Virus record (IMG/VR): IMGVR_UViG_3300017761_003320
Location: 64,001 to 128,000 of that record
Direction: 5' to 3' (one strand)
Length of the DNA: 64,000 bases
Source of the DNA: a virus
Shown: piece after piece, positions 1 to 64,000 of the stretch
Numbering within the stretch: position 1 is the first letter of the stretch
How the letters are laid out: the number at the start of each line of letters is the position of its first letter
Notes under the pieces: generated by a model
What the model saw: only the letters and a program-made list of their open reading frames with translations
The model's database searches: none
What the model was told of the DNA's origin: nothing
Translations under genes and position numbers: made by a program

Positions 1-183
1 TGGCGCGATTGGTTCGCATGGTATCCGATCAAGACCGTTTGCGGTACCAATGTGTGGCTTGAATATGTCGAGCGGCGAATCTCCGAAACTGAATGGGAGG
101 TGCTCCCTTATGTCCCTTATGGTCAAAGACTTCCGGAAGACTTTAACCGTAAGGTCGAATATAGACTAAGGGAGATTGTATGA
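1..183 (+). CDS. Small phage hypothetical protein (5' partial), WFAWYP-motif type
   Basis: Frame 1 open from window start (WRDWFAWYPIKTVCG...) to TGA 181-183, overlapping the next ATG (ATGA). Confidence 0.55.
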   Translation, partial: WRDWFAWYPIKTVCGTNVWLEYVERRISETEWEVLPYVPYGQRLPEDFNRKVEYRLREIV

Positions 184-392
184 GAACCCACTATCGCATA
201 GAAGAAACCGCAGGGTCATATTATTTTCCGTGGGTGAACATCTTCGTCACCTATGACGATGCAAAGCGTGAGATGGATCAGGCTATTCGTTCTGGTCGCG
301 CTAATCCGCAGCGTATTCGCATCGTCAAGTATGTACAGACTGGCTGGGGTCCACCTGAGCGTGTGCCCGTTGATGGAGGACAAGTATCATGA
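180..392 (+). CDS. Hypothetical protein
   Basis: GGAG RBS; ATGA-coupled to neighbours. Confidence 0.6.
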   Translation: MRTHYRIEETAGSYYFPWVNIFVTYDDAKREMDQAIRSGRANPQRIRIVKYVQTGWGPPERVPVDGGQVS

Positions 393-622
393 GCGAGACA
401 AGCCATTTCTATGATAAAACGATTGGACTCTGTAAATATAAGGGAAGGGTATATGAGGTAGTCTCCAAGCAAGGAGATCATCTATGGTATGAAGTTAGCT
501 GTCGTACATACCTGCAGGATAAGCTTGTGATGGAATCTGTCTTTAGCGACTTCCTGAAAGGACAATACTTGTATCTAAGTGGTCAAGACCTCTCTAGGGC
601 CATCAAGCGAGTGTGTAAATGA
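389..622 (+). CDS. Hypothetical protein
   Basis: GGAGG RBS; ATGA overlaps at both ends. Confidence 0.6.
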   Translation: MSETSHFYDKTIGLCKYKGRVYEVVSKQGDHLWYEVSCRTYLQDKLVMESVFSDFLKGQYLYLSGQDLSRAIKRVCK

Positions 623-954
623 GCGGTATGGGTGACATGAAGTTTACGACAGCGGGTGATATGATGGGCTGGGGTCCACCTGATCTACCGGCTCGTCTAG
701 AGTCATGGGCTCAGAACGAGGAGCTGGTGGCTAGCGGCGTTATGACCGCGCATGGTCAAGACTGTATGGATGTAGCTGAGCAATTACGAGCCGCATTGTT
801 TCTAATAGATGAGTATCAAACAGAATTGATTGAATGTCATAACTATATGGATAAGATGCGTGCTGCTCTTCGTGATATGGCCAAGCATATCTGGCGCGGA
901 GATTGGGACAAGCTTGAGCCTGAGACTCGTGCGCTATTGGGAGAAAAGGAATGA
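619..954 (+). CDS. Hypothetical protein (helical/coiled-coil)
   Basis: ATGA-coupled in an operon of small ORFs. Confidence 0.6.
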   Translation: MSGMGDMKFTTAGDMMGWGPPDLPARLESWAQNEELVASGVMTAHGQDCMDVAEQLRAALFLIDEYQTELIECHNYMDKMRAALRDMAKHIWRGDWDKLEPETRALLGEKE

Positions 955-1274
955 CCGATAAGCTACGGCTTCTTATCGAGCAGTTATCCGCAGCATCTGG
1001 TGGCATCGGCTTCGTGCTAGCACAAGAGTGTAAGCAGGCCATGCAAGAGGCTTTGATTGAACACGAGCGGCTACAAGATAAATGCAACGCGCAGGCTATG
1101 ATTCTGCGCCGGCTAACGCCTGACAAGTATCCTAATACGTATTTCATTCATGGTGGATTAGGCGAGAAGGATCAAAACGGTATGCCCGATAAGATTATGG
1201 TCGTGCCAGCCTATGGGGTCGACTTCTCCTACATCTATACCCGTGAAGAAAGGACGATCGGACCTGAATGGTAA
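951..1274 (+). CDS. Hypothetical protein
   Basis: RBS and ATGA overlap with upstream ORF. Confidence 0.6.
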   Translation: MTDKLRLLIEQLSAASGGIGFVLAQECKQAMQEALIEHERLQDKCNAQAMILRRLTPDKYPNTYFIHGGLGEKDQNGMPDKIMVVPAYGVDFSYIYTREERTIGPEW

Positions 1275-1275
1275 T

Positions 1276-2037
1276 ATGACTATAAAGATAGATTGGTTAG
1301 GTAAGATAGGCTACGGCGATATCTGTAGCCCTATCGCATATGCACATAATCTATCTGATAAGCTTGATGAGCATGTGAGACTTGTATTTCATTGGTCACA
1401 TTCACAAGGTGTTAGAACATACTCCGAAGATCCTGAAACCATAGACGATAGGGCTAGTCGCATATTTGAATTGATGCGACCAGCTAATGCGTCATTGAAA
1501 CATGTTTATAATTCATCGATGATATTTGATGAAGATAATCCGCATACCAATTATAAATTTTATTATGACGCTCATAATCACTGGTGGTCGACTGTAACTC
1601 ATAAGTGTACATCGAACCGTATAGTGATATGCCCACCGACTGAAAATATGATTCCGTTTCCTCGAAACAAAGCATGGAAGGATCCGCTCGGTGAAAAGTG
1701 GCTGGCTGTTATTGAACATCTAGATGCGGATGTTGTTTCCTATCGAACACCTATGAACGAGCTGATTCAAAAACTGCTCGGCTGTCGTCTATTCGTGGGA
1801 TATCACGGAAGCTGTGCTTGGGTTGCAAGACATCTTCGAGTCCCGATGGTATTGTTTTCCAAGAATCAGAATATCACTAGAAAAATGTTTTCTGCGAAGG
1901 TTGGTGGTGATATCTCCATTCTATCGGATATTGATCAGCTAGTGCAGGAATGCACCAACAAGGTTCATGAATTTGACTCGGCCCTATTGAAATATTCTTA
2001 TTCCACCGATTTTCTATCGAGCATCATTCATTGTTAA
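1276..2037 (+). CDS. Glycosyltransferase, GT-B/GT9 (heptosyltransferase)-like
   Basis: N-terminal GKIGYGD and C-terminal LFVGYHGSCAWVARHLRVPMV resemble GT9 motifs; start moved to ATG 1276, just after the upstream stop. Confidence 0.55.
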   Translation: MTIKIDWLGKIGYGDICSPIAYAHNLSDKLDEHVRLVFHWSHSQGVRTYSEDPETIDDRASRIFELMRPANASLKHVYNSSMIFDEDNPHTNYKFYYDAHNHWWSTVTHKCTSNRIVICPPTENMIPFPRNKAWKDPLGEKWLAVIEHLDADVVSYRTPMNELIQKLLGCRLFVGYHGSCAWVARHLRVPMVLFSKNQNITRKMFSAKVGGDISILSDIDQLVQECTNKVHEFDSALLKYSYSTDFLSSIIHC

Positions 2038-2675
2038 AAGTTTTCATAGGCTATGATTCCACAGAATCAATTGCATGGGATGTATGTCGATATTCGATTC
2101 TGCATAATTCTCCGCATGGATCTGTCGAGGTGCATCGTCTAATCGGATCACCAGACGGATGGAAACGCATATCATCCGAAGGCCAGTCTACAGAGTTTAC
2201 CTATTCTCGTTTTCTTGTTCCATACCTTAGCGGATATGAAGGAACAAGTTTATTCGTCGATTGTGACTTTCTGTTTCTAGATGACGTCAACCTGCTATCG
2301 AGTTATCTGACAGGCTCGGCCGTAGCCTGCTGCCAGCATCCTGACTATGTTCCACGTTCTATAAGCAAGATGGATGGGCAGACTCAAGTTGGATATCCGC
2401 GTAAGAATTGGTCATCGCTCATGTTGTTTGATAATGCTAAGTGTCGAGTGCTGACTCCAGATTATGTTGCTAAGGCTTCGGCCAAGGAATTGCATCGTAT
2501 GGAGTGGACCGAGTCTGTTGATAGCATACCGCTAGAGTGGAATACACTAGAAGGTTATTATCACTTTGAAAATCCGCGAGCTGTGCATTATACTGATGGT
2601 GGACCATGGCACCAGACATATACAGAAAATCGCTATACAAAACTGTGGTTGGATTATTATAAAAATCTAAAATAA
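2031..2675 (+). CDS. Glycosyltransferase, GT-A (GT8/CDI-like)
   Basis: KVFIGYD, STEFTYSRFLVP, DCD (DxD), YPRKNWSS and HYTDGGPW motifs. Confidence 0.8.
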   Translation: MLKVFIGYDSTESIAWDVCRYSILHNSPHGSVEVHRLIGSPDGWKRISSEGQSTEFTYSRFLVPYLSGYEGTSLFVDCDFLFLDDVNLLSSYLTGSAVACCQHPDYVPRSISKMDGQTQVGYPRKNWSSLMLFDNAKCRVLTPDYVAKASAKELHRMEWTESVDSIPLEWNTLEGYYHFENPRAVHYTDGGPWHQTYTENRYTKLWLDYYKNLK

Positions 2676-2697
2676 AAGTACGTGGCCACGTACTTTT
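2674..2697. terminator. Perfect 24-bp palindrome; probable bidirectional terminator or operator
   Basis: AAAAGTACGTGG|CCACGTACTTTT with a following T-run, between the GT and DUF262 genes. Confidence 0.55.
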
Positions 2698-2784
2698 TAC
2701 AAAATACATTATAAATGAGTGTAGATGCTTAGGCCTCAGCAATAATGCTCGTACCCTTTATAGCATCTACATTGGAGAATAATT

Positions 2785-4302
2785 ATGTTAGATACAACTG
2801 AAGTAGATAATGCACCCACGATAAGATCGCGATTCAAGTGGAGTAAGCCTATAGAAATCACGCTTCGCCAATTTCTACAGACATATATTTTCGTCAATAC
2901 GAATAACAATCCTCCCTGGCAACGCGATGATCTAGTAGCAAATCCAAATGGCACTTCTAAAAATCCCTCAAAATATCAGGCAATAATTCAGTCTATTTTT
3001 ATTCCGATGGACATTGGTCTAATTCGTTTGATATCAAATAAAGGCCAAGGATCAAGGTATGATTATGAAACCATGGATGGTGCACATCGTATTAGAGCAA
3101 TAGAAAAATTTCGTAAGGGTGAATTTAAGATTCACAAAAATTGCCCTATCGTAGAGTTGCGAGAAAAGTATTATGCTGATTTGACGGATGATTGGAAACA
3201 GATGTTTGATGAATATCCGATTCAGCTAGTCATATATTATGGTATGTCATCAAAGCAAAAGGGTGAGCAATTCCGCATCGCAAATGCTGGTGATCCTGTA
3301 AGCCCGATGGGTAAGCTAAACACATATCATCCTAACGTGGTTGGTGATATTGTTCGCGCTGTAGTACACCAAGCAAAGCTATTTGAGATTTTACAAAAAT
3401 CTACAAATAACGGAATTAAGAATGATAAAAGCACATACTTAAAGTTTGCAAATAAAAATATGTGCTACCATGAAATTGTCGCTCGTATTTTGTGCATGGT
3501 ATGGCATGGTGATCGGCAGATTCCTAAGAAGGCGTATTGCGGCGCTATTGGTTCATGTGATCACGGCGATAACGGTATGCTTGTTAAGATGTATGAAGAT
3601 GCTGACATCGGTAAGATTACCGAGAACGATATCGCGCGTATGTATAAAAAGATGATGCTATGTCTAGACTTTTTAGCAGAGATTGCAGATGCGCGTCGGC
3701 AGCTAAAGAAAAATGAGGGTTTGACTTCATATGAGGTGACACTTCTCAGTCGGTGGTACATGCACTACACAAATTATCATGGACCGTTCAAGTTGAATGA
3801 CTCTGTAAAATTTTATGAATCTTTTTACAAGTCGCTACTCAATTTCATCGGTAGTGATAATGATAAGCTTATTAAAGGATATCATGATGGCCGCTTAATA
3901 TCAGATAAGAAAGGTGCATTTGTCGGAATGTTGAGTGAGTGGAAGGTCAAGGATGACATGGTGCGCCCTGTCCTTTGGCTTATCAATGAAGGCAAATTTG
4001 ATCCTGAAGCTGAAGGTTCTATTACAGTTCTTGATAGAAAGCGGTGTTTCTCTCGTACACAAATTGAGGAGAGGCTTGCACACCAAGGTTATACTTGTGC
4101 AATCAGCGGCGAAAAGCTTTCGGCCGAAGATGCTAGGGGTGCACATATCGAACCATGGAGCGAAGGTGGTAAAACTGACCAAGATAATTTCATGGTTGTT
4201 CACCATGCTCATAATGCAAAGATGTCTACGATGAACGCATTAGAATATAAAAAGATGTGGCTTTCTAAAAATCCATCTAAGGAAAAACTTTCAATAGATT
4301 AA
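2785..4302 (+). CDS. DUF262 (ParB-like/GmrS) + C-terminal HNH nuclease, GmrSD-like
   Basis: PPWQR, MDGAHR (DGQQR-type) and FRIANAG motifs; C-terminal GAHIEPWSEGGKT..N...HHAHN HNH motif. Confidence 0.75.
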   Translation: MLDTTEVDNAPTIRSRFKWSKPIEITLRQFLQTYIFVNTNNNPPWQRDDLVANPNGTSKNPSKYQAIIQSIFIPMDIGLIRLISNKGQGSRYDYETMDGAHRIRAIEKFRKGEFKIHKNCPIVELREKYYADLTDDWKQMFDEYPIQLVIYYGMSSKQKGEQFRIANAGDPVSPMGKLNTYHPNVVGDIVRAVVHQAKLFEILQKSTNNGIKNDKSTYLKFANKNMCYHEIVARILCMVWHGDRQIPKKAYCGAIGSCDHGDNGMLVKMYEDADIGKITENDIARMYKKMMLCLDFLAEIADARRQLKKNEGLTSYEVTLLSRWYMHYTNYHGPFKLNDSVKFYESFYKSLLNFIGSDNDKLIKGYHDGRLISDKKGAFVGMLSEWKVKDDMVRPVLWLINEGKFDPEAEGSITVLDRKRCFSRTQIEERLAHQGYTCAISGEKLSAEDARGAHIEPWSEGGKTDQDNFMVVHHAHNAKMSTMNALEYKKMWLSKNPSKEKLSID

Positions 4303-4328
4303 AAGCCAAACTTTAATCTAAATTACCA

Positions 4329-4357
4329 TGTACACCACATTCATTGCATGATATAAT
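4329..4357 (+). promoter_or_regulatory. Sigma70-type early promoter (TGTACA-17-TATAAT, extended -10)
   Basis: Same motif recurs at 10681, 11642, 12017 and 14066. Confidence 0.7.
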
Positions 4358-4363
4358 ATATGC

Positions 4364-4627
4364 ATGAATGTGGTGAATAAGCACGCGACCGACCGCGATA
4401 TCGAACTTTTGTTCGGGCCGTTCGAGCCGCACGAGAAAGTGACTCGCATCGATTCCGATGAGCTGTCTTTCGAGGACATAGCCGTCGCCGTTGGTGCTTG
4501 GCCTTCTCGCGGGCAGGCGAGGAAGAACGGTTGGTCTGGTCGCGTGCCTACCCGCTTTGGAAATCGCAAGCTTGGTAAACGTGTAATATGGTGGCTTGAG
4601 GCTATACCAGAAAAGGAAACCCAATGA
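4364..4627 (+). CDS. Small protein with an S4-like RNA-binding motif; probably leaderless
   Basis: DIAVAVGAWPSRGQARK...KLGKR resembles the S4/TyrRS C-terminal pattern; ATG starts 7 nt after the -10. Confidence 0.5.
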   Translation: MNVVNKHATDRDIELLFGPFEPHEKVTRIDSDELSFEDIAVAVGAWPSRGQARKNGWSGRVPTRFGNRKLGKRVIWWLEAIPEKETQ

Positions 4628-4836
4628 TAGATCCACGTAAGCAAGAAATCTTAGACATGTTGGAGAAGCTTTGTATCGAGTCCGATATGGATGAAGATAG
4701 CCAGTTTCAGATGGTCATGGGCATCATAGCCCTTGAGGAATTAGCCATCGGGCGGGGGCGACTAATCGAACGTGGCGAATTGCCAGATGAAACTGTGCTA
4801 CCGATATCCGAACGAATTGGTATGACTCTACACTAA
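4624..4836 (+). CDS. Hypothetical protein
   Basis: AAGGA RBS; ATGA overlap. Confidence 0.6.
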   Translation: MIDPRKQEILDMLEKLCIESDMDEDSQFQMVMGIIALEELAIGRGRLIERGELPDETVLPISERIGMTLH

Positions 4837-4843
4837 CTTGCCA

Positions 4844-4872
4844 TTGACAGCTATCCTGCTATATGGTATAAT
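4844..4872 (+). promoter_or_regulatory. Consensus sigma70 promoter
   Basis: TTGACA-17-TATAAT with TGn extension. Confidence 0.8.
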
Positions 4873-4895
4873 GGTTGCATCATAAGGAGATTGAC

Positions 4896-5180
4896 ATGAA
4901 GCTAGAAATTGACTCTGAAGTTGCTGGTGCTATTGTCGTTGCTAGCCTACGCGAGTCATATGAGGATATCTGGCAAGAGATCCAGGATCTCATTGACAGG
5001 GATGACCTGATGCCTCACCAAGAGCAAGACCTCCTGGACTGTCGGCGCAACCTGGCCGCGGTTCGTACCGTGCTAGCATATTACACGCCGCATTCCGAGC
5101 ATCAGGAATATATGGCGCGCTTCTATAATCTGGTTCGCGATGATGAGGCTGAGGATTATCGCAATGCGTACGATGAATAA
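4896..5180 (+). CDS. Hypothetical protein
   Basis: AAGGAG RBS before ATG 4896. Confidence 0.65.
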   Translation: MKLEIDSEVAGAIVVASLRESYEDIWQEIQDLIDRDDLMPHQEQDLLDCRRNLAAVRTVLAYYTPHSEHQEYMARFYNLVRDDEAEDYRNAYDE

Positions 5181-5379
5181 ATTCTTGCCTTACCTTCTTG
5201 CAGTGGCTTTCTTCGTGACCTTTCCAATGACCCTAGCCGTCACTTCTTGGTGGCTCAGTTTCATCTTTGGTCATGACGTCGGATTCTGGGCTGCACTGTT
5301 TGTAGTCATGTTGACTGTGACTGTGGCCGCACTTGGTTATGAGTTCATGTCTTTGAAAGAAGAGGAAAAGAAGCAGTGA
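5173..5379 (+). CDS. Small two-TM membrane protein
   Basis: Two hydrophobic segments and a charged C-tail. Confidence 0.6.
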   Translation: MNKFLPYLLAVAFFVTFPMTLAVTSWWLSFIFGHDVGFWAALFVVMLTVTVAALGYEFMSLKEEEKKQ

Positions 5380-5774
5380 CCGAACTCTCGCCTGAGATTC
5401 AGGAGCTGGTTGACAAATGTGATCCTGATACCAAGCTGGCTGTTACTGCTTGGGTCATCAGCAAGATTGATGATTTTGGTCGTGATCCAGGTTCATTTCG
5501 TCATCTGATCTATACCTTGATGGGATTTGGTCCTGAAGCTTATATGCCGATATATTTTGCTGGTGGTATGAATATCACTAATGAATTGGACTATTCTCGG
5601 TCTGAGTCTCTAGCCCAGGTCCTACAGGAAGAGGGTATTGATAACCCTAAGGTCAAGGCCTTCGCCGGTCTATGTGACGAGCCAGATTGCTATGATTCAG
5701 TATGTTGCGGTACGCCGACTCCTGATGGTTATCGCAATACATGTTATGAACACAAACCAGATAAGGGCCCGTAA
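5376..5774 (+). CDS. Hypothetical protein with Cys/His-rich C-terminus
   Basis: CDEPDC...CC...CYEH; last codons overlap tRNA-Leu. Confidence 0.6.
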   Translation: MTELSPEIQELVDKCDPDTKLAVTAWVISKIDDFGRDPGSFRHLIYTLMGFGPEAYMPIYFAGGMNITNELDYSRSESLAQVLQEEGIDNPKVKAFAGLCDEPDCYDSVCCGTPTPDGYRNTCYEHKPDKGP

Positions 5775-5841
5775 CCCAACCGGCAGAGGTAGAGGACTTA
5801 AAATCCTTTCAGTGTCGGTTCGAATCCGACCGGGCCTACCA
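5765..5841 (+). tRNA. tRNA-Leu(TAA), short variable loop
   Basis: Acceptor GGGCCCG/CGGGCCT; anticodon loop CTTAAAA; TTCGAAT T-loop; A73 and CCA. Confidence 0.85.
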
Positions 5842-5847
5842 AAGTTC

Positions 5848-5919
5848 GAGCCCGTAGCTCAGCGGTAGAGCACGTGACTTTTAATCATGTGGTCGTGGGT
5901 TCAAATCCCACCGGGCTCT
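5848..5919 (+). tRNA. tRNA-Lys(TTT), no encoded CCA
   Basis: GAGCCCG/CGGGCTC acceptor; CGTGA-CTTTTAA-TCATG anticodon arm. Confidence 0.88.
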
Positions 5920-5922
5920 TTT

Positions 5923-5999
5923 GGACCTGTAGCTCAGTTGGTCAGAGCGGGCCGCTCATAACGGCTTGGTCGTAGGTTCGAGTCCTACCGGGTCCACCA
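5923..5999 (+). tRNA. tRNA(CAT), probably Ile2 (lysidine type)
   Basis: GGCCG-CTCATAA-CGGCT arm; C4-G69/C5-G68 TilS-type pairs; CCA. Met-elongator not excluded. Confidence 0.85.
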
Positions 6000-6011
6000 T
6001 ACATAATAATA

Positions 6012-6087
6012 GACTCCGTAGCTCAGTGGATAGAGCAACAGACTTCTAATCTGTGGGTCGCACGTTCAAGTCGTGCCGGGGTCGCCA
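6012..6087 (+). tRNA. tRNA-Arg(TCT)
   Basis: ACAGA-CTTCTAA-TCTGT arm; CCA end. Confidence 0.92.
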
Positions 6088-6108
6088 AATTGATTTGAGG
6101 AGAAAAAT

Positions 6109-7062
6109 GTGATTGATCGTAGAAATATGCTAATTGGATGTGCTGCTCTAACTGCATCTGCATCGGCCAATGCAAATCAAAACGAACTTAGTTTGATTGT
6201 TGGATCCGGTATTGGTGGATCTTCTGACGTATCAACTAGAATACTTGCGGCCCGGTTATCTACAGTCGGTATTGATGCAAGGGTTTCAAATAGACCAGCA
6301 GGTAATGGTGTTGAGGCTGCAATTCATATTCTATCGCAGCCCGCTAATAGTAATGCTTTATTATCTAACGGGCTTGGTGGAATTTTCTTAGCACCTGCTA
6401 GAGAGCGTCTTGCCTATGATAGTGATAGTCTTGCTCCAGTATGTATGTTTAGCATTGCATCTTTCGTATTTGCAGTCAAATCATCCTCTAGGTTTAAAAC
6501 GATTCATGATTTAATTGCGGCAGGAAAATCTGGCTCGATATCCATAGGTAATGGTGGCGCTGAGACACAATATACTGTAGCAAAATTTGCTGAGGCTTCA
6601 GGAACAAATGTTGTCAATGCAGTTTATAGAAGTGGTGGTATTGCAACACAGGATTTGATTGCGGGTGTGACTGATGCTGCATATATCTCCGTCGCATCAG
6701 CCGCCGGTCTTGTCTCTGCTGGTGAGGTAAGAATGTTGGCACATACTAATGTTGATGGTTCACATATTCCTGGATTTACTGAAGTGCCTCATATATTTAC
6801 GATTGGATCTAATGATCCTGGACTCTTATCTTATGGTTATCATGGCCTATATGCATCGCGTAACATGCCATCAACATTGATTAACGATATTGCTTCTAAG
6901 ATTGACCGTGTATGTCGAGATGATAAATTTATTGATGATCATAAGACTAGAGGTATGATGCCATTATTTAAAGGGCCGAATGATCTTAAAGAACATCATA
7001 AGATTATTCAAAATAATTTGGTTATTCCTTATATGGAATGGGCAAGGAGAACTTCAAAATGA
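6109..7062 (+). CDS. Tripartite tricarboxylate transporter substrate-binding protein (Bug/TctC family) with Tat signal
   Basis: DRRNML twin-Arg signal with AxA site; LIVGSGIGGSSDVSTR, NRPAGNG and YRSGGIATQDLIAGVTD match Bug family patterns. Confidence 0.8.
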   Translation: MIDRRNMLIGCAALTASASANANQNELSLIVGSGIGGSSDVSTRILAARLSTVGIDARVSNRPAGNGVEAAIHILSQPANSNALLSNGLGGIFLAPARERLAYDSDSLAPVCMFSIASFVFAVKSSSRFKTIHDLIAAGKSGSISIGNGGAETQYTVAKFAEASGTNVVNAVYRSGGIATQDLIAGVTDAAYISVASAAGLVSAGEVRMLAHTNVDGSHIPGFTEVPHIFTIGSNDPGLLSYGYHGLYASRNMPSTLINDIASKIDRVCRDDKFIDDHKTRGMMPLFKGPNDLKEHHKIIQNNLVIPYMEWARRTSK

Positions 7063-7301
7063 TAAATGATTTAAGAATAGTTCAAGACCATGGTTGGATT
7101 CAACAACCCGACGGTACGTTGGCTTGGGGCCCAACTAGATTTTGGATGGAATCTTTGGGTGATGATGGTCAATGGACTCAGCTTAAGGTTCATATGATTA
7201 ATGAACAACCTAATCCAGCAGATCCTCTTTATGAGCCATCTGATAATGGTCTAGGTTCTGAGGAGACTCTCGCGCATCGCACGAGAATGACTCTATCATA
7301 A
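7059..7301 (+). CDS. Hypothetical protein
   Basis: AAGGAG RBS; ATGA overlap with TctC stop. Confidence 0.6.
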   Translation: MINDLRIVQDHGWIQQPDGTLAWGPTRFWMESLGDDGQWTQLKVHMINEQPNPADPLYEPSDNGLGSEETLAHRTRMTLS

Positions 7302-7307
7302 TAGTTA

Positions 7308-7398
7308 CGGCGTGAGGGCTGGTGCTCACCAGGAGCTTATACCTCCTTAGGCAGCTGATTACTGTTGGGATAGGGTTCGATTCCCTACGCGCCGACCA
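7308..7398 (+). tRNA. Non-canonical tRNA with TAT anticodon (Ile, AUA-reading) and long variable arm
   Basis: Acceptor CGGCGTG/CGCGCCG; AGGAG-CTTATAC-CTCCT arm; TAGGG-TTCGATT-CCCTA T-arm; ACCA end; about 23-nt variable region. Confidence 0.75.
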
Positions 7399-7402
7399 AT
7401 TT

Positions 7403-7476
7403 GCGGGGTTCGTATAATGGCATTATCACAGCCTTCCAAGCTGAGGACACGAGTTCGATTCTCGTACCCCGCTCCA
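7403..7476 (+). tRNA. tRNA-Gly(TCC)
   Basis: GCGGGGT/ACCCCGC acceptor; CTTCCAA loop; U73 and CCA. Confidence 0.92.
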
Positions 7477-7618
7477 CCTCTTTCGGAACAACCAGAATTC
7501 CGAAAGCATTTTTGGGAATGGTTTGATTCACTACCGGCTAAGACTAGAAAGACATTTCACGAATATCCGTTAGATATGGCCACACTCTATTTTGAAAATA
7601 AGGTATGGCCCTTAGTGC

Positions 7619-7707
7619 GGGGAAGCTGCTCGGATGGCGGACGGGCACCGGACTGTAAATCCGGCACATAAGAAACGCAGTAGGTTCGAATCCTACCTTC
7701 CCCACCA
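7619..7707 (+). tRNA. tRNA-Tyr(GTA)
   Basis: GGGGAAG/CTTCCCC acceptor; CCGGA-CTGTAAA-TCCGG arm; longer variable region; CCA. Confidence 0.9.
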
Positions 7708-7718
7708 TATATAAGATT

Positions 7719-7979
7719 ATGACATATTCTCATGAAATGCTTCGCACCATAGCTCGTTGCATGTTCATAACACCCCTGAATCATATTCATGCCGGTTATG
7801 ATTGGCCTGCAAAGCAGAGAGAATGGGAATCTCTATCAAATAAAGATAGACAGATTTGGTTTGATAAAGTTATAGTTTGGTTGCAAGAATTAGAATCTAA
7901 AATGCCTGATTCTTATGATTTCTATATCAATCATTGGATAGCAGATTTAGATAATAGAAATCATCTTTTTAGTGAATAA
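7719..7979 (+). CDS. Hypothetical protein
   Basis: Open frame filling the gap between tRNA-Tyr and the convergent ATP-grasp gene. Confidence 0.55.
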   Translation: MTYSHEMLRTIARCMFITPLNHIHAGYDWPAKQREWESLSNKDRQIWFDKVIVWLQELESKMPDSYDFYINHWIADLDNRNHLFSE

Positions 7980-8926
7980 TATTTTTCAATCGCATGGTCG
8001 ATAATATGACCAGCAAGATTTTGCAAAGAACATGCTTCCGTCATTGGGAAATTTGCTGAAGGATTAACTTCACATAGTTTTAATCCATCTTTGGTTGGGA
8101 ATATATCAATTCTTCCCCATTCAATATTCAATGCATTTAAAGAATTTTCCACAAGATTTCTAATCTCAGTTGACGTTCTTATGGGAAGCTGCACTCTTCC
8201 TTCATCATTCGCAAAGGCAGCTTTAAATTTTGAATAGCCTGTAAATGATGGTGGAATAGCTTGCATGGTGCTTTGAATATTACGACCTCGCACACAATGC
8301 GCTGTTAATTGATAATTAAGTTCAATAAATTCCTGAGCAATCACAGTAGTATTATGGATGCTATATGGATTTTTTGGATCTGATGATAGTCGTCGAGAGA
8401 ATTGAGGATTCGGAAGGAATTTAATTAGATTACCTGCAATCATTTGTAATTCAAATTCATCTTTGCAGAGATAAACTCTTTCCGATCCAGCCGCAAATCT
8501 CCATTTAATTACACATGGATATCCTATTAAATCTCCTATTTCTTCGGCCGCATCATTATCTAATAGATTTACAAATATAGTTTTGGGTGTGGGTATTCCT
8601 GCCTTTACATATTTTTCGTGGGCAATGATCTTATCAAGAGCATCAATATGAGGTTCTAAATCTGTTACAAATATGCTACCATGGTTTTTTAATATGGATA
8701 ATTTTCTTAAATTTTCCGGATTCCAGTGAGCATGTCTCATGATAATAAGATCAGGTGGAATTATTTGTCGCCCATCTATGAATACATTATCACCAACCAC
8801 AGTGCACATTTCAGGATGCACATGAGTTGCATTTAAACCACGTCTTTCCATCTCATTAAGAAACCGCCAAGTTTCATAAAAATGAGATTTAGGCCAAGGA
8901 CTTGTTAATAACCATGCATTGATCAT
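7961..8926 (-). CDS. ATP-grasp ligase, RimK/LysX-like
   Basis: DK...GIPTPKT, GYPCVIK, IAQEFI and GRIDI...CEVNPSANF motifs. Confidence 0.85.
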   Translation of the reverse strand: MINAWLLTSPWPKSHFYETWRFLNEMERRGLNATHVHPEMCTVVGDNVFIDGRQIIPPDLIIMRHAHWNPENLRKLSILKNHGSIFVTDLEPHIDALDKIIAHEKYVKAGIPTPKTIFVNLLDNDAAEEIGDLIGYPCVIKWRFAAGSERVYLCKDEFELQMIAGNLIKFLPNPQFSRRLSSDPKNPYSIHNTTVIAQEFIELNYQLTAHCVRGRNIQSTMQAIPPSFTGYSKFKAAFANDEGRVQLPIRTSTEIRNLVENSLNALNIEWGRIDIFPTKDGLKLCEVNPSANFPMTEACSLQNLAGHIIDHAIEKYYSLKR

Positions 8927-9804
8927 TTGAACATTCTATCAATATATGATACTATATCTTTGGCATGATTTGATCCAAAATAATGGTCTCTACCAGAAAA
9001 CCCACCAGGAGAATTTACTTCACATATTACATATCCATTTGAGGATTTTAGAATATCAATTTTTGCTATTTCAATATTTAATGCATTTACTGCATCAATT
9101 ATAATAGTTTTCAATTTATCATTGATTTTATATTGTTCTCGTATACCATCATCTCTATTATTTGATATAAAAAAATCAACATTAGATTTAGGATATCTAA
9201 TTTGCGCTGCGATTGGTATTCTACCAATAACCCATGCTACTATGGTTGGCCCAGTGATTAATTCTTGTACCATAACTTTTTTTTGATATGGAAAGCGTAT
9301 TTGTATTTTTTTGCAATGTATGTAGATATCATCCAAGGTTTTACATAAGGCTACAAGTTCACCCCTTTGCGATAATATTGGTTTAATCACTACTGGTAGA
9401 TGTAGATTTTCTAAAACCATATCATCAAAAGGTATATCTATTGTGAGTGTTTTTGGTATTCTAACATTAGATTTATTTAAAATTTCTAATTGTTTCAATT
9501 TATTAGCACACATCAAATGTGCATCAATATTATTGATGCATTTAATTTTTAGTAATTTTAGCTTATTGATAAAATCGATACTGCTGCCATTGGTAGTTCT
9601 TATTAATACAATATCTGGTAAATTTTTTGGTATAGTTAGATTTGGATTTACTATTGAGGCATCAAACCCTAAAAATCTAAATTCATCAAGCAATCTTATA
9701 TTTTCATATTGACCACCTGGAACACCTTCAGATATTAAGGTATCACGATTAATTAGTTTTTCATCAATTGGTGCTTCTGATGTTAATATCCAAGCTTTCG
9801 CCAT
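8923..9804 (-). CDS. ATP-grasp ligase, RimK/LysX-like
   Basis: NK...RIPKT, LPVVIKP, MVQELI and KIDIL...ICEVNSPGGF motifs. Confidence 0.85.
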   Translation of the reverse strand: MAKAWILTSEAPIDEKLINRDTLISEGVPGGQYENIRLLDEFRFLGFDASIVNPNLTIPKNLPDIVLIRTTNGSSIDFINKLKLLKIKCINNIDAHLMCANKLKQLEILNKSNVRIPKTLTIDIPFDDMVLENLHLPVVIKPILSQRGELVALCKTLDDIYIHCKKIQIRFPYQKKVMVQELITGPTIVAWVIGRIPIAAQIRYPKSNVDFFISNNRDDGIREQYKINDKLKTIIIDAVNALNIEIAKIDILKSSNGYVICEVNSPGGFSGRDHYFGSNHAKDIVSYIDRMFK

Positions 9805-9807
9805 AAA

Positions 9808-10257
9808 TTAATTACACCAGCTTGTTTTGGCCTCACCAAAATATTCGCGCGCCAGACCTTCTGCGATTAATGAAGAACGCAGAGAGCGATTATCAATCAT
9901 TATATCACCAAGAACTCGGCCGCCATATTTGTCCCAATCCATAAGCATCACTTGTACACTAGATGCAGATGCGATTGCATTTTTGGTAAAATCTGTGGCT
10001 CGCTGCCCCATGATTGCTTCTTGCGGACATTGGGCGCGATGACCTTTTTCAGGAGTATCAACCCCATAGACCCTGACCGATATGCGTTGTGCAATCGGAG
10101 CAGGAATCCATGGAGCTTCAAATTGAACAGTATCCCCATCGACGACCCGGATCACTTTCCACGTATATGCTATGGCTTCTGGTGTTCTACCTAAAGCTGC
10201 AATAGCATAGATTAAAGTGGCCGCAAGAACGGCGATGAAAAATCCTGCTCTAATCAT
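9808..10257 (-). CDS. Thermonuclease (SNase family) with signal/anchor
   Basis: RVVDGDT, VRVYGVDTPE, DKYGGRVLG and EGLAREY motifs. Confidence 0.9.
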   Translation of the reverse strand: MIRAGFFIAVLAATLIYAIAALGRTPEAIAYTWKVIRVVDGDTVQFEAPWIPAPIAQRISVRVYGVDTPEKGHRAQCPQEAIMGQRATDFTKNAIASASSVQVMLMDWDKYGGRVLGDIMIDNRSLRSSLIAEGLAREYFGEAKTSWCN

Positions 10258-10571
10258 TTTGTTTTACGCTTACCCTTAGTAACAGGTGCTGGCGCAGCTA
10301 CCTTAGGTGCGCGAGGCTTGCGAATAACCTTAGCCTTCACCTCAGCCTTTACTTCTTCAATAGCAGCTTTGGCATCTTCGACATTGACCTTGCCGTCTTT
10401 GTTGACATCAAGCGGCGTCTTGGTTGCAACCGCGGCCTGAATATCTTCAGCATTTACCTTGCCGTCCTTATTGACGTCTAGCTTCGCAGTCGCTTCGGCC
10501 TTCACTTCTTCAAACTTTTTCTCAGCCTCAACTTTGCGTAGGCCAAGCCATGTTAGCAATTTAATAAACAT
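10254..10571 (-). CDS. Small protein with two EF-hand/dockerin-like Ca-binding loops and a basic tail
   Basis: LDVNKDGKVN(A/V)ED twice; GGAGG RBS before ATG 10571. Confidence 0.7.
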   Translation of the reverse strand: MFIKLLTWLGLRKVEAEKKFEEVKAEATAKLDVNKDGKVNAEDIQAAVATKTPLDVNKDGKVNVEDAKAAIEEVKAEVKAKVIRKPRAPKVAAPAPVTKGKRKTK

Positions 10572-10680
10572 ATCTTCCTCCACTTATACGCTTATGCGTA
10601 CCAATATGTATCCAACACGAGTGGTTAAGCATTGTCCTCCGATCTGGCTATCTAGTAATGTAGAAAGCCATGTTTAACCC

Positions 10681-10708
10681 TGTACATTTGAATATAACCT
10701 GGTATAAT
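10681..10708 (+). promoter_or_regulatory. Early promoter (TGTACA-16-TATAAT)
   Basis: CCCTGTACA...TGGTATAATGG family member. Confidence 0.65.
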
Positions 10709-10727
10709 GGCTTTGAAGGAGACAGAC

Positions 10728-10931
10728 ATGTATAGTATAGTTAGGATCCAGGTTCAATTTCTTTCCAGCAATGGTTTACCAATAAGTGATTGGAGAGATC
10801 AATCACATCTTAACTATCCTACAGATCGTCTTATTACCAGTCACATGCAGACGGCCAAGAGATGCTGGAAAGATGCGCGTGTGCGTGCTGTCGATGAAAA
10901 TGGCCGAGTGGTGGATATGCTCTATGCTTGA
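10728..10931 (+). CDS. Hypothetical protein
   Basis: AAGGAG RBS before ATG 10728; the track start overlaps the -10 box. Confidence 0.65.
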   Translation: MYSIVRIQVQFLSSNGLPISDWRDQSHLNYPTDRLITSHMQTAKRCWKDARVRAVDENGRVVDMLYA

Positions 10932-11571
10932 TCCAGAACAGCTATATTATGATGGTAAGCTGTGGGGTGCAAAGGATCATAAATTTTGGTGTCTATTATC
11001 GACACTCCTTTTAAAATGCAAACCCAAATCAATACTCGAATTGGGTGCAGGTAGAAGCACTACCTTCTTCGCTGAATATGCATATGAGACCAATGTACCA
11101 TTTGTGTCCATTGAGGAGTCTCCAGTATGGTATGCTGAAATATATCGAGACCTTAGGCTCATGTTTTTACCTGGTACCTACATTAGACATGTGCCTGTGG
11201 ATCCAGCGACGGATTGGTATGATAGTGAACACGCGGATAATGCGATGGATATTACACCGTATGATTTGGTCATGATTGATGGACCAACAGGAAGAGGTAA
11301 GCGTGATTATAGAGGCAACATGCTTGTGGAGCGAGCCATACGTAAGGCCAGAATGATCATAGTCGATGATACACAGCGTGCCGATTGTCATGCCTTCTCT
11401 AAGCATCTGGCCAAGGCAAAAGGGTTTACGGAAATTCATATTCCTTACATGCAGCGCCGAAGGGGCACGACTACTGGATCCGTGGTATATGATGAAAATA
11501 CCGTAACTATTTTGACATCGGAATGGTCTGATATCGTATCATTAATGGTCCGAGATATTTACGGTAATTAA
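10924..11571 (+). CDS. Class I SAM-dependent methyltransferase
   Basis: ILELGAGRST, YDLVMIDGP and IIVDDT motifs. Confidence 0.8.
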   Translation: MLDPEQLYYDGKLWGAKDHKFWCLLSTLLLKCKPKSILELGAGRSTTFFAEYAYETNVPFVSIEESPVWYAEIYRDLRLMFLPGTYIRHVPVDPATDWYDSEHADNAMDITPYDLVMIDGPTGRGKRDYRGNMLVERAIRKARMIIVDDTQRADCHAFSKHLAKAKGFTEIHIPYMQRRRGTTTGSVVYDENTVTILTSEWSDIVSLMVRDIYGN

Positions 11572-11584
11572 TTTACAACCGTTA

Positions 11585-11670
11585 GGTGTGATATTTTTGT
11601 CACACCACCCAGATGATTAACCAAAATTAACCAAATACCCCTGTACATCCCTCCCGGGCCGTGGTATAAT
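11585..11670 (+). promoter_or_regulatory. Operator palindrome + TTAACCAAAA direct repeat + early promoter
   Basis: GGTGTGA-N8-TCACACC at 11585-11606; TTAACCAAAATTAACCAAAT; TGTACA-17-TATAAT. Confidence 0.8.
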
Positions 11671-11693
11671 GGTACCATCAAGAGGAGGTTCCG

Positions 11694-11876
11694 ATGGAAT
11701 ACAATGTCGAAACTGAACGGCTACTTAATGATTTCGACCTTGAATGGGCGGAATATGTTGCTGGCCGTAAGGTAACTACGGAAGAGGCTATGGAGCTAGT
11801 CCGTGACTATTTGGATTGGGTGAAAACGCTGGAGGATAATGATGTTGGCCAAGAAGTCTATATCGAAGCCGCGTGA
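11694..11876 (+). CDS. Small acidic early protein
   Basis: Strong GAGGAGG RBS downstream of the promoter. Confidence 0.7.
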   Translation: MEYNVETERLLNDFDLEWAEYVAGRKVTTEEAMELVRDYLDWVKTLEDNDVGQEVYIEAA

Positions 11877-11959
11877 TCCCTCCTGGAGGGTTCTCCGCGC
11901 GTTGGGGGTAAAGGTGGTACGTGCCAAGCGCGGCCGGGGATCCTATACCCGCAAGGGTC

Positions 11960-12045
11960 GGTGTGATAAAAATGTCACACCCTCTGGGTATGCCGGTTAA
12001 CCCGCCAATTTTCCTCTGTACAAGCCCCGCGGCCTGTGGTATAAT
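11960..12045 (+). promoter_or_regulatory. Operator palindrome + early promoter
   Basis: GGTGTGA-N8-TCACACC at 11960-11981; TGTACA(12017)-17-TATAAT(12040). Confidence 0.8.
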
Positions 12046-12075
12046 GGTCGCATACAACATGAAAGGTATGACACA

Positions 12076-12636
12076 ATGTCTATGAAACGTGACGATAAGG
12101 TACAGATTATCACCGACCTGCTGACTGCTGGTAACGGCCGCTTTACCGTGGCCGAACTTCTGGTCGCCGCAGGTACCGAGCGACGCTCTCGCTCGGCCAT
12201 CTTTCTGGCCCGCGAGCAGGGTATCGGCCTCGAGCCGATCCGCGACGGTCGCGAGGTGATTGCCTACCTTGACGCCAAGATTGGTTCGGCGCAGCGCGCC
12301 GCCGCCAATACGGCTGCTAAGGTGGCCAAGGCCGTCAAGCCTGCTAAGGTGGTCAAGGCGGTCGCCCCTGCTAAGGCGGTCAAGGTGGCTAAGGTGGCCA
12401 AGGCTCCGACTGCGGTCAAGCTGCCCAAGGGCGCCACTCCAGTCCCTGGTCAGCCTACGCAGTATGACATGCCGACGCCTAAGCGGTCTAGCTTCCGTGG
12501 GCCGCTTAGCCCGACCGAAAAGCTGGCTCAGATGCTCCAAGAAGATGGTCCTGCCATCGTGGCTATGGGCAAGCGTGATCTCGGCCCAGAGGGTGCCCTG
12601 GAGATTGAGGAAATCACCGAACAGAAGGTGGCCTAA
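12076..12636 (+). CDS. Putative DNA-binding early protein (HTH-like N-terminus, histone-H1-like Lys/Ala/Val/Pro region)
   Basis: AKVAKAVKPAKVVKAVAPAKAVKVAKVAK tract; GC-rich codon usage. Confidence 0.6.
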   Translation: MSMKRDDKVQIITDLLTAGNGRFTVAELLVAAGTERRSRSAIFLAREQGIGLEPIRDGREVIAYLDAKIGSAQRAAANTAAKVAKAVKPAKVVKAVAPAKAVKVAKVAKAPTAVKLPKGATPVPGQPTQYDMPTPKRSSFRGPLSPTEKLAQMLQEDGPAIVAMGKRDLGPEGALEIEEITEQKVA

Positions 12637-13544
12637 TGGCCACTTTCCGACCCATGCTAGCCTGTCAATATGACAAGGCTACGGTGCGCTGGCCAATGTT
12701 GGCCAGCCCCAAGCTTGACGGTATTCGCTGTCTGGCTTTTGACGGTGTGGCTTGGGCTAGGTCTATGAAGCCCATCCGTAACCGCTTTATTCAAGCATGG
12801 TTTAAGGATAACGCCGAGGCCCTCGAAAAGTTTGACGGCGAGTTAATTGTCGGGTCTCCAAACGCCAAAGATGCGTTTAATGTAACCTCCTCTGCTGTCA
12901 ACAGCGAGGACGGCCGGCCTGCCTTCACCTTCTGGGTATTCGACCGTGTAGGTACAGCCGACTATACCAAACGGTTTGACATTCTCCGTAATGAGGATAT
13001 CAAGATTCCTTGGTGGCAGGATCGCCTGCGGATCGTACCTAATTTCCTTGTATTCAATGAGGCTGAACTCGCAACCTATGAAGCCAAAGCCTTAGATGAA
13101 GGTTATGAGGGTGTTATGTTGCGCCATCCGCAGTCTCCTTACAAGCAAGGTCGATCCACACCTAAGGAAGCTTACCTTCTCAAGGTCAAGCGGTTTTCTG
13201 ATGGCGAGGCTGTGATTGTCGACCTACTGGAGGAAATGCGGAACGATAATCCGCTTACCACCAACGAGTTGGGTCTAGGCAAGCGGTCAAGCCATCAGGC
13301 TAACCTAGTGGCTAAGGGTACCATGGGTACCCTATGCGTTCGTGGTATCAATGGCGAGTTTGATGGTATCGAGTTCGGCATCGGGTCTGGCTTTGATCAG
13401 GCTACACGACAGATGCTATGGGACGGCCGACAAGATATGTTGGGTAAGATTGTCACCTATAAATACTTTGCCATCGGCACCAAGGACAAACCTCGGTTTC
13501 CGGTGTTCAAAGGATTCCGTGACGCATCTGACATGGGGGAATGA
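12636..13544 (+). CDS. ATP-dependent DNA ligase
   Basis: Motif I SPKLDGIR; FDGEL, VFD, EGVMLR, LLKVK and RFP motifs. Confidence 0.95.
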   Translation: MATFRPMLACQYDKATVRWPMLASPKLDGIRCLAFDGVAWARSMKPIRNRFIQAWFKDNAEALEKFDGELIVGSPNAKDAFNVTSSAVNSEDGRPAFTFWVFDRVGTADYTKRFDILRNEDIKIPWWQDRLRIVPNFLVFNEAELATYEAKALDEGYEGVMLRHPQSPYKQGRSTPKEAYLLKVKRFSDGEAVIVDLLEEMRNDNPLTTNELGLGKRSSHQANLVAKGTMGTLCVRGINGEFDGIEFGIGSGFDQATRQMLWDGRQDMLGKIVTYKYFAIGTKDKPRFPVFKGFRDASDMGE

Positions 13545-13545
13545 G

Positions 13546-14019
13546 GTGCTTGTAGAATATCGCCGATCACAACCTTGGCTTGTCGACCTTTTAAAGGGTG
13601 ACCCTGTTCGCCCGAATATTTCCATCGAGGATAGGTTCGCATTTAATAATGCGGTTTTCATCTATTGGGTGGATGAAAAACCTGCGGCCATATGTTGCGC
13701 CTCGCTGATGGACTATATTCCAATTGACGAAGGTGAACTGTTTGAGGAGGGCAATGAACACTATGACCATGCTTGCCTATACACGATCTGGTCATTGCAG
13801 CGCGGCGGAGCACGCAAGCTGGTTCAGGCATTGCTGCCACACCTCAGGATGAAATATGCTGTGGCGCGGATTATTACCTTATCCCCAAACACTGAAATGG
13901 CGAAAAAGTTTCACCTCAGCAACGGTGCTGTAATATACCGTAATAATTACGAGGAAGAAACGGTTAACTATGAGTACGAATTCTGTGACATAAATGTCAC
14001 AATGAGCCGGTGTGACTAA
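13546..14019 (+). CDS. GNAT-like hypothetical protein
   Basis: DPVRP...LYTIWSLQRGGARKLV...ITLSPNTEMAKKFHLSNGA; GTG start after the ligase stop. Confidence 0.55.
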   Translation: MLVEYRRSQPWLVDLLKGDPVRPNISIEDRFAFNNAVFIYWVDEKPAAICCASLMDYIPIDEGELFEEGNEHYDHACLYTIWSLQRGGARKLVQALLPHLRMKYAVARIITLSPNTEMAKKFHLSNGAVIYRNNYEEETVNYEYEFCDINVTMSRCD

Positions 14020-14094
14020 TATATCACACCGGTCAGATAATTAACCAAAATTAACCAAATACCCCTGTACAACCTACCCTAACCCTGGTATAAT
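13984..14094 (+). promoter_or_regulatory. Tandem operator palindromes + direct repeat + early promoter
   Basis: TGTGA-N8-TCACA at 13984 and 14011; TTAACCAAAATTAACCAAATACCCCTGTACA identical to the 11617 copy; TATAAT at 14089. Confidence 0.8.
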
Positions 14095-14100
14095 GTGCCT

Positions 14101-14226
14101 ATGAGATGGACAGAGACCCCTTTTGTTCTGGCGCTGGCAGCGGCCTTCGTGGTTGGCTGGTATGCCATCGACATCTTTGGTGCGGGCCTGCTCTTTCTCG
14201 CAGTTTTAACCATGATCGGGGATTGA
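14101..14226 (+). CDS. Small hydrophobic membrane protein (41 aa, not in ORF track), leaderless
   Basis: MRWTETPFVLALAAAFVVGWYAIDIFGAGLLFLAVLTMIGD; ATG starts 7 nt after the -10. Confidence 0.55.
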   Translation: MRWTETPFVLALAAAFVVGWYAIDIFGAGLLFLAVLTMIGD

Positions 14227-14227
14227 C

Positions 14228-14917
14228 ATGAAACTGTTGAACATCGACGCAAATGCCAAGACGGTTAAGGGTCAGGGGCGTGGCTATATGACGGCCATCC
14301 TTTATCTGGCCCCAGCCGACGAGTCTGGCTATGAGGTCTGCCCGATGGCCAGCGCTGGCTGCCGCAAGGCTTGCCTTAACAAGGCTGGCATGGGTGCTTT
14401 CAGCACGGTGCAGGCTGCACGCATCGCCAAGACTCGCCTCTACTTCGAGGATCGCGCAGCCTTCATGGCACAGCTGGTATCCGAGGTGCGAGCCTTCATC
14501 CGCAAGGCAATTAAGCTTGGCCTTATCCCAGTGGTGCGCCTGAACGGCACCTCCGATATCCCGTGGGAGCGGGTGCCGGTCGAAGGTAAGGCTAACATCA
14601 TGGAGCTGTTCCCGTCGGTGCAGTTCTACGACTACACCAAGCGGCACAACCGTCGCAACTTGCCAGCCAATTATCACCTGACCTTCAGCCTGGCCGAGGA
14701 CAATGACTCGCGCGCGGGCGCGGCCGCGACCAACGGTGCCAATATCGCCGTGGTATTCCGCACGGACAAGTTTCCCACGACCTTCATGGGTATGCCCGTG
14801 GTCGATGGTGACGCCGACGACCTGCGGTTCCTCGACGGCCGCGGCGTGGTTGTTGGCCTCAAGGCTAAGGGTCCTGCCAAGAAGGATACCAGCGGGTTCG
14901 TGAGGGATGCAGCATGA
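14228..14917 (+). CDS. Phage Gp88-like protein (Cys-motif, radical-SAM-like fold suspected)
   Basis: CPMASAGCRKACL, VRLNGTSDI, FYDYTK, NYHLTFS and DGDADDLRFLD pattern. Confidence 0.7.
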   Translation: MKLLNIDANAKTVKGQGRGYMTAILYLAPADESGYEVCPMASAGCRKACLNKAGMGAFSTVQAARIAKTRLYFEDRAAFMAQLVSEVRAFIRKAIKLGLIPVVRLNGTSDIPWERVPVEGKANIMELFPSVQFYDYTKRHNRRNLPANYHLTFSLAEDNDSRAGAAATNGANIAVVFRTDKFPTTFMGMPVVDGDADDLRFLDGRGVVVGLKAKGPAKKDTSGFVRDAA

Positions 14918-15111
14918 CAGACCTATCCAAAGAGGGTGCCTGCTTTACCTTTGAGGCCTATGTGCCTTATTATGTTACAGCGGATCGTGTCACCATGATG
15001 CACAATGTTCGCCATCAGGTACAACAGACTAAGGGCGAAGCATTGACCCGCGAGGCGCTACTTGAAGCTTTTGAGCATTTCCTGCGTGGTGCAGGATTTG
15101 GTGACAAGTGA
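14914..15111 (+). CDS. Hypothetical protein
   Basis: ATGA-coupled; FEHFLRGAGF C-terminal motif typical of small T4-like phage ORFs. Confidence 0.6.
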   Translation: MTDLSKEGACFTFEAYVPYYVTADRVTMMHNVRHQVQQTKGEALTREALLEAFEHFLRGAGFGDK

Positions 15112-15123
15112 AAGGAGATGGAT

Positions 15124-15270
15124 ATGCTAATCTTCAGCGGTATAGTATTGGCGCTTAATTTTCTGGCGCTATTGGTAAATATCATGGCAGGCAATATTTT
15201 GAACTCTTTTCTATGCCTGCTTGTCTTGGGTGTTGTTGGGTATTACATCTGGAGGGATGTTGTGAAATGA
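15124..15270 (+). CDS. Small two-TM membrane protein (not in ORF track)
   Basis: AAGGAG RBS; MLIFSGIVLALNFLALLV...YYIWRDVVK; ATGA-coupled to next gene. Confidence 0.55.
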   Translation: MLIFSGIVLALNFLALLVNIMAGNILNSFLCLLVLGVVGYYIWRDVVK

Positions 15271-15563
15271 GCGAAAAGAAAATCTATTTGGTCGAGTGTA
15301 TCAGTTCCCATCGCATGGTATATGCCATCGAGGCTGAAAGTAAGCAAGCTGCCATTGATACGGTCGAGTTCCATGATCAATTGGACGAGATGGGTCAGCA
15401 ATGGATCGGACAGACTGTATTGAGCGCGCATCCCGTGGATCAGGCTGAATACCTAAACCAATTCGATGAAATTAATGATTACCTGAGTGGTATTCCTCTG
15501 GAACGCAAGATGTCATTTATTCAAGCTGTTCAGAGTAAGCCTGAGCCCGAACAAAGTGAATGA
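15267..15563 (+). CDS. Hypothetical protein
   Basis: GGAGG RBS before MSEKKIYLVE. Confidence 0.65.
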   Translation: MSEKKIYLVECISSHRMVYAIEAESKQAAIDTVEFHDQLDEMGQQWIGQTVLSAHPVDQAEYLNQFDEINDYLSGIPLERKMSFIQAVQSKPEPEQSE

Positions 15564-15678
15564 GTGGTATGATCTAGTCATAGGATGGGCCGTATCAGGC
15601 TTATTCCTAGGCTATATCATAGGTAGCGCATTGACCACTATAGCAATCATCATAGCCATTATCGGAAGCGGAAAATGA
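15556..15678 (+). CDS. Small membrane protein
   Basis: Single long hydrophobic segment; ATGA-coupled to next gene. Confidence 0.45.
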   Translation: MNEWYDLVIGWAVSGLFLGYIIGSALTTIAIIIAIIGSGK

Positions 15679-16163
15679 AAGTCAAGATTGGTAAGTATCC
15701 GGAGAAATCGGATGCACAACGTAAGGTGAAGATTCGGATATCTGATCATGATGTATGGTCAGCCGATTCAACCCTTGCCTTGATAATTATTCCGGTGCTG
15801 AAGAAACTAAAAGAGACTAAGAAAGGTCATCCGTTTGTTGATCAAGAGGATTACCCAACCGATATTCTTGGTGGGGATCCACATGATCCAGAAAATCCAG
15901 ATCATCGCCCATGGGAATGGGTTCTTGACGAGATGATCTGGGCCTTTGAACAACATACTATTGATTGGGAACAACAATATTTTTCAGGTGAGCCTGATTA
16001 TATTTGGGAACAGATTGACGGCGACGGATCTTCATATAAAAAACTTGTCATGGGCCCGAATGATACATTTAAGGTTGATCGTGAGGGACTAGATAGGCAT
16101 AGATCCAGGATGGCGAATGGTCGCCGACTGTTTGCAAAGTATTATGATTGCCTATGGACATAG
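15675..16163 (+). CDS. Conserved T4-like phage hypothetical protein
   Basis: DVWSADSTLALII, WEWVLDEMIWAF and LFAKYYDCLW pattern. Confidence 0.75.
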   Translation: MKVKIGKYPEKSDAQRKVKIRISDHDVWSADSTLALIIIPVLKKLKETKKGHPFVDQEDYPTDILGGDPHDPENPDHRPWEWVLDEMIWAFEQHTIDWEQQYFSGEPDYIWEQIDGDGSSYKKLVMGPNDTFKVDREGLDRHRSRMANGRRLFAKYYDCLWT

Positions 16164-16291
16164 AAGTAACACCTGAGTGGATTAGATCACTCATACCATC
16201 CACGACATTCACCAGAGATAAGGAAAACTACCGCATCATAGCTGATGCGGTAGAAAAATTATTAGATAGAATCAAAACTACTAATTCTTAA
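16154..16291 (+). CDS. Small hypothetical protein (45 aa, not in ORF track)
   Basis: Open frame MDIEVTPEWIRS... filling the gap to the convergent gene. Confidence 0.4.
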   Translation: MDIEVTPEWIRSLIPSTTFTRDKENYRIIADAVEKLLDRIKTTNS

Positions 16292-17252
16292 TTTTAGGCA
16301 TATTCATATCACTTGCACACGCGCATCGTTTTGTTATGCATGGCTTTGGTTCTAAATCAATAATATAATTATCATCAGTTATATTTCCTATTTTTGCATC
16401 TATACATCCAAATCCTCGAGTTATATCACCATTAGGTTTTATTCTAATTCCCATAGAACCTGCATGACATAACCAACCATTATAATCAGTATTATCTTGA
16501 GTTATAGCTTGTTCGACATCATCATAAAATGTTTTAATTCCATTTTCAGCATGTATGAATGAATCAGCTTTATGGCCAATATTCCATTCCACTATAGATT
16601 CTAACATGTCTTGAGTATAATTTGGATGATTTTTTGTTATTCCTTTTATGATATTTCTTTCTGTTCTCAATATGACTTTGATACCATGCTTTCTAAAAAA
16701 TAATGCATCTGAATATACATCATCGAATTGTGAAGGTGGTATGACTATTGTAATGATAAAATTTTTAAACATACTGGATATCTGTAGAAACTTATTCCTC
16801 TGAATTTCTATATCACCGACACTTTCTCTATGCCAGCTTGCATGTATTGTCAATACTGATAGATTTTTTGTTTTATCTTTCAAGGTGCTCCACCATTTTT
16901 CACCTTGAGTAAGATTTGTAGTTATATTCATTTTTTGCAATTTTTGTGCATTATCCAATGCATAGGATTCTACAAGTTCTAAGAAACCAGGAAAAATGGT
17001 TGGTTCACCACCAGCAAATGATAGATGAAAATTAAAAATACCTAATTTATTTATTTTGGTTTTAAGGATCGTTAATCCCAGAATCATTTTGTCAATAGGT
17101 AAGTGTTTTCTAATTTTAGTATTACAACCAGGCCAACAATATGAACAACTGTAATTGCAAAAAAGGTCTGGTATCCATTGTATTTTAAAAATTTTGTTAT
17201 TTAATAGATGTGTGCTACCTGCATAATTTTTAATTGAATCATCAAAAATCAT
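16281..17252 (-). CDS. Radical SAM protein with C-terminal Cys cluster (Twitch/SPASM-like)
   Basis: CNYSCSYC (CxxxCxxC), GGEPT, ITTNL; C-terminal CHAG...C...CITKRCAC. Confidence 0.9.
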   Translation of the reverse strand: MIFDDSIKNYAGSTHLLNNKIFKIQWIPDLFCNYSCSYCWPGCNTKIRKHLPIDKMILGLTILKTKINKLGIFNFHLSFAGGEPTIFPGFLELVESYALDNAQKLQKMNITTNLTQGEKWWSTLKDKTKNLSVLTIHASWHRESVGDIEIQRNKFLQISSMFKNFIITIVIPPSQFDDVYSDALFFRKHGIKVILRTERNIIKGITKNHPNYTQDMLESIVEWNIGHKADSFIHAENGIKTFYDDVEQAITQDNTDYNGWLCHAGSMGIRIKPNGDITRGFGCIDAKIGNITDDNYIIDLEPKPCITKRCACASDMNMPKIKN

Positions 17253-17596
17253 TTCTTAGTCGTTTCTTTGATCTCTCTTAATACATCAAGTATATCTTTA
17301 TCTTCTCGATCAAATCGTTTTAACATTCTTGCTACCATTGATAATATTGACCATGAAAAAAACCCGATAATTGCACCAGATACTAACGCCAGATCCATAT
17401 CAACTCGAAGCTCCAACATTTCTAATACTGGCATCGCGAATATAACTGCTGATCCTGTCGAAATACCAGACCGAATACATGCATCTAGCATGTTTAGTGG
17501 TTTCCAGAAGGCAAACATTGCAAGCCCTCCAAGCATACCGCCAACACCAGAGACGATCTTATGCAATAAAAAAGCCGTCGCTCCGGTGGTTGACAT
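17249..17596 (-). CDS. Holin-like membrane protein
   Basis: Three hydrophobic segments and a charged C-terminus; late promoter upstream. Confidence 0.5.
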   Translation of the reverse strand: MSTTGATAFLLHKIVSGVGGMLGGLAMFAFWKPLNMLDACIRSGISTGSAVIFAMPVLEMLELRVDMDLALVSGAIIGFFSWSILSMVARMLKRFDREDKDILDVLREIKETTKK

Positions 17597-17631
17597 TTAT
17601 GCGATAACCCTTTATAATGGATTCGATATAT

Positions 17632-17639
17632 TATTTATA
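17632..17639 (-). promoter_or_regulatory. T4-type late promoter TATAAATA
   Basis: Exact TATAAATA on the minus strand upstream of the holin-like and radical SAM genes. Confidence 0.65.
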
Positions 17640-17649
17640 GGAGACGGTT

Positions 17650-18240
17650 ATGGTAAAATTGATTGGTGTATGCGGCCTTATTGGTTCTGGTAAAGATACT
17701 ATTGCAGGCACTCTAGTGGGTATCGGCTGGCAGCAATATAGCATGGCCCGCCCACTTAAGGATATGACAGCTCAGCTATTTGGTTGGCCTCGTGATATGG
17801 TCGAAGGCTCGACCGAAGAGTCGCGAAAATGGCGAGAGCAACGTGATGACTGGTGGTCAGAACGTCTTGGTCGTGAAGTGACCCCGCGCTGGGCATTGCA
17901 GCATATTGGCACAGAGGTCATGCGCCGTAATCTACATGATGAGATTTGGGTCGCGCGCATGGAAAGATTTTATCATGAAAGCGGTGGCCATGTTGTGATT
18001 AGCGATGTTCGATTTCCAAATGAGATCGAAGCTATCCGTCGCCTTGGTGGTGAGATTTGGCATGTGCGCCGTCCACCTTTACCAACTTGGTATCGTGATG
18101 CAGCTCTTGGCCTTGAGGTGCCAGGCGTTCATATTACTGAGCGAGCCTGGATTGCAATTTCGCCAGATCGTGTTATTATCAATGATAAGGACATAGATAG
18201 CCTTCGGAAAGAAGTACTTAAAGCTGTTGGCACAGTTTGA
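17650..18240 (+). CDS. Deoxynucleoside monophosphate kinase (T4 gp1-like)
   Basis: GLIGSGKDT P-loop; LQHIGTEV and ISDVRFPNE motifs. Confidence 0.92.
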   Translation: MVKLIGVCGLIGSGKDTIAGTLVGIGWQQYSMARPLKDMTAQLFGWPRDMVEGSTEESRKWREQRDDWWSERLGREVTPRWALQHIGTEVMRRNLHDEIWVARMERFYHESGGHVVISDVRFPNEIEAIRRLGGEIWHVRRPPLPTWYRDAALGLEVPGVHITERAWIAISPDRVIINDKDIDSLRKEVLKAVGTV

Positions 18241-18259
18241 TTTGTGATATAATATTGTT

Positions 18260-18865
18260 ATGAACAGATTCATTTTATCCGAAGATCCTGGTATCGCGGC
18301 TCTAATGCATTGCGATAAGCATGTTGTCAAGATGATCCTCGAAGAGGCTCAGATGCTATGCACGGCCCATCGTGTGCTTGATGGTACCATGGTCATTGGG
18401 GAAAAATACGTGGAAGGTTCTTTGCCTGCACGTTTTCGTAAAGTCAAGCACTGGGTGCATCCTAATCCAGACCTCGATCGTATTCTCTATAAGGCTACAC
18501 ATATCAATCATCCATGTGCTATCTGGTCACGTGTATGTCGTGATAATTACCTATGGGGTTACGAACTTCTGGAAAGCTTATGTGAAGAATATACACATCG
18601 CTATGGTAAGAAGCACGCGACTGAAGGTAAGCTATTGAAGGCTCTATCAAATGCGCCACACAATATTCAATATGGTCTGAATATGACAGAGTTTCCACAA
18701 GCGATGCCTGATGATTGCAAGCGACCAAATGCTGTCGAAGGCTATCGTCAATATTACATTGAACACAAAGCACGTTTTGCTAAGTGGACTAATCGTACTA
18801 TGCCGCATTGGTGGCCTAACCAGATAAATATCCCTAACAAAGAGGACCTAGATGCCAACTTATAA
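18260..18865 (+). CDS. Pyrimidine-dimer DNA glycosylase-like (DenV superfamily) protein
   Basis: HCDKHVVKMILE, LYKATHINHPC, EYTHRYGKKH and PQAMPD motifs. Confidence 0.7.
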   Translation: MNRFILSEDPGIAALMHCDKHVVKMILEEAQMLCTAHRVLDGTMVIGEKYVEGSLPARFRKVKHWVHPNPDLDRILYKATHINHPCAIWSRVCRDNYLWGYELLESLCEEYTHRYGKKHATEGKLLKALSNAPHNIQYGLNMTEFPQAMPDDCKRPNAVEGYRQYYIEHKARFAKWTNRTMPHWWPNQINIPNKEDLDANL

Positions 18866-19085
18866 CATCGAAGATACTACGACAGGCACGGTAGTCACAG
18901 AGATGATGACCATCGCTGAGATGGAACAGCATCTCAAAGACAATCCTCACAAGAGGTTAGTAATCGGTTTCCCTAAGATTGTATCTGGGGTCGATTCTAA
19001 GCATAATAAACCATCAGAAGGCTTCCGTGACCTTCTGAAAACCATCAAAAAGCACAATCGAGGGTCAACCATGAACACGTGGTGA
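18852..19085 (+). CDS. Conserved T4-like small protein (FmdB-like, MPTY start)
   Basis: MPTY...EMEQHLKDNPH...GFRDLLKTIKK; usual position upstream of phoH. Confidence 0.7.
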   Translation: MPTYNIEDTTTGTVVTEMMTIAEMEQHLKDNPHKRLVIGFPKIVSGVDSKHNKPSEGFRDLLKTIKKHNRGSTMNTW

Positions 19086-19126
19086 CCCATTTTTTGCTAT
19101 GATAACCCTAACCGTGGGAGTAGCAC

Positions 19127-19912
19127 ATGGGTTTTGCACAAACTGCCGCTATCGAAAATGAATTTTTACCTGATTTCCTGACTCGAACACAAAAGAAACG
19201 CCTAAAACGGCAGGCCCGACAAGAAAAAACCGCAAGCAAACCCCAAAATTGTAATTTTTCCATGCAACTCCCACGAATTAATCCACTTACCGCAGGCCAG
19301 GCTCGAACTTTTTCAGCCTTTGATGATGATAAAAACCTAATTCTTCATGGTGTGGCCGGTACTGGTAAGACTTATATCTCACTTTATCTTGCACTCAGAT
19401 CGGTTTTGAGTGGAGAAGCACCAAAACCAGTAGTCATAATTCGTTCTGTAGTCCCTACACGCGATATAGGCTTCTTACCCGGCTCACAAAAAGAGAAATC
19501 GGCTGTTTATGAGGAGCCATATGTAGCTATATGCAATGAGATGTTTGGTCGTAGCACCGCTTATGACACACTAAAGCGCGATGGTACGGTACAATTCGCT
19601 ACTACATCATTCTTGCGCGGCCTTACATTCCGAGATAATATAGTAATTGTCGATGAATGTCAGAATATGACCTTTCATGAGCTGGATTCGGTCATTACAC
19701 GCATGGGAACCGGTTGTAGGGTAATCTTTTGTGGTGATTTTCGTCAGAGTGACCTCTGGCGAAACGACGAGCGGGAAGGATTGCACCGCTTTATGTCGGT
19801 CATAAATCATATGCGTAGCTTCGCGCGCGTAGAATTTACTAAAGATGATATTGTTAGGTCTGCTTTGGTGAAAGAATATATTGAGGCGAAGTTGGAAGAA
19901 GGAATTGTGTGA
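19127..19912 (+). CDS. phoH: PhoH family ATPase
   Basis: GVAGTGKT, IGFLPG, FLRGLTF, IVDECQN, GDFRQSD and DIVRS motifs. Confidence 0.95.
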   Translation: MGFAQTAAIENEFLPDFLTRTQKKRLKRQARQEKTASKPQNCNFSMQLPRINPLTAGQARTFSAFDDDKNLILHGVAGTGKTYISLYLALRSVLSGEAPKPVVIIRSVVPTRDIGFLPGSQKEKSAVYEEPYVAICNEMFGRSTAYDTLKRDGTVQFATTSFLRGLTFRDNIVIVDECQNMTFHELDSVITRMGTGCRVIFCGDFRQSDLWRNDEREGLHRFMSVINHMRSFARVEFTKDDIVRSALVKEYIEAKLEEGIV

Positions 19913-20571
19913 GATTTCATAATGAGCTGGTAAATTTACCAGAGCTAACTGCAACACAAACAGAGCATGGCCGCATGTATAATGTACCTGGCGGCCATGC
20001 CTATCCTTCTATCACTACCGTCTTGGGTGCTAGACCTGAAAAGAAAAAGATCATAGCTGAATGGCGCGCACGAGTCGGCGAACAAGAAGCAAATAAGGTA
20101 TCAGCACAAGCATCTCGTCGCGGAACTTCCATTCATAAGATGATGGAAGACTGGATTACTGGTGAACCTATCACTGGTGGTATGGTTGACCGTGAGATGT
20201 TTGCTACCATGCATCCATATGTGGATAAGCATCTACAGACTGTCTATGCTCTAGAGGCCCCTTTGTATTCTCATAAACTAGGTGTGGCTGGCAGATGTGA
20301 TTTGGTGGGTAAATGGGCTGGTGTCAATTGTATTATTGACTTCAAAACATCAAAACGGCTAAAAAGCGAAGAACATATAGACAATTACCTTCTTCAGGCC
20401 ACAGCTTATTCGATCATGTTTGAGGAATTGACTAGCACCATCATACCAGGTATTGTGATATTGATTGGTGTTGATGGTGAACCTAAACCTCAGATGTTTT
20501 GTAGGTTTCGTGCCAAATATGTCGACCAGCTATACGGTGTGATAGCCGACTATTATCAAAATAGCCGTTGA
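19909..20571 (+). CDS. PD-(D/E)xK exonuclease
   Basis: YPSITTVL, RGTSIH, AGRCD, IIDFKTS and QATAY motifs. Confidence 0.88.
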   Translation: MRFHNELVNLPELTATQTEHGRMYNVPGGHAYPSITTVLGARPEKKKIIAEWRARVGEQEANKVSAQASRRGTSIHKMMEDWITGEPITGGMVDREMFATMHPYVDKHLQTVYALEAPLYSHKLGVAGRCDLVGKWAGVNCIIDFKTSKRLKSEEHIDNYLLQATAYSIMFEELTSTIIPGIVILIGVDGEPKPQMFCRFRAKYVDQLYGVIADYYQNSR

Positions 20572-20598
20572 CTTTATAAACATAACCCTGTATAAGTA
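20568..20598 (+). promoter_or_regulatory. Promoter of tmRNA
   Basis: TTGACT-17-TATAAG(TA). Confidence 0.65.
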
Positions 20599-20602
20599 GT
20601 AT

Positions 20603-20836
20603 TGTCATCGTTGATGGCGACAGAATAGATGTCACGGACCGCGGGGCGGCACCGCGCAGCTCCACCATTCATGGGGCTGAAATAGATATCGACGTGCATG
20701 GTAAAGGTTGACCGGAGATGACGGCTAGCGGCCTAACCGCTATTGATAAGTGCCAATGATAACGGCTTTGCCGTCGCACTCGCTGCCTAATAGGTAAGCG
20801 CGGTTTGGGGAGCACCGGGCAACATAAGCTCCCCAC
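20603..20836 (+). ncRNA. ssrA: Circularly permuted two-piece tmRNA
   Basis: Acceptor piece ends CAGCTCC-ACCA (20667); 5-nt spacer; coding piece starts GGGGCTG (20673) giving G3.U70; tag ANDNGFAVALAA-stop at 20752-20790; closing hairpin. Outer boundaries approximate. Confidence 0.92.
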
Positions 20837-20888
20837 CTGACTCTCATGATTACATGATGCCAGGATCAACAACAGAAGGATAATACCC

Positions 20889-21479
20889 TTGTCGGAAAGG
20901 ATATTAAGCGTCGCCTTGGGCGCGCTGATTGGTGCGGTATTGACCGCTTTTGCCATTGATATGGTTCATAGGGCGGATGCAGCTCCAGTCCAACCTGTCA
21001 TAGTGCAACAATATCACGGTGAACCAACCGTAAATGTATCGCTCTCAATTAATGATTTGGAGCTTGATATAACTTCACCAGATTTTGATATTGTAACATT
21101 GAGTCAAGCAGACATGCATTGTCTGGCCCACGCTATATACTATGAAGCGCGTGGTGAAAGATATGTTGGCATGTTAGCAGTGGCTAATGTTATTATGAAT
21201 AGGGTTTCAGACCCAGATTATCCGAAGTCCGTATGCGAAGTTACGCGCCAAAGGACTCGAACCACATGTCAATTTGAATATTATTGCAAAGTAGGCAATA
21301 GAATCCCACGTCATGATGACCCTCAGTGGCAGATGGCAAATGATCTAGCATTTCAAGTCATGTCAGGTAATGTTCCAGACCTCACCGATGGTGCGACTCG
21401 CTTTCATGCCATATCAGGATCGGCTGGCCATACCAGAAATGCAATCAGAATAGGATCTCACCTTTTCTATAGGAGATAA
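20889..21479 (+). CDS. Cell wall hydrolase, SleB/Hydrolase_2 family, N-terminal anchor
   Basis: CLAHAIYYEARGE, AVANVIMNRV, CQF, TDGATRFH and IGSHLFY motifs. Confidence 0.92.
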   Translation: MSERILSVALGALIGAVLTAFAIDMVHRADAAPVQPVIVQQYHGEPTVNVSLSINDLELDITSPDFDIVTLSQADMHCLAHAIYYEARGERYVGMLAVANVIMNRVSDPDYPKSVCEVTRQRTRTTCQFEYYCKVGNRIPRHDDPQWQMANDLAFQVMSGNVPDLTDGATRFHAISGSAGHTRNAIRIGSHLFYRR

Positions 21480-21480
21480 A

Positions 21481-22299
21481 ATGTCATTTTTTTATGATGG
21501 ATGTCGTAATGAAGCAAGGCTTAGTGTAATAGCTGGGCCTTGCATATTTGAATCGAAAGAACATGCGCTTGATATGGCAGGTTCGTTAAAAGAAATATGT
21601 GCCTCACTTGATGTAAATTTTATCTACAAGACATCTTTTGATAAGGCTAATCGCACTAGCAGTCTATCTTATCGAGGTGTAGGATTTGATGAAGCCTATT
21701 ACGGTATGAATGCAGTTAGAGAGGTTCTTGGTATCGAAGTTCTCACCGATGTTCATGAAGCATGGCAATGTGGATCTGTAGCAGCCGATATATTACAGAT
21801 TCCCGCATTTTTATGTCGGCAGACTGATCTTCTTAAAGCTGCGGCTGAGACTGGTAAGCCTGTAAATGTGAAGAAAGGTCAGTTTCTATCTCCGAAAGAG
21901 ATGGTTAATATTGTCGCAAAGCTGGAATCATTTGGTTGCAATAAGGTAATGCAGACTGAGCGTGGCACAACATTTGGTTATAATAATCTTGTGGTTGATA
22001 TGAGAAGCCTAGAGCTTATGCGTGCTAATACTCCTGCTAATTATCCTGTCATAATGGATTGCACTCATGCAGTGCAATCGCCAGGTGGATATGATACATC
22101 ATCCGGTGGTGATCGTGACATGGTACCTGCGATTGCTCGTGCGGCCGTGGCTGTTGGTGTAGCTGGTGTGTTCATGGAAGTTCATCAGGATCCTGATAAT
22201 GCTCCATGCGATGGTCCTAATATGCTTCACTTAGCCAAATTTCGCCCTGTACTTGAGAAGCTACTTGAGATAGACTATGTTGTGAAGAAAGGAGCTTGA
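21481..22299 (+). CDS. kdsA: KDO-8-phosphate synthase
   Basis: IAGPC, SFDKANRTS, QIPAFLCRQTDL, NVKKGQF, ERGTTFGYNNLVVD and DCTHAVQ motifs. Confidence 0.96.
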   Translation: MSFFYDGCRNEARLSVIAGPCIFESKEHALDMAGSLKEICASLDVNFIYKTSFDKANRTSSLSYRGVGFDEAYYGMNAVREVLGIEVLTDVHEAWQCGSVAADILQIPAFLCRQTDLLKAAAETGKPVNVKKGQFLSPKEMVNIVAKLESFGCNKVMQTERGTTFGYNNLVVDMRSLELMRANTPANYPVIMDCTHAVQSPGGYDTSSGGDRDMVPAIARAAVAVGVAGVFMEVHQDPDNAPCDGPNMLHLAKFRPVLEKLLEIDYVVKKGA

Positions 22300-22301
22300 A
22301 T

Positions 22302-22679
22302 ATGAAACTAGGTAAAATTTGGGGTGATACTGAAGATTTGTTTACCAGCCCTAATGTAGAGGTGCATCGCATCAATACAAAGGCAGGCTTTCGGTGTTCA
22401 CTTCATAGTCATCAACATCGTTGGAATGGATTCTATGTGATTAGTGGTATCATTGAAATCCACACTGAAAAGCAATATGGTTTGACAGATGTGACTGTGC
22501 TGCGGCCGGGCGATTTCACTGCGGTGCCACCAAATGAGGTGCATTGTTTTGTATGCACGCAAGATGCTCAGGCGCTTGAAATCTATTGGCCGCAGCATAT
22601 GGAATCGATTGATATTGTGCGTAAAGATGTTGGTGGAATGATTCAAGGTCTCATTAAGGTACCAGATGATGCAGCCTGA
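22302..22679 (+). CDS. Cupin-domain protein (sugar isomerase-like)
   Basis: KIWG, CSLHSH...N.FYVISG and PPNEVH cupin motifs; AAGGAG RBS before 22302. Confidence 0.75.
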   Translation: MKLGKIWGDTEDLFTSPNVEVHRINTKAGFRCSLHSHQHRWNGFYVISGIIEIHTEKQYGLTDVTVLRPGDFTAVPPNEVHCFVCTQDAQALEIYWPQHMESIDIVRKDVGGMIQGLIKVPDDAA

Positions 22680-22908
22680 GTTATCAATTATGTCTCAGGA
22701 TAAATTCATTTCGACAATCGAACGTATCGTTATCGAAAAGAATATGTCATACCTAGATGCTATCATGCATGTATGCGAATCTGTTGGCATTGAAGTTGAG
22801 ATGGTTCCACGTTTGATTACACCTCGCATCAAAAAGATATTGACAAGCGAGGCTAATGAATTGAATTTACTAAAACGTCGTGCTAATGAGCCAAGATTGC
22901 CTATCTAA
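22666..22908 (+). CDS. Late transcription coactivator (T4 gp33-like)
   Basis: IERIV...SYLDAI...EANELNLLK...LPI; synteny with gp59 and gp32. Confidence 0.85.
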   Translation: MMQPELSIMSQDKFISTIERIVIEKNMSYLDAIMHVCESVGIEVEMVPRLITPRIKKILTSEANELNLLKRRANEPRLPI

Positions 22909-23516
22909 TGAAGATTAAAGTTGAAAACATAGTCGATATGGTGCGACCGAAAACTGTAGTGCATGTAGGTGCATCTACTGGTTCTGAGGTTAGACACTAT
23001 CTCGATTCTGGTGTAGAAACATTGCATCTAATCGAGCCTTTGCCTGATGTATGTGAACAGCTTGTTAATACATGGGGCCATCAACATCCGCGAATTATCT
23101 TCTGGCAATGTGCTTGTCTGGATAAAGAGGGTGAAGTTGAATTTCATGTTGCAGCAAATGAAGGTATGTCATCTAGCATATATGGCAAACCTAATCTTGA
23201 TATGCATAACTGCGAATTTATTGATAAGATCACTGTACCTGCATGTCAACTTGATGATTTGGGTTATATCGCAAGCCTTGAAGTCGACTTGCTTGTGGTT
23301 GATGCACAAGGTAGCGAAGATCGAGTATTTGCTGGCGCTACAAAGACATTAGCCAATACAAAATATGTGTTTACCGAAGCTAGTAGAATTCCTTTGTATG
23401 AGGGGGCTTGCACTTTTCAAGATATTTGCACAATTTTGTCAGATAGATTCGATCTGGTTGAAACCTATTTCAATGAAAGAGGAACGGGAGACGCCCTGTT
23501 TAAATGGAAGGAATGA
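22908..23516 (+). CDS. FkbM-family methyltransferase
   Basis: VHVGASTG, IEP, SSS and LLVVDAQGSE motifs. Confidence 0.85.
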   Translation: MKIKVENIVDMVRPKTVVHVGASTGSEVRHYLDSGVETLHLIEPLPDVCEQLVNTWGHQHPRIIFWQCACLDKEGEVEFHVAANEGMSSSIYGKPNLDMHNCEFIDKITVPACQLDDLGYIASLEVDLLVVDAQGSEDRVFAGATKTLANTKYVFTEASRIPLYEGACTFQDICTILSDRFDLVETYFNERGTGDALFKWKE

Positions 23517-24097
23517 AAGCCTACCAAGAATATGTCGCGTTGAAGCTACACTTCACGCAAGATAGGTATGATTATTTCAAATATATGGGTAAGACACGTT
23601 CAATTAGCGAAAGTGCATTTGAAATCAGAAAAGATGTATTTCATTTTCGCAAACTGGAACGTAGATATAAAGATGATCTGACTAATTTTTATGTCGCAAA
23701 CATGTCTAGAGGTAAAGGCATCAAGTGGGTTGGTGATTTGATCACACTAGAGGCCGAAAAAACTTATATCGATTGGAAACGGCATATGGAATCTATCTCT
23801 TATATGTTTAAACAAGATATGCAAATCATAGCTGATTCATATCAGGATGTTAATAAAGCATGGCAGAGTAATGGTGAGCATCCTGAGGTGCTTCGACTGC
23901 ATCTTGGTGATAAAGTGAAGCTTGAGAGTTTGATATTGGCTGATAGAGTTTTGGGATTTCATCAAGCATGGGATGCACGTATTCAAGACACGATCATCTG
24001 GCCTGATGTGTCTCGCAAAATGAGAAAATATGGACCCTTTGTTAAAGCCGATGCATCTATTTTGAAGAAAACCATGCGTCAAGTGTTTATTTCTTGA
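23504..24097 (+). CDS. Helicase loader (T4 gp59-like)
   Basis: YVALKLHFTQDRYDYFKY; synteny upstream of gp32. Confidence 0.88.
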   Translation: MEGMKAYQEYVALKLHFTQDRYDYFKYMGKTRSISESAFEIRKDVFHFRKLERRYKDDLTNFYVANMSRGKGIKWVGDLITLEAEKTYIDWKRHMESISYMFKQDMQIIADSYQDVNKAWQSNGEHPEVLRLHLGDKVKLESLILADRVLGFHQAWDARIQDTIIWPDVSRKMRKYGPFVKADASILKKTMRQVFIS

Positions 24098-24193
24098 CAC
24101 AGGCCGTTCGACATGATATAAGTAGATGTGTGGTCATGCTCGAAGTGAAATACAAGACACACAAAATATACAAAACATACGGAGAATATACAA
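24094..24193 (+). promoter_or_regulatory. gp32 promoter and A/C-rich unstructured leader (probable autogenous operator)
   Basis: TTGACA-17-TATAAG; leader AAATACAAGACACACAAAATATACAAAACATAC before the GGAG RBS, as in T4 gene 32 autoregulation. Confidence 0.6.
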
Positions 24194-25138
24194 ATGACTA
24201 ATGACTTCGCTTCATTGAAGCGTTCTTCCACCAATAATCTGGATCGCCTTACTAAGGAGATCGGTAAGCTAGCAGGTGGCACCAATCAACGCGAATCCGA
24301 TGACCGTTTTTGGCAACCCGAGGTTGACAAGGCTGGTAATGGTTATGCGGTGATTCGTTTTCTTCCTGCTGCTAAGGGTGAGGATCTTCCCTGGGTTCGT
24401 ATTTGGTCGCATGGGTTTCAAGGCCCAGGTGGTTGGTATATCGAAAACTCTCTGACGACTCTTGGTCAGAAAGATCCAGTGGCCGAATTAAACTCTAAGC
24501 TGTGGAATAGCGGTAGTGATAAGGACAAGGAAATCGCTCGTAAACAAAAGCGGCGCCTTTCTTATATTGCTAACATCTATGTTGTCAAGGATCCTGCGAA
24601 TCCTCAAAATGAGGGTAAGGTCAAGCTGTTCAAGTTTGGTAAGAAGATTTTTGACAAGATCAATGAGATGATGACACCTCAGTTTGAAGATGAGAAGGCC
24701 GTCAATCCCTTCGATTTCTGGGCTGGTGCGAATTTCAAGCTGAAGATTCGCAACGTCGAGGGCTATCGTAATTATGACAAGTCAGAATTTGATCGTTCTG
24801 AACCTCTGTCTGATAATGATAGTGATCTTGAGAATATCTGGGCTTCGCAGCATAAGCTTCAAGCTTTTATTGCACCAGATCAATTCAAGACTTATGAAGA
24901 ATTAAAGACTCGCCTTGAACGTGTATTGAATGAGGCTGCTCCTCGTCGTGCATCAAATGATGAAGATAGTGAACGTGAGGAACGATCTGCATCACGCGCT
25001 TCAGCCGAGCCTAAGACTCGGAGTACTCTTGTAGAAACTCTTCCTAAGGCAGCTAGCGCCGGCGCTGGTGCTTCGGCCCGTCCACCATGGGAAGGTGATG
25101 ATATCAGCTTGTTTGAACGACTGGCTGAGGAAGATTAA
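24194..25138 (+). CDS. Single-stranded DNA-binding protein (T4 gp32-like)
   Basis: DDRFW, GNGYAVIRFLP, WYIENSLTT, GKKIFDKI and NYDKSEF motifs; acidic tail. Confidence 0.97.
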   Translation: MTNDFASLKRSSTNNLDRLTKEIGKLAGGTNQRESDDRFWQPEVDKAGNGYAVIRFLPAAKGEDLPWVRIWSHGFQGPGGWYIENSLTTLGQKDPVAELNSKLWNSGSDKDKEIARKQKRRLSYIANIYVVKDPANPQNEGKVKLFKFGKKIFDKINEMMTPQFEDEKAVNPFDFWAGANFKLKIRNVEGYRNYDKSEFDRSEPLSDNDSDLENIWASQHKLQAFIAPDQFKTYEELKTRLERVLNEAAPRRASNDEDSEREERSASRASAEPKTRSTLVETLPKAASAGAGASARPPWEGDDISLFERLAEED

Positions 25139-25144
25139 AATATT

Positions 25145-25174
25145 AAGGCGGGAGAAATTTCTCCCGCCTTTTTT
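25145..25174. terminator. Rho-independent terminator between convergent genes
   Basis: AAGGCGGGAG-AAATTT-CTCCCGCCTT-TTTT. Confidence 0.9.
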
Positions 25175-26906
25175 ATGGTGGTCGATTTCCATTTGGACGA
25201 GCTTGTGCTGATGGCGATGCTGCCGATGTAGTCGCTGGGGGTGATGGATTTGGTAGTTGAATTTGCCTTCTTACAGGAATTACTATAGGTGGTAACATGA
25301 TGGTACCAGAAGAAGGCATTTGTCCTTCCGACATTCTCAAACCTGCAATTCTAGAAGCCAATTCTGAAGATGTTATACTACCTGATCCTAAAGCAAGCAT
25401 CGCTTGATTTCTTTGTTCTTCTGATAAAAGTCCTGATGCGGATGAGGGCATTTCTCTCCTTAAATCAGGATTATTCATCATCATCTGAAGGCCTCTTGCT
25501 TCAGTCAAATAAGCAGTAGCTAATTCTATTCTTCTACGATTAAATTCTATCTGTCGTTCAGCCGAATTAATTAATTCTTCACTTTGTGGAGTTAACCCGC
25601 TTCTATTATATGGATTATTTCTTTCAGTTTGTATTGATCGTTCAGACACTTGTATAAGTCTTTCTGATTGACCAATACTTCTTTCTAAATTTCTTATATT
25701 TGCGCGAACTAGATTAGGATATGTTCTTACTTGACGTTGTGCCGCTTGCATTAACAAATTATTTCTACCAGGATCTTCGGGTCTTAGATTTCTCATACGT
25801 TCTAAATCAGCAGAGGCACGTTCAAATCCTAATGCATAATGTCTGGCAAGTTCTCCATATTCTTCTATCTCATTAACCTGCCTTTCTTCACGTGTTGTAT
25901 TTGCATAATATGCTATGGTTGGTACGATTGTTAGTGCAGTACCTATTACACCACTAAGTCTAGCAATACCAGCACCAGGAACACGTGCTGGTCTTCCACT
26001 ACTTATAGGTGCTCTACCACCAGGTTCTACTGTTGGTGCACGTGCAGGCGGGGGCCTTGGTTCTGCTGCAGGTGGTGTAGGTGCTGGTCTTGGTGGCGTT
26101 GGTGGCGGCCTAGATGGTGCCGGTGGTGCTGGACGTGATGGTGCCGGTGGTGCTGGACGTGATGGTGTCGGTGGTGCTGGACGTGATGGTGCCGGCGGTG
26201 CTGCCGGCCGTGTGGCAGCGGGTGATGATTGTCTTGGAAAAATTCTTTGAGATAATCTTTGTGAAAAACGATTGATTGCGCGGAATCCACGAAAAGCCAA
26301 GTAACTTCCTAATATAGCACCAGTAATTTCTGCTGCCAACATGAGTTCATCTGCAATCCGTAATATCTGACGAGGAAATTCATCAATTTGTTGAATTAAT
26401 TCAGGTGATAATTGTGTAGCTGCTAAAGCTGTGGCCAAACCAGCAAGACCGAGCCCACCTAAAATATTTGGTAAATTTCTAATAGTTGATCGAGTTCCAC
26501 GACCAATTGCACTAGCTATATTACCAATTCTTCTGGTATAGTTTCCTCTTGTATCATTTCCCTCAGCTCTATCTTCAAGATTACGGTTTTCTCTATTAAG
26601 CAATCTTTGTGTATCTTTTTGCTGAGATACTAACATTCTTCTTAATTCATTAGATGCAAGATAAGAATTTTCAGCTATTGATGACATCATTGCATATACA
26701 TCACGACGTAATGCATCAAATGAGCTTTGAGTTACATAATTTCTATCATCACCTATTCTATTAGGTACACCAGCAGTTAATTCTCTCCGTGCTCTTTCAG
26801 ATGAAACCATTCTATAATTCATGGCCATATCATGAAATCTTTTTGTGCGCTCATCATATATTATCGAGGTAGTCAATGTATTAGCTATATCTGTTAAAGA
26901 TGCCAT
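25173..26906 (-). CDS. Tape-measure/hub-like ejected protein with Pro-rich linker
   Basis: Position after gp26/gp51; helical with hydrophobic segments; PAPPAPSR repeats; only 2 Lys. Confidence 0.5.
   Translation of the reverse strand: MASLTDIANTLTTSIIYDERTKRFHDMAMNYRMVSSERARRELTAGVPNRIGDDRNYVTQSSFDALRRDVYAMMSSIAENSYLASNELRRMLVSQQKDTQRLLNRENRNLEDRAEGNDTRGNYTRRIGNIASAIGRGTRSTIRNLPNILGGLGLAGLATALAATQLSPELIQQIDEFPRQILRIADELMLAAEITGAILGSYLAFRGFRAINRFSQRLSQRIFPRQSSPAATRPAAPPAPSRPAPPTPSRPAPPAPSRPAPPAPSRPPPTPPRPAPTPPAAEPRPPPARAPTVEPGGRAPISSGRPARVPGAGIARLSGVIGTALTIVPTIAYYANTTREERQVNEIEEYGELARHYALGFERASADLERMRNLRPEDPGRNNLLMQAAQRQVRTYPNLVRANIRNLERSIGQSERLIQVSERSIQTERNNPYNRSGLTPQSEELINSAERQIEFNRRRIELATAYLTEARGLQMMMNNPDLRREMPSSASGLLSEEQRNQAMLALGSGSITSSELASRIAGLRMSEGQMPSSGTIMLPPIVIPVRRQIQLPNPSPPATTSAASPSAQARPNGNRPP
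26113..26210 (-). repeat. 24-bp tandem repeat (about 4 copies) encoding RPAPPAPS
   Basis: GATGGTGCCGGTGGTGCTGGACGT units on the + strand. Confidence 0.85.
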
Positions 26907-26917
26907 ATTGATTATCC

Positions 26918-28399
26918 TTAGACTCGTACAGGTACGATTTCTTCATGAATAAAAATCGTTTGTATTTGTGTAGTAGATTCCGGCCGGGCGGCCGCAGCTA
27001 TTCTATTTGTATTTTGAGGCATAGATGCTTCTGGAATAGGCATAGGTTGACCAGAAGATGTTGGTCGTGATGAATTTGATTCATTTTGAGGCTGTTGAGC
27101 TTCCGGCGCGCCACCTGTTGGAATTTGAGGTGATTCAGTTTCCGTTTGAGGTCGAGATTGAGATGTAGTTTGAGATGTAGTTTGACCTGCTGATGTTCGA
27201 GATGGTGCAGCAGGTCTAGATGCAACAGCCCCACGACTAGCTAATTTGTTTTCTAAATCATCTATCGTTATAAATCCGTCATTATTTACATCTAATATTG
27301 GATTTAATGAATAATAATTTTCCCCACGTTGTGTCAATACCCCATCACCGCGCGAGATTGCTGATGCAACTCTACCAGGTAAAAATACATGTGCATAAAT
27401 CATACCTGCGCTTGCACCTGAGGGTAGACCAGTCATTCTAAAATAACTCTCAACCAGTTGAAGTTGCTGCACAGCATCCATTTCTCTTATTGCAGCAGTA
27501 GTCGTACCTAATCTTCGCGCCGTACCTTCAGTAAATTGAATAAGGCCAGTTGCAGTTTGTCCAGGTAATGTATTACGTGCAGTAGTTCTGACTCCACTCT
27601 CAACTCTCATAACAGCTAGAAGATTAGCAGGATGAATACCTAATCTATTTGATACTGCTATAAGCTCTGCTTGGAATCTCGGATCACCTTCTACATTTCC
27701 TGTTGGGCCCATCTCTGGACGAAATCTTATATCACCCTCATTATATTCTTGAGTTTGCTGTTGACCAATACGAGGCTCTGTTTCTTCACCAAAAAGAAAA
27801 TTTGATAATCCATTAAATACTGTCTCTCGTCCCTCACGATATCCTTCACGAAATGTTCCACCTTCGACAGATCGTTGAACGCCTCTATATACACCAGCGG
27901 CCAGTGCAGCTAAACCTGCACCAGGTATAGTTCTTACGGCTATTCCGCGAGCAAGTCTGCGTGCTGTGCGTGCTATTTCTACGGCCGCTCTAGCTACAGA
28001 AATCGTGGCTCTAGCAATTAATGATGTTATTGCTTGTAAAATACCACTTGAATTTATATCTTCATTTTGTCTTGTATCTTCAATTTCTTCTTGTCTTTCA
28101 AATTGACGAGATTCTAATCTATCTTCTTCCTCTATTCGCTCTATTCTATCGACTATTGCACGTTGTTTGTCTTTTTCATCATTTATGCGGCGCAAAGTCT
28201 GAACCATTTCCCTAATGGATTCGCGAGATTTGATAAATGTTGATCCTATAGAACCACTAACAGTGTACATCATATTTGTGGCAGGACGCGATGGTCCAAT
28301 CCTTAGCAAAGAAGCAAATGGCAATAAAGCCAAACTTGTCTCTCTAGCACCAGGACCAGTAAGATTATATCTTTCTGTCGCATCAGCCAATGTGGCCAT
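26918..28399 (-). CDS. Tape-measure/hub-like protein with lytic transglycosylase (SLT-like) domain
   Basis: LLAVMRVESG catalytic Glu, ATGLIQF, QLQLVESYF and LDVNNDGFIT motifs. Confidence 0.7.
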   Translation of the reverse strand: MATLADATERYNLTGPGARETSLALLPFASLLRIGPSRPATNMMYTVSGSIGSTFIKSRESIREMVQTLRRINDEKDKQRAIVDRIERIEEEDRLESRQFERQEEIEDTRQNEDINSSGILQAITSLIARATISVARAAVEIARTARRLARGIAVRTIPGAGLAALAAGVYRGVQRSVEGGTFREGYREGRETVFNGLSNFLFGEETEPRIGQQQTQEYNEGDIRFRPEMGPTGNVEGDPRFQAELIAVSNRLGIHPANLLAVMRVESGVRTTARNTLPGQTATGLIQFTEGTARRLGTTTAAIREMDAVQQLQLVESYFRMTGLPSGASAGMIYAHVFLPGRVASAISRGDGVLTQRGENYYSLNPILDVNNDGFITIDDLENKLASRGAVASRPAAPSRTSAGQTTSQTTSQSRPQTETESPQIPTGGAPEAQQPQNESNSSRPTSSGQPMPIPEASMPQNTNRIAAAARPESTTQIQTIFIHEEIVPVRV

Positions 28400-28400
28400 A

Positions 28401-28580
28401 TTACTGAGCGTTCCTCTTTGCTTCTTCTTTTTCTATAAAATCTAGCAGAAGTTTAACGTATATTTCCCTCTCCCAAGGTATCATATTTTCTATCTCATAC
28501 AAACTATACTTGTGATGTTGCATAAGCGAAAAATTCAATGAATAATAATTTCCAAGATTATTGTGAGAGAGGGCTATCAA
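28401..28580 (-). CDS. Baseplate hub assembly protein (T4 gp51-like), not in ORF track
   Basis: LIALSHNNLGNYYSLNFSLMQHHKYSLYEIENMIPWEREIYVKLL; in the -1 frame relative to gp26. Confidence 0.85.
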   Translation of the reverse strand: MIALSHNNLGNYYSLNFSLMQHHKYSLYEIENMIPWEREIYVKLLLDFIEKEEAKRNAQ

Positions 28581-29290
28581 AAAAAATCTGCTAGACCTTT
28601 TAGCTTTACAGTATCAACTTGTCCACAACCAGAACACTTATAAGTTATTTCATGCTCCAATATTGGCATTGTATCAAAAAATTTCATTATATCTGCAAAT
28701 TGCATATTGCTAAGAGAACCAATAAATTCTTTCACCTCATCTAAGCTTTCTGGCTCATATACTTCTTCATCATCAAAAACGCATTCAAAGCATTTTGATA
28801 TTAAATCTGTTTCATCAACTTCAGGCTGTAACATATCTCCCACTTCTTTCATAGTGGGATATTTCATTCTAACAGTAAGCTTATCATTCAATTTTATATC
28901 TTTTGAATGCTCAGGATCAAACTTGACTTCAATGGCATCAAGGTCAATCTCGACTGTTGTTATTGCATCACAGCTTTCGCCTTTATAATTTACACCATCA
29001 ACATGTCGATATCTAAGAGTTGCTTTTTCGCTAACTGATTTTGACCTGACTTTAAGAAACAAATATTCAAGATCGAAAGAAGGTAGCTTGGTTATATTGA
29101 CATCTTCCGTTAAAATGCAAGCTGATAGTGTGTCTATCATTGCACGATACATATGATCCACATCTTTTGATTCCATAGCAATCAAAAGAGTCTTTTCTTC
29201 TTTTACAAGAAAAGGTCTAAATGTTACCTCCTTTTTTGATGACGGTATAGCCGCAGTAAAGGTCGGGGTAACTATTTTTGGTAAAGCCAT
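28577..29290 (-). CDS. Baseplate hub assembly chaperone (T4 gp26-like)
   Basis: MALPK, FRPFLVKEEK, FDLEYLFLKVRSKSV, MKYP and C-terminal CxxC...GLADFF. Confidence 0.9.
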   Translation of the reverse strand: MALPKIVTPTFTAAIPSSKKEVTFRPFLVKEEKTLLIAMESKDVDHMYRAMIDTLSACILTEDVNITKLPSFDLEYLFLKVRSKSVSEKATLRYRHVDGVNYKGESCDAITTVEIDLDAIEVKFDPEHSKDIKLNDKLTVRMKYPTMKEVGDMLQPEVDETDLISKCFECVFDDEEVYEPESLDEVKEFIGSLSNMQFADIMKFFDTMPILEHEITYKCSGCGQVDTVKLKGLADFF

Positions 29291-29302
29291 AATATTCTCC
29301 TA

Positions 29303-30196
29303 TCAAGCAAATGGTAATCTAAATTGTCTAATGCCTTGTGTAACAGCATCAAGTATACCGCTAGTTCCACCCAAGACACCTGTATTGGTAAGTATGGATA
29401 TAGCAGGTGCAAATCCTGCCAAGAAATCTGAACGTCTGATGAAATCTTCTGCAACATATAGAGATTTTAGTGCAGCTGCCTTTGGGTGTTCTTCAGTCGC
29501 AATGAAATATTCCATTTGCACGGTCAGTTTTGATACTTGATCACCAGCAGACCAATCAAGTTCAACATCACCAATATTCAAAGGAAATGCTTCTTGAAGA
29601 TTGACCCTATATTGTGGTTTAACTGATTGTGTTGATCCAAATATATTCACATTAAATGGATCTATGACATCTGCGGTATTTGTAAAAATAGTACCTAAAT
29701 CACCGAGCGCAAGAGCTTCGCCTACAGAAGTAGCGGCCTCTGATTGGAATTGTGGTGTTTCAGGAAATTGAAGTATGTCGACAGATCCTATGATTTCATC
29801 ATAAAATGTTGAGTCAAATATACCAACACCCCGTGATCTGCTGCCGCCGCGACGGTATCCCGCACGGCCACCTGATGATGTTGCAAGATCCTGCCAAGCC
29901 ATTAGCACTTCACGTTCAATCATATTGTCACTTAAAATTATGCGTAATTGCATTGGTTGTTGCATAAACCGATATGGTATATTTCTAACTGGACCATGAT
30001 ATGACTGTTCTATTGTCATCAATGAACGACTAGGCAATGAAGCATGTTCTATTCTAAGAGGCAAAAATGAAGTATCAAAAAACCCACGAAGCGCAGGTGG
30101 CATATTCAATAATACAGAAAAATATGAGGGTTTTGCGGTACCACGTTTTCCAATTTCGGCAGAAAATTCTGATACATTAAAACGTCTATTACCCAT
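29303..30196 (-). CDS. Tail tube initiator (T4 gp54-like)
   Basis: Tube-protein fold pattern (FNVSEF, ASLPSR, EAFPLNIGDVELDW); start moved to ATG 30196. Confidence 0.7.
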   Translation of the reverse strand: MGNRRFNVSEFSAEIGKRGTAKPSYFSVLLNMPPALRGFFDTSFLPLRIEHASLPSRSLMTIEQSYHGPVRNIPYRFMQQPMQLRIILSDNMIEREVLMAWQDLATSSGGRAGYRRGGSRSRGVGIFDSTFYDEIIGSVDILQFPETPQFQSEAATSVGEALALGDLGTIFTNTADVIDPFNVNIFGSTQSVKPQYRVNLQEAFPLNIGDVELDWSAGDQVSKLTVQMEYFIATEEHPKAAALKSLYVAEDFIRRSDFLAGFAPAISILTNTGVLGGTSGILDAVTQGIRQFRLPFA

Positions 30197-30206
30197 GGGA
30201 CTGCCT

Positions 30207-30827
30207 TTATAATTTGTTATAAGAATCGCGATAGACAGTTTCTCTACTTGCGCCTGCAAATCTATCAAGCGGCATAAAGAGAGCAATGTCCCATGATTTT
30301 GGATCTATACGAAAATATCTAGTTTTGACATGTGAGAATAGATATTGCTTTATACAAGGTTTGAACATATGATATTTGGTGACAGATTTTAACAGCTTAT
30401 ATGAAATCTGCATATGAGTTCTATCATCATAATTTTCATCACTTATGACAGTATATAAAGCATCCATCAGTCGTGCACGTAGTCGTAATGGTAGATAATG
30501 CATATTCAATCCCATAAACCCAGGTTGGGTTGATGTTCCTGCTGCACGGCCACCAAGTCTTGTCGTATCAAATGGTATCACTAAGGGATATCTGTCATAA
30601 TATGGTAAATCTGCTTTGGTCTTTGGGTCATAAGCAAACAAATACATCTGACCTATCATAGGCACACTTACCATGGCACTACGATCTTCACCCATTAATG
30701 CATTAGGGCTAACACCAACCTTACTGGCCTGAGCGCGAAACCACGTTCTAGACTGTTGGGTTTTGTTAGGTATCATACCTTGTCTCTCACCTTGGGTGAG
30801 GATGCTATCAAAGGTATATGCCACCAT
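30207..30827 (-). CDS. DNA end protector (T4 gp2-like)
   Basis: YDPKTK..LPYYDRYPLV, GLNMHYLP and CIKQYL motifs. Confidence 0.9.
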   Translation of the reverse strand: MVAYTFDSILTQGERQGMIPNKTQQSRTWFRAQASKVGVSPNALMGEDRSAMVSVPMIGQMYLFAYDPKTKADLPYYDRYPLVIPFDTTRLGGRAAGTSTQPGFMGLNMHYLPLRLRARLMDALYTVISDENYDDRTHMQISYKLLKSVTKYHMFKPCIKQYLFSHVKTRYFRIDPKSWDIALFMPLDRFAGASRETVYRDSYNKL

Positions 30828-31273
30828 TATTTTCGACCTAAATCCTTCTCTGTTATAATAACAAATTCCCAATTGCGATCAGCACAATATTCTCGGGCAG
30901 CTTTCCACTTCGCAGTATTTATCCCATATTTGGCAACCTCAGTCAAATACTTTCTTGTTGGTTTTCGTGATGTATCATGAGGTATTGGTTGTTGTGTCTG
31001 CATAAACGGTTTTACTTCAATCATCTTGATTGCTATTTTGCCAGTTCTATCTTTCATTTTTATGATAAAATCTGGAAAATATCTATGCCACTTACCATCA
31101 ATTGGTGATTTGTAAGGAACTATGACTTCTTCCGAGGCCCATTCTATAACCGAATCATTTTGATCAAATTCGATCATGATCCTTCGCTCCCATAATGAGC
31201 GATAAATTATATTCGTTGGATCTCCCTTATATTTTGAGGGATTGATGGGTTGATATTTGCCTTTGTATGCCAT
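30827..31273 (-). CDS. Head completion nuclease (T4 gp4-like)
   Basis: MAYKGKY, YRSLWE, WASEE, HRYFPDF, IEVKP and AKWKAA motifs. Confidence 0.93.
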   Translation of the reverse strand: MAYKGKYQPINPSKYKGDPTNIIYRSLWERRIMIEFDQNDSVIEWASEEVIVPYKSPIDGKWHRYFPDFIIKMKDRTGKIAIKMIEVKPFMQTQQPIPHDTSRKPTRKYLTEVAKYGINTAKWKAAREYCADRNWEFVIITEKDLGRK

Positions 31274-31324
31274 ATTTCTATCTAGGCGCAATAAATATTA
31301 CATATTTTAAGAGGACTATAATTA

Positions 31325-32437
31325 ATGGCATTTCCTGGGGAAACACCTACAGCTGAATTACAACAATTTCAGGGAATGAGACCTGCGCCACCAGCACGTC
31401 GCGCGCAATCACTTTATTTTCCAAATGATTATAGAAATATTGATCATTGTGTAACATTTCAAGTTAAAAAATTTGAACGTGTCACAAGAACATCAGCTTT
31501 AGCAAATGATCAAACACTTGTAAATCCTAATAGAAATACAAATGCATCTAGACTTTTGACAACTATAACTCTACCCATGCCAAGCATATTTAATACTGAA
31601 TATGGTGTAGAATATGATGACGCTAAACAAATATCATCGGTAGGTGAACTTGCTGCAACTATGGCATCAATGGCCAGAGGTGGTAATTCGGAGGCGGCCG
31701 CCCGATCTCTTGGTCAAGCATTATCACAAATATATGGTGCTGGTGCCGCGGCAGGTGGCATTGGTTCTGCCGCTCAAAATGCTGGTAATGTAATATTGAG
31801 ACAAATACAAGGTGCCACGCAAACATTAACTCCAGGCGTAGCTGGAGCTGTAGGATTAAGTGCTGCTGCTGGTTTAGCTACTAATGCATCAACATCAGCA
31901 CAAGCAGTAATTGCAAATTTTCTTGGTGTAGCACGAAATCCTCATAAGGTAGTTTTATTTCAGGGTGTCAATTTTCGTAGGCATGTATTTTCATATAAAC
32001 TATCACCTAAAAATATTAATGAAGCTCGATCAATATATAAAATTATAAAAGCATTTAAATATCATATGTCACCAAGCTATGGATTGGGTGAAACTCCTAC
32101 GGCCGCACGAGGACTTTTGGCAGGATTAGGATTTGAAGAAGCTGGTGAAACAACTGGTAATATAACATCTGAGGCAGGATCCATATCACGAGCATTTTTT
32201 GAATATCCTGAAGTATTTGATATAAAATTTCAAGGTAGTGCCAGAAATAATTTATTCACTATAGGTGAATCTGTATTAAAAGGGTTTACTGTAAATTACC
32301 ATCCTATGGCATACCCGGCTTATGTAAGGTCTCTAAATTCGCCAAATGTTTCTTCTCCCGCTGAAGTTGAGATAAGTCTTACATTCCAAGAGACCGATAT
32401 AGTTACAAAAGAACAAATACAACAATTTGATAGGTAA
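31325..32437 (+). CDS. Baseplate tail-tube cap (T4 gp48-like)
   Basis: ITLPMP, NPHKVVLFQGVNFRRHVFSYKLSPKN and LTFQE motifs; AATAAATA late-like promoter at 31290. Confidence 0.8.
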   Translation: MAFPGETPTAELQQFQGMRPAPPARRAQSLYFPNDYRNIDHCVTFQVKKFERVTRTSALANDQTLVNPNRNTNASRLLTTITLPMPSIFNTEYGVEYDDAKQISSVGELAATMASMARGGNSEAAARSLGQALSQIYGAGAAAGGIGSAAQNAGNVILRQIQGATQTLTPGVAGAVGLSAAAGLATNASTSAQAVIANFLGVARNPHKVVLFQGVNFRRHVFSYKLSPKNINEARSIYKIIKAFKYHMSPSYGLGETPTAARGLLAGLGFEEAGETTGNITSEAGSISRAFFEYPEVFDIKFQGSARNNLFTIGESVLKGFTVNYHPMAYPAYVRSLNSPNVSSPAEVEISLTFQETDIVTKEQIQQFDR

Positions 32438-32440
32438 ACC

Positions 32441-33019
32441 ATGCCTCATTATTTCTCAGCTTTTCCGACAATTAATTATGCTTTACCTAGTCTTAACAAG
32501 ACTAATACGGTCACCGATATCACAAGAAGATTTGTGATCAGAGATTTTTATAAGAAAAACTTATTTTCATTTTTTAAATATGATATTACTGATGGTAATC
32601 GACCTGATAGTGTTGCTTATGAGTTATATGGCGATTCTACTTTAGATTGGCTAATATTATTACCAAATGAAATAATTGACCCATATTTTCAATGGCCTTT
32701 AGATCAAAATCGATTTAATGAATTTATTAGAAAAAAATATGGTAGTGTATCTACAGCGATGGGCACTATACATCATTATGAACAAATAATACAAAATAGA
32801 TTAGAGACTGTAAATTCAGACGGTGAAAAGATTTTTGTGCCTGAACGTACTCTTCAGGTAGATCAAACAACATACTTATCACTTTCTGCCAATGCTAAAA
32901 AAGAAATCACTGCATATGATTATGAATTAGCTAAAAATGAAAGAAATAGAACAATATCTGTAATTGATATCGTATATGTACCTAGTATAGTGGATAGATT
33001 TAGGAATCTGTACATATGA
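32441..33019 (+). CDS. Baseplate wedge subunit (T4 gp53-like)
   Basis: YFSAFP, RPDSVAYELYG...WLILLPNEIIDP..QWP and YELAKNE motifs. Confidence 0.9.
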   Translation: MPHYFSAFPTINYALPSLNKTNTVTDITRRFVIRDFYKKNLFSFFKYDITDGNRPDSVAYELYGDSTLDWLILLPNEIIDPYFQWPLDQNRFNEFIRKKYGSVSTAMGTIHHYEQIIQNRLETVNSDGEKIFVPERTLQVDQTTYLSLSANAKKEITAYDYELAKNERNRTISVIDIVYVPSIVDRFRNLYI

Positions 33020-34332
33020 CAACGCCTCAACAGGCATCTGGTTCAGGTTTAATACAAGCTTTAACTATAAGATCGGCCACTCAACAGCAATCGCAAATAG
33101 ATTTCAGACAAATCGCATCTGAAATTAGCTATTATGAATCTATTGACGCACCTGGTTTTACTTTAACTGCAACTCTGCTAGACGGAGCAGGATTTAGAAC
33201 TGCTGTACCTTTAACTGGGGGTGAAGAAGTATTCTTTTCATTTTCAGATAGCGAACAAAATTCACCCAGAATATCTGGGTCGGCGATAGTATCAAAATTA
33301 GTAGATAAGGTTAGAGCAAAAGAAAGTTTAGATTCTTATTCTTTGTTTTTGTATCCAAAAGAACTCATGTTGCATAATTATGAAATTGTGGATACTTCAT
33401 TTAAATCTCGTAAAATAGAAGATATAGCAAAAACTATAGTTCAAAATCATATTACTCCAATAAACGGTAGAACTTTAACAACAGTAGAACCTACTTTGGG
33501 TCAATTTACAACTATTTTTCCTAGAATTAGTCCATTTACAGCATTGAATTATTTGGCCGGAGAAGCTCAATCGGCTGACACAAAAAGTTCATCCAGATAT
33601 TTTTTCTTTGATACCAACAAAGGATATGTGTTTGCTTCATTGCAATATTTGATGAAGCAACAGATTAAAAGAAAATTTACTTTGATAGAAGAACGTATTC
33701 CAGGTGATAGTCAATATGAAAGAAACCGCATAGTATCGATGGAAGAAAGAGTTGCATTTGACTTGGGGGAAGGTGTAGCATCTGGTCAATTAGGAACTCA
33801 AATTTTATCATTAGATCCAGTAGCAAAAAGATTTAGATCGACACAATATCTTTATAATAGAGATTATTCATCAATTGATCATATATCTCAGGAAAGAAGA
33901 CTTACTGCAAGAGTTGCCCAACAATTTGGTACAAGATTTTCTAGAGAAGCTTTTATAGTTACTAATTCTCATCAATCAACTTTACCATATGTTACTGAAC
34001 GAGAATCTTCAATACAGCAAAGTTATAGAAGACGTCAAGATTTTCTAGGAGTTGAAACTGCTGCGACTGCGGATATTTCATCAAATATAACGGTGATAAC
34101 AGTTCACGGCGATTCAACCTTACATGCAGGTGATACTATAGAAATTATGGTTCCTATTACAGGAGATAGAACAATAAGAGACCGTGCAATGGATAATCTT
34201 GCAAGCGGTAAATACTTAGTTACAGCTGTGGCCCATCGCATTACTACAGGGGGTTTAACATATGTAACTGTTCTTGAATGTGTGAAAGATGCATTTATAA
34301 AGCGTGTAGAAAATATAGTAAGGGATAGTTAA
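33016..34332 (+). CDS. Baseplate hub protein (gp27-like)
   Basis: Position between gp53 and gp5; YYESI, YFFFD, HGDSTLHAGD and SGKYLVTAVAH motifs. Confidence 0.65.
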   Translation: MTTPQQASGSGLIQALTIRSATQQQSQIDFRQIASEISYYESIDAPGFTLTATLLDGAGFRTAVPLTGGEEVFFSFSDSEQNSPRISGSAIVSKLVDKVRAKESLDSYSLFLYPKELMLHNYEIVDTSFKSRKIEDIAKTIVQNHITPINGRTLTTVEPTLGQFTTIFPRISPFTALNYLAGEAQSADTKSSSRYFFFDTNKGYVFASLQYLMKQQIKRKFTLIEERIPGDSQYERNRIVSMEERVAFDLGEGVASGQLGTQILSLDPVAKRFRSTQYLYNRDYSSIDHISQERRLTARVAQQFGTRFSREAFIVTNSHQSTLPYVTERESSIQQSYRRRQDFLGVETAATADISSNITVITVHGDSTLHAGDTIEIMVPITGDRTIRDRAMDNLASGKYLVTAVAHRITTGGLTYVTVLECVKDAFIKRVENIVRDS

Positions 34333-34333
34333 T

Positions 34334-35575
34334 ATGCCGATTCGTTCACCTGAGTGGATGGGAAACAACGGGTTTGTATGGTTTGTCGGAATCGTCGAAG
34401 ATAGATTTGACCCTCTTGGTATAGGTCGAGTTCGTGTTAGATGTTTTGGTTGGCACACCGAAAATAAAGAATCACTACCTACATCATCTCTGCCATGGGC
34501 TCAGGTTTTGATGCCAGCAAATTCGGCATCTATTAGTGGTGTCGGTTCATCACCAACAGGTTTAGCTGAAGGTAGCTGGGTTGTTGGATTTTTTATGGAT
34601 GGTAGTACTGCTCAGACACCTATGGTATTAGGATCATTTCACGGTGTTCCTGGTGATGCTGGTAATTCTTCGCAAGGATTTGGTGACCCATACGGAACAT
34701 ATCCTCTTGCTAAAGGTATACCTGATACATCTATGCTATCAATAGGTAATGATGCATATTTGGAGCATCCTAATACTAAAGATCGTATATCCACCAGAGT
34801 TACAGATGTGCCTGAGGCCGCAATACGTAAAGCATCATCTGTAGCCTTTGATGATACAGATGATACTACATATGAAACCCCAACTTGGAATCAACCTGAA
34901 TTACAGGGTCTTACTACACCACCATCATATCCTTTTAATCATGTTCGCACCACTGAATCTGGTCATACATTTGAAGTAGATGATACTGTTGGTGCTAGAC
35001 GTATACATGAATATCATGCATCTGGGACTAATAGAGAAATTATAGATGATGGAACCAGAGTCACTCGAATAATTGGTGATGATTATGAAATTGTTGTTAG
35101 AGATAAAAAAGTAATTGTATTTGGATCATGTAGCGTAACTATTGCTGGTGATGCTAGATTAAGAGTTGACGGTGATTTAATTCATGAAATTTTAGGTAAT
35201 TATCATTTGAGTGTCAAAGGAGATATGATTTCTAAAATAGAAGGCAATCGTAGCACAGAAATTTTAGGATCAGAGATAACACAGATCAATACAAATGATT
35301 CAAAAACTGTTGGTGGTACAAGAAACAGAGTAGTTGGATCAACAACCATAGAAACCTATGGTGATGCCATACAAAAGACCATTGGTGGAAATGTTACAGA
35401 GATAATCAAAGGTGACAAGCTTGTTGCAACTTCAGGCAAGACAACACATTTGGCAGGAACATCTATGGAAGTCGGCGCTGGTACAGATATGACATTAGCA
35501 GGTAAATCAACAGTGACAGTCAATTCTATAGGTCCAACCACAATCAAAGGTTCAAGAGTGGATTTAAACCCATGA
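34334..35575 (+). CDS. Baseplate central spike (T4 gp5-like; no lysozyme domain)
   Basis: WFVGIVEDRFDP..GRVRVR, LPWA, YPFNHV..TESGH; beta-helix repeats; ends DLNP. Confidence 0.92.
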   Translation: MPIRSPEWMGNNGFVWFVGIVEDRFDPLGIGRVRVRCFGWHTENKESLPTSSLPWAQVLMPANSASISGVGSSPTGLAEGSWVVGFFMDGSTAQTPMVLGSFHGVPGDAGNSSQGFGDPYGTYPLAKGIPDTSMLSIGNDAYLEHPNTKDRISTRVTDVPEAAIRKASSVAFDDTDDTTYETPTWNQPELQGLTTPPSYPFNHVRTTESGHTFEVDDTVGARRIHEYHASGTNREIIDDGTRVTRIIGDDYEIVVRDKKVIVFGSCSVTIAGDARLRVDGDLIHEILGNYHLSVKGDMISKIEGNRSTEILGSEITQINTNDSKTVGGTRNRVVGSTTIETYGDAIQKTIGGNVTEIIKGDKLVATSGKTTHLAGTSMEVGAGTDMTLAGKSTVTVNSIGPTTIKGSRVDLNP

Positions 35576-35597
35576 TAAAAATATTAGGTATCATATC

Positions 35598-36380
35598 ATG
35601 AGCGGAACTAGAACTGCCATAGCTGTCGCAGCGACTGCTGCTGTAGCCGCTCTTGCTTTACGAGAATTGAGATCGGCAAATACTTCACCTGGAGCTACAC
35701 CAAATTGTGCTGCTGGTCCTTTAGCTGAAGTGTCTCGACAATTATCTCAGGTTTCATCCGCACTTAACAATGCTGTACAATCATTGGCCTCATTACCTAG
35801 CCAAATTGAAAGTCAAGTTAATGCGGCAATCAACAGTGCTCTTAGTACTGCAATTGGTCCAGTGCGAACTCAAGCAAATGCGATTGCAAATGAATTAAAT
35901 CAGCTTTTACAGTTTTTAAATGATCCCGCTAGATTTCTAGCACAGTGGATCAATATGCAAACATTATTTCCAAATTTGGATCTCCGTTCATTAGTTAATC
36001 GTCTATTATCAGGTCTTGGTGTATGCGCCGCCTCTAATTCGCCACCACCATCGACTAATTCTGCTGTTGCCGGACCTCCACCAGCCCAGCAAGCACAACC
36101 CCCACAAGCTAATTCTTCACCAAATTCATCAGTCGTTGCTCAAGGGTCAGCACTTCCTATTCCTGTAACAGTGCAACCACTATCTGGCCCACAGCCTTCT
36201 TCTGCACAGAATACATTAGGCGCACTTAGATTTCAAGAATCAGCAAGATTAGAAGTTCAAAGATATAGACTTCAATTAGAACGTTCTTTTACGTCTGATC
36301 CAACTGAAAGGCAGAGATTGCAATCCGAAATAGATGATATTCGAGACCGTTTATCATCATTAGCAGCTCCAACTAGCTAA
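35598..36380 (+). CDS. Hypothetical baseplate-associated protein (lysine-free)
   Basis: Between gp5 and gp25; hydrophobic N-terminus, helical, Pro/Ser/Gln linker. Confidence 0.6.
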   Translation: MSGTRTAIAVAATAAVAALALRELRSANTSPGATPNCAAGPLAEVSRQLSQVSSALNNAVQSLASLPSQIESQVNAAINSALSTAIGPVRTQANAIANELNQLLQFLNDPARFLAQWINMQTLFPNLDLRSLVNRLLSGLGVCAASNSPPPSTNSAVAGPPPAQQAQPPQANSSPNSSVVAQGSALPIPVTVQPLSGPQPSSAQNTLGALRFQESARLEVQRYRLQLERSFTSDPTERQRLQSEIDDIRDRLSSLAAPTS

Positions 36381-36407
36381 TAAATATACCATTAACGGAG
36401 AGGTTTC

Positions 36408-36806
36408 ATGGCAGGTGCAATTAAAACTCCTGTGTTTAAGGATTTTGACCTGAACATGAAGGTCCATCCTGTCACAGGTAAGCTAATAATTAGAAAAAAT
36501 TCCGAATCTGTCAAGCAGGCCATAAGAAACCTTGTATTGACCGATAAAGGTGAAAGACCCTTTCGACCATTATTTGGTTCTGATATCCGATCAAGGCTAT
36601 TTGATTTATATGATCCGGCAACAGAATCTAATATAACAGCTGATGTAACTTTAGCAATAGAAAATTATGAAGAACGCGCATTATTATTAGGTGTTGGGGT
36701 TGCTGGTGATCCTGATAATAATAATCTAAGGGTTAATATAACTTTTCGTACTATAAGCTCTGAAATTCCTAATACTCTTACCCTATCTCTGGAGGCCATA
36801 CGCTAA
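36408..36806 (+). CDS. Baseplate wedge subunit (T4 gp25-like)
   Basis: DFDL...HPVT, SVKQAIRNLVLT..GERPF and IENYE motifs. Confidence 0.92.
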   Translation: MAGAIKTPVFKDFDLNMKVHPVTGKLIIRKNSESVKQAIRNLVLTDKGERPFRPLFGSDIRSRLFDLYDPATESNITADVTLAIENYEERALLLGVGVAGDPDNNNLRVNITFRTISSEIPNTLTLSLEAIR

Positions 36807-38656
36807 TGGCTACAAATAATGCGCTAACTGTAACAGGTCTTGATTTTGATACAATAAGATTAAACCTGCGTAATTTTTTAGCAGGCAAGCCTGATTTTGC
36901 AGATTTTGATTTTGAAGATTCTGCCATAGGCACACTAATCGATTTGCTAGCATATAACACATATTATAATGCATTTTATGCAAATATGGCTGCTAATGAA
37001 GGATTTTTAGATACAGCGCAGATTTACGAAAATGTAGCATCTCGCGCAAAAATGTTAGGGTATCTACCAACTTCAGCACGTGGTCCAACTGCTAATGTTT
37101 TGATTAATTTTAGTGTTCTTGCCAATTCTACCTTTAGAACTATATCAATTAACAAAGATACTCAATTTAGAAGTACTGTCAACGGGGTATCTTATACATT
37201 CGTCACACCTCAAACATATGCAATATATGCAAATTCATCAAATCGCTTTAGTGGTTATATAAACATCACCGAAGGAACACCTCTAACTCATCGGTTTCTA
37301 TTTTCAGCATCTAATACATCATTTGTATTACCAAATGCAAATACTGATACATCAAGCATAACTGTTGCAGTCACTACAGCAGGAAATACGCAGACATATA
37401 TTGTCGCTAATGATCTGAATACTGTCAATGCAATATCTAAGGTATTTTTCATAGAACCAGATCGTGATAAGCTGTATAAGATTAGCTTTGGTGATGGTAT
37501 AATGGGCGTTAAGCCATCATTTAATAGCACGGTATCGGTATCTTATCGAGTATGTAATGGTATTCGCGCTAATGGTGCGAATAATTTTACTGCTATTGGA
37601 ACTGTTGGTGGCCAAAATAGTTTTACACTCAGAACAATGAGTCGCGCTAATGATGGTGCGGAACCCGAATCTATCGAATCAATTCGATTTAATGCTCCTC
37701 GTTTATATGAAACCCAAAATCGCGCGGTTACGAGAGAAGATTATCGTCGCTTAATTTTACGCGATAATCCTGATCTTGGTGCTGTGAATGTATGGGGTGG
37801 TGAAGAAAATGATCCACCAATTTACGGTAAAGTATATGCAGCCGTCAAACCAAAAGTTGGTACTCTAATCTCTACAAATCGTAAAGAACAGATTAAAGCT
37901 GGAATCAGACAATATAATGTACAGTCGATTGACTTAGAATTGGTTGATCCGACATATCTTTATGTAGTGCCAACATTAACTACCAGATATGATCCAACTC
38001 AAACAACATTGGCTGCTTCTGAAGTTGTCGCAGCTATTGCAAATAAAATTATAAGCTATGAATCTACAAACCTCAATAGATTTGATGGTAGATTTAGATT
38101 TTCTAGATTTTTGGATTTTATAGATTCGGCCGATGCTTCAATCGCATCAAGCACAGGTAAGATTCAAGTACAGAAGAAATTTAAACCTTCTACTACAGCA
38201 CAAAATACATATACCATAACTTTTAATCGAGCATTATTTCATCCTAGTGCAGGGTATGTGTCAGCAGTATCATCTACATCATTTACGTTAGAAGGACAGA
38301 CATGCTTTTTTGATGATGATGGATATGGTAACCTTAGAGTATATTATGTTTCTCAAGGTTCTAAGAATTTTGTGCGAACTTCAATTGGTACTGTAGATTA
38401 TGTAAACGGTATCATTAAAATCAATTCATTCCTACCGACAGCTATTGGTAATGGTGGTGAAATCGATCTACGTGTTGAGATCGAAGAATATAACGTATCT
38501 CCAGTGCGTAATCAGATTCTTCTAATTGCTGGTTCCAAAATAACTCTGATCAATGATAATACTGGAGCCATCGATGCAAGACTTGAAACAGTATCTACCT
38601 TAGGTAATACAACAAGTCTTAATTCATCATCAATCGCACAGCTGACAGCTTATTGA
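36806..38656 (+). CDS. Baseplate wedge subunit (T4 gp6-like)
   Basis: LDFDTIR, DFDFEDS, LLAYNTYY, FGDG, QNRAVT and WGGEENDPP motifs. Confidence 0.95.
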   Translation: MATNNALTVTGLDFDTIRLNLRNFLAGKPDFADFDFEDSAIGTLIDLLAYNTYYNAFYANMAANEGFLDTAQIYENVASRAKMLGYLPTSARGPTANVLINFSVLANSTFRTISINKDTQFRSTVNGVSYTFVTPQTYAIYANSSNRFSGYINITEGTPLTHRFLFSASNTSFVLPNANTDTSSITVAVTTAGNTQTYIVANDLNTVNAISKVFFIEPDRDKLYKISFGDGIMGVKPSFNSTVSVSYRVCNGIRANGANNFTAIGTVGGQNSFTLRTMSRANDGAEPESIESIRFNAPRLYETQNRAVTREDYRRLILRDNPDLGAVNVWGGEENDPPIYGKVYAAVKPKVGTLISTNRKEQIKAGIRQYNVQSIDLELVDPTYLYVVPTLTTRYDPTQTTLAASEVVAAIANKIISYESTNLNRFDGRFRFSRFLDFIDSADASIASSTGKIQVQKKFKPSTTAQNTYTITFNRALFHPSAGYVSAVSSTSFTLEGQTCFFDDDGYGNLRVYYVSQGSKNFVRTSIGTVDYVNGIIKINSFLPTAIGNGGEIDLRVEIEEYNVSPVRNQILLIAGSKITLINDNTGAIDARLETVSTLGNTTSLNSSSIAQLTAY

Positions 38657-38657
38657 T

Positions 38658-41141
38658 ATGAGCATTTCTGGCGCCGAAGAAACCTTTAAAAAGATTTCAC
38701 CTCTTATTGAATCGCAGTTTCCTGCATTCATAAGAGAGGATGGCCCAAGATTCGTATCATTCCTAAAAGCTTATTATGAATATTTGGAGCAAACTGGAAA
38801 AGCTGGAGATGCTACCAGAAGCTTAGTAGATTATCAAGATATTGACCGTACATTAGATTCTTTTGTTCAATATTTTCAGCGCGAATTTATGCTGAATATA
38901 CCGCAGAATGTATTAGCGGACAAAAGACTTCTTGTAAAGCATATTAGAGATTTTTATCGAACAAGAGGTTCAGAATTTTCATATAAATTTCTGTTTCAAG
39001 CATTATTCAATAAAGATATTGAAATTATATACCCTGGTGATTATATTCTTAGAGCTTCTGACGGTCGTTGGGTAAAAGAAACTATAGTTCGAGTAGGTCC
39101 CCCATTTAGTGCTAACCCTACCGTATTTGATGGTCAGATTATTACAGGACAGATATCTGGTGCGGTTGCGCGTGTTCAAAAAGTTTCGCAGGTTACAATA
39201 TTAGGTCAAGAACTATATGAATTTTTGGTTGAAGATGTCACTGGTAGATTTTGGGATGGTGAAATTGTTACAAATCCGCTAGGTGATACGGCCACTGTAT
39301 CATCTCAATTTGGTAGTGTTGTTGATATAGAACAGATTGATAATCCTGGTGCATTTCACGCGGCAGGTGATAATGTCATCATAACATCGGCCGGAGCGAT
39401 TGCTTCAGCCAGAGTTACGTCAACAAATGATATTGGTCCAATTTCTTTTAGAATTAATAGAGGTGGTAGCGGCTATCGATTAGGCCAAAGCATCATAAGT
39501 TTAACCGGAGGATCAGGCACAGGGGCGGCCGCAACTGTTACGTCTCTTTCAAATACTACATTTGTAAGTTTAAATACTGATGCTATATCACCATTGCGTA
39601 ATGTTGTGCTTAATACTGGATCAACCTTTGTATCTCTTGGTACTAATACTGCTTCTGTATCTGCAAATTTGGCAACTGCTAATATAAGTTCGGTAATAGG
39701 TGCAAAATTAAAATTTGCTAATTCAATTGCCGGTTCAATTAATGCTATATCTGTATCAAGCGTAGGTGTGAATTATACTTCTGAATTACCAACCGTTACA
39801 GTTAGAGATCAAGTTGTATTTGAACAAAACATTTCAGGTCAAAATGGTAGATTTAAAGGTGATGACGCAGTAATCATTGCTATTCGTGCGCCAGGTGCTA
39901 TAACGGGTCTTGATATAATATCATCTGATCCATCATTTGACAATTTAACAACTGCATCAGTGATAAATTCTCGTGGAACAACTTCAACTACTGATTCATA
40001 TACAGACAATGCTGGTAGAACAAGATTTACAATACGTAATGAGACTTATAGTGCAACAATTAAGCCTGAAGTTTCAGCTGTTATTACTTTACCAGGTCGC
40101 TATATCGATACCAAAGGTTTCTTGAGTTGGAATATGCGACTTCAAGATAATGATTTTTATCAAGAATATTCTTATTTGATAAGAGTAACAGAGATTGTTG
40201 ACAAATATAGAGATGTTGTAAAGAGAGTATTACATCCTGCCGGTTCAAAGATGTTTGGTGCTTATGTATTTACAGCTTCTAATATGAATCATATTGATCA
40301 TTCAATAACAGGTATAGAATCTACTAAAAAACCTGTCACTCTTGATGTAAGCAAAGCTGCCGTTAATACTTCTGTGAATTTTTCTGTGGCCGCGGAGGAA
40401 AGTCAACCAGTAGGTTTGACATTTAGCCCATCAGGTAGAAAAATGTATATGATTGGACAAAATAATGATAGAATATATCAATATAATTTGACAACCGCAT
40501 TTAATACATCAACAGCTTCATATTCATCAAAAAGCATTTCAATAGCCAATACAACTACATCCGGCCCCGGAGATACAGCACCAACCGATGTAAAATTTCA
40601 TCCTGAAGGTCATACAATGTATATTGTTGGTACCGTTAGTGATAGAGTTTATCAATATACACTATCAACCGCATGGGATGTATCTACAGCAACATATGCA
40701 TCCAAAACTGTGTTAGTATCATCACAAGACACCGCACCACAGTCTCTTGAATTTGGTGATAATGGTTCTAAGATGTATATGTTAGGTTCTACAAATGATA
40801 GAATATATCAATATACATTATCGACCCCATGGGATGTATCAACTGCATCATATGCATCTAAGTTCTTATCAGTATCTTCACAAGAGGCAAGTCCTTTAGG
40901 TATGGCATTTAGTTTTGATGGAACCAAAGTATTGGTTGTAGGTTCTAACAATGATACTGTATATCAATATAATTTGACTACAGCTTGGGATATTTCAACT
41001 GCTTCTTATTCAGGTAAGAGTTTGAGTGTATCTACTGAAGAAAGTGTGCCGCATGGTATAGCTCTTAGCTTGGATGATAGCAAATTATTTGTGGTAGGTA
41101 CCGGTACAGATACGGTTTATACCTATCTAAGGTCATCCTAA
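38658..41141 (+). CDS. Baseplate wedge initiator (gp7-like) with C-terminal beta-propeller repeats
   Basis: QFPAFI..FLKAYYEYLE, LQDNDFYQEYSY and HPAG motifs; YQYxLxTAWDxSTAxY repeats. Confidence 0.8.
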   Translation: MSISGAEETFKKISPLIESQFPAFIREDGPRFVSFLKAYYEYLEQTGKAGDATRSLVDYQDIDRTLDSFVQYFQREFMLNIPQNVLADKRLLVKHIRDFYRTRGSEFSYKFLFQALFNKDIEIIYPGDYILRASDGRWVKETIVRVGPPFSANPTVFDGQIITGQISGAVARVQKVSQVTILGQELYEFLVEDVTGRFWDGEIVTNPLGDTATVSSQFGSVVDIEQIDNPGAFHAAGDNVIITSAGAIASARVTSTNDIGPISFRINRGGSGYRLGQSIISLTGGSGTGAAATVTSLSNTTFVSLNTDAISPLRNVVLNTGSTFVSLGTNTASVSANLATANISSVIGAKLKFANSIAGSINAISVSSVGVNYTSELPTVTVRDQVVFEQNISGQNGRFKGDDAVIIAIRAPGAITGLDIISSDPSFDNLTTASVINSRGTTSTTDSYTDNAGRTRFTIRNETYSATIKPEVSAVITLPGRYIDTKGFLSWNMRLQDNDFYQEYSYLIRVTEIVDKYRDVVKRVLHPAGSKMFGAYVFTASNMNHIDHSITGIESTKKPVTLDVSKAAVNTSVNFSVAAEESQPVGLTFSPSGRKMYMIGQNNDRIYQYNLTTAFNTSTASYSSKSISIANTTTSGPGDTAPTDVKFHPEGHTMYIVGTVSDRVYQYTLSTAWDVSTATYASKTVLVSSQDTAPQSLEFGDNGSKMYMLGSTNDRIYQYTLSTPWDVSTASYASKFLSVSSQEASPLGMAFSFDGTKVLVVGSNNDTVYQYNLTTAWDISTASYSGKSLSVSTEESVPHGIALSLDDSKLFVVGTGTDTVYTYLRSS

Positions 41142-41176
41142 AGTCTAATAAATAATTTGTCTATGGTGAGGACCTC

Positions 41177-42745
41177 ATGACTAATCTAATAACTCCTTCA
41201 TTTCGTATAAACACATCCGAACAATTTAAGGAAGCTTTTTCTGAAGCTAGCCCTACTCGGATGTATATGTTTGTGGGTAGAATAACTCCATATTCAAATG
41301 ATCAAGTTGCTACAGCAACATCAAATACACTTACGGCCACAACTTTTGATGTATATAAAGATATGGTCGCATTAAAACGTATAAACACAACTGATATCAT
41401 ATCCATTGCACCCAGATATAACTGGACAACTGGCACAGTTTATATCCAATATGACAATTCAACAACTAATTTGTTTGATAAACAATTTTATGTTCTTACA
41501 TCAGATAATAATGTATACAAATGCATTGATAATAATCGAGGTGCCGCATCTACTGTCGAGCCGACAGGCACAAGTACATCAATTATAACAACCTCTGACG
41601 GATATCGTTGGAAATTTCTGTATACAGTAACTACAGCTGATGCACAAAAATTTCTCACAACCACTTATATTCCAGTAAGAGAAGTTACAGCAAATAATGG
41701 TAGCGCACAATGGTCTGTGCAGCAAGCCGCGGCCAATGGTTCTATTGAACATATTGTAATTACATCAAATGGTGCTGGCTATATCAGTACATCAAATTCA
41801 TTTTTATCTATCACTAGCTCTAGCATAGTTCAATTATCAAATAATGCACTTCAGGTTGATGGTGCTTACGTTGGTTCATCAATATACATTTCATCAGGAT
41901 TGGGATCTGGTCAGCTACGTCGTATTATACGATATACTGGTACGGGTCGCACGGTCACTGTCAATTCTGCATTTTCTGTGACACCAAATACTACATCTAA
42001 GTATATAATTGCTCCTGCGGTAATAGTTAGCGGAGAAGGTGGAAGTCACACTGCTGTTCGAACAACAGCTTATGTTTCAAATTCTGTTGGCGGACAAATT
42101 AGAAAGATAACAATTTTAACTAATGGTAGAAATTATGGTTATGCTAATGTTAATATAATCGCAAATTCTACATATGGTTCTGGGGCCGCGGCCAGACCTG
42201 TAATATCTCCGCGTAACGGTCACGGTTCAAAAGCTAAAGATGAACTTAATGCCAAAGATGTCATGATGTCAATTTCCGTATCAGGTGGTGAATCAAATAC
42301 ATTTCCAACTAATAATGATTTCAGAACCATTGGTGTGATACGCGATCCAGTACTTAGATCAGGCCCTGTTGCTAATTCATCGGTTATTGATCAGTGTCAT
42401 AGAATAATTGTTCAAAATGTTACAGGTGACTATACGGCCGATGAAGTAATAACTGGTGGAACTAGTGGTGTAAAAGGTAGAGTTGTATATTTTGCAAATA
42501 CAAATGCTGCTAGAACAAAAGGTATTCTTCGAGTAATTCGTGTCACCACGGATGGTATAGGTAGAGGATTTTCACAAACTGAAACATTAACAGCGGCATC
42601 TTCTGGTGTTACGGCTTCAGTTATAAACGTAGTCAAGCCAGCTATCAGAGAATATACGGGAGATGTCTTATACATAGAAAACAATTTACCTGTATCAAGA
42701 AGAACCGATCAGGTTGAAGAATTTCGCTTCGTCGTGACGTTCTAA
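41177..42745 (+). CDS. Baseplate wedge subunit (gp8-like)
   Basis: FYVLT...VYKCIDNN, DGYRWKFLY, GHG and NDFR motifs. Confidence 0.85.
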   Translation: MTNLITPSFRINTSEQFKEAFSEASPTRMYMFVGRITPYSNDQVATATSNTLTATTFDVYKDMVALKRINTTDIISIAPRYNWTTGTVYIQYDNSTTNLFDKQFYVLTSDNNVYKCIDNNRGAASTVEPTGTSTSIITTSDGYRWKFLYTVTTADAQKFLTTTYIPVREVTANNGSAQWSVQQAAANGSIEHIVITSNGAGYISTSNSFLSITSSSIVQLSNNALQVDGAYVGSSIYISSGLGSGQLRRIIRYTGTGRTVTVNSAFSVTPNTTSKYIIAPAVIVSGEGGSHTAVRTTAYVSNSVGGQIRKITILTNGRNYGYANVNIIANSTYGSGAAARPVISPRNGHGSKAKDELNAKDVMMSISVSGGESNTFPTNNDFRTIGVIRDPVLRSGPVANSSVIDQCHRIIVQNVTGDYTADEVITGGTSGVKGRVVYFANTNAARTKGILRVIRVTTDGIGRGFSQTETLTAASSGVTASVINVVKPAIREYTGDVLYIENNLPVSRRTDQVEEFRFVVTF

Positions 42746-42760
42746 GGATAGGAAATACAG

Positions 42761-45700
42761 ATGGCGTCTATTGCTAATACCGTCACGATTTCGACAAACC
42801 TTAATGTCGATCCGTATTATGATGATTTTGATGAATCAAAGAATTTTCATAGAATTTTATTTCGTCCTGGTCTAGCTGTTCAGGCGCGTGAACTTACTCA
42901 AGTTCAATCTATTTTACAAAATCAGATTGATAGATTTGCTGAGCATATTTTTAAAGAAGGTAGCGTTATTCGTGGATGTCAAACCCTTCTTGATAAAGAT
43001 GTATTGTTTATTAAATTAAGAGATAGAGCATCGAATGGAACAACCACGGTCAATGTATATTCATTTTTAAATAAAACTATCACGGGTGTAACTTCAGGAG
43101 TATCTGCTAGCGTTATTAAAGTTAATGACGGGTCAGAAGCAAATACACCAAACTATAAAACACTTTTTGTTAAATTGACGGGCGCCAATGGCCCTATTCG
43201 TATGTTTTCAAATGGCGAAATTATCAATTCAACAAGTGGTGGATTTACTGCTAATTTAATTAGCTCTGGGGCTACTGGATTTTCGGCCCTGATGAAAATA
43301 TCATCAGGTGTAATCTTTGCAAAAGACCATTTTGTTCGTACAGATGACGATCTTTTAGTTTTATCGAAATATTCATCTAATACATCTGGGAGAATTGGTT
43401 TTAATGTAATAGAATCTATTGTTAAAGAATCTGATGATTCTACATTGTTGGACCCTGCATCAGGTTCATATAACTATGCCGCGCCAGGCGCAGCAAGATT
43501 AAAATTATCTGCTAGATTTGTTACAATTGGTTTGAATGAAACTGCAAGTAATAATTTTATAGAACTTGTTCAGTTAAAAGATGGTGTAATTCAATCACAA
43601 TCAGATACTCCACAATATGGTCTATTGCGTGATTATTTTGCAAAACGCACTTATGATGAATCAGGTAATTATGTAGTAAAGGGCCTAAATCCTAGACTTC
43701 GCGAACATTTATTAAGCGCGAATAACCAAGGGGTATATACTTCTGGTGAAGGTGGAGATTCAGCAAAACTTGTCGTAGAACTTACTCCAGGTAAAGCCTA
43801 TGTGCAAGGTTATGATATTGAAACTTTACAGAGTGCTAGAGTAGCGATTGATAAAGCAAATGATTATGCTTCAGTATCATCGGCTTCTACCATTATCGAT
43901 TATGGTAATTATGTCATAGTTGACAATATTGTTGGTAATTGGGGTGTAAATTCGCAAGCTTTAGTAAGTCTGCGGGCCCAGCAAGCTAATGCCGTATCCA
44001 CATTATCATATTCAACAACATCATTACCGTCAACACAAATTGGTACAGCTCGGGTTCGTTCTTTAGAACATTATAGTGGCACTCCGGGGTTACCTTCAGC
44101 TCAGTATAAGCTATATCTGACTGATATTAATATGAATTCCGGATTTGGCTTTACAAATGTACAATCCATAGGATATGATGGTGGTGCAGGCACTGCACTT
44201 GGTAAGGCTGATATACTTGGTTCTAATGGTCTTAATGCTAATACCTCAGAATCAGCATTTGATAGGGCCGTTTTTAGATTACCTGCAAAATATATTAGGC
44301 GTCTGAGAAGTACTTCAGGTACAGTAGTATCTGATTTTAGATTTAAGAAATCATTTGATATTACTTTTGGTACTGCAGGTACTGCAACGGTTACAACAGG
44401 TTTAGCTAGCGAAACGTTCTCAGGATCAGGTGCATTATCTGCATCTCTTGGAAGAGCAAATTATTATGTGGTTGCGCGAGGGTCGGGTAATACCGGTGCA
44501 ATTGGCACACTGCGGTTAAGCACAACAAGTGGATCCAATACAATAACGCGTTCAAATAGCTCCATTGATTTGACCACACGTATTAGTCCAGGCGAATTGA
44601 TTCGTGTTGCAAATACCGGTGATTTCATTGTAACATCTGTATCTGCATCATCTTTGACGACTCTTTCTACAGCAAGCGCAACCAGAACAGGTATGAGGGT
44701 TCACAAGCTAATTAAGCAAGGTCAAATTTTAGATTTTGGCGGAAGCGGTGGTCTTGCTGGCACAGCTCGTAGCATAACTGTATCATCATCTACTCAAACT
44801 GATTTTGATCTTAAAGAAACTCTTGGTTCATCTATCAATGCTACTGTGATAGCAGAGTTAAACAAAGTTGATGGACAAGAAGCATCTAAGACAGTTAACC
44901 GTAACCGACTGGTTCAAATTAGAGTTGGGTCTGGTGGTGGTACATCATATGTGGCCAATACTACAGGGCCCTGGCCTCTTGGATTATCAGATGGTTTTAA
45001 ATTATTATCTGTACGCAAAAAGTCCGGGTCTAATTTTGCCAGTCTGACTGAAGGTACTGACGTAACAAATAGCTTTGTGCTTGATTCAGGTATGAATGAT
45101 AGCTATTACAGTCATGCACAATTAGTTAAAAAGCCTGGTGCTGGGATTAGCATATCTTCTGGTGATAGATTGCTTGTAAAGCTTGATTATTTTATACATA
45201 GCTATTCAACTGGTGTAGGATATTTTTCTGTAGATTCTTATCCTGTGAGTGATGCAACTGCAGGAACAGATACCACAAAAATTTATACATATGATATACC
45301 AAGATTTACATCACAACGTACAGGTATCCTTTACGATCTTAGAGATTGTATTGATATACGTCCAAGAATGACGGATACTGCAAACACGGTTACCTCGCTT
45401 TCAAATATATCAATAAATCCAAAACTATCAACATCCTTTGATCAACCGTCCGGTGGTCTGCGATTTATGTCAACTGGTGATACATTTACTACGGATCTTG
45501 ATTACTATCTGTATAGAAATGATAGAATAGTTTTGGATCGTAAAGGTATATTTTCTCTAGTAAGAGGCGTTCCATCCAATAATCCGACAACACCGGATGA
45601 ACCATTGGATTCCATGTCTATTGCTACTATAAATTTAACTCCATATCCATCTCTGCCTGATGAACAAGCACGTAGAGTCGGAAGAACAGATCTTGCATCT

Positions 45701-48700
45701 AAAGTATTTCCTATTAAGAACCCTAGATTTACTATGAAAGATATTGGTGTTCTTAGAGATAGAATTGAAAATCTTGAATATTATACAACTCTAAATTTAT
45801 TAGAGATGGATACCAAAAATCTATTGATTCAAGATGAAACTGGTAATAATAGATTCAAGAATGGTATTTTGGTCGATCCATTCTACGGCCATAATGTTGG
45901 AGATGTTACTAATTCTGATTATAAGATTTCTGTAGATTCAGCTAAGGGTGAAGCACGTCCACCGTTTAAGCTAGACAATTTTGAATTATTCTATAATTCT
46001 GCTAATTCATCAAATGTGGTTCGTACGAATACGACTACAGGTGGTGTGGCTAGAGATCAGATAGTATTCATTTCAAATAGTGCCGCTGCATTTGCGAATG
46101 GTCAGACTGTAACCGCAGGTGGTGCATCTGGTACATTAAGATTTAAAGTCAATAACAAACTGTATATTGAAAATGCTACTGCAAATTTCTCTACAGGAGC
46201 TACGGCAACAAGTGGAGCTGTATCATCTACAATTTCTGGTGTATATGCAATTCCACCTGGAAATCTTATAACTCTACCATATACACATGAAGTTTTTGTT
46301 CGCCAGCCATTTTCTTCTACTACAAAAAATGCAGCAGGTTTATTTTGGAAATGGAATGGTAGAGTATTTTTAAATCCTGATAGTGATTATTGGACAGATA
46401 CTGTCCAATTACCTGATGTAAATGTCAATGTTGATAATTTTGATGATAATTGGGCGCAAAGCGGGGCCTGGGGTACTTCTTGGAATAATTGGCAAACCGT
46501 TTGGCAATCATCATCGGATGCAGTTGTAAATAATACAACAGTATCAACTCAAGGTGATGCTACAATAGCAACAACAACAAGTACCACTACAACTACAACG
46601 ACATCTGGTCAAGTTAGAGAAGGTATTCAGTATTCACTAACTCCAGTAACAACTACAACTAATTATGGCCCAAGAGTCATATCAACAAACATACAACCGT
46701 TTATGCGGTCTAGACCTATTAGATTTACCGCAACAGAAGTTAAGCCTGGTGCAAGATTATATGCATTTTTTGATGGCACACCAGTATCAGAATATGTAAC
46801 TCCAACCAATTCATCCTTTGCAAATACTGCTAGAGAAGGTGGTCCGCTTTTTTCGGCTGCTAATGGAAATGTTTATGGTATATTCAGAATTCCTGCTGAT
46901 GAAAGATTAAGATTTAGAACTGGTACATTAAGATTCCGTTTGTCAGATTCACAGACAAATGATATATCAGCAGGATCATCTTTGACTTCAGCAGAAGGTT
47001 CATATTCATCGCAGGGATTGACACAACAAACTCAATCTACCATAGTATCAACTACCAATCCACAAGTTGTTATGACGGCCGTATCTGAAAGTCAAACTGC
47101 AATTACTAATGCAGTATCAACAACAACTACTTCAGTTAGTGCATCAGTTACTCAAAATATTACAAATGTAATTAATGTTACTCAAGTTGTACAGCAACCA
47201 GCCCAAGAAGATCCAATAGCGCAATCATTCACTGTTAATACTCTTGCGGTAGGTAAAGTAAATGGTTCTGGTGCATTTGCTACAAAAGTTGATCTTTTCT
47301 TTGCATCTAAATCCACAACACTTGGATGTGAAGTCCATCTAAGAGAAATTGATACATTATCAAATACTATAACACCCAGGGTAGTTCCATTCAGTACAGT
47401 ATTTTTGCAACCAGCAGAAATAAATGTAAGTGATAATGCTTCTGCGCCAACACCAGTATATTTTAGCGCACCTGTATATTTACAAAATGGTAGAGATTAT
47501 GCAATAATAATAAAACCAGTAGGTAATAATCCAGATATAACTTTGCATATCTCTCGTTTAGGTGAAGTTGATAAATTAACAGGTAATAGAATAACTTCTC
47601 AACCAGCCGCTGGTATGCTATTTGCTTCAGCAAATGACAAAGTTTATACAGCGATTCAAGAAGAAGATTTGAAATTTACACTTTATGTTGCAAACTTCCA
47701 AAATTCATCGGTAGGTTCTGTAGTATTTAAAAATGAATTACGTGATTATTTGGAAATTGCAAATGCATCAGCAGCTTTTATTCGAGCTGGTGAATTAGTT
47801 CACGGTGAGACAATTCTTGTTGGAACATTTGCTAACACAAAACATGTAAATACCGGAGTTACTTATGTTCAAGGTATGACTTCGGGTGCTACTGGAACCA
47901 TATCACGGTTTAGCACATCACAATTACGGGTTCGTAATGTATCATTGACTTCAAAATTTAGAGGTGGTGAAACTATTCGCATTCGCAATACAAATGCAAC
48001 AACAGGTGTCATAGTTGGTAATTCGACTGGGGGTATCACCTCAGCAACAACACCAACTGGTCGCGTAGCATATTTTGATGCGGTATCATTTGCGAATACC
48101 TATTTGCATCTGGCAAATGTGGCCTATACAAATAGTGGCGCAGCTTCTGGTTCAGGTAGAGTTTTCTTTGCTAATAACTGGATTCGCGGTCAAGTTAATG
48201 GAGCGATAGCTCGCATAGTTAAACTTGATCGTCTTCAGGCCGATGTATTAAATATATCTACTGATTTCTTGACACCAACAAATACCGCGATAATTGTATC
48301 TGGTAAATTTGCCACAAGCAATAGCAGTAGAGATACCTCATATATCAATCTTGATGTAAATAATAATAATGAATTTGCATCACCTAGATATGTGCTTAGC
48401 CGTAGTATGGAATCTAATACTTCGATTAGTGGTACTTCAATGGGTGCAGATAGATCAGCAGAAATTAAGACCTCATTGATTAGCTTGAATAGATATGCAT
48501 CACCAGTTCTTGATGTTCAACGCATTTCTGCTATCATAGTGGAGAATTTGATTAATAATGATACAACTGGTGAGGCCAATACCGCAAGTGGTGGTAATGC
48601 TTTAGCAAAATATATTACTAGAAAAATGACACTTGCTGATGGTCAAGATGCGGAAGATATTAGAGTTTATCTGACTGCTTATCGTCCACCTGGATCAAAT

Positions 48701-49066
48701 GTAAGTGTATATTACAAAATTCTACACAAAGAAGATAGTGATACATTTGCTAATGCTAGATGGATTCCAATGGATCCTTCTTCGGAAGCAGGATTTACAT
48801 CATCTACCACATATTCTAGCTCAGAATTGAAAGATGATTTTAGAGAATATGTATTTGTCCCACCTGTTTATGTTGAATCTGGTGGAGAGTCTGCTTATAA
48901 ATCGGGAACAAATCCAAGCAATAGTGATATAATTGAATATAAAAATTCAACTGGCGCTAAATTTGTTGGTTATAAGTATCTGTCAATCAAGGTCATTTTA
49001 ACAAGCACGTCAACAACAAATCCACCAAGATTAGATGATGTTAGAGTGATTGCATTACAGAGATGA
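42761..49066 (+). CDS. Very large virion structural/fibre protein (DUF4815/VrlC-like)
   Basis: NLNVDPYYDDFD, ILFRPG..VQARELT, RTYDESGNY, RIENLEYYT, RFKNG and DPIAQSF motifs. Confidence 0.8.
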   Translation: MASIANTVTISTNLNVDPYYDDFDESKNFHRILFRPGLAVQARELTQVQSILQNQIDRFAEHIFKEGSVIRGCQTLLDKDVLFIKLRDRASNGTTTVNVYSFLNKTITGVTSGVSASVIKVNDGSEANTPNYKTLFVKLTGANGPIRMFSNGEIINSTSGGFTANLISSGATGFSALMKISSGVIFAKDHFVRTDDDLLVLSKYSSNTSGRIGFNVIESIVKESDDSTLLDPASGSYNYAAPGAARLKLSARFVTIGLNETASNNFIELVQLKDGVIQSQSDTPQYGLLRDYFAKRTYDESGNYVVKGLNPRLREHLLSANNQGVYTSGEGGDSAKLVVELTPGKAYVQGYDIETLQSARVAIDKANDYASVSSASTIIDYGNYVIVDNIVGNWGVNSQALVSLRAQQANAVSTLSYSTTSLPSTQIGTARVRSLEHYSGTPGLPSAQYKLYLTDINMNSGFGFTNVQSIGYDGGAGTALGKADILGSNGLNANTSESAFDRAVFRLPAKYIRRLRSTSGTVVSDFRFKKSFDITFGTAGTATVTTGLASETFSGSGALSASLGRANYYVVARGSGNTGAIGTLRLSTTSGSNTITRSNSSIDLTTRISPGELIRVANTGDFIVTSVSASSLTTLSTASATRTGMRVHKLIKQGQILDFGGSGGLAGTARSITVSSSTQTDFDLKETLGSSINATVIAELNKVDGQEASKTVNRNRLVQIRVGSGGGTSYVANTTGPWPLGLSDGFKLLSVRKKSGSNFASLTEGTDVTNSFVLDSGMNDSYYSHAQLVKKPGAGISISSGDRLLVKLDYFIHSYSTGVGYFSVDSYPVSDATAGTDTTKIYTYDIPRFTSQRTGILYDLRDCIDIRPRMTDTANTVTSLSNISINPKLSTSFDQPSGGLRFMSTGDTFTTDLDYYLYRNDRIVLDRKGIFSLVRGVPSNNPTTPDEPLDSMSIATINLTPYPSLPDEQARRVGRTDLASKVFPIKNPRFTMKDIGVLRDRIENLEYYTTLNLLEMDTKNLLIQDETGNNRFKNGILVDPFYGHNVGDVTNSDYKISVDSAKGEARPPFKLDNFELFYNSANSSNVVRTNTTTGGVARDQIVFISNSAAAFANGQTVTAGGASGTLRFKVNNKLYIENATANFSTGATATSGAVSSTISGVYAIPPGNLITLPYTHEVFVRQPFSSTTKNAAGLFWKWNGRVFLNPDSDYWTDTVQLPDVNVNVDNFDDNWAQSGAWGTSWNNWQTVWQSSSDAVVNNTTVSTQGDATIATTTSTTTTTTTSGQVREGIQYSLTPVTTTTNYGPRVISTNIQPFMRSRPIRFTATEVKPGARLYAFFDGTPVSEYVTPTNSSFANTAREGGPLFSAANGNVYGIFRIPADERLRFRTGTLRFRLSDSQTNDISAGSSLTSAEGSYSSQGLTQQTQSTIVSTTNPQVVMTAVSESQTAITNAVSTTTTSVSASVTQNITNVINVTQVVQQPAQEDPIAQSFTVNTLAVGKVNGSGAFATKVDLFFASKSTTLGCEVHLREIDTLSNTITPRVVPFSTVFLQPAEINVSDNASAPTPVYFSAPVYLQNGRDYAIIIKPVGNNPDITLHISRLGEVDKLTGNRITSQPAAGMLFASANDKVYTAIQEEDLKFTLYVANFQNSSVGSVVFKNELRDYLEIANASAAFIRAGELVHGETILVGTFANTKHVNTGVTYVQGMTSGATGTISRFSTSQLRVRNVSLTSKFRGGETIRIRNTNATTGVIVGNSTGGITSATTPTGRVAYFDAVSFANTYLHLANVAYTNSGAASGSGRVFFANNWIRGQVNGAIARIVKLDRLQADVLNISTDFLTPTNTAIIVSGKFATSNSSRDTSYINLDVNNNNEFASPRYVLSRSMESNTSISGTSMGADRSAEIKTSLISLNRYASPVLDVQRISAIIVENLINNDTTGEANTASGGNALAKYITRKMTLADGQDAEDIRVYLTAYRPPGSNVSVYYKILHKEDSDTFANARWIPMDPSSEAGFTSSTTYSSSELKDDFREYVFVPPVYVESGGESAYKSGTNPSNSDIIEYKNSTGAKFVGYKYLSIKVILTSTSTTNPPRLDDVRVIALQR

Positions 49067-49287
49067 CAAAGCCACCTTTTGCTAAAATAAAAAATGAATC
49101 AGGTTATGTTAAAGATATGGCCAATAAGGCTATACTCTCAACTGATCTTGTTGGATTAGAAGCATATAAGACGAGAAAGAAAAAAGCGGTCGAAATGCAA
49201 TCCAAATTAGATGAGATAAATACTCTAAAGCAGGACGTCGCTGAGATCAAGGATCTATTAAAACAGCTACTCGGATCCAAGGAATAG
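49063..49287 (+). CDS. Small coiled-coil virion-associated protein
   Basis: KAIL...EINTLKQDVAEIKDLLKQLL; usual position after the DUF4815-like gene. Confidence 0.7.
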   Translation: MTKPPFAKIKNESGYVKDMANKAILSTDLVGLEAYKTRKKKAVEMQSKLDEINTLKQDVAEIKDLLKQLLGSKE

Positions 49288-49293
49288 TCATAG

Positions 49294-49884
49294 ATGGCTA
49301 AAATTGCAAATGTCGCATTAACTAATACGTTTGATACCTGGAGGATTCGATCTAACCAGGCATTTAATCGTTTAAGTCAATTTGCGATTGATGAATCAAA
49401 ACTTTATGCTAATACACTAACTGCTAACGTGCAGTTTGTATCTTTAGGTGCAACAAAGCTAGGTTCAAGTGCCACTACAAGAATTATAGCTAATGGTCTA
49501 TTATCAACTAACGGCAATTTTACTGTATCAGGTAACTCAGTTATAGGCGCGGCCACTAAGCGTACTGTGATAAATGGAACGGTAACGGCTAACGGCAATT
49601 TAACAATAACTGGTAATACTACGATCGGTGATGCCGCTACTGATAGATTAACTTTAAATAGTAATACTGTTTCAATTGGTGCGGCCGTATTAAATATTGA
49701 TACTGGACTTCTATTTTTACAGAAAAATTCAAATAGAGTAGGTATTAATACACTACGCCCAAATACGGCTTTTCATGTGAATGGTGTGGTCTTGGCAAAT
49801 AGTGGATTCAAATATCCAGACGGAGCTTTAACAACTGCGCCACTATATGTGTATGATGATACCGGCTCTCAGTTGTATCCATAA
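49294..49884 (+). CDS. Tail fibre/adaptor protein
   Basis: NTFDTWR N-terminus; GNxTVxG beta repeats; RVGINT..P...FHVNG. Confidence 0.65.
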   Translation: MAKIANVALTNTFDTWRIRSNQAFNRLSQFAIDESKLYANTLTANVQFVSLGATKLGSSATTRIIANGLLSTNGNFTVSGNSVIGAATKRTVINGTVTANGNLTITGNTTIGDAATDRLTLNSNTVSIGAAVLNIDTGLLFLQKNSNRVGINTLRPNTAFHVNGVVLANSGFKYPDGALTTAPLYVYDDTGSQLYP

Positions 49885-49893
49885 GGTAATACG

Positions 49894-51153
49894 ATGGCAA
49901 ATCCTTTAAAGGTCAAAAAAACAGGCGCTACATTTAACGGCCTGCAGCTTATGACAAATGCAGAGATGAATTATACTGTCGATGTTGTTCTTAAATTATT
50001 TGCCAATACAAATTCAGGTCTTGGTACTGTAAATATTGATGGTGCTACTGGTACATCAATTGGTACATTTGTTGATACTTCTAGATCAGGTTCTGTTGGT
50101 GATCACCCAGTTGCAGATTCACCTACAACAGTAACCACATATACATTTAAGCAAGATGTTACAACTGCTGCAACAGAAGTTATAACAAGGCCGATTGAAC
50201 ATTCATCTAGCGGTATTAGACAACAAAATGATACACAGCTAAATGCATCAATCATCACACGAGCCTTAGCTAACTGTGCAGCATCTGGTATAGGTTCATA
50301 TGCATTACAACCTAGTGCTCCAGTTGGAACTTGGACATCAGTCGGCACCATAACAAATAGTGTTATCGGTGCAACCAATACATCAACCTTGTGGAGAAAA
50401 ACTGGTGGTACTGCCCCAACCGCGGTAAGACCATTAAAATATCAAACTAGTCCGTCAAAATCTTTCAAAGAAATGACGGATGTTGAAATACAAGGTCTTA
50501 CTAATAGATTTCGTAATCAGATCATATCTACTGGTATTTGCACTTACAAATTACAAACATCAGCTCCATCACCAGGCACATGGACTACAACCGGTGCGGC
50601 CTTTGATGATACTAGAAATACACTAGCATCTGCGAACTATACCGGATCATATACTGGTTCATATGGAGCCACTTATAGTGGATCCTTTGCAGGATCTTAT
50701 GCAGCCACTTATAGTAGATCCTTTGCAGGATCTTATGCAGCCACTTATAGTAGATCCTTTGCAGGTTCTTATTCCGGTAGCTATTCCGGTACATATTCTG
50801 GTCCTTATTCAGGATCTTATACAAGAAATAGATCACAAAATTTTCAAACATTTTTTACTGGATTTGGTGGTACGATTTTTACTGGATTCTTTACAGGATT
50901 TTATACAGGGTTCTATACAGGATTTTATACAGGATCTTATACAGGATCTTATACTGGTAGCTATACTGGGAATTTTGCTGGTACATATACTGGTAACTAT
51001 ACTGGGAATTTTGCTGGTACATATGCTGGTAACTATACTGGGAATTTTGCTGGTACATATGCAGGATCATATGCCGGATCATATGCTGGAACAACTATTC
51101 AAGCAAGTTCAGCTACCATTTCAACAGTCAGCCTTTGGGTGAGGACCGCATAA
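49894..51153 (+). CDS. Fibre-like protein with (Y/F)xGx tetrapeptide repeats
   Basis: 38 four-residue units at 50638-51093; Thr/Ser/Gly-rich. Confidence 0.7.
   Translation: MANPLKVKKTGATFNGLQLMTNAEMNYTVDVVLKLFANTNSGLGTVNIDGATGTSIGTFVDTSRSGSVGDHPVADSPTTVTTYTFKQDVTTAATEVITRPIEHSSSGIRQQNDTQLNASIITRALANCAASGIGSYALQPSAPVGTWTSVGTITNSVIGATNTSTLWRKTGGTAPTAVRPLKYQTSPSKSFKEMTDVEIQGLTNRFRNQIISTGICTYKLQTSAPSPGTWTTTGAAFDDTRNTLASANYTGSYTGSYGATYSGSFAGSYAATYSRSFAGSYAATYSRSFAGSYSGSYSGTYSGPYSGSYTRNRSQNFQTFFTGFGGTIFTGFFTGFYTGFYTGFYTGSYTGSYTGSYTGNFAGTYTGNYTGNFAGTYAGNYTGNFAGTYAGSYAGSYAGTTIQASSATISTVSLWVRTA
50638..51093 (+). repeat. 12-bp periodic repeat array with two 36-bp x3 sub-arrays
   Basis: GCCACTTATAGT(A/G)GATCCTTTGCAGGATCTTATGCA x3 from 50668; TATACTGGGAATTTTGCTGGTACATAT... 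x3 from 50962. Confidence 0.9.
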
Positions 51154-51618
51154 ATGTCTGATAGACAAATTTTGGAACCATATTGGGCATCCAATTTAAA
51201 AAATCAAATAGTATGTAAATTTAAATATGCTGATGGGCGAGAAGTTGTGGCATCCGTATCGCAAACGGATGAAGGTAATCCTGATTGGGATGAAATAATT
51301 CAGAAATTTACTATGGAAGAAATTGATGCCAATACGGCCGCAGGTGTTCAAAGACATGAAGAAAATCGTTTAAAACGTCAGATGGAGCAGCAACGTCAAG
51401 CCGATAATTTTAGACGTGAAGCTTTGTTTATGGCTAAGAGTGATGCATTTGAAGTTGATTTGGTAAGAACTTCTACAAATACTGAGTTAAAATCAAAACT
51501 TAGAAAAGCGGCCTCTATTATGGAAGTTACTTTACTTGCATCTATGATTGCGCTAGATAATTACAACATGCAAAAGGTGACAGTCGATGCCGAAACGTCG
51601 TCAGCAAACACAGCTTGA
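51154..51618 (+). CDS. Hypothetical protein (possible fibre chaperone)
   Basis: Directly abuts the fibre gene; helical C-half. Confidence 0.65.
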   Translation: MSDRQILEPYWASNLKNQIVCKFKYADGREVVASVSQTDEGNPDWDEIIQKFTMEEIDANTAAGVQRHEENRLKRQMEQQRQADNFRREALFMAKSDAFEVDLVRTSTNTELKSKLRKAASIMEVTLLASMIALDNYNMQKVTVDAETSSANTA

Positions 51619-52345
51619 GCCTAGCAAAGGCTATCTTCTTGTAGCATCATATTCAAAAGCTTATTATGATGCTGCAATAAGATGCGCGATATCTATTCGT
51701 GACCATCATCCTGATGCTAGAATAGTTCTGTTTACCCATGCAGATTTTATTAAGGATTCCGATAGATATCTATTTGAAGATGTCATAACTGGTATTCCGT
51801 ATCATATGCGCGCAAAATTATGGGCCCTTGATAAGACTCCATTTGATATAACTCTATATCTAGATTGCGATACTGAAATATGGCATAATGATATTTCTAA
51901 TATATTTGACCTATTAGGTGATAGTGATATCGCAATAACTAATATTCGAGAATATGCTGGAAAAGGCACTAATGTAAGTAAGACTGAAAAAATGACACAT
52001 CACTGTGGTGTATTTCTTTATAGAAAAAATACAACCATTAGCTTTATGCAAAAATGGTGGTGTGATTATTTGATTCAAACAACACGTGGTCCATGGCCAT
52101 ATCCCGAATATGAATCTAATATGAAACCTTGGGATCAATTTACTTTTTGGCGGTTGTTGAAAGAAGAATTTAAAAATATTAAAGTATCAATCTTGCCAGA
52201 TGATGCTAGATGGAATTTCATACATCTGTATCTAGATAGTGAGACCGATAAGCCAATAGTGGTCTGGCACTATACAATACCCAGAGGAATCGTAGATGCA
52301 AACTCTATCAAAGATACATCCTATTCTCCAGAAAATTTTAGATGA
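51587..52345 (+). CDS. Glycosyltransferase, GT-A
   Basis: KLWALDKTPFDITLYLDCD (DxD), CGVFLY and WDQFTFW motifs. Confidence 0.8.
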   Translation: MPKRRQQTQLEPSKGYLLVASYSKAYYDAAIRCAISIRDHHPDARIVLFTHADFIKDSDRYLFEDVITGIPYHMRAKLWALDKTPFDITLYLDCDTEIWHNDISNIFDLLGDSDIAITNIREYAGKGTNVSKTEKMTHHCGVFLYRKNTTISFMQKWWCDYLIQTTRGPWPYPEYESNMKPWDQFTFWRLLKEEFKNIKVSILPDDARWNFIHLYLDSETDKPIVVWHYTIPRGIVDANSIKDTSYSPENFR

Positions 52346-52940
52346 CTTTTCTGATTGGTTTTTCCAACAAGATTTGTCACAATTAAAAATACAAAGACGA
52401 GATGATTTTAAGAAAAATCTATCTTACATAGAATGCACTAATAGAGAATATCTGGAGTCGGCCTTACCGACTCCGGAGAGATTTGGTTTTCCTAGAGACT
52501 GTTATGGTATTGATATGATCATACACCATTCGAAGGAAAGAGAGTTTTTTCCGACTTATTTTGATCCAGTGCTTAGAAAACTAGATGATGATCTAATGAC
52601 ATTTCTTGGCGCTAGAAATAATGCATTAAAGATGTATTATCCACCAGAAGGTTTTATAGGATGGCATAATAATGGAAATGCACATGGTTACAATATAGTA
52701 ATAACATATAGCAAAACTGGTGATGGTGCATTTTATTCATATGATTTGAAAACCAAAGAAATCATAGAATACAAAGATAAGCCAGGTTGGAATATAAAGG
52801 TTGGATATTTTGGTAAATTTTCAGAACCTGATACTGTATTTTGGCATTCGGCTAGAACCGATTGTGATAGATTGACATTAAGCTATATCATATATGATAA
52901 AAATATTTGGGATAATATGATCGAAGATATTCAATCATGA
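52296..52940 (+). CDS. 2OG-Fe(II) oxygenase-like (DSBH) protein
   Basis: YYPPEGFIGWHNN...FWH...R.TLSY; HxN in place of HxD. Confidence 0.6.
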   Translation: MQTLSKIHPILQKILDDFSDWFFQQDLSQLKIQRRDDFKKNLSYIECTNREYLESALPTPERFGFPRDCYGIDMIIHHSKEREFFPTYFDPVLRKLDDDLMTFLGARNNALKMYYPPEGFIGWHNNGNAHGYNIVITYSKTGDGAFYSYDLKTKEIIEYKDKPGWNIKVGYFGKFSEPDTVFWHSARTDCDRLTLSYIIYDKNIWDNMIEDIQS

Positions 52941-53582
52941 TTTGGTTAACATTTGAATAACTTCTGCATCTGACATCTTTAGACTAAACACAGAATCAAC
53001 TAATGAAGTTCTATTGAAAATCCATTTCATATCCAAAATATCATAACCATCTGGATATTCAAATGTAATAAATTCATCATTACCAAAATATTTGATCATA
53101 TATTCTTCACTGGCCGATATGAATTTTTCATATAGATCATGATGATTACCACCAGTCCACATCATGATTGATGAATTTAATATGGTAAAATACATACCCA
53201 AAGTCTTTTTTCGTAAATGAGTATTTACTAAACTTTTATGCGTGATTTTAGATGGGTTTTGTCCTATGATTAGCTTGTCACCAAATTGTAGCATTTCATC
53301 TATAGGCTTTAAAAGCTTCGAATCTAGATCAAAAAATATACATTTTGCACCATCTTCACATAATCCTGGCTTAAATAATAGAAGCTTGAACCACCAACCT
53401 TCCAAATCATGATCACGCACATCTATCGGAATAATATCTGTGCCTATAAATTCGTCGGGGTCATCGGTTAGGCAATAGTGTTTGAATGGTGAACCGAGAT
53501 AAATCTTACTTGATTCATTAATGGCCATAACATATTTTTTGTTATATTTTGGCTTTACTAATATGGAGTATAGATGATACAT
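52935..53582 (-). CDS. Glycosyltransferase-like protein, GT-A
   Basis: KY...YV, HYCLTDD, WWFKLLLF, FFDLD, NSSIMMW and GNDEFI motifs; start at CAT 53580-53582 with GAGG RBS. Confidence 0.75.
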   Translation of the reverse strand: MYHLYSILVKPKYNKKYVMAINESSKIYLGSPFKHYCLTDDPDEFIGTDIIPIDVRDHDLEGWWFKLLLFKPGLCEDGAKCIFFDLDSKLLKPIDEMLQFGDKLIIGQNPSKITHKSLVNTHLRKKTLGMYFTILNSSIMMWTGGNHHDLYEKFISASEEYMIKYFGNDEFITFEYPDGYDILDMKWIFNRTSLVDSVFSLKMSDAEVIQMLTKS

Positions 53583-54315
53583 GTCGACCTCTATAAAATT
53601 CATATGCTATAAGTGGGGAAAGAAATACCCAAGTATATATGTTAACAGATTATATAATATGGTAAAAGCACATTACAATGGCAGCTTTTCTTTTCACTGT
53701 ATAACTGATGATATTTCAAATATTAGAAATGAAATTATAACACACGACATTAATAAAATTGCATCATTTCGTAAAGATATAGGATCAATTTTTACAATAG
53801 AAAAATTAAGTTCATTTAAACCTGGTTTTTTGGATGGAGGTCGATTTGTTTTACTAGACCTTGATATCATAATACATGGTAATTTAACAGAATATTTGAA
53901 TGGGTGTTTTACAGAATTTAGATTGATCAAAAATTATTGGCAACCTGATTATGCAGATATAACCCATTATGGCGGTAATTACTGTTCAATAAATTCATCA
54001 TTCGTTACATGGAAAGATGATCAAGCATCACACATATATGATTTTTATATGAAAAATCTCAATAAGATTTCTCGGGTTTACAATAGTTTTGATAGATCAT
54101 TATATTATCTTCAAGATGGGCAATATGCATTTCATTCAAAAGGAATAGTATATTCTTATAATGGAGGGGCCCACTATCCTGATGATAGGTCCGTAGGATT
54201 ATATAGAGATTCTTATAAAATTTGCATATTTAATAATTCTCATGGTTATGGTATGGATATTAACAATACAAAAAATTGGGCATTAAGCATGTGGAAAAAA
54301 TATGATACCTTATAA
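53581..54315 (+). CDS. Glycosyltransferase-like protein, GT-A (paralog of the divergent neighbour)
   Basis: CYKWGKKYPSIYVNRLYNMV, FHCITDD, LLDLDII and INSSFVTW motifs. Confidence 0.8.
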   Translation: MSTSIKFICYKWGKKYPSIYVNRLYNMVKAHYNGSFSFHCITDDISNIRNEIITHDINKIASFRKDIGSIFTIEKLSSFKPGFLDGGRFVLLDLDIIIHGNLTEYLNGCFTEFRLIKNYWQPDYADITHYGGNYCSINSSFVTWKDDQASHIYDFYMKNLNKISRVYNSFDRSLYYLQDGQYAFHSKGIVYSYNGGAHYPDDRSVGLYRDSYKICIFNNSHGYGMDINNTKNWALSMWKKYDTL

Positions 54316-54940
54316 AGATATGAAAGAAAAAATTTCATCCAAATATAATAAGTTAATAAGAACGTCAGAATGGCCAATATCTCATGTATTAAATGATAGC
54401 ATAGATCCTTATTATTCTAGTATAGAATATGAAATTGTCGAATCTTTGATACCGCATATTGAAAATGGTTCTAAAATTGCCATATTAGGTTCTTGGTTTG
54501 GTATAACTTTTTTAGAAACATTTTCTTTAATAAATCACAAAATAGATACGATAAAGCTATTTGATTATGACCCAACGGTTGAAATAATTGGTAAAAAAAT
54601 ATCCAATATGGTAGATATTGATGTCAAATATCTAAGAAAAAATGTAATTTTTGATGATATAACAAAAGATATAGATGGGTTTAATATCTTCATAATACCC
54701 TATATTCATATGCTATTACCTTTTGATGATATTATTCCAAATGCACCTAAAAATAATTTGATTTCATTGTCTGGTTCAAATGATGCATTTTTAATGAGAT
54801 ATGGAAATCCTATATTCAATGTAGATGATCTAAAGCAACAAACAACATTTTCCGATGAATTGTATATCTCAGAAAAAGAAATGAAATTTCTGGATAGGAG
54901 ATTAAGTTTTAAAAAATCGATTTTAACGGCAAGAATCTAA
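54302..54940 (+). CDS. Class I SAM methyltransferase-like protein
   Basis: KIAILGSWFG motif I followed by LFDYD acidic strand. Confidence 0.55.
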   Translation: MIPYKDMKEKISSKYNKLIRTSEWPISHVLNDSIDPYYSSIEYEIVESLIPHIENGSKIAILGSWFGITFLETFSLINHKIDTIKLFDYDPTVEIIGKKISNMVDIDVKYLRKNVIFDDITKDIDGFNIFIIPYIHMLLPFDDIIPNAPKNNLISLSGSNDAFLMRYGNPIFNVDDLKQQTTFSDELYISEKEMKFLDRRLSFKKSILTARI

Positions 54941-54998
54941 ATAGGCCGTGATCTAGCTATAATATGAATGAAAACATTATAGCTGGAGGATGCCTATT

Positions 54999-55268
54999 AT
55001 GGCTGAAAATAAAGAAGAACCCGCAGCGCAGACACCTGCTCTTACACAAGAGCAAACCACGCTGTCAATGGCACATTCATTTTTTGTTACAAAAATATCG
55101 ATTATATCTCTTGCATCAATCATGGTATCTGTGGTTGGTGTTTTGTTAATTAGCATTTTTCATCCAGATGTTGATAATAACAAAATTTTTGAAATTCTCG
55201 GACCTGCATTTCAAACTGTAGTCGGTTGTTTTGTTGGAATGGTATCTGCGAATTTCATAAGGAAATAA
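54999..55268 (+). CDS. Small two-TM membrane protein
   Basis: GGAGG RBS; two hydrophobic helices around VDNNKIFEILGPAFQTVVG. Confidence 0.6.
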   Translation: MAENKEEPAAQTPALTQEQTTLSMAHSFFVTKISIISLASIMVSVVGVLLISIFHPDVDNNKIFEILGPAFQTVVGCFVGMVSANFIRK

Positions 55269-55272
55269 TATT

Positions 55273-55788
55273 ATGGACCAGCTCCTTAATATAGTCAAGA
55301 CGGTTGCACCAACTATCGCAACTGCGATGGGTGGACCTCTTGCAGGTATGGCAGTTCGCACCTTATCCGAGACATTGCTTGGTAAGCCTGACGGTACGCA
55401 AGAGGAGCTGGCCGCGGCGGCAGCGGCTGCAACACCAGATCAATTACTTGCGCTAAAAAATGCTGAAAATAATTTTAAGCTTGAAATGAAAAAGCTTGAT
55501 GTCGATTTAGAGCGTATTAGCGCAGGTGATCGTGATAGTGCTCGTCATATGGCAATGCAAAATCCAAGAGATTGGACACCAAGGGCTTTGGCAGGTGTTA
55601 TTACAATTGGTTTCTTTGGTGTATTAATGTATATGTTGATGTTTGGTCTACCTGCTGCCGGTGGTGGTGAGGCAATGTTGGTTATGCTAGGTACCCTAGG
55701 CACAGCATGGGGTGCTGTAGTATCATTCTATTTTGGTTCATCGGCAGGCTCAAGAGCAAAAGATGAAGCTTCGGCTGGAAAGAAGTAA
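55273..55788 (+). CDS. Holin-like (3TM/glycine-zipper) membrane protein
   Basis: APTIATAMGGPLAG, DRDSAR, two TM helices and FYFGSS. Confidence 0.65.
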   Translation: MDQLLNIVKTVAPTIATAMGGPLAGMAVRTLSETLLGKPDGTQEELAAAAAAATPDQLLALKNAENNFKLEMKKLDVDLERISAGDRDSARHMAMQNPRDWTPRALAGVITIGFFGVLMYMLMFGLPAAGGGEAMLVMLGTLGTAWGAVVSFYFGSSAGSRAKDEASAGKK

Positions 55789-55822
55789 GCCATAAATAGT
55801 ATGGCTTAATTCGGAGGTAGGT

Positions 55823-56566
55823 ATGGCTGTACCAACTACTCGCAAGCTGTTCAAAGATTATTGTCTTAGACGGCTAGGTTATCCTGTCATTGATATCAAC
55901 GTTGATGATGGTCAAGTTGATGACCGCATCGATGATGCGCTTGCATATTATCGAGATTTTCATTTTGATGGTACAGAACACATCTATCTTTCATATAAGA
56001 TTACACAGACGGATGTGAATAACAAATTTATCACGCTTCCTGATAATATCAATTATGTCATTCGTATTTTTGATATTGGTCGTGCATCTAGCGTATCAAA
56101 TCTATTCAATGTGCGATATCAAATTCATCTGAATGACTTGTTTGACTTTACAAGTACAACTTATGTTCCATATGTTATGGGTATGCGTCATATTGAGGAG
56201 CTTGAACAGATATTTGTTGGTAGCAAACCAATTCGATTTAATCGTCATAACAACTGTTTATATGTTGATATGAAATGGGACAAAGATGTTAAGGTTGATG
56301 ATTATGTAATTGTCGATTGCTATCGTGTACTTGATTCTGAGGCCTTCAGCGATGTCTGGTCAGATCCGTGGTTAAAGAAATATGCATCAGCTCTTATCAA
56401 AAAGCAATGGGGCGAAAACCTAAAGAAGTTTGAAGGTATGAACCTTCCTGGTGGGGTAAAATTCAACGGCCAAAAAATTTGGGATGAAGCTAATGATGAA
56501 ATCAATGCTCTTGAAAAAGAAATGAATAGTGGCTATAGCTTACCCGTCATGGATATGATGAATTGA
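55823..56566 (+). CDS. Neck protein (T4 gp13-like)
   Basis: YCLRRLGYPVIDINVDD and KKQWGENLKKFEG..LPGGV motifs. Confidence 0.95.
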   Translation: MAVPTTRKLFKDYCLRRLGYPVIDINVDDGQVDDRIDDALAYYRDFHFDGTEHIYLSYKITQTDVNNKFITLPDNINYVIRIFDIGRASSVSNLFNVRYQIHLNDLFDFTSTTYVPYVMGMRHIEELEQIFVGSKPIRFNRHNNCLYVDMKWDKDVKVDDYVIVDCYRVLDSEAFSDVWSDPWLKKYASALIKKQWGENLKKFEGMNLPGGVKFNGQKIWDEANDEINALEKEMNSGYSLPVMDMMN

Positions 56567-56567
56567 T

Positions 56568-57410
56568 ATGGCCACAAACAAATATTTTCGCAACTATAGC
56601 TATGGACGAGAGCAAAGGGTAGAGGATGATCTAACCGTCGAGGCGATCAAAATTTATGGTGTTGATGTGCAATATATGCCACGTACCATATTCAATGAGA
56701 TTGAAGAATTTGGTGAAGATCCTCTATCAAAATTTGATCTAGCAGTACCCATCGAAGTTTATGTCAATAACCTTGAGAATTTTCAAGGCGAGGGTGATTT
56801 TCTTAGCAAATTCAATCTGGAAATTCGTGATCAGATTACTCTTACAATGGCCAGGCGGCGTTGGGATCAAATTCGTACAGAAAAATTATTTGATGAAGTT
56901 GGAAATGCATATCTTACTGAAGATAATCCTGCAATCTATTCATCAAATACTGATAACTATCTTTTGGAATCTGGCAGCGCAAATGGTTATTCTATTTCAT
57001 CATCGCGGCCTCTTGAAGGCGACTTGATTTATGTTCCGTTTATAAACAATGGAAACGGCGCTATCTATGAAGTAAAATTTGTTGAGCATGAGCGCGTCTT
57101 TTATCAGCACGGTAAGCTGTACACATATGAAATGACATGTGAATTATTCCGTTATAGCTCGGAACGTCTTGACACCGGCAATAATGATATTGATATAATT
57201 GAAACCCGACTAACTCAAGATATCTTAAATTATAATTATCTAATGGAAAATTCAGATACCATGATATCTGAAGATGGTGGTTATATAGTTCAAGAATTCC
57301 GTTTAGAAAATATACTAGGATCTGCAAATAATGAGCTATTTACGCAGAAATCATTTATAGACGTAGACTTCAGCGAGCGTAACCCATTTAGCGAGGTAGA
57401 TAGGTATTAA
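56568..57410 (+). CDS. Neck protein (T4 gp14-like)
   Basis: EAIKIYG.DV.YMPR, GDFLSKF, EGDLIY and DFSERNPF motifs. Confidence 0.93.
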   Translation: MATNKYFRNYSYGREQRVEDDLTVEAIKIYGVDVQYMPRTIFNEIEEFGEDPLSKFDLAVPIEVYVNNLENFQGEGDFLSKFNLEIRDQITLTMARRRWDQIRTEKLFDEVGNAYLTEDNPAIYSSNTDNYLLESGSANGYSISSSRPLEGDLIYVPFINNGNGAIYEVKFVEHERVFYQHGKLYTYEMTCELFRYSSERLDTGNNDIDIIETRLTQDILNYNYLMENSDTMISEDGGYIVQEFRLENILGSANNELFTQKSFIDVDFSERNPFSEVDRY

Positions 57411-57412
57411 TC

Positions 57413-58327
57413 ATGCCAATATTCGGCTCTTCCTTCTATCATCAGACGCTTAGAAAATATGTTATCACTTTTGGTAACATGTTTAATGATATGACAGTCA
57501 GTCGTATAGATTCTACAGGCAAAACAATTCAAACTTTAGGAATACCTATTTCATATAGTCCTAAAGAAAAATGGTTAGCTAGATTAAAAGATAATCCCGA
57601 TCTTACATCTCAAGTACAGACGGTTTTACCTAGACTATCATTTGAGATAACTGGATTTGAATATGATGGTACCCGTCGTCTTCAATCTTTAACTAGAAAT
57701 GTTTCTACAAATTCTAATGGTTCTTTTAAATATCAGCGTACACCAGTTCCATGGAATTTAAATTTCTCGTTATATTCATATGTAAGAAATGCCGATGACG
57801 GTGTTCAAATTATGGAACAGATTCTTCCTTATTTTGGGCCAGAGTGGACAAATACATTAAACTTGATTCCTGAAATGGGTATCAAGATGGATGTACCAAC
57901 TATACTTACGGGTATGAATATAGAAGATACCTATGAAGGTGATTATGAAAATCGTAGAGCCCTCATATACACATATAATTTTACAATGAAATGTTGGTTC
58001 TTTGGTCCTGTGCGCACACCTGCTAATGATGGTGGTATTATTCGTCGCACTATACTTAATTTTCATTCCATGGATACTAATCTTAGAGCAAATACTCTTT
58101 ATGGTATTACCGTCGATATCACAGATGAAGAAATTGATAGATCACTTACAACATCTCGTGTTACTATACAGCCAGGATTATTTGCTAACGGAGTCGGCAC
58201 CGCTAATAGTGCTGCATCAATAAATCGTAATTTAATAGCGGCCAATTCAGATTGGAAATATGCACCTAATACATTTTTCTATCCTAGTGGTGTGAAATAT
58301 GATCCAATAACAGGTCAGGATTCTTAA
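57413..58327 (+). CDS. Tail sheath stabiliser/terminator (T4 gp15-like)
   Basis: FYHQTLRKYVITFGNMFND, LPRLSFE and QIMEQILPYF motifs. Confidence 0.93.
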   Translation: MPIFGSSFYHQTLRKYVITFGNMFNDMTVSRIDSTGKTIQTLGIPISYSPKEKWLARLKDNPDLTSQVQTVLPRLSFEITGFEYDGTRRLQSLTRNVSTNSNGSFKYQRTPVPWNLNFSLYSYVRNADDGVQIMEQILPYFGPEWTNTLNLIPEMGIKMDVPTILTGMNIEDTYEGDYENRRALIYTYNFTMKCWFFGPVRTPANDGGIIRRTILNFHSMDTNLRANTLYGITVDITDEEIDRSLTTSRVTIQPGLFANGVGTANSAASINRNLIAANSDWKYAPNTFFYPSGVKYDPITGQDS

Positions 58328-58328
58328 A

Positions 58329-58748
58329 ATGAGCAGTTTACATGATGCTTTAAATCTACCAGAAGTTCAGAAAAAAGAAACTCTGCCAGCAGTAATAGAT
58401 CAGACTGAAACTTCTGATGATCTTGAAATTGATTATAAAGAAGCACGAAATAATTTAAAAGATGTCATAGGTAAGGGTAAAGAAGCCCTTGAGAATCTTT
58501 TGACAATGGCAAAAGACCTTGATTCACCTCGTGCATATGAAGTTGTAGGTCAGCTTATCAAGACGATATCTGATGTAAATAAAGATTTGATCGATATTCA
58601 CAAACGCAATAAAGATATCAGAGGCGAAGCCGCAGGTCCTAGCACAGTGGTGAATAATGCTGTATTCATAGGTAGCACGGCCGATCTGCAAGCAATCATA
58701 AACGGTCGCAAGGAAGATATCATAGACGGGCAAACTTCTGATGTCTGA
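58329..58748 (+). CDS. Terminase small subunit (T4 gp16-like)
   Basis: DYKEARNNL, SPRAYEV and FIGSTADL motifs. Confidence 0.93.
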   Translation: MSSLHDALNLPEVQKKETLPAVIDQTETSDDLEIDYKEARNNLKDVIGKGKEALENLLTMAKDLDSPRAYEVVGQLIKTISDVNKDLIDIHKRNKDIRGEAAGPSTVVNNAVFIGSTADLQAIINGRKEDIIDGQTSDV

Positions 58749-60366
58749 TAATTATCTGGGCAATCCTACTTTAAAAAAAGCTGGTGTTAAGATAAACTTC
58801 ACGGAAGATCAAATCCGTGAATATCATAAGTGTGCTACAGATCCTGAATATTTCATTCAAAATTATATGAAGATTGTCAGCGTTGACCGCGGTTTGATAA
58901 ATTTTGGTTTATATCAATATCAGCGCAAGATGGTTCGCACCTTTAAAGATAATAGATTCTCGATATGTAAGATGCCTCGTCAGTCAGGTAAATCTACCAC
59001 TGTTACTGGATATATGTTGTGGTTGATATTATTTCATGACAATCAAAGCATTGCCATTCTAGCTAACAAAGGTAGTCTTGCGCGAGACATGCTTGCCAAA
59101 ATTCAGCTTGCATATGAACATATACCAAAGTGGATGCAGCAAGGTATCGTCATATGGAACAAAGGTAATATTGAACTTGAGAATGGTTCAAAGATATTAG
59201 CATCTGCAACTTCAGCTAGCGCGATTCGCGGTGGTTCATATAATCTGATCTTTCTAGATGAATTTGCATTCGTACCACGCAATATCGCTGAAGAATTTTT
59301 TGCATCCGTTTATCCTACGATTAGCTCTGGTAAGACTTCTAAGATCATAGTCGTATCGACACCTAACGGTCTGAATCATTATTACAAGATGTGGGTTGAT
59401 GCGACTGAGAAACGTAGCGAATACGTACCAATTGAAGTGCATTGGCGCGATACACCAGGTCGTGATGATAAGTGGCGCGAACAAACAATTCGCAATACCA
59501 GCGAAGAACAATTCAAGCAAGAATTTGAAACCGAGTTTCTTGGAAGTACGCTTACTCTTATTTCAGGTTCAAAACTTCGTTCTATGGCATTCCGAAATGT
59601 AACCAGAGATGGTTGGGGTGTCGATATCTATCATCAACCTGAATATAAGCATACCTATGCTATCATGGTCGATACTGGTCATGGTGTTGGTCTTGATTAT
59701 TCTGCTTTTAGTGTGATAGATGTGTCACAGGCTCCATATAGACTTGTTGCAAAATATAAAAACAATAATGTAGTTCCATCATTTTATCCAGAAATTATTG
59801 CCAGATATGCTAAGGCCTATAATAATGCTTATATCTTGGTAGAAACTAATGATGTAGGTAAAACAATCGCGGAAGTTTTACATCGTGATCTTGAGTGTGA
59901 TAACGTATTATCCACTATACAAATGGGTCGTGGTGGTCAACAGCTTAGTGCCGGATTCTCAGGTAGATCACAATTAGGTGTTACCACTTCAAGGTTTGTG
60001 AAAGCTGTTGGTTGTGCTAATTTAAAAGAGTTAATCGAAGGTGATAAGCTTATCATCGAAGATTTTGATACTATTGAAGAACTTTCAAATTTTGTATCAA
60101 AAGGCAATTCTTTTGAGGCCGAAGAGGGTTATAATGATGACCTTGTGATGACATTGGTTTTATTTGGTTGGCTAACAAAACAACTTTTCTTTAAAGAGCT
60201 AACTGATATAGATATTAGACACCGTATAGCTGAGGAAAAGCTACGGGAGATGGATGAAGATTTGTTGCCGGCAGGTTTTTATGATGACGGTACAATGGAT
60301 GATCCGATGTCATTAGATGGCACTTCGGGTGATGGCGAATGGTTTGATCGATGGAGCCGAGTCTGA
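58741..60366 (+). CDS. Terminase large subunit (T4 gp17-like)
   Basis: PRQSGKST Walker A, IFLDEFAF Walker B, STPNG and DDLVM nuclease motif. Confidence 0.98.
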   Translation: MSDNYLGNPTLKKAGVKINFTEDQIREYHKCATDPEYFIQNYMKIVSVDRGLINFGLYQYQRKMVRTFKDNRFSICKMPRQSGKSTTVTGYMLWLILFHDNQSIAILANKGSLARDMLAKIQLAYEHIPKWMQQGIVIWNKGNIELENGSKILASATSASAIRGGSYNLIFLDEFAFVPRNIAEEFFASVYPTISSGKTSKIIVVSTPNGLNHYYKMWVDATEKRSEYVPIEVHWRDTPGRDDKWREQTIRNTSEEQFKQEFETEFLGSTLTLISGSKLRSMAFRNVTRDGWGVDIYHQPEYKHTYAIMVDTGHGVGLDYSAFSVIDVSQAPYRLVAKYKNNNVVPSFYPEIIARYAKAYNNAYILVETNDVGKTIAEVLHRDLECDNVLSTIQMGRGGQQLSAGFSGRSQLGVTTSRFVKAVGCANLKELIEGDKLIIEDFDTIEELSNFVSKGNSFEAEEGYNDDLVMTLVLFGWLTKQLFFKELTDIDIRHRIAEEKLREMDEDLLPAGFYDDGTMDDPMSLDGTSGDGEWFDRWSRV

Positions 60367-60375
60367 TGGCTTTTT

Positions 60376-60383
60376 TATAAATA
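60376..60383 (+). promoter_or_regulatory. T4-type late promoter TATAAATA
   Basis: Exact match upstream of gp18; variants at 31290, 36380, 41147 and 55791. Confidence 0.8.
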
Positions 60384-60428
60384 TCGTGGATGGGAAATTA
60401 CATCAGATATCTCTAGGAGGAAATGATC

Positions 60429-62360
60429 ATGCCATTTCAAATCTCTCCCGGCGTGAATGTCAGCGAAATTGATTTGTCAACGATCGTCCCTGCCGTAAGC
60501 ACGACGACCGGTGGTATCGCTGGACATTTTCATTGGGGCCCGGTTCAAAAACGTGTATTGATTGATACTGAGGACAATCTTGCACTGCAATTTGGTAGAC
60601 CAGATGCTAACACAGCTGATTCATTTTTTACAGCCGCTAGCTTTCTCGGTTACGGAAATCAGCTATTTGTAGTTCGCGCCATTAATGAAGCTGGCAGTAC
60701 TACAAATGCACGTAATGCCACAACAAATGCAGCCAATACAACAAATACCGTCATTAAAAATGATGATGACTATGATCTAAATTATTCTAGCGGTATTTCT
60801 GGTGTTGGTAATTGGGTTGCAAAATATCCAGGTGAACTTGGTAATTCGCTTCGTATTTCAGTTTGTCCATCAGCAAATGCGTGGACAAGCACACTGACAG
60901 GTACACTTGCTTTCACTAATAATAGCACGACTGTCACAGGTACTACAACAACATTCAATAATCAAATTCGCGCCGGTGATATTCTTCTTGCTGGGCCTGA
61001 CAAATATGAAGTAAAAGTTGCATCTGTAGCTAACAATACAAGTTTAACTCTACAATCAAGATATGTCGGGAATACTGTAGCTTCACAGTCAAGTGTAACT
61101 CGTCGTTGGGAATTTTATAATTATTTTGATGCTGCTCCAGGTTCATCTGAATATGTGTCAAAGCAAGGCGGCTCTGGTGATGAGATGCATATTGTTGTGG
61201 CCGATGAAGATGGATTATGGTCAGGGCGTGCTAATACCGTAATTGAGCGTTTTGCTGGTGTGTCGAAAGCAAATGATGCTTTGACACAAGATGGTGGAAC
61301 TAATTATTACAAAGAAGTCGTCAATCAAAGATCACAATATGTTTGGTGGACATCACAACTTACAGGTATTACAAATGCAGGTAAGGCATCTTCTGGTGTA
61401 AGCTTTGGTGTTGGTACTCAATCTCGTCCAATTAATGCATCATTTGTATTAGGTCGTGATGGAGCTCCACCACGCTCTGCTGATTATATTGTCGGCTATA
61501 ACAAATTTGCCAATCCTGAAGAAGTTGATGTATCATTGATTCTTACAGGTGATAGTAATCAAACAAAAGCTGTACATATCATTAATAATATAGCAGAAGT
61601 CCGTAAAGACTGTATTGCAGTTATTTCTCCGCGTCGTTCAGATGTGGTTAATAATTCCAGTTATATCGGTAAAGAGACTGAAGATTCAATTACATTCCGT
61701 AATCTTCTACCATCATCTTCATATGCTGTCCTTGATAGCGGATACAAATACATCTATGACAAATATAATGATCTATACCGCTATGTTCCGCTGAATGGTG
61801 ATACAGCTGGTCTAATGGTTCGTACTGATAATGAGCGTGATCCATGGTTCTCACCTGCTGGGTTTAATCGTGGTCAAGTCAAAAATGTAATTAAGCTATC
61901 ATTCAATCCTACAAAAAGCCAACGTGATCAGCTTTATAAGAACGGTATCAACCCTGTTACTACATTCCCAGGACAGGGTACGGTGCTTTTTGGTGATAAG
62001 ACATTGCTTGCGAAGCCCTCAGCTTTTGACCGCATCAATGTTCGTCGCCTCTTTATCACTCTTGAGAAGGCAATTAGCACGGCCGCAAAATTCACTCTGT
62101 TTGAGTTCAATGATGAATTTACGCGCGCTCAATTCCGTAATCTTGTCGAACCATTCTTACGTGATGTGCAAGGCCGTCGCGGTATCTATGATTTCCGTGT
62201 TGTCTGCGATGAATCAAACAATACTCCTGAGGTTATTGACCGTAATGAGTTTGTTGGTGATATCTATGTGAAGCCGGCTCGCTCGATTAATTTCATTCAG
62301 CTGAACTTCGTCGCGGTCCGCACCGGCGTCGAGTTCACCGAAATCGTCGGTCAGTTTTAA
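60429..62360 (+). CDS. Tail sheath protein (T4 gp18-like)
   Basis: SPGVNVSEIDL, WFSPAG.NRG, FDRINVRRLF and KPARSINFI motifs. Confidence 0.98.
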   Translation: MPFQISPGVNVSEIDLSTIVPAVSTTTGGIAGHFHWGPVQKRVLIDTEDNLALQFGRPDANTADSFFTAASFLGYGNQLFVVRAINEAGSTTNARNATTNAANTTNTVIKNDDDYDLNYSSGISGVGNWVAKYPGELGNSLRISVCPSANAWTSTLTGTLAFTNNSTTVTGTTTTFNNQIRAGDILLAGPDKYEVKVASVANNTSLTLQSRYVGNTVASQSSVTRRWEFYNYFDAAPGSSEYVSKQGGSGDEMHIVVADEDGLWSGRANTVIERFAGVSKANDALTQDGGTNYYKEVVNQRSQYVWWTSQLTGITNAGKASSGVSFGVGTQSRPINASFVLGRDGAPPRSADYIVGYNKFANPEEVDVSLILTGDSNQTKAVHIINNIAEVRKDCIAVISPRRSDVVNNSSYIGKETEDSITFRNLLPSSSYAVLDSGYKYIYDKYNDLYRYVPLNGDTAGLMVRTDNERDPWFSPAGFNRGQVKNVIKLSFNPTKSQRDQLYKNGINPVTTFPGQGTVLFGDKTLLAKPSAFDRINVRRLFITLEKAISTAAKFTLFEFNDEFTRAQFRNLVEPFLRDVQGRRGIYDFRVVCDESNNTPEVIDRNEFVGDIYVKPARSINFIQLNFVAVRTGVEFTEIVGQF

Positions 62361-62383
62361 GGCGCGGTAGGAGGAAATAAGAC

Positions 62384-62941
62384 ATGGCTTTTAATGTCTC
62401 AGAATTTGCATCAGCAGGCCTCCCGCTTGGTGGTGCCCGCCCATCGCTCTTTAGTGTCATTGTCGATACACCATCTGGTGTACCGAACGTGGGAGCTAGA
62501 ATTTCATTCACATGCCGCGCAACGCAAATTCCGCAAAGCACGGTTGGTGTGATTGAACAAGCCTACTACGGTCGCCGCATCAAGATTGCAGGTACTCGCA
62601 CATTCCAGAATTGGAGAGTCGATATCCTGAATGATGAAGATTTTCAGGTGCGTTCGGCAATGGAAATTTGGAGCAATGCGATTAATTCGCATCAATCAAA
62701 TCTACGAGCACCACAGCTAGCAACATCTGCTTCATACCGCACTACCGCGACTGTGACGCAATATGCTAAGACTGGTGAGGCTCTGCGTACATATCGGTTT
62801 GTAAATATCTTTCCGACAGAAATCGGAGCCATTGATCTGGCTTGGGATCAAGGTGAACAGATTGAAACATTCCCGGTAGAATTTGCATATGATTACTGGG
62901 ATCTAGTAAACCCAGGTACAACTGGCACGCTAGCGGTCTAA
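62384..62941 (+). CDS. Tail tube protein (T4 gp19-like)
   Basis: GGARPSLF, IAGTRTF..W, NDEDF and FPTEIGAIDL..YDYW motifs. Confidence 0.95.
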   Translation: MAFNVSEFASAGLPLGGARPSLFSVIVDTPSGVPNVGARISFTCRATQIPQSTVGVIEQAYYGRRIKIAGTRTFQNWRVDILNDEDFQVRSAMEIWSNAINSHQSNLRAPQLATSASYRTTATVTQYAKTGEALRTYRFVNIFPTEIGAIDLAWDQGEQIETFPVEFAYDYWDLVNPGTTGTLAV

Positions 62942-62966
62942 TCTAAAACCACTAACGGAACTACCG

Positions 62967-63001
62967 ATAGGTCCTCTAAATATAGCGGACCTATTTTTTT
63001 T
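62967..63001 (+). terminator. Terminator after gp19
   Basis: ATAGGTCC-loop-GGACCTAT followed by a T-run. Confidence 0.7.
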
Positions 63002-63012
63002 GAGGGATTCTC

Positions 63013-64000
63013 ATGGCTATAGAGCTATTTGGCTTCCGTATCGGCAAGGCTGACGAAGACGCCAAAAGGGCTGTACAGATTCCGTCATTCGTTCCGGAAC
63101 AGAAGGATGACGGCGCGGTTGAAATCGCACCTGGCGGCGCTTACGGAACATTCGTTGATTTAGAAGGCACTGCTAAAAGCGAGGCTGAGCTTATTACTCG
63201 CTATCGCGAAATGTCTATGAATCCTGAAGTTGAAGCTGCGGTAGATGATATTGTCAATGAAGCATTAGTGACAGATCAAGATGCATCTGTTGTTCGTCTT
63301 TCTATGGATGATCTCAAACAACCTACACGTATTAAGAAACGTATAGAAGAAGAATTTGATGAAATTCTTGAGCTATTAGATTTTTCAAATATTTGTTATG
63401 AGATATTCCGTCGTTGGTATATTGATGGTCGTCTTTATTATCATATCATGATTGATGTATCTAATCCTCGTGATGGTATTAAAGAGCTGCGTTACGTTGA
63501 TCCTCGCCGCATTCGCAAGGTGCGCGTACCTCAGAAAAAAGAAAATGGTGATGCGACTAAGGATAAGAATCCTACAGTCCCTGCTTATTCAGAATATTAT
63601 TTGTATAATCCTGCAGGCCTTGCAGGTGCAGCCTATTCACAAGGCATCAAGATTTCACCTGATTCAATCTGCTATGTAAATTCAGGTATGCTTGATAATC
63701 GCAATCGCATGGTACTATCACATCTGCATAAAGCTATTAAGCCTCTTAATCAGACACGCATGTTAGAAGATGCGGTTGTGATCTATCGTCTAAGCCGTGC
63801 ACCAGAACGACGCATATTTTATATTGATGTAGGTAATTTACCTAAGCCTAAGGCCGAGCAATATCTGCGCGATATGATGATTCGTCATAAGAATCGTCTG
63901 GTATATGATGCATCAACAGGTGAAGTTCGTGATGACCGCAAGTTCATGACCATGCTTGAAGATTTCTGGTTGCCGCGCCGCGAAGGCGCTCGTGGTACAG
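63013..64000 (+). CDS. Portal protein (T4 gp20-like), 3' partial; absent from ORF track
   Basis: MAIELFGF, YREM...PEV..AVDDIVNE, RRWYIDGRLYY, LHKAIKP.NQ, MLEDAVVIYR..RAPERRIFYIDVGNLPK and EDFWLPRREG. Confidence 0.97.
   Translation, partial: MAIELFGFRIGKADEDAKRAVQIPSFVPEQKDDGAVEIAPGGAYGTFVDLEGTAKSEAELITRYREMSMNPEVEAAVDDIVNEALVTDQDASVVRLSMDDLKQPTRIKKRIEEEFDEILELLDFSNICYEIFRRWYIDGRLYYHIMIDVSNPRDGIKELRYVDPRRIRKVRVPQKKENGDATKDKNPTVPAYSEYYLYNPAGLAGAAYSQGIKISPDSICYVNSGMLDNRNRMVLSHLHKAIKPLNQTRMLEDAVVIYRLSRAPERRIFYIDVGNLPKPKAEQYLRDMMIRHKNRLVYDASTGEVRDDRKFMTMLEDFWLPRREGARGT

Follow-up and report, generated by a model that had tools for sequence, protein, structure and literature searches.

The stretch of DNA analysed here (the window) comprises 64,000 nucleotides, namely positions 64,001 to 128,000 of IMG/VR virus record IMGVR_UViG_3300017761_003320, and belongs to a genome of 155 kb with a GC content of 42%. 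Within the window, two minus-strand genes, ORFA (25173..26906, 577 aa) and ORFB (26918..28399, 493 aa), are flanked by the genes for the baseplate hub assembly protein gp26 (28577..29290, minus strand; Pfam T4_baseplate, E 8e-56) and the single-strand DNA-binding protein gp32 (24194..25138, plus strand), the latter forming the other edge of what is referred to as the tape-measure slot. ORFA, which is tape-measure-like as judged from its gene slot and predicted structure, possesses 73 Arg and 2 Lys (residues 22 and 97), and ORFB, the second protein of the slot, possesses 50 Arg and 4 Lys (residues 57, 76, 78 and 385). A third protein, ORFC (35598..36380, plus strand, 260 aa), is encoded between gp5 and gp25 and contains 17 Arg and no Lys. 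All three are low-complexity proteins rich in Ala, Pro, Ser and Arg; gp26 (23 Lys, 6 Arg; 9.7% Lys) served as Lys-rich internal control and gp32 (27 Lys, 22 Arg) as cytoplasmic control. The lysine counts of the first-pass annotation (2 in 577 aa, 4 in 493, 0 in 260, 2 in 185 for gp19, 2 in 196 for SleB and about 10% for gp26) were all reproduced exactly.

Predicted tape-measure and ejection proteins

The gene order gp26, (gp51), ORFB, ORFA, gp32 is shared by the relatives L085, L087 and L157 and matches that of three other phages, in which the gene of the slot bears the annotation 'tail tape measure protein' (Cr30), 720-aa 'lysozyme' (DLP_6) or 'similarity to tape measure' (phiM12). Profile searches with ORFA identified no relative in Pfam, PHROG or PDB, and homology to T4 gp29 or another annotated tape measure was not detectable in these databases. 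Likewise, tblastn of ORFA against 50,697 phage records gave no match, megablast of the region against phage records returned nothing, the ESM Atlas gave unnamed viral clusters only, and the PDB profile search together with Foldseek on the ORFA model retrieved generic helical bundles only. The AlphaFold model of ORFA consists of helices of 35-55 residues, a Pro-rich disordered linker (aa 223-316) and a confidently modelled helical bundle (aa 340-528), followed by a Pro-rich tail, with Gly/Ala-rich hydrophobic segments at aa 145-166 and 314-332; a 24-nt tandem repeat of 3.8 copies (26113..26203, minus strand) encodes a Pro-rich octapeptide repeat. For T4 gp29, helices combined with a Pro-rich region and with segments that insert into the membrane were described (bioRxiv 10.64898/2026.03.06.709160).

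ORFB is composed of a conserved N-terminal part of ~150 aa, a central domain and a C-terminal tail rich in Ser, Thr, Gln and Pro, and its PHROG matches carry the labels baseplate hub, transglycosylase and endolysin. The central domain (aa 240-379; 27263..27682, minus strand) matches Pfam SLT (25.5 bits versus a cut-off of 21.3), PDB entry 9udh_A (E 3.5e-14) and the internal protein 9k2v_E of the cyanophage A4 pre-ejectosome (E 2e-8), whereby the catalytic Glu motif, E-T in the solved enzyme 9udh_A, is matched in the alignment by an E-S motif of ORFB. ORFB is hence predicted to be a lytic transglycosylase of the SLT / phage tail lysozyme type. The domain is free of Lys, as compared to 11 Lys within the aligned 135 residues of the solved homolog. 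The needle protein gp5 (34334..35575, plus strand, 413 aa) showed no detectable lysozyme domain, its PHROG matches spanning the OB and C-terminal parts only; gp5 of relatives shows Gp5_OB and Gp5_trimer_C. It is well supported at the level of domain predictions that the wall-cutting enzyme seemingly missing from gp5 is supplied by ORFB. T5 pb2 is an internal ejection protein with a wall-degrading domain as well.

Based on the gp26-gp51-X-gp32 synteny, the transglycosylase domain and the ORFA layout, the assignment of ORFB and ORFA as predicted tape-measure and ejection proteins of a T4-like contractile tail is well supported. ORFC possesses an N-terminal hydrophobic segment followed by a low-complexity body rich in Ala, Ser, Gln and Pro, for which Pfam and PHROG gave no family match and the ESM Atlas likewise nothing. 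In relatives this position holds a protein too, with 0-4 Lys, and ORFC is probably one more low-complexity protein located in the hub or the tail lumen.

Lysine exclusion and its persistence

When K/(K+R) was computed for all genes (genome-wide value 0.495, 190 ORFs, whole 155-kb genome), ORFA, ORFB and ORFC were identified as the extreme outliers of the genome, with binomial p values against the genome background of 1.4e-19, 2.9e-11 and 8.9e-6, respectively. Their Lys-free runs of 480, 306 and 260 residues are the three longest of the genome; for a protein of 577 aa, simulation places the 99.9th percentile at 171 residues. By definition, a lysine desert spans 150 or more consecutive residues without Lys, or 50% or more of the protein (PMC13696103); ORFA, ORFB and ORFC qualify by run length, by conservation in homologs, where the runs are kept down to ~45% identity, and by the fact that GC content does not explain them. 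Apart from Lys385 of ORFB, lysines of ORFA and ORFB persist only within the first ~100 residues.

The slot proteins found elsewhere are Lys-rich (T4 gp29 with 60 Lys and 13 Arg, Cr30 with 60 and 11, DLP_6 with 55 and 21, phiM12 with 33 and 26), and 91 slot proteins from 58 other T4-like loci show a median K/(K+R) of 0.61 with a minimum of 0.35, so that orthologs in phages of other hosts are not equally Lys-poor. Basic residues account for 13.0% of ORFA, 12.4% of T4 gp29 and 12.6% of the Cr30 tape measure, and for 8.6-13.8% among ORFA-family members of at least 200 aa. Because the slot proteins elsewhere are Lys-rich, a clade-specific exchange of Lys for Arg under conservation of the basic charge is well supported by this comparison. 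The idea that the composition was inherited from GC-rich phages was rejected, as the slot proteins of DLP_6 (56% GC) and phiM12 are Lys-rich.

Base composition was rejected as the cause of Lys loss because GC3 of ORFA, ORFB and ORFC amounts to 0.16-0.20 (genome mean 0.36) and their Arg codons are rich in AGA (40 of 73 in ORFA), which bears out the earlier remark that the tape-measure-like genes are not GC-rich and use many AGA codons. The share of AGR among Arg codons is 0.48-0.62 in the three genes, 0.77 in TctC and 0.31 elsewhere. In this genome the Lys percentage tracks no other composition variable and regression on composition is therefore uninformative. Aragorn identified 17 tRNAs in the genome, 11 of which read A/U-ending codons; as they include tRNA-Lys(TTT) and tRNA-Arg(TCT), located together with tRNA-Met at 5848..6087 (plus strand, converted to window coordinates), AAA and AGA are both decodable by the phage. 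Shortage or cleavage of tRNA-Lys as the cause was likewise rejected, given that Lys is present in other essential late proteins and that the phage encodes tRNA-Lys.

As compared to a near-identical relative, none of 205 amino-acid differences in these proteins involves Lys, whereas 14 of 142 do so in neighbouring genes (p 2.5e-6); towards a more distant relative the respective numbers are 29 of 870 and 180 of 1578 (p 4e-13). Lys is missing from substitutions at all sites, not at Arg sites alone, and stays excluded through 27% protein divergence; ORFA and ORFC are fast-evolving (dN/dS 0.6-0.7). The Lys counts of ORFA and ORFB co-vary by lineage, being (2,4), (2,4), (3,4), (5,6), (17,9) and (25,9), and the pattern, restricted to particular lineages, is labile across the family tree. 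The ORFB slot is moreover occupied by three non-homologous muralytic domains, each of them Lys-free. As the depletion is lineage-specific, runs against base composition, keeps the charge, persists in turnover, co-varies and is convergent, the conclusion is supported that ongoing selection acts against Lys itself in ORFA, ORFB and ORFC. It is likewise well supported by the substitution pattern that purifying selection purges new Lys, the N-terminal ~100 residues being the exception.

Other phage proteins, host and habitat

It had been proposed that selection acts against Lys in envelope-entering proteins in general. This stands for ORFA, ORFB and ORFC but not for gp5 (15 Lys, 21 Arg), the gp27-like hub protein (33016..34332, plus strand; 16 Lys, 32 Arg, hence moderately Arg-shifted as compared to 37 Lys and 16 Arg in Cr30) and the PAAR protein of a relative (4 Lys, 2 Arg). 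Because these folded envelope-entering proteins are not Lys-free, the rule is better put as covering unfolded chains that are ejected, together with some exported proteins, than as covering all proteins entering the envelope. Reactive aldehydes, offered earlier as a possible cause, are a weak candidate on chemical grounds, as Arg reacts with aldehydes too.

The tail tube protein gp19 (62384..62941, plus strand, 185 aa; 2 Lys, 12 Arg) and the SleB-like cell wall hydrolase (20889..21479, plus strand, 196 aa, N-terminal hydrophobic segment; 2 Lys, 15 Arg), which the first-pass annotation had counted as supporting cases, were dropped from the argument together with gp54, because each belongs to a family that is characteristically low in Lys. 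Cr30 gp19 has 4 Lys and 12 Arg, 100 distant SleB homologs show a median K/(K+R) of 0.19, and the p values of 7e-3 (gp19) and 1e-3 (SleB) are marginal among 190 genes. TctC of the phage, which carries a signal peptide, contains 2 Lys and 26 Arg; all 13 members of the phage clade have 1-7 Lys, and among 107 homologs further away, most of them from bacteria, the median K/(K+R) is 0.52. By category, K/(K+R) is 0.04 for lumen, 0.19 for exported (seven signal-peptide proteins pooled), 0.41 for baseplate, 0.47 for head and 0.53 for non-virion proteins, a gradient of modest size among the virion classes and in part attributable to a shift of the entire genome as compared to Cr30. Lys-poor CsgG homologs were found in bacteria as well (2 of 27; the search for CsgG-like proteins covered 401 genomes), and much of the low-Lys trend of exported proteins may thus be inherited, as the bacterial SleB and CsgG homologs indicate.

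With regard to the host, the search with TctC across the genome collection yielded a 26% match in a Polaromonas MAG only, and in the TctC tree the phage clade is long-branched and lacks an informative sister group. The named members among the distant SleB homologs are all Alphaproteobacteria, mostly Rhodobacterales, which together with the tRNAs for A/U-ending codons hints at a GC-rich host. As the phage carries kdsA and csgG-like genes, the host probably possesses an outer membrane. Of the runs that contain the sequence, all those with a stated habitat are freshwater or lake metagenomes of an ordinary kind, apart from one crustacean metagenome, and soda-lake alkalinity was rejected on these grounds.

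Proposed cause and comparison with known systems

Among the explanations considered, the one that fits best is that the predicted ejection proteins were purged of Lys by an extracytoplasmic, Lys-directed hazard acting on unfolded chains, a tentative reading to which we give somewhat less than an even chance. It assumes that an extracytoplasmic agent in the host of the clade acts on unfolded polypeptides at their Lys epsilon-amino groups and that one hit would suffice to abort DNA delivery, with transpeptidase-type covalent capture to peptidoglycan or a Lys-specific endopeptidase as candidate agents. Long, natively unfolded chains extruded through wall and membrane would be most exposed and would therefore be Lys-free, while folded proteins would keep some or all of their lysines. 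In T4, the tape measure has its C-terminus placed at the hub and its N-terminus at the end of the tube that faces the DNA (PMC12929629), so that the N-terminal end would be the last part to leave the tube. The restriction of the remaining lysines to the N-terminal ~100 residues and the Lys-poor signal-peptide protein TctC speak for this hazard. Against it speak the folded proteins that enter the periplasm first and are not Lys-free (gp5, gp27-like, the relative's PAAR) and the possibly inherited part of the exported trend (SleB, the CsgG homologs). A more specific and unlikely version holds that the pattern is the footprint of an undescribed envelope anti-phage barrier in a freshwater bacterium, where an enzyme would use the Lys amine of the extruded tape measure (peptidoglycan cross-link or cut after Lys) and thereby stop DNA entry; the Lys content of tape measures would then mark the lineages facing this barrier.

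A positive need for Arg, considered rather doubtful, starts from the guanidinium group, which stays charged and binds phosphates bidentately, so that an Arg-only tape measure may be better at inserting into or crossing the membrane, in the manner of arginine-rich penetrating peptides, or may have a firmer grip on DNA, lipopolysaccharide or the tube lumen in the envelope of this host. The basic content is indeed conserved while the residue identity was switched, ORFA has a net charge of +22 with membrane-like Gly/Ala segments, the T4 tape measure forms an inner-membrane channel (bioRxiv 10.64898/2026.03.06.709160), and translocated toxin chains show an Arg-over-Lys bias according to passages of PMC13696103 citing London and Luongo 1989. 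However, Lys is missing from substitutions beyond Arg sites, a graded biophysical benefit predicts partial rather than near-total depletion, low Lys extends to enzymatic domains (SLT, lysozyme-type) and to the folded TctC, and 55-60 Lys are no obstacle to the function of the T4, Cr30 and DLP_6 tape measures.

Near-total exclusion, which points to a single-hit lethal event, would also be expected if a cytoplasmic Lys-directed defence, either a ubiquitin-like system of the host (Bil or Bub type) or another Lys-acylating one, tagged newly made tail-core proteins at assembly, a bulky adduct in the tube blocking assembly or ejection, and the phage had dropped the acceptor lysines. Ubiquitin-like conjugation of a phage tail protein blocks tail assembly (bioRxiv 10.1101/2023.09.04.556158), lysine deserts are a classical escape from Lys-directed tagging (PMC13696103), and the lineage-specific, labile pattern is as expected for a defence present in some hosts only. 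This origin is nonetheless judged improbable, as it leaves the Lys-poor periplasmic TctC unexplained, as well as, failing protection of the N-terminal end by a chaperone, the Lys tolerance of the first ~100 residues, and as known Bil targets are central tail fibres instead of tape measures and three different proteins would all need to be targets. Finally, a by-product of low complexity, of a GC-rich donor with silent-site amelioration or of high external pH, to which the composition of the three proteins, the tRNA set suggesting a GC-rich host, the inherited low Lys of SleB and the Arg preference of alkaliphile secretomes (PMC9110029) would lend themselves, is highly improbable, as GC3 favours AAA, higher-GC T4-like phages such as DLP_6 keep Lys-rich tape measures, the substitution test largely refutes it, the source runs are ordinary freshwater or lake metagenomes with the one exception given above, and the shift seen in alkaliphiles is far smaller.

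Tape measures of contractile-tail phages are normally Lys-rich, and a charge-keeping purge of Lys that is repeated and under ongoing selection points to an undescribed chemical vulnerability of DNA delivery. If the agent of the proposed hazard were a host factor, it would represent a new kind of defence hitting ejected proteins rather than DNA, and K/(K+R) of tail-lumen proteins would be a simple sequence marker for the phages and hosts involved.

Among known tape measures, ORFA resembles T4 gp29 in its gene slot adjoining gp26/gp51, its length (577 versus 590 aa), its basic content of ~12-13% and the occurrence of helices, a Pro-rich region and hydrophobic segments, and the muralytic domain inside the slot is a likeness to DLP_6. 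It differs from gp29 and the Cr30, phiM12 and DLP_6 counterparts in that two slot proteins are found instead of one, with no detectable sequence homology, and from gp29 in a Lys content of 0.3-0.8% in ORFA/ORFB as compared to about 10%. With the cyanophage A4 pre-ejectosome (9k2v) ORFB shares a homologous transglycosylase domain and, as predicted, delivery of the enzyme from inside the virion; in A4, however, this involves a podovirus capsid core and not a myovirus tail lumen, and no Lys exclusion was reported for ejection or internal proteins of this kind, T5 pb2 included. A location-dependent Lys/Arg bias is documented for Sec substrates, which prefer Lys in neutrophiles and Arg in alkaliphile secretomes (PMC9110029); the phage resembles the latter, but the neutrophile direction is opposite and the effect in the phage is far larger. 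Long Lys-free, Arg-retaining stretches are also found in lysine deserts and in the Lys-poor A chains of AB toxins, which according to the passages on toxins in PMC13696103 (London and Luongo 1989 as cited there) cross the membrane unfolded and face Lys-directed tagging with eukaryotic ubiquitin as agent, whereas here phage proteins in a Gram-negative envelope setting are concerned and the agent is hypothetical. Bil is a Lys-directed defence against a tail-core protein in which one adduct disables the tail, but its target is the siphophage central fibre in the cytoplasm, with no reported escape by Lys loss (bioRxiv 10.1101/2023.09.04.556158). Lys-depleted proteins also occur in Mycobacterium phages, for which evasion of a host Lys-directed system (pupylation) was proposed; there the lysine-desert enrichment is proteome-wide and confounded by about 65% GC (PMC10665810, PMC13696103), whereas with a genome of 42% GC, affected genes with GC3 below 0.2 and few proteins affected, the lysine-desert idea becomes testable here free of the GC confound.

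Lysine content and identity of the tape-measure-slot proteins

Three predicted proteins were found to be nearly or entirely devoid of lysine: the tape-measure-like ORFA (25173-26906, minus strand, 577 aa; 2 Lys, 73 Arg), its neighbour ORFB (26918-28399, minus strand, 493 aa; 4 Lys, 50 Arg) and ORFC (35598-36380, plus strand, 260 aa; 0 Lys, 17 Arg). The depletion claimed for them in the first-pass annotation holds when the Lys share of basic residues, K/(K+R), is compared over all 190 ORFs of the genome (Lys 5.7%, Arg 5.8%), whereby all three are outliers (p 1e-19, 3e-11 and 9e-6 for ORFA, ORFB and ORFC) and harbour the three longest Lys-free runs (480, 306 and 260 residues). The accompanying claim that composition favours Lys was likewise borne out: GC3 amounts to 0.16-0.20 as compared to a mean of 0.36, and AGA/AGG account for 48-62% of Arg codons (77% in the TctC gene discussed below, 31% elsewhere), so that base composition acts opposite to Lys loss. 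The opposite K/(K+R) extreme within the structural module is a 74-aa protein (49063-49287; 14 Lys, 1 Arg) encoded directly after a 2101-aa structural protein. Another run of genes (7961-10583, minus strand) comprises two RimK-like ATP-grasp genes, a gene for an SNase whose N-terminus carries a hydrophobic segment, and one for a 109-aa protein with 19% Lys, 17% Asp+Glu and EF-hand/dockerin-like calcium-binding motifs, which might be a substrate of the RimK-like ligases.

Bases 64001-128000 analysed here come from a viral contig of 155,201 bp that carries terminal repeats and in which gp32, gp26, gp2, gp4, gp48, gp53, gp5, gp25, gp6-8, gp18, gp19 and the portal identify a T4-like myovirus. Judged by the sheath protein, which is ~50% identical, its closest named relatives infect Stenotrophomonas, Ochrobactrum, Pelagibacter, Methylophilales, Sinorhizobium and Caulobacter. 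Runs from 17 studies contain near-identical DNA, and the habitats named are freshwater or lake metagenomes with the sole exception of one crustacean metagenome. Eleven of the 17 phage tRNA genes (window 5765-7707 and genome 34899-62812) read A/U-ending codons, among them Arg-TCT, Lys-TTT, Leu-TAA and Ile-TAT, which suggests a host far GC-richer than the phage (42% GC); together with the named SleB homologs, all from Alphaproteobacteria and mostly from Rhodobacterales, this hints at a GC-rich proteobacterium. Two genes stand out with 60-62% GC (12076-12636 and 14228-14917), one without a family and the other assigned to Pfam GP88, and are probably recent acquisitions.

ORFB and ORFA are flanked by gp26 on one side (accompanied in relatives by a small gp51-like gene) and by gp32 on the other. 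In the T4-like phage Cr30 this slot is occupied by the protein annotated as tail tape measure, in DLP_6 by a 720-aa 'lysozyme' and in phiM12 by a protein noted as tape-measure-like. Residues 240-379 of ORFB form a lytic transglycosylase domain, which scores above the Pfam SLT cut-off and matches PDB 9udh_A (E 3.5e-14) and an internal protein of the cyanophage A4 pre-ejectosome (E 2e-8); the solved homolog of this domain possesses 11 Lys in the matching region, ORFB none. As gp5 (34334-35575) is only 413 aa long and comprises OB and C-terminal trimer parts, and as no lysozyme domain was detected in it, the wall-cutting activity is probably supplied by ORFB. For ORFA, no sequence relatives were found beyond its own small family (24 representatives among 1.84 billion proteins). 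In its predicted structure, long helices are combined with a helical bundle modelled with confidence, a disordered linker rich in Pro and two hydrophobic segments rich in Gly/Ala; the same layout has been reported for T4 gp29, which forms the inner-membrane channel (bioRxiv 10.64898/2026.03.06.709160). ORFC is encoded between gp5 and gp25; it is of low complexity, carries a hydrophobic segment in its N-terminal part and lacks known relatives. A PAAR gene between gp5 and ORFC is absent here, and one relative (L157) has one in that position.

Lineage specificity and ongoing selection

Tape-measure-slot proteins of other T4-like phages are Lys-rich, as the first-pass reading required: across 91 proteins from 58 loci the median K/(K+R) is 0.61 and the lowest value 0.35, and counts are 60K/13R in T4 gp29, 60K/11R in the Cr30 tape measure, 55K/21R in DLP_6 and 33K/26R in phiM12. 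The share of basic residues is retained (ORFA 13.0%, T4 gp29 12.4%, Cr30 12.6%; 8.6-13.8% in ORFA-family members of at least 200 aa). Within the ORFA family K/(K+R) spans 0.03-0.42, and lineages nearly without Lys are interspersed in the tree among lineages with 17-25 Lys. Lys exclusion is hence specific to this lineage, with charge conserved. Among ORFB-slot proteins (26918-28399; L158:742-2130 and L159:1802-3190 in other genomes) homology is limited to the first ~150 residues, while the C-terminal wall-degrading domains (SLT, VgrG3-C/GH46-like, Phage_lysozyme2) are unrelated and swapped between lineages. In near-Lys-free lineages the ORFB-slot lysines reside within the first ~100 residues, residue 385 of the window's ORFB being the one exception. 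The T4 tape measure runs from the DNA end of the tube (N-terminus) to the hub (C-terminus; PMC12929629); if this orientation applies here, the Lys-tolerant part would be the last to leave.

Selection against Lys, as proposed earlier, is ongoing. None of the 205 amino-acid differences between ORFA, ORFB and ORFC and their counterparts in the sister phage L087 involves Lys, as compared to 14 of 142 in other genes (p 2.5e-6); in the comparison with L085, a more distant relative, 29/870 and 180/1578 involve Lys (p 4e-13). Arg-Lys exchange, usually the commonest change at Arg sites (50/166), is reduced to 12/147. Across six genomes, the number of Lys in ORFA varies together with that in ORFB: (2,4), (2,4), (3,4), (5,6), (17,9) and (25,9). 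These genomes stand for four independent lineages, L087 being near-identical to the window. Most proteins of the region are 93-100% identical in L087, ORFA only 73% and ORFC only 72%; both have a dS of ~0.31 and a dN/dS of 0.6-0.7, the nine genes between them a dS of 0-0.05. They thus form two separate hypervariable patches (25173-26906 and 35598-36380) in an otherwise near-identical phage pair, and their equal divergence suggests that the alleles were exchanged or selected together and that the proteins possibly interact.

Exported and other envelope-entering proteins

The proposal that envelope-entering proteins in general are depleted stood for ORFA, ORFB, ORFC and a TctC/Bug periplasmic binding protein with signal peptide (2K/26R; L089:5900-6856, genome 133900-134856, 5.9 kb past the window end), but not for gp5, a gp27-like protein and the PAAR protein of a relative, which are folded and not Lys-free. 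Each of the 13 proteins in the TctC/Bug phage clade is low in Lys (1-7 Lys, 22-27 Arg), as compared to a median K/(K+R) of 0.52 in 107 more distant, mostly bacterial homologs. The gene lies directly 3' of a 1710-aa fibre gene, and at least two further phages (a T4-like contig and the unrelated-looking L091) likewise encode a homolog after a fibre gene. Seven signal-peptide proteins of the phage have a pooled value of 0.19, opposite in direction to the Sec substrates of neutrophilic bacteria, which prefer Lys (PMC9110029). A CsgG-like lipoprotein in a curli-type operon (6K/20R; L128:1290-2045, genome 39290-40045) is poorer in Lys than 25 of the 27 bacterial homologs compared, the other two matching its level; CsgG and CsgE of a bacterial curli locus (L140, 46% GC) are similarly Lys-poor. 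gp19 and the SleB-like protein had to be withdrawn as specific support, since gp19 (as well as gp54) is Lys-poor also in Cr30 and T4 and bacterial SleB homologs are equally Lys-poor. Given such relatives of SleB, CsgG, gp19 and gp54, the extension beyond the three genes is only partly independent.

Candidate causes and known lysine deserts

The Lys-free pattern is well supported, its cause a candidate only. That exclusion is near-total, affects all kinds of site as well as unrelated domains and leaves charge unchanged argues for harm from Lys itself, with a single Lys sufficing; this is more readily reconciled with a covalent or cleavage event than with a graded physical preference. Such a Lys-directed hazard would act outside the cytoplasm on unfolded ejected chains and periplasmic protein; this location is tentatively favoured, as exactly these constitute the affected set and the DNA-proximal end is spared. 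A positive need for Arg, for membrane insertion or phosphate binding, is compatible with the conserved charge but is considered unlikely in view of an exclusion reaching unrelated domains. Ubiquitin-like tagging in the cytoplasm during assembly would likewise be a covalent event at Lys, and with the affected set being ejected and periplasmic it is rated as quite improbable. Non-selective causes, with base composition acting in the opposite direction, are rated as very improbable. Lysine deserts have been reported for toxins, ubiquitin-system proteins and Mycobacterium phages, GC being a confound in the latter. For low-GC phages, no report of Lys-free tape measures was found in the literature searched, and those described here extend the lysine-desert phenomenon.

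Follow-up and report, generated by a model that had tools for sequence, protein, structure and literature searches.

We describe in an uncultured T4-like phage from water (genome 155 kb) a cassette of seven genes that may serve aquatic T4-like phages as a module for maturing and decorating a fibre, a reading that we favour tentatively, rating it a little short of an even chance, and for which we infer the substrate, the presence of the fibre in the virion and the chemistry. The cassette lies at positions 49894-54940, inside the structural module, of the window, by which we mean the whole 64,000-nucleotide stretch of DNA that was analysed (positions 64,001 to 128,000 of IMG/VR record IMGVR_UViG_3300017761_003320). 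A preliminary description had proposed a dedicated cassette that hydroxylates, glycosylates and methylates a repeat fibre; this is supported in part. Gene content, folds, motifs, strict linkage and an equal-arm fibre architecture are what the analysis shows; hydroxylation is doubtful, the fibre hydroxyls are individually replaceable and the methyltransferase-like gene was found in close relatives only. In our model the 154-aa protein, GT1 and oxygenase-like genes would be translationally coupled to the fibre, and GT1 would act in the cytoplasm during the late phase of infection, glycosylating the fibre with a sugar taken from a host nucleotide-sugar. The oxygenase-like protein could either prepare the acceptor or alter the sugar, and the GT2 and GT3 paralogs together with a methyltransferase-fold protein would extend and cap the glycan. 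Since these accessory genes are swapped fast between phages, glycan structure would be expected to vary among near-identical phages.

Organization and linkage of the cassette

All seven genes of the preliminary description are present, and are given here together with the neighbouring genes.

42761-49066, + strand: 2101-aa conserved virion-region protein, phrog_358 (PHROG match, E 0); upstream border of the island
49294-49884, + strand: 196-aa fibre-region protein, phrog_14293 (E 2.5e-8); directly 5' of the repeat fibre
49894-51153, + strand: putative 419-aa repeat fibre; conserved N-domain, two mirror repeat arms and conserved C-terminal tail
51154-51618, + strand: 154-aa protein, always between fibre and GT1; its start abuts the fibre stop
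51587-52345, + strand: GT1, DxD glycosyltransferase-like protein, nearest to GT8 (glycogenin) and Nucleotid_trans
52296-52940, + strand: oxygenase-like DSBH protein of prolyl-hydroxylase type; variant site H124-x-N126...H184...R192
52935-53603, - strand: GT2, GT8-like DxD protein, paralog of GT3; true start likely a Met at about 53582, by alignment with GT3
53581-54315, + strand: GT3, GT8-like DxD protein (phrog_1962 glycosyltransferase, E 1e-5)
54302-54940, + strand: 212-aa protein with a predicted class I SAM-methyltransferase fold (model pLDDT 90; GC 0.26)
55823-56566, + strand: neck protein gp13, phrog_211 (E 5e-42); downstream border of the island

The first four cassette genes abut or overlap as had been described, all on the + strand, with a 0-nt gap between the fibre and the 154-aa gene followed by overlaps of 32 nt (154-aa gene and GT1) and 50 nt (GT1 and the oxygenase-like gene). 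A homolog of the 2101-aa protein is located upstream in most related loci, the 196-aa protein is syntenic in close relatives, and blastn matches to the gp13 DNA are cyanophage neck genes. Identity across relatives follows a gradient in which gp13 is 92-99% identical and the cassette enzymes diverge fast, and the island is hypervariable, with 34-88% identity compared with 99% for gp13. Radical SAM/SPASM and FkbM genes are found in relatives, and in Synechococcus phage S-CAM3 the site 5' of gp13 is occupied by a large virion structural gene, accompanied by heptose and epimerase genes. Passages on the host recognition cluster of pelagimyophages and cyanomyophages describe a hypervariable island of the structural region, running from a large VrlC-type gene to the neck genes, in which tail fibres are encoded together with several glycosyltransferases of GT8 type and which in a subset of members also includes radical SAM cassettes (Zaragoza-Solas et al. 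2020, PMC7029224). The island here, between the 2101-aa gene and gp13, likewise holds a fibre and GT8-like genes and, by analogy, the 2101-aa protein is probably the VrlC landmark of that cluster.

Linkage was counted from GT1 in 50 non-identical IMG/VR loci, using for each partner the subset of loci in which it was testable. The oxygenase-like gene is downstream in 48/48, the 154-aa gene upstream in 45/45, and a fibre homolog upstream in 40/40; starting instead from a profile of the fibre N-domain, the 154-aa gene, GT1 and the oxygenase-like gene are all present in each of the 42 testable loci (42/42). The co-occurrence check set by the preliminary description thus gives complete linkage of the four genes in both directions, and the pattern it had named as refuting, fibre homologs that mostly lack the enzymes, did not appear. 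Among 50,697 phage records the fibre and GT1 are found in one phage only, C48C1, where the order is the same, and the four-gene block persists to about 30% identity (C48C1 and locus L012) with differing flanking genes. Neither GT1 nor the fibre was found by tblastn in any cyanophage record, whereas the larger neighbouring structural protein belongs to a PHROG family (phrog_358) and S-CAM3 has its large virion gene at this site, so that the linkage is specific to the repeat fibre. All of the loci come from one broad phage lineage, so the conserved order may partly reflect descent. Because the fibre and the core enzymes are always together, the phage may well decorate its own fibre.

One alternative is that the GT8-like and methyltransferase-like enzymes remodel the host surface, altering LPS, O-chain or another envelope glycan and thereby blocking superinfection or the sticking of progeny to debris, and that they are situated among fibre genes because the region is a hypervariable host-interaction island; we consider this possible, if on balance somewhat unlikely. 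It is the reading given to GT8-rich host recognition clusters, from VrlC to the neck, in the relevant passages on pelagimyophages and cyanomyophages (PMC7029224; also PMC12801897), and it is consistent with GT2, GT3 and the methyltransferase-like gene being low in GC and quickly replaced, much as O-antigen loci are, with the S-CAM3 heptose and epimerase genes, and with KdsA elsewhere in the phage genome. It leaves unexplained why one particular repeat protein should be completely linked, both ways, and translationally coupled to GT1 and the oxygenase-like gene, and the position in a late structural module would presumably leave little time before lysis. Flippase, polymerase and lipid-carrier genes were sought in the cassette among its reading frames and in Pfam and PHROGs and none was recognised, nor was a membrane-associated initiating transferase. 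By inspection all of the cassette enzymes look soluble, which supports decoration of the fibre.

KdsA, a cupin and an FkbM methyltransferase, previously suggested to supply sugars, are real genes located in the replication region (21481-23516), 27 kb from the cassette, but their connection with it is pure conjecture. The two glycosyltransferases that had been placed at 1.3-2.7 kb and given a similar role were not substantiated, having no Pfam match, a PHROG of unknown function (phrog_28018) and no relationship to the cassette glycosyltransferase profiles.

The repeat protein and its 154-aa neighbour

The position and architecture of the repeat protein fit the label of fibre given to it previously, and suggest that it is a virion component, whereas homology yields only viral relatives without names, and no family was matched in Pfam or PHROGs. 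Its N-domain (residues 1-240) contains two SAP-x-G-T-W motifs in which the prolines of SAP are invariant. Residues 242-398 (~157 residues) comprise about 40 tetrapeptide units of the form [Y/F]-[T/S/A]-G-[S/T/N/F], in good agreement with the tract of about 150 residues noted before. The composition of residues 239-412 is 24% Y+F, 18% G and 33% S+T with no K, the repeats are nearly without Pro and Lys, and the array DNA consists of tandem repeats of 12 and 36 bp. The two arms mirror each other on either side of a central turn near residue 320, and arm lengths are kept equal within each fibre across homologs, over a range of 53-297 residues. That the two arms are always equal in length implies a hairpin stalk, in which the arms would run out and back in antiparallel orientation; the stalk would be thin and, by inference, about 26 nm in this phage. 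This equal-arm rule is new here. In the passages of PMC7029224 on the published islands the glycosyltransferases are treated as host O-chain modifiers, and neither a hairpin fibre nor the four-gene core or the variant metal site is described.

The regularly spaced Ser, Thr and Tyr hydroxyls, proposed as the groups to be modified, lack site-by-site conservation; these positions are often swapped individually, and freely, for Ala or Phe across homologs, and the repeats of one relative are poor in Ser and Thr. A Tyr/Gly ladder that is purely structural explains the repeat without modification. The 154-aa protein, previously suggested as a possible chaperone, has no relatives in Pfam, PHROGs or PDB that would support this role.

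Glycosyltransferase-, oxygenase- and methyltransferase-like proteins

Identification of GT1 as a putative GT-A glycosyltransferase agrees with its invariant residues and with profile matches. D93-x-D95, H139 and H228 are invariant among 29 sequences, down to 30% identity, and the DxD motif aligns with that of glycogenin in an HMMER alignment; glycogenin glucosylates its own tyrosine. The best matches in a PDB profile search are all glycogenin (GT8), weak at E 0.02. The GT1 protein of the window had no Pfam match, and among 29 relatives the Pfam matches are weak, 14 to Glycos_transf_2, five to Nucleotid_trans (best E 3e-7) and three to GT8. At least 482 GT1 relatives are present in IMG/VR. For GT2 and GT3 the suggested paralogy is supported (E 2e-5), D93 and D95 are invariant in the family (35 sequences), and a joint profile matches the GT8 structure 3tzt (E 0.002) and LgtC (E 0.32) in the PDB, which is weak but consistent with their being two GT-A-type proteins. 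Weighing against decoration of the fibre, the glycosyltransferase assignments are weak by sequence (E 0.002-0.02), with the class of GT1 coming from sequence alone.

A DSBH oxygenase-like fold had been guessed for the fourth protein of the cassette, and its AF2 model (pLDDT 94) points the same way. Foldseek matches it to PHD/P4H-type DSBH proteins (E 1e-5, probability 1.0), and with VIA PHD2, P4H and PiuC all have Z 10-11 (PHD2, Z 11.1, rmsd 3.6 Å over 146 aligned residues; PiuC, Z 10.2), followed by a Dictyostelium PHD (6t8m; Z 9.9) and by AlkB and FTO (Z about 9.5). In place of the facial triad HxD/E...H the site reads H-x-N...H, with Asn replacing the iron-binding carboxylate in 150/150 cluster representatives of the family. 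Because the protein has H-x-N rather than HxD/E, hydroxylation of the fibre as originally proposed is doubtful; precedents for sites without the carboxylate are AspH, halogenases and FIH D201G (PMC10915816). R192 is conserved in 143/144 sequences, is followed by Thr/Ser (R-x-T) and is placed by the model on the final DSBH strand; from this position it may be the basic strand-VIII residue contacting the C5 carboxylate of 2OG. The entire 2OG-type site, this Arg included, is under purifying selection, which suggests a bound cofactor. The family comprises 886 clusters at 50% identity, and C48C1 has three copies, with the paralogs far from any fibre. These off-fibre paralogs, and the host O-chain reading in the relevant passages of PMC7029224, weigh against decoration of the fibre.

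The core proteins could also act without leaving a stable glycan, with GT1, the oxygenase-like protein and the 154-aa protein needed for the Tyr/Gly hairpin to fold or assemble, or their target could be another virion protein, for instance the 2101-aa one; we view this as quite unlikely. T4 fibre chaperone genes are generally known to adjoin fibre genes, binding rather than oxidation is conceivable for the variant H-x-N site, and the 2101-aa protein has Thr/Ser-rich (poly-Thr/Ser) tracts. That DxD and the His residues are invariant in GT1 nonetheless argues for real transferase chemistry, as the selection on the oxygenase-like site does for a bound cofactor, and S-CAM3 has a large virion gene at the same site, yet GT1 is in no cyanophage record.

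For the 212-aa protein, Foldseek matches to the model are NodS, UbiG, BioC and TehB (E about 1e-6, TM 0.6), and its Atlas features also lean to methyltransferase families. Motif I reads I-L-A/G-S-W-x-S/G, in which the Ser and Trp are invariant and there are no conserved glycines, and two acidic residues that follow strand 2, D88 and D90, are invariant in the family. Of the cassette genes this one evolves fastest, being only 34% identical between phages whose gp13 is 99% identical, and it was found in 7/35 loci, all of them close relatives, using phmmer with one query sequence, which could overlook copies that have diverged. The earlier SAM-methyltransferase-like designation therefore holds for the predicted fold, but motif I is degenerate and the gene is present in few loci.

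The combination of an oxygenase, glycosyltransferases and a methyltransferase might alternatively decorate bases of the phage DNA, in the style of TET/JBP or T4 hydroxymethylcytosine, but this is very improbable. The gene mix resembles the TET-type cassettes of some phages (Pyle et al. 2024, as cited by others), AlkB and FTO are among the fold matches, and there are two C5 DNA methyltransferases in the genome. These are about 30 kb from the cassette, however, no thymidylate-synthase-type hydroxymethylase was found in the genome, and the 212-aa protein has no DNA-methyltransferase motifs. The best fold matches of the oxygenase-like protein are protein prolyl hydroxylases, with TET and JBP not among the 50 matches listed, and the genes are in the late structural module and coupled to a fibre gene. 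A search of the genome with PF12851 (TET_JBP) gave no match, and control genomes were equally silent.

Relation to known systems

Decoration of the fibre has its closest phage parallel in mycobacteriophages, for which Freeman et al. 2023, according to papers that cite it, reported phage glycosyltransferases, encoded beside structural genes as here, that glycosylate virion proteins. By the same citing accounts the targets are the C-termini of capsid and tail-tube subunits, whereas here the candidate target is the putative hairpin fibre of a T4-like phage, and the core includes an oxygenase-fold protein, unlike the mycobacteriophage system. No description of phage-encoded virion glycosylation in T4-like phages was found in the literature searched.

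Virion glycosylation by viral enzymes is also established in giant algal viruses. In capsid glycosylation of the chlorovirus PBCV-1, A064R has glycosyltransferase domains and a methyltransferase domain, and virus-encoded cytoplasmic GT-A and sugar methyltransferase activities decorate the virus's own structural protein, as proposed here; PBCV-1, however, belongs to the giant viruses of eukaryotes, the glycans of its major capsid protein are N-linked, and its enzymes are non-homologous to those of the cassette. In Gram-positive serine-rich-repeat adhesin islands and in Aah/AIDA-I heptosylation, a hydroxyl-rich fibre is encoded beside dedicated, partly GT8 glycosyltransferases, and modification is cytoplasmic and precedes export or assembly. 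Those systems are bacterial with no sequence relationship to the cassette, and have Ser-rich rather than Tyr/Gly repeats and no oxygenase. Hydroxylation followed by glycosylation occurs in Skp1 (PhyA with Gnt1, PgtA and AgtA), collagen (lysyl hydroxylase and glycosyltransferases), plant extensins (P4H and GT77) and mimivirus L230. The pairing of a prolyl-hydroxylase-fold protein with GT-A-type proteins, the 6t8m match and the invariant SAP prolines recall these systems; they differ in that the Asp/Glu is here an invariant Asn and the repeats nearly lack Pro and Lys.

A bolder picture, which we regard as unlikely, is that T4-like phages abundant in aquatic habitats, probably with SAR11/LD12-type myophages among them, bear length-variable Tyr/Gly beta-hairpin 'whiskers' carrying a phage-made glycan. 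A glycogenin-like transferase and a previously unrecognised 2-His-1-Asn class of 2OG-type enzyme would act first, as a counterpart of the Skp1, collagen and extensin systems, and swapping of accessory glycosyltransferases would generate glycan diversity. If the fibre is the substrate, the role assigned to GT8 genes of host recognition clusters would change from modifying the host to decorating the virion, a 2OG-type enzyme with Asn for its carboxylate ligand would have a defined protein substrate, and variation in fibre length and glycan would be tied to host range. The equal-arm rule provides a simple, testable structural model of the fibre, and the GT1 and oxygenase-like families are large and are present in phages whose hosts are very abundant bacteria of aquatic habitats.

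Setting and gene content of the fibre cassette

The source record is 155,201 bp long with direct terminal repeats (the window being its bases 64001-128000) and has T4-like gene content; its closest named relative is phage C48C1 (Kyanoviridae, OQ984149). The neck gene, with about 71% DNA identity to Synechococcus phage neck genes, gives the sole blastn match among phage records. Genes are ordered from the baseplate wedge genes through a 2101-aa protein (phrog_358), the cassette region, the neck genes gp13 and gp14, and gp15 (sheath stabiliser) to the large terminase. A seven-gene cassette with a repeat fibre had been described from the sequence, and seven genes do fill 49894-54940:

49894-51153, repeat fibre
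51154-51618, 154-aa gene
51587-52345, glycosyltransferase-like GT1
52296-52940, oxygenase-like gene
52935-53603, minus strand, GT2
53581-54315, GT3, a paralog of GT2
54302-54940, 212-aa methyltransferase-like gene

The seven proteins have almost no Pfam or PHROG matches. The first four genes are as tightly packed as reported, the 154-aa gene starting directly at the fibre stop and overlapping GT1 by 32 nt, and GT1 overlapping the oxygenase-like gene by 50 nt. A promoter motif scan showed no enrichment of T4-type late promoters (TATAAATA) and none within the cassette, and sigma-70 and terminator scans gave matches at chance level only.

The 2101-aa structural-region protein (42761-49066) carries poly-Thr/Ser tracts that could plausibly be glycosylated as well. 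The C-terminal half of a 171-aa protein (55273-55788, phrog_1544) is hydrophobic; this protein weakly matches a holin family with three TM segments and is 99% conserved between phages in which the neighbouring cassette differs strongly.

Architecture of the fibre repeat

The fibre (419 aa) begins with about 240 non-repetitive residues, the N-domain, and continues with about 40 tetrapeptide units of the form [Y/F]-[T/S/A]-G-[S/T/N/F], which correspond to tandem repeats of 12 and 36 bp in the DNA; residues 239-412 contain 24% Tyr plus Phe, 18% Gly and 33% Ser plus Thr, and no Lys. Fibre relatives share the N-domain, in which two SAP-x-G-T-W motifs have invariant prolines, and a conserved C-terminal tail (V-S-T-V-S-L-W-V-R-T-A), the repeat region before the tail being very variable in length. 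The median of the aromatic doublets did not place a hairpin turn, and we scored a turn-like motif, an aromatic doublet followed by Gly, taking the site nearest the midpoint and comparing the result with chance expectation. Of 35 distinct repeat regions of 53-297 residues, 27 have this motif no more than 3 residues from their exact midpoint, compared with 5.1 expected by chance; arms are thus equal in 27/35 variants (the window fibre and the fibre genes of IMG/VR loci L003-L171). In the window fibre the motif is at position 78 of 157, with the repeat arms within 50617-51087. Since the turn stays at the midpoint across lengths, both arms must lengthen and shorten together, which implies that the repeat region would fold into an antiparallel hairpin stalk, its two ends together at the base. 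Fibre length differs even in near-identical phages (419 aa here versus 355 aa in the closest relative, with N-domains 93% identical), and the pattern suggests that the 12- and 36-bp repeats expand and contract as pairs on both arms.

Alternation of Tyr with Gly on one strand face is known to stabilise beta sheets. The regularly spaced Ser, Thr and Tyr hydroxyls proposed as modification targets are not conserved site by site, with Ala in place of Ser/Thr and Phe in place of Tyr at many positions, and the repeats of one fibre relative are poor in Ser and Thr. Taken together, these features mean that the repeat makes sense without modification. A 159-aa open frame in another reading frame of the repeat (50663-51142, plus strand) most likely arises from the repeats themselves and is not a gene.

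Linkage of the fibre to transferase-like and oxygenase-like genes

Gene neighbourhoods were read from IMG/VR loci, of which 80 were fetched with a GT1 profile from at least 482 relatives; with loci fetched earlier, the set has 88 loci containing GT1, of which 50 encode non-identical GT1 proteins. Where the flanking DNA extends far enough, the oxygenase-like gene is directly downstream of GT1 in 48/48, the 154-aa gene directly upstream in 45/45, and a fibre homolog upstream in 40/40. In the reverse direction, a fibre N-domain profile gave 42 non-identical loci with 2.5 kb or more of downstream sequence, and in all 42 the last fibre gene is followed by the 154-aa gene, GT1 and the oxygenase-like gene. 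C48C1 is the only match for either the fibre or GT1 among 50,697 phage records, and in it a 3347-aa repeat protein is followed by homologs of the same three genes. All of these loci belong to one broad lineage, and shared descent therefore contributes to the pattern.

The conserved core is thus four genes: fibre, 154-aa gene, GT1 and oxygenase-like gene. The accessory genes, which vary between relatives, comprise the GT2/3 family (33/35 loci, 2-4 copies), methyltransferase-type genes, FkbM and radical SAM/SPASM genes; the methyltransferase-like gene itself was found in 7/35 loci, close relatives only, by single-sequence phmmer, from which diverged copies may escape. Islands of relatives (L041:12610-14240, L024:12613-13200 and L024:13982-15310) encode radical SAM/SPASM proteins, one FkbM methyltransferase and GT3-like proteins of about 440-480 aa, one with a weak SPASM-like C-terminal match. 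A TctA transporter gene is present at L041:16689-17957.

Zaragoza-Solas et al. (2020) describe a hypervariable 'host recognition cluster' between VrlC and the neck genes, in which tail fibre genes are accompanied by GT8 genes and radical SAM cassettes, and propose that it modifies the host O-chain (PMC7029224); a cyanomyovirus paper argues similarly (PMC12801897). That cluster is exactly the kind of island found here. GC content declines along 49894-55788, from 0.39 in the fibre through 0.35 (GT1), 0.32 (oxygenase-like) and 0.28 (GT3) to 0.26 in the methyltransferase-like gene, before rising to 0.47 in the next conserved gene, and the methyltransferase-like gene is only 34% identical to that of the closest relative, versus 99% for gp13. 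Both the low GC and the fast turnover fit host O-chain modification by GT8-type genes, but that proposal does not account for GT1 and the oxygenase-like gene being coupled, without exception, to one repeat protein. Tentatively, the most likely reading is a module whose products attach covalent decorations to the phage's own hairpin fibre. Its core would be a transferase and a variant oxygenase-type enzyme, surrounded by accessory genes that change fast; the target residues, the chemistry and the incorporation of the fibre into virions are what we infer. The gene arrangement in the preliminary description is confirmed and its interpretation partly supported: the four-gene core is strictly linked, but the methyltransferase-like gene was detected in close relatives only and the oxygenase-like family is not fibre-specific.

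Predicted activities of the cassette proteins

In GT1, D93-x-D95, H139 and H228 are invariant in an alignment of 29 relatives. Its best profile matches in the PDB are all glycogenin (GT8) chains (E 0.02, the alignment spanning the DxD), and its relatives match Glycos_transf_2, Nucleotid_trans and GT8 weakly. A joint GT2/GT3 profile also has an invariant DxD and matches a GT8 structure at E 0.002, the DxD region alone being common to these proteins and GT1; a tblastn search with GT3 gave no match among phage records. For the oxygenase-like, methyltransferase-like and 154-aa families, profiles searched against the PDB found no meaningful sequence match. No relatives of the 154-aa protein were detected outside this phage group, and its designation as a chaperone is therefore a positional guess. 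The 212-aa protein does have a class I SAM-methyltransferase fold (predicted structure, pLDDT 90), but its glycine-rich motif is degenerate.

The oxygenase-like protein is predicted to form a double-stranded beta helix (pLDDT 94), with best fold matches to PHD2, Pseudomonas P4H, PiuC, Dictyostelium PHD and a chlorovirus collagen prolyl hydroxylase (Foldseek E 1e-5; Z 9.5-11.1). Its putative metal site (H124-x-N126 and H184, with R192-x-T on the last strand) lacks the canonical carboxylate; the window phage's genome contains no canonical 2OG oxygenases for motif alignment. An exhaustive profile search gave 886 clusters at E <= 0.001. All of the best 150 of the 886 representatives have the Asn (150/150); 144/144 keep the distal His and 143/144 the Arg. 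Such conservation indicates strong selection, and hence not a decayed enzyme. Carboxylate loss inactivates prolyl hydroxylase, FIH and TauD, but AspH and halogenases are active 2OG enzymes without it (PMC10915816), and hydroxylation by this protein is therefore only a possibility.

That the oxygenase-like protein, the GTs and the methyltransferase-like protein instead hypermodify DNA is unlikely: the fold matches are headed by protein hydroxylases, the genome has no thymidylate-synthase-type hydroxymethylase, and its two C5 DNA methyltransferases are some 30 kb from the cassette. The latter are tandem cytosine methyltransferase genes outside the window (whole-genome coordinates G000:C1:148650-150859), with open frames of about 395 aa each.

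The oxygenase-like family tree shows no clean split of fibre-linked and other copies. C48C1 has three paralogs of the H-x-N protein, one behind the fibre, a second after the major head and gp3-like genes, and a third between DnaB-like helicase and NifU-like genes (the latter two at L172:18267-18920 and L173:5131-5805), and the family is therefore used for more than the fibre.

Of the more distant genes suggested to supply or extend sugars, the replication region does encode KdsA, a cupin and an FkbM methyltransferase (21.5-23.5 kb); the pair of GTs placed at 1.3-2.7 kb was not confirmed. The window also encodes a TctC/Bug-type binding protein (6109-7062) and, on the minus strand at 7961-10257, two adjacent RimK-like ATP-grasp proteins and a staphylococcal-nuclease-like protein.

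Follow-up and report, generated by a model that had tools for sequence, protein, structure and literature searches.

A probable self-paired beta ribbon with mirror-symmetric tetrapeptide arms in the baseplate/tail-fibre module of a T4-like phage

A 419-amino acid protein of an aquatic T4-like phage contains a long array of tetrapeptides whose phenylalanine pattern is mirrored about a Gly-Gly turn, raising the question of which fold maintains this symmetry and what such a fold would do for the virion. We analyzed the gene within a window of 64,000 nucleotides, which spans bases 64001-128000 of a virus record; this record is complete, is 155,201 bp long and has direct terminal repeats. The gene lies at positions 49894..51153 of the window on the + strand (stop codon included), as given in the open reading frame list; it has homologs and is present in a single copy. 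An initial annotation had proposed that the array folds back as a needle-like hairpin with a Phe-rich tip, whose length changes only by compensating expansions.

Translation of the gene reproduced the layout given in the initial annotation exactly. Positions 50638-51093 encode 38 consecutive in-frame tetrapeptides: units 1-19, running from YTGS to FTGF, form the outgoing (left) arm (aa 249-324; 50638..50865, + strand), unit 20 is the turn unit GGTI (aa 325-328; 50866..50877, +), and units 21-38, running from FTGF to YAGT, form the returning (right) arm (aa 329-400; 50878..51093, +). Counted outward from GGTI, the units that start with Phe are numbers 1, 2, 9, 12 and 15 on both arms alike, and units 9/12/15 read FAGS in the left arm and FAGT in the right, again as originally described. 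Units 16-24 (aa 309-344; 50818..50925, +) make up a Phe/Arg-rich tip with the sequence YTRN RSQN FQTF FTGF GGTI FTGF FTGF YTGF YTGF. The array is preceded by an N-terminal head domain (aa 1-248; 49894..50637, +), which is beta-rich with two long helices, and is followed by a C-terminal closing strand (aa 401-419; 51094..51150, +), which ends in ...SLWVRTA.

Each arm carries its own 36-bp tandem repeat. TRF detected 3.1 copies of YAAT-YSRS-FAGS in the left arm (50662..50772, +; 96% matches) and 3.1 copies of YTGN-YTGN-FAGT in the right arm (50950..51060, +; 97% matches), the latter lying opposite the former in the hairpin; the repeat starts reported earlier, 50668 and 50962, describe the same arrays in another phase. 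The copies within one arm are 92-97% identical to each other, whereas the left and right repeat units share at most 56% identity, and a reverse-complement comparison gave only 44%. The two arm expansions are therefore separate, as had been proposed, and they are recent. Considered alone, the mirror placement in the window sequence is weakly significant, since about 1 in 10 placements of the 9-unit block within the 18-unit arm would produce it by a reasoned estimate. The weight of evidence thus rests on the relatives, in which the pattern is family-wide and far beyond chance.

We searched for homologs with the whole protein (word-indexed search) and identified 757 at E≤1e-3, with lengths of 313-724 aa. 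An exhaustive search with the N-domain alone yielded 353 cluster representatives of up to 1490 aa, reaching members of 1276-1490 aa at E values of 1e-18 to 1e-21. All homologs are metagenomic proteins without a name, and the sole match in cultured phage records (tblastn) was to Phage C48C1 (Kyanoviridae), covering the head domain only at 28-29% identity. All family members have in common a head domain that finishes near an invariant Trp (W230), [Y/F]xGx arrays, a pair of Gly residues set in an aromatic centre, and the ending ...LW[VI]R[TI]A with a second invariant Trp (W415). Of the residues in the C-terminal strand, L414 and W415 never vary, and R417 and A419 hardly do. Some members of 287-296 aa have almost no array, indicating that the array acts as an insert of variable size placed between the final two head strands; the family spans the range from these nearly absent hairpins to hundreds of residues per arm.

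Searches with the window protein against Pfam (E≤0.01) and PHROGs found no family, a PDB sequence profile search gave nothing at E≤1, and an ESM Atlas search returned only viral clusters without names. Glycine-zipper motifs (PF13441 and relatives) were considered and rejected: the window protein had no match above the curated Pfam threshold, and the stray matches in 6 of 90 relatives (best E 1e-4) fell in low-complexity sequence. A collagen-like or polyglycine-II structure was likewise rejected, because Gly recurs at every fourth rather than every third residue and the models consist of beta strands.

The composition of the array differs between shaft and tip. Across 61 family members, Phe accounts for 17-18% of residues within 12 aa of the turn versus 5-6% in the arms, extending the annotated Phe-rich tip to the whole family. 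Of these 61 proteins, 44 have Arg or Lys no more than 16 aa from the turn, and the shaft is almost devoid of Lys, Asp, Glu and His.

We then compared arm lengths, restricting the test to proteins with one and only one break of at least 3 residues in the array, which avoids any choice of turn. The test yielded 48 different combinations of left and right length, and in 31 of these the left arm exceeded the right by 3-5 aa, versus 1.6 cases expected from uniform placement of the break. Left arms in these classes ranged from 16 to 143 aa, and the two arms co-varied nearly one to one (Pearson r 0.97, slope 0.97), in line with what the initial annotation anticipated for homologs. One series of close relatives has 19/18 (window), 18/17, 15/14 and 11/10 units, and another close pair has 19/18 versus 22/21 units, a difference of one 3-unit block on each arm. 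Arm length thus differs two-fold (11/10 to 19/18 units) among close relatives that share 70-90% identity in the neighbouring genes. These results demonstrate that length changes on one arm are compensated on the other.

The claim that length changes only in this way was borne out by the equal changes in close relatives, but the word "only" proved too strong. Several seeming exceptions were mis-called turns (e.g., P0023); real unequal arms, differing by 2-3 extra units, occur in a few relatives (P0002 with 18/14 units, P0007 with 21/17, P0035 and P0127). Some of the unequal-arm relatives come from very short contigs (1.6-5.6 kb), and 5 of 15 IMG/VR contigs stop inside or just before the array, which makes repeat collapse during assembly plausible. 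An assembly artefact as the source of the symmetry itself was rejected, since the record is complete with terminal repeats and the rule is seen in many independent assemblies.

To define the register of the arms, we used proteins without odd inserts and compared position 1 of left unit k with position 1 of right unit k. The antiparallel Phe correlation at unit shift 0 was phi 0.75, rising to 0.81 beyond unit 3; it did not exceed 0.47 at the period echoes (±3 and ±6) and was approximately 0 at all other shifts. In parallel alignment of the arms, phi for Phe was at most 0.29 and the cross-correlation of inserts at most 0.15. Both arms carried identical sets of Phe units in 17 of 27 proteins, and these sets differ by clade (5/8/11/14, 6/9/12/15, 5/7/10/12, 4/11/13, 5/7/9/11/13 and 23, with 9/12/15 in the window). 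The mirrored position-1 pairs comprised 53 FF, 5 FY, 7 YF and 256 YY, counts that come from related sequences and are not independent events; the shift controls keep the same relatedness.

The strongest mutual information was found for L1(k)-R1(k) (z = 47), followed by L3(k)-R1(k-1) (z = 35), which reflects Arg at unit position 3. Left-arm Arg at this position lies opposite Gly in 54 of 56 cases and never opposite Arg, and it adjoins Phe in 80% of cases versus a background of 18%. Inserts of one or two residues (KT, SA, RN and similar) are also mirrored, with a cross-correlation that reaches 0.39 at one shift only, apart from the 22-residue echo of that shift, and has no counterpart in the parallel alignment. 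Both the Phe and the insert registers place the mirror centre at i+j ~650 in window numbering, that is, on G325 of GGTI. The fold-back is shown, and the mirror register is resolved to single units. For the longest relatives (>480 aa), a gapless mirror scan told us nothing, since their inserts disrupt the register and the mixture of Phe and Tyr is different in some clades. An inverted duplication at the DNA level was rejected as the origin of the symmetry, since neither arm is the reverse complement of the other, and such a copy would not code for a mirrored peptide. Because tandem duplication cannot produce mirror symmetry and the DNA is not palindromic, selection on arms lying side by side in antiparallel orientation is the only explanation that we found for this pattern of sequences.

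We utilized AF2 to predict the structure of the window protein as a monomer, using an 80-sequence alignment. The pLDDT exceeded 90 for aa 1-248 and was 90-97 for aa 400-419, indicating that the C-terminal strand docks onto the head and closes it. The array was predicted at pLDDT 29-52, with paired strands 287-310/338-361 and 237-265/381-417 that are symmetric about residues ~324-326. We also modelled P0133, a natural short member of 316 aa, with a 90-sequence alignment. This model had a mean pLDDT of 94.5 and a pTM of 0.84, and it showed one continuous two-stranded hairpin with strands 238-270 and 273-314, a two-residue G271-G272 turn and an array pLDDT of 76-83. The fold-back at Gly-Gly that had been postulated therefore appeared in both monomer models, at low pLDDT in the window protein and as a continuous hairpin in the short homolog. 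In the P0133 model, W231 and W312 lie opposite each other and fix the register at i+j = 543. The covariation register in the same protein is 548, and this 5-residue mismatch means that either the model or a simple intrachain reading of the contacts is wrong in detail; it may reflect a model slip on the repeats, a bulge near the base, or couplings between subunits.

Foldseek comparison of the two models with the PDB gave no match at E≤0.001, and nothing significant was found in BFVD, where T4 protein 37 appeared only at E = 0.25. The top Foldseek rows for both models were beta-pore-forming toxins with long hairpins, all at E >0.1. In a VIA-align comparison with 48,161 chains, the top rows for both models were MABP beta-prism domains, namely those of Mpf2Ba1, Plu-MACPF, MVB12B and perforin-2 P2, joined by MPEG1 for the second model. 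The Z scores were 7.0/6.8/5.8/5.5 for the window model (next unrelated row 4.1) and 5.6/5.5/5.0/4.7/3.4 for the P0133 model (next unrelated row 2.3), over 110-120 aligned residues, all below the value of 8 under which the tool places chance arrangements. The curated MABP sequence model in Pfam did not match the window protein (E≤0.01), and 90 relatives gave only stray low-complexity matches. The head likely shares an MABP-like prism fold as far as these models go; the match is consistent but modest, and we do not claim membership.

The prism match supplies a telling analogue. The prism of MPEG1 carries an "extraordinary elongated" hairpin with a hydrophobic tip ringed by basic residues, and this tip binds anionic lipids and LPS (PMC6753088, PMC7593815). 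The phage protein may resemble the MABP prism of MPEG1/perforin-2 in bearing a two-stranded hairpin with a hydrophobic tip flanked by basic residues; related MABP prisms are those of Plu-MACPF (2qp2) and Mpf2Ba1 (8b6v). Unlike the phage hairpin, that of MPEG1 is short and not built from repeats, and the phage protein has neither a MACPF domain nor sequence similarity to MPEG1.

We next examined the genes surrounding the array. Upstream genes match T4-type baseplate families (tail tube cap, hub/lysozyme and three wedge subunits), and between these and the hairpin gene lie genes for a 2101-aa protein (phrog_358), a 74-aa virion structural protein (phrog_473) and a 196-aa fibre-like protein. Downstream are a 154-aa ORF, five small genes (two with weak glycosyltransferase matches), head-tail connector genes, the terminase and the sheath. 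This gene order around the hairpin gene is kept in 12 IMG/VR contigs, and the hairpin gene sits in the baseplate/tail-fibre module of a complete T4-like phage. The 154-aa ORF (51154..51618, +) begins directly after the hairpin stop (TAA ATG) and is present in all related contigs that reach that far, at 57-88% identity. It matched no family in Pfam or PHROGs. We considered it as a counterpart of the "tail assembly chaperone" of C48C1 and rejected this, as the two have no similarity. Its product is a possible assembly partner of the hairpin protein.

On this combined evidence, we consider it highly probable that the protein is a baseplate/tail-fibre appendage composed of a head closed by its last ~19 residues and an out-and-back, self-paired ribbon. 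Residues 1-248 and these last residues would fold jointly as a compact beta-rich head. The chain would leave the head, run outward for ~76 residues of [Y/F]-x-G-x, reverse at Gly-Gly and return over ~72 residues in antiparallel pairing, giving a two-stranded beta ribbon of ~25 nm if fully extended. The register would be held by a residue rule that places Tyr with Tyr or Phe with Phe at mirrored aromatic positions, Arg at unit position 3 opposite Gly and next to an F-F rung, and inserts of 1-2 residues at mirrored heights. In the covariation register, position 1 would face position 1 and position 3 would face position 3, so that one face of the ribbon would present aromatic rungs and Gly gaps and the other small hydroxyl residues. 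Length would change by slippage of 12-, 24- or 36-bp repeats, followed by selection for an equal, mirrored change on the other arm.

Other readings of the array have to be weighed against this one. A parallel beta-solenoid, or another stacked repeat that does not fold back, is the least credible of them, and we give it hardly any weight. Regular short Gly repeats are typical of solenoids, and some homologs have a 22-residue super-period (5 units + 2); the super-periods vary between relatives, however (8, 12 or 22 aa), AF2 gives a hairpin, and the C-terminal strand returns to the head. Moreover, the antiparallel signal is sharp while the parallel alignment of the arms carries no correlation of Phe or inserts. 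It is also very improbable, if slightly less so, that the array lacks fixed pairing, whether as an intrinsically disordered low-complexity spacer or as nothing more than a substrate for the glycosyltransferase-like genes downstream. Such a reading would fit the low-complexity Tyr/Gly/Ser-rich sequence, the low pLDDT of the long form and the conserved downstream cluster with its weak glycosyltransferase matches. A spacer of this kind, however, would not impose matched arm lengths, mirrored Phe residues and inserts, or the Arg-opposite-Gly rule, and the short homolog is confidently modelled as a hairpin. Modification of a folded ribbon is possible and compatible with the main explanation. The ribbon might instead serve inside the virion, as a strut or ruler along another virion protein or with its Phe tip plugged into one (e.g., the 196-aa or 2101-aa neighbour), and make no contact with the host. 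A strongly hydrophobic tip would be sticky if exposed, the gene lies among large baseplate/fibre genes with conserved synteny, and Phe residues at mirrored heights might be the points where a periodic partner makes contact. We nevertheless regard an internal role as unlikely, since arm lengths that differ two-fold among close relatives, and that range across the family from almost no hairpin to hundreds of residues, are unlike those of a ruler for a conserved structure.

The rival that comes closest to the ribbon model concerns oligomerization. A crystal structure of the T4 gp37 tip (needle, domains D10-D11) was reportedly described by Bartual and colleagues in 2010. In the gp37 needle, the chain runs out and back, with a collar, D10, composed of residues 811-881 plus 1010-1026, and three subunits pack against each other through Gly-aromatic contacts such as G921 against F970 (PMC6957217). 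By analogy, three (or six) hairpins may build one oligomeric needle, with their Tyr/Gly faces buried as its core and the F-F/Y-Y rule reflecting the burial of hydroxyl pairs, possibly between subunits. This is a serious contender, which we place a little short of an even chance. The strict separation of F-F and Y-Y is easier to explain for buried pairs, and it suggests burial of the ribbon's aromatic face, perhaps within an oligomer like the gp37 needle. The monomer register of AF2 disagrees with the covariation register, as if some couplings were between subunits, and the long monomeric ribbon is modelled at low pLDDT. On the other hand, the arrays have no HxH sites that could bind metal, and a closed simple barrel could not join mirrored position-1 residues if the AF2 register is right, according to a parity argument. 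With regard to HxH iron motifs, the His frequency was 0.00 in the arms and tip of 61 members, and none occurred in the window array. Homology to gp37 was not detected by PHROG, Pfam or PDB sequence searches, nor by Foldseek against the PDB (E≤0.001), and this too speaks against a gp37-like needle.

The ribbon model and the gp37 needle nevertheless have several features in common. Both are fibre parts of T4-type phages with Gly-aromatic packing, a long thin beta shaft whose flanks form a single basal domain, and an aromatic tip, which binds the receptor in gp37. For the phage protein, the out-and-back topology with both flanks in one basal domain was found by AF2 docking, arm co-variation and the mirror register. 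Unlike gp37, the hairpin shaft consists of simple four-residue units and varies from ~4 to >140 residues per arm via repeat slippage, and its basal domain has a different, MABP-like fold.

Two further groups of proteins invite comparison. The stem hairpins of beta-pore-forming toxins (aerolysin, anthrax protective antigen, CDTb and lysenin) are likewise long and two-stranded. The phage shaft differs from them in being far longer than the thickness of a membrane and in its pattern, which does not alternate between hydrophobic and polar residues: small polar residues occupy both position 2 and position 4, and the aromatic position 1 alternates with Gly. OspA and its engineered mimics form single-layer, water-exposed beta-sheets that do without a classical core and owe their stability to cross-strand Tyr ladders and Gly-aromatic pairs. 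In OspA sheets the strands run across the long axis, whereas the phage hairpin would have two strands along it. Fibre tips that run out and back have a precedent in gp37, and hairpins borne on a prism have one in MPEG1. For a Tyr/Gly self-pairing hairpin fibre, we found no family model, solved structure or paper, and our search of the literature on tetrapeptide or Tyr/Gly repeat fibres in T4-like phages or cyanophages yielded no description.

What the ribbon does is a more tentative matter. It would project from the virion with an uncharged, hydroxyl-rich shaft and an aromatic tip, flanked by Arg, that meets the host envelope. The composition of shaft and tip, together with the two-fold length differences, leads us to favour a host-envelope role over an internal strut, and we cautiously put forward the protein as a putative length-tunable probe or anchor with a Phe/Arg tip, while judging this function somewhat less probable than not. 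More broadly, we see an evenly balanced case for a new class of fibre: a self-complementary two-stranded ribbon written in a four-residue alphabet, with the pairing code Y:Y, F:F, R:G and insert:insert, which would evolve in the manner of an RNA stem, with slippage on one arm and then compensation on the other, and might let phages adjust how far a host-envelope probe extends, from a few nm to >100 nm, and even fork it into two-tipped forms.

If this is true, phages own a fibre module of great simplicity, whose length can in effect be programmed. The geometry of this module would be legible from sequence, with the number of units giving the length and the mirror rules giving the register, and hundreds of nameless proteins of aquatic T4-like phages would gain an annotation. 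The family would also represent a rare natural case of compensatory co-evolution of both length and residues within one chain, and could offer a minimal scaffold for designed beta-ribbon rods. Finally, the length differences between near-identical phages suggest that the ribbon plays a role in adapting to host surface layers.

AlphaFold2 predicted a confident hairpin for P0133, a short, 316-aa homolog of the hairpin protein. In this model the turn precedes, by one unit, the mirror centre derived from the covariation of Phe units and inserts across the family. The registers of the model and of the covariation are 5 residues apart. A second, weaker set of couplings in the family covariation, at a unit shift of -2, agrees with the register of the P0133 model.

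Homologs of 415–418 aa (P0005, P0006, P0011, P0013, P0016, P0018, and P0022) contain four arms of approximately 48, 21, 24, and 45 aa; two of the turns between them are rich in Phe and the third is plain. These arm lengths are compatible with a forked structure in which a stem of approximately 24 aa splits to give two hairpins. Both hairpins of the proposed fork would follow the same rule that the left arm exceeds the right by one unit, and the predicted fork junction carries a one-residue insert.

The arrays, both in the window (50638-51093) and across the family, are virtually devoid of Lys, Asp, Glu, and His, leaving Arg as the sole common charged residue. Open frames of 67–159 aa that span the repeats in alternative reading frames (50612-50851 and 50891-51094 on the minus strand, 50663-51142 on the plus strand) were rejected as genes, being by-products of the 12-bp periodicity. 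Among 15 related IMG/VR contigs, five (L006, L008, L014, L015, and L016) end within or just ahead of the repeat array, indicating that short-read assemblies often break at this point; relatives with unequal arms that are known from short contigs therefore call for caution.

The only cultured-phage record found to contain a relative was Phage C48C1 (OQ984149.1). At locus L001, positions 7983-16972, the first part of a giant ORF annotated as 'hypothetical protein' is homologous to the head domain, at 29% identity. Further on, the ORF carries YxGx-like arrays, which share 46% identity with residues 248-402 of the window protein. The ORF runs past the end of the locus and, judged from the record coordinates, exceeds 3,300 codons.

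A conserved ORF of 154 aa has its ATG immediately after the TAA stop codon of the hairpin gene (TAA ATG, 51151-51156), an arrangement suggesting that the two genes are translationally coupled. The 154-aa ORF had no family match and showed no similarity to the tail assembly chaperone of C48C1. Downstream of these two genes lie five small genes (51587-54940), whose order is kept in all related contigs. Two of them, at 52935-53603 (minus strand; E = 9e-5) and 53581-54315 (E = 1e-5), weakly match the phage glycosyltransferase family phrog_1962, and the remaining genes of the set had no match. The five-gene set could represent a candidate modification cluster acting on the hydroxyl-rich ribbon.
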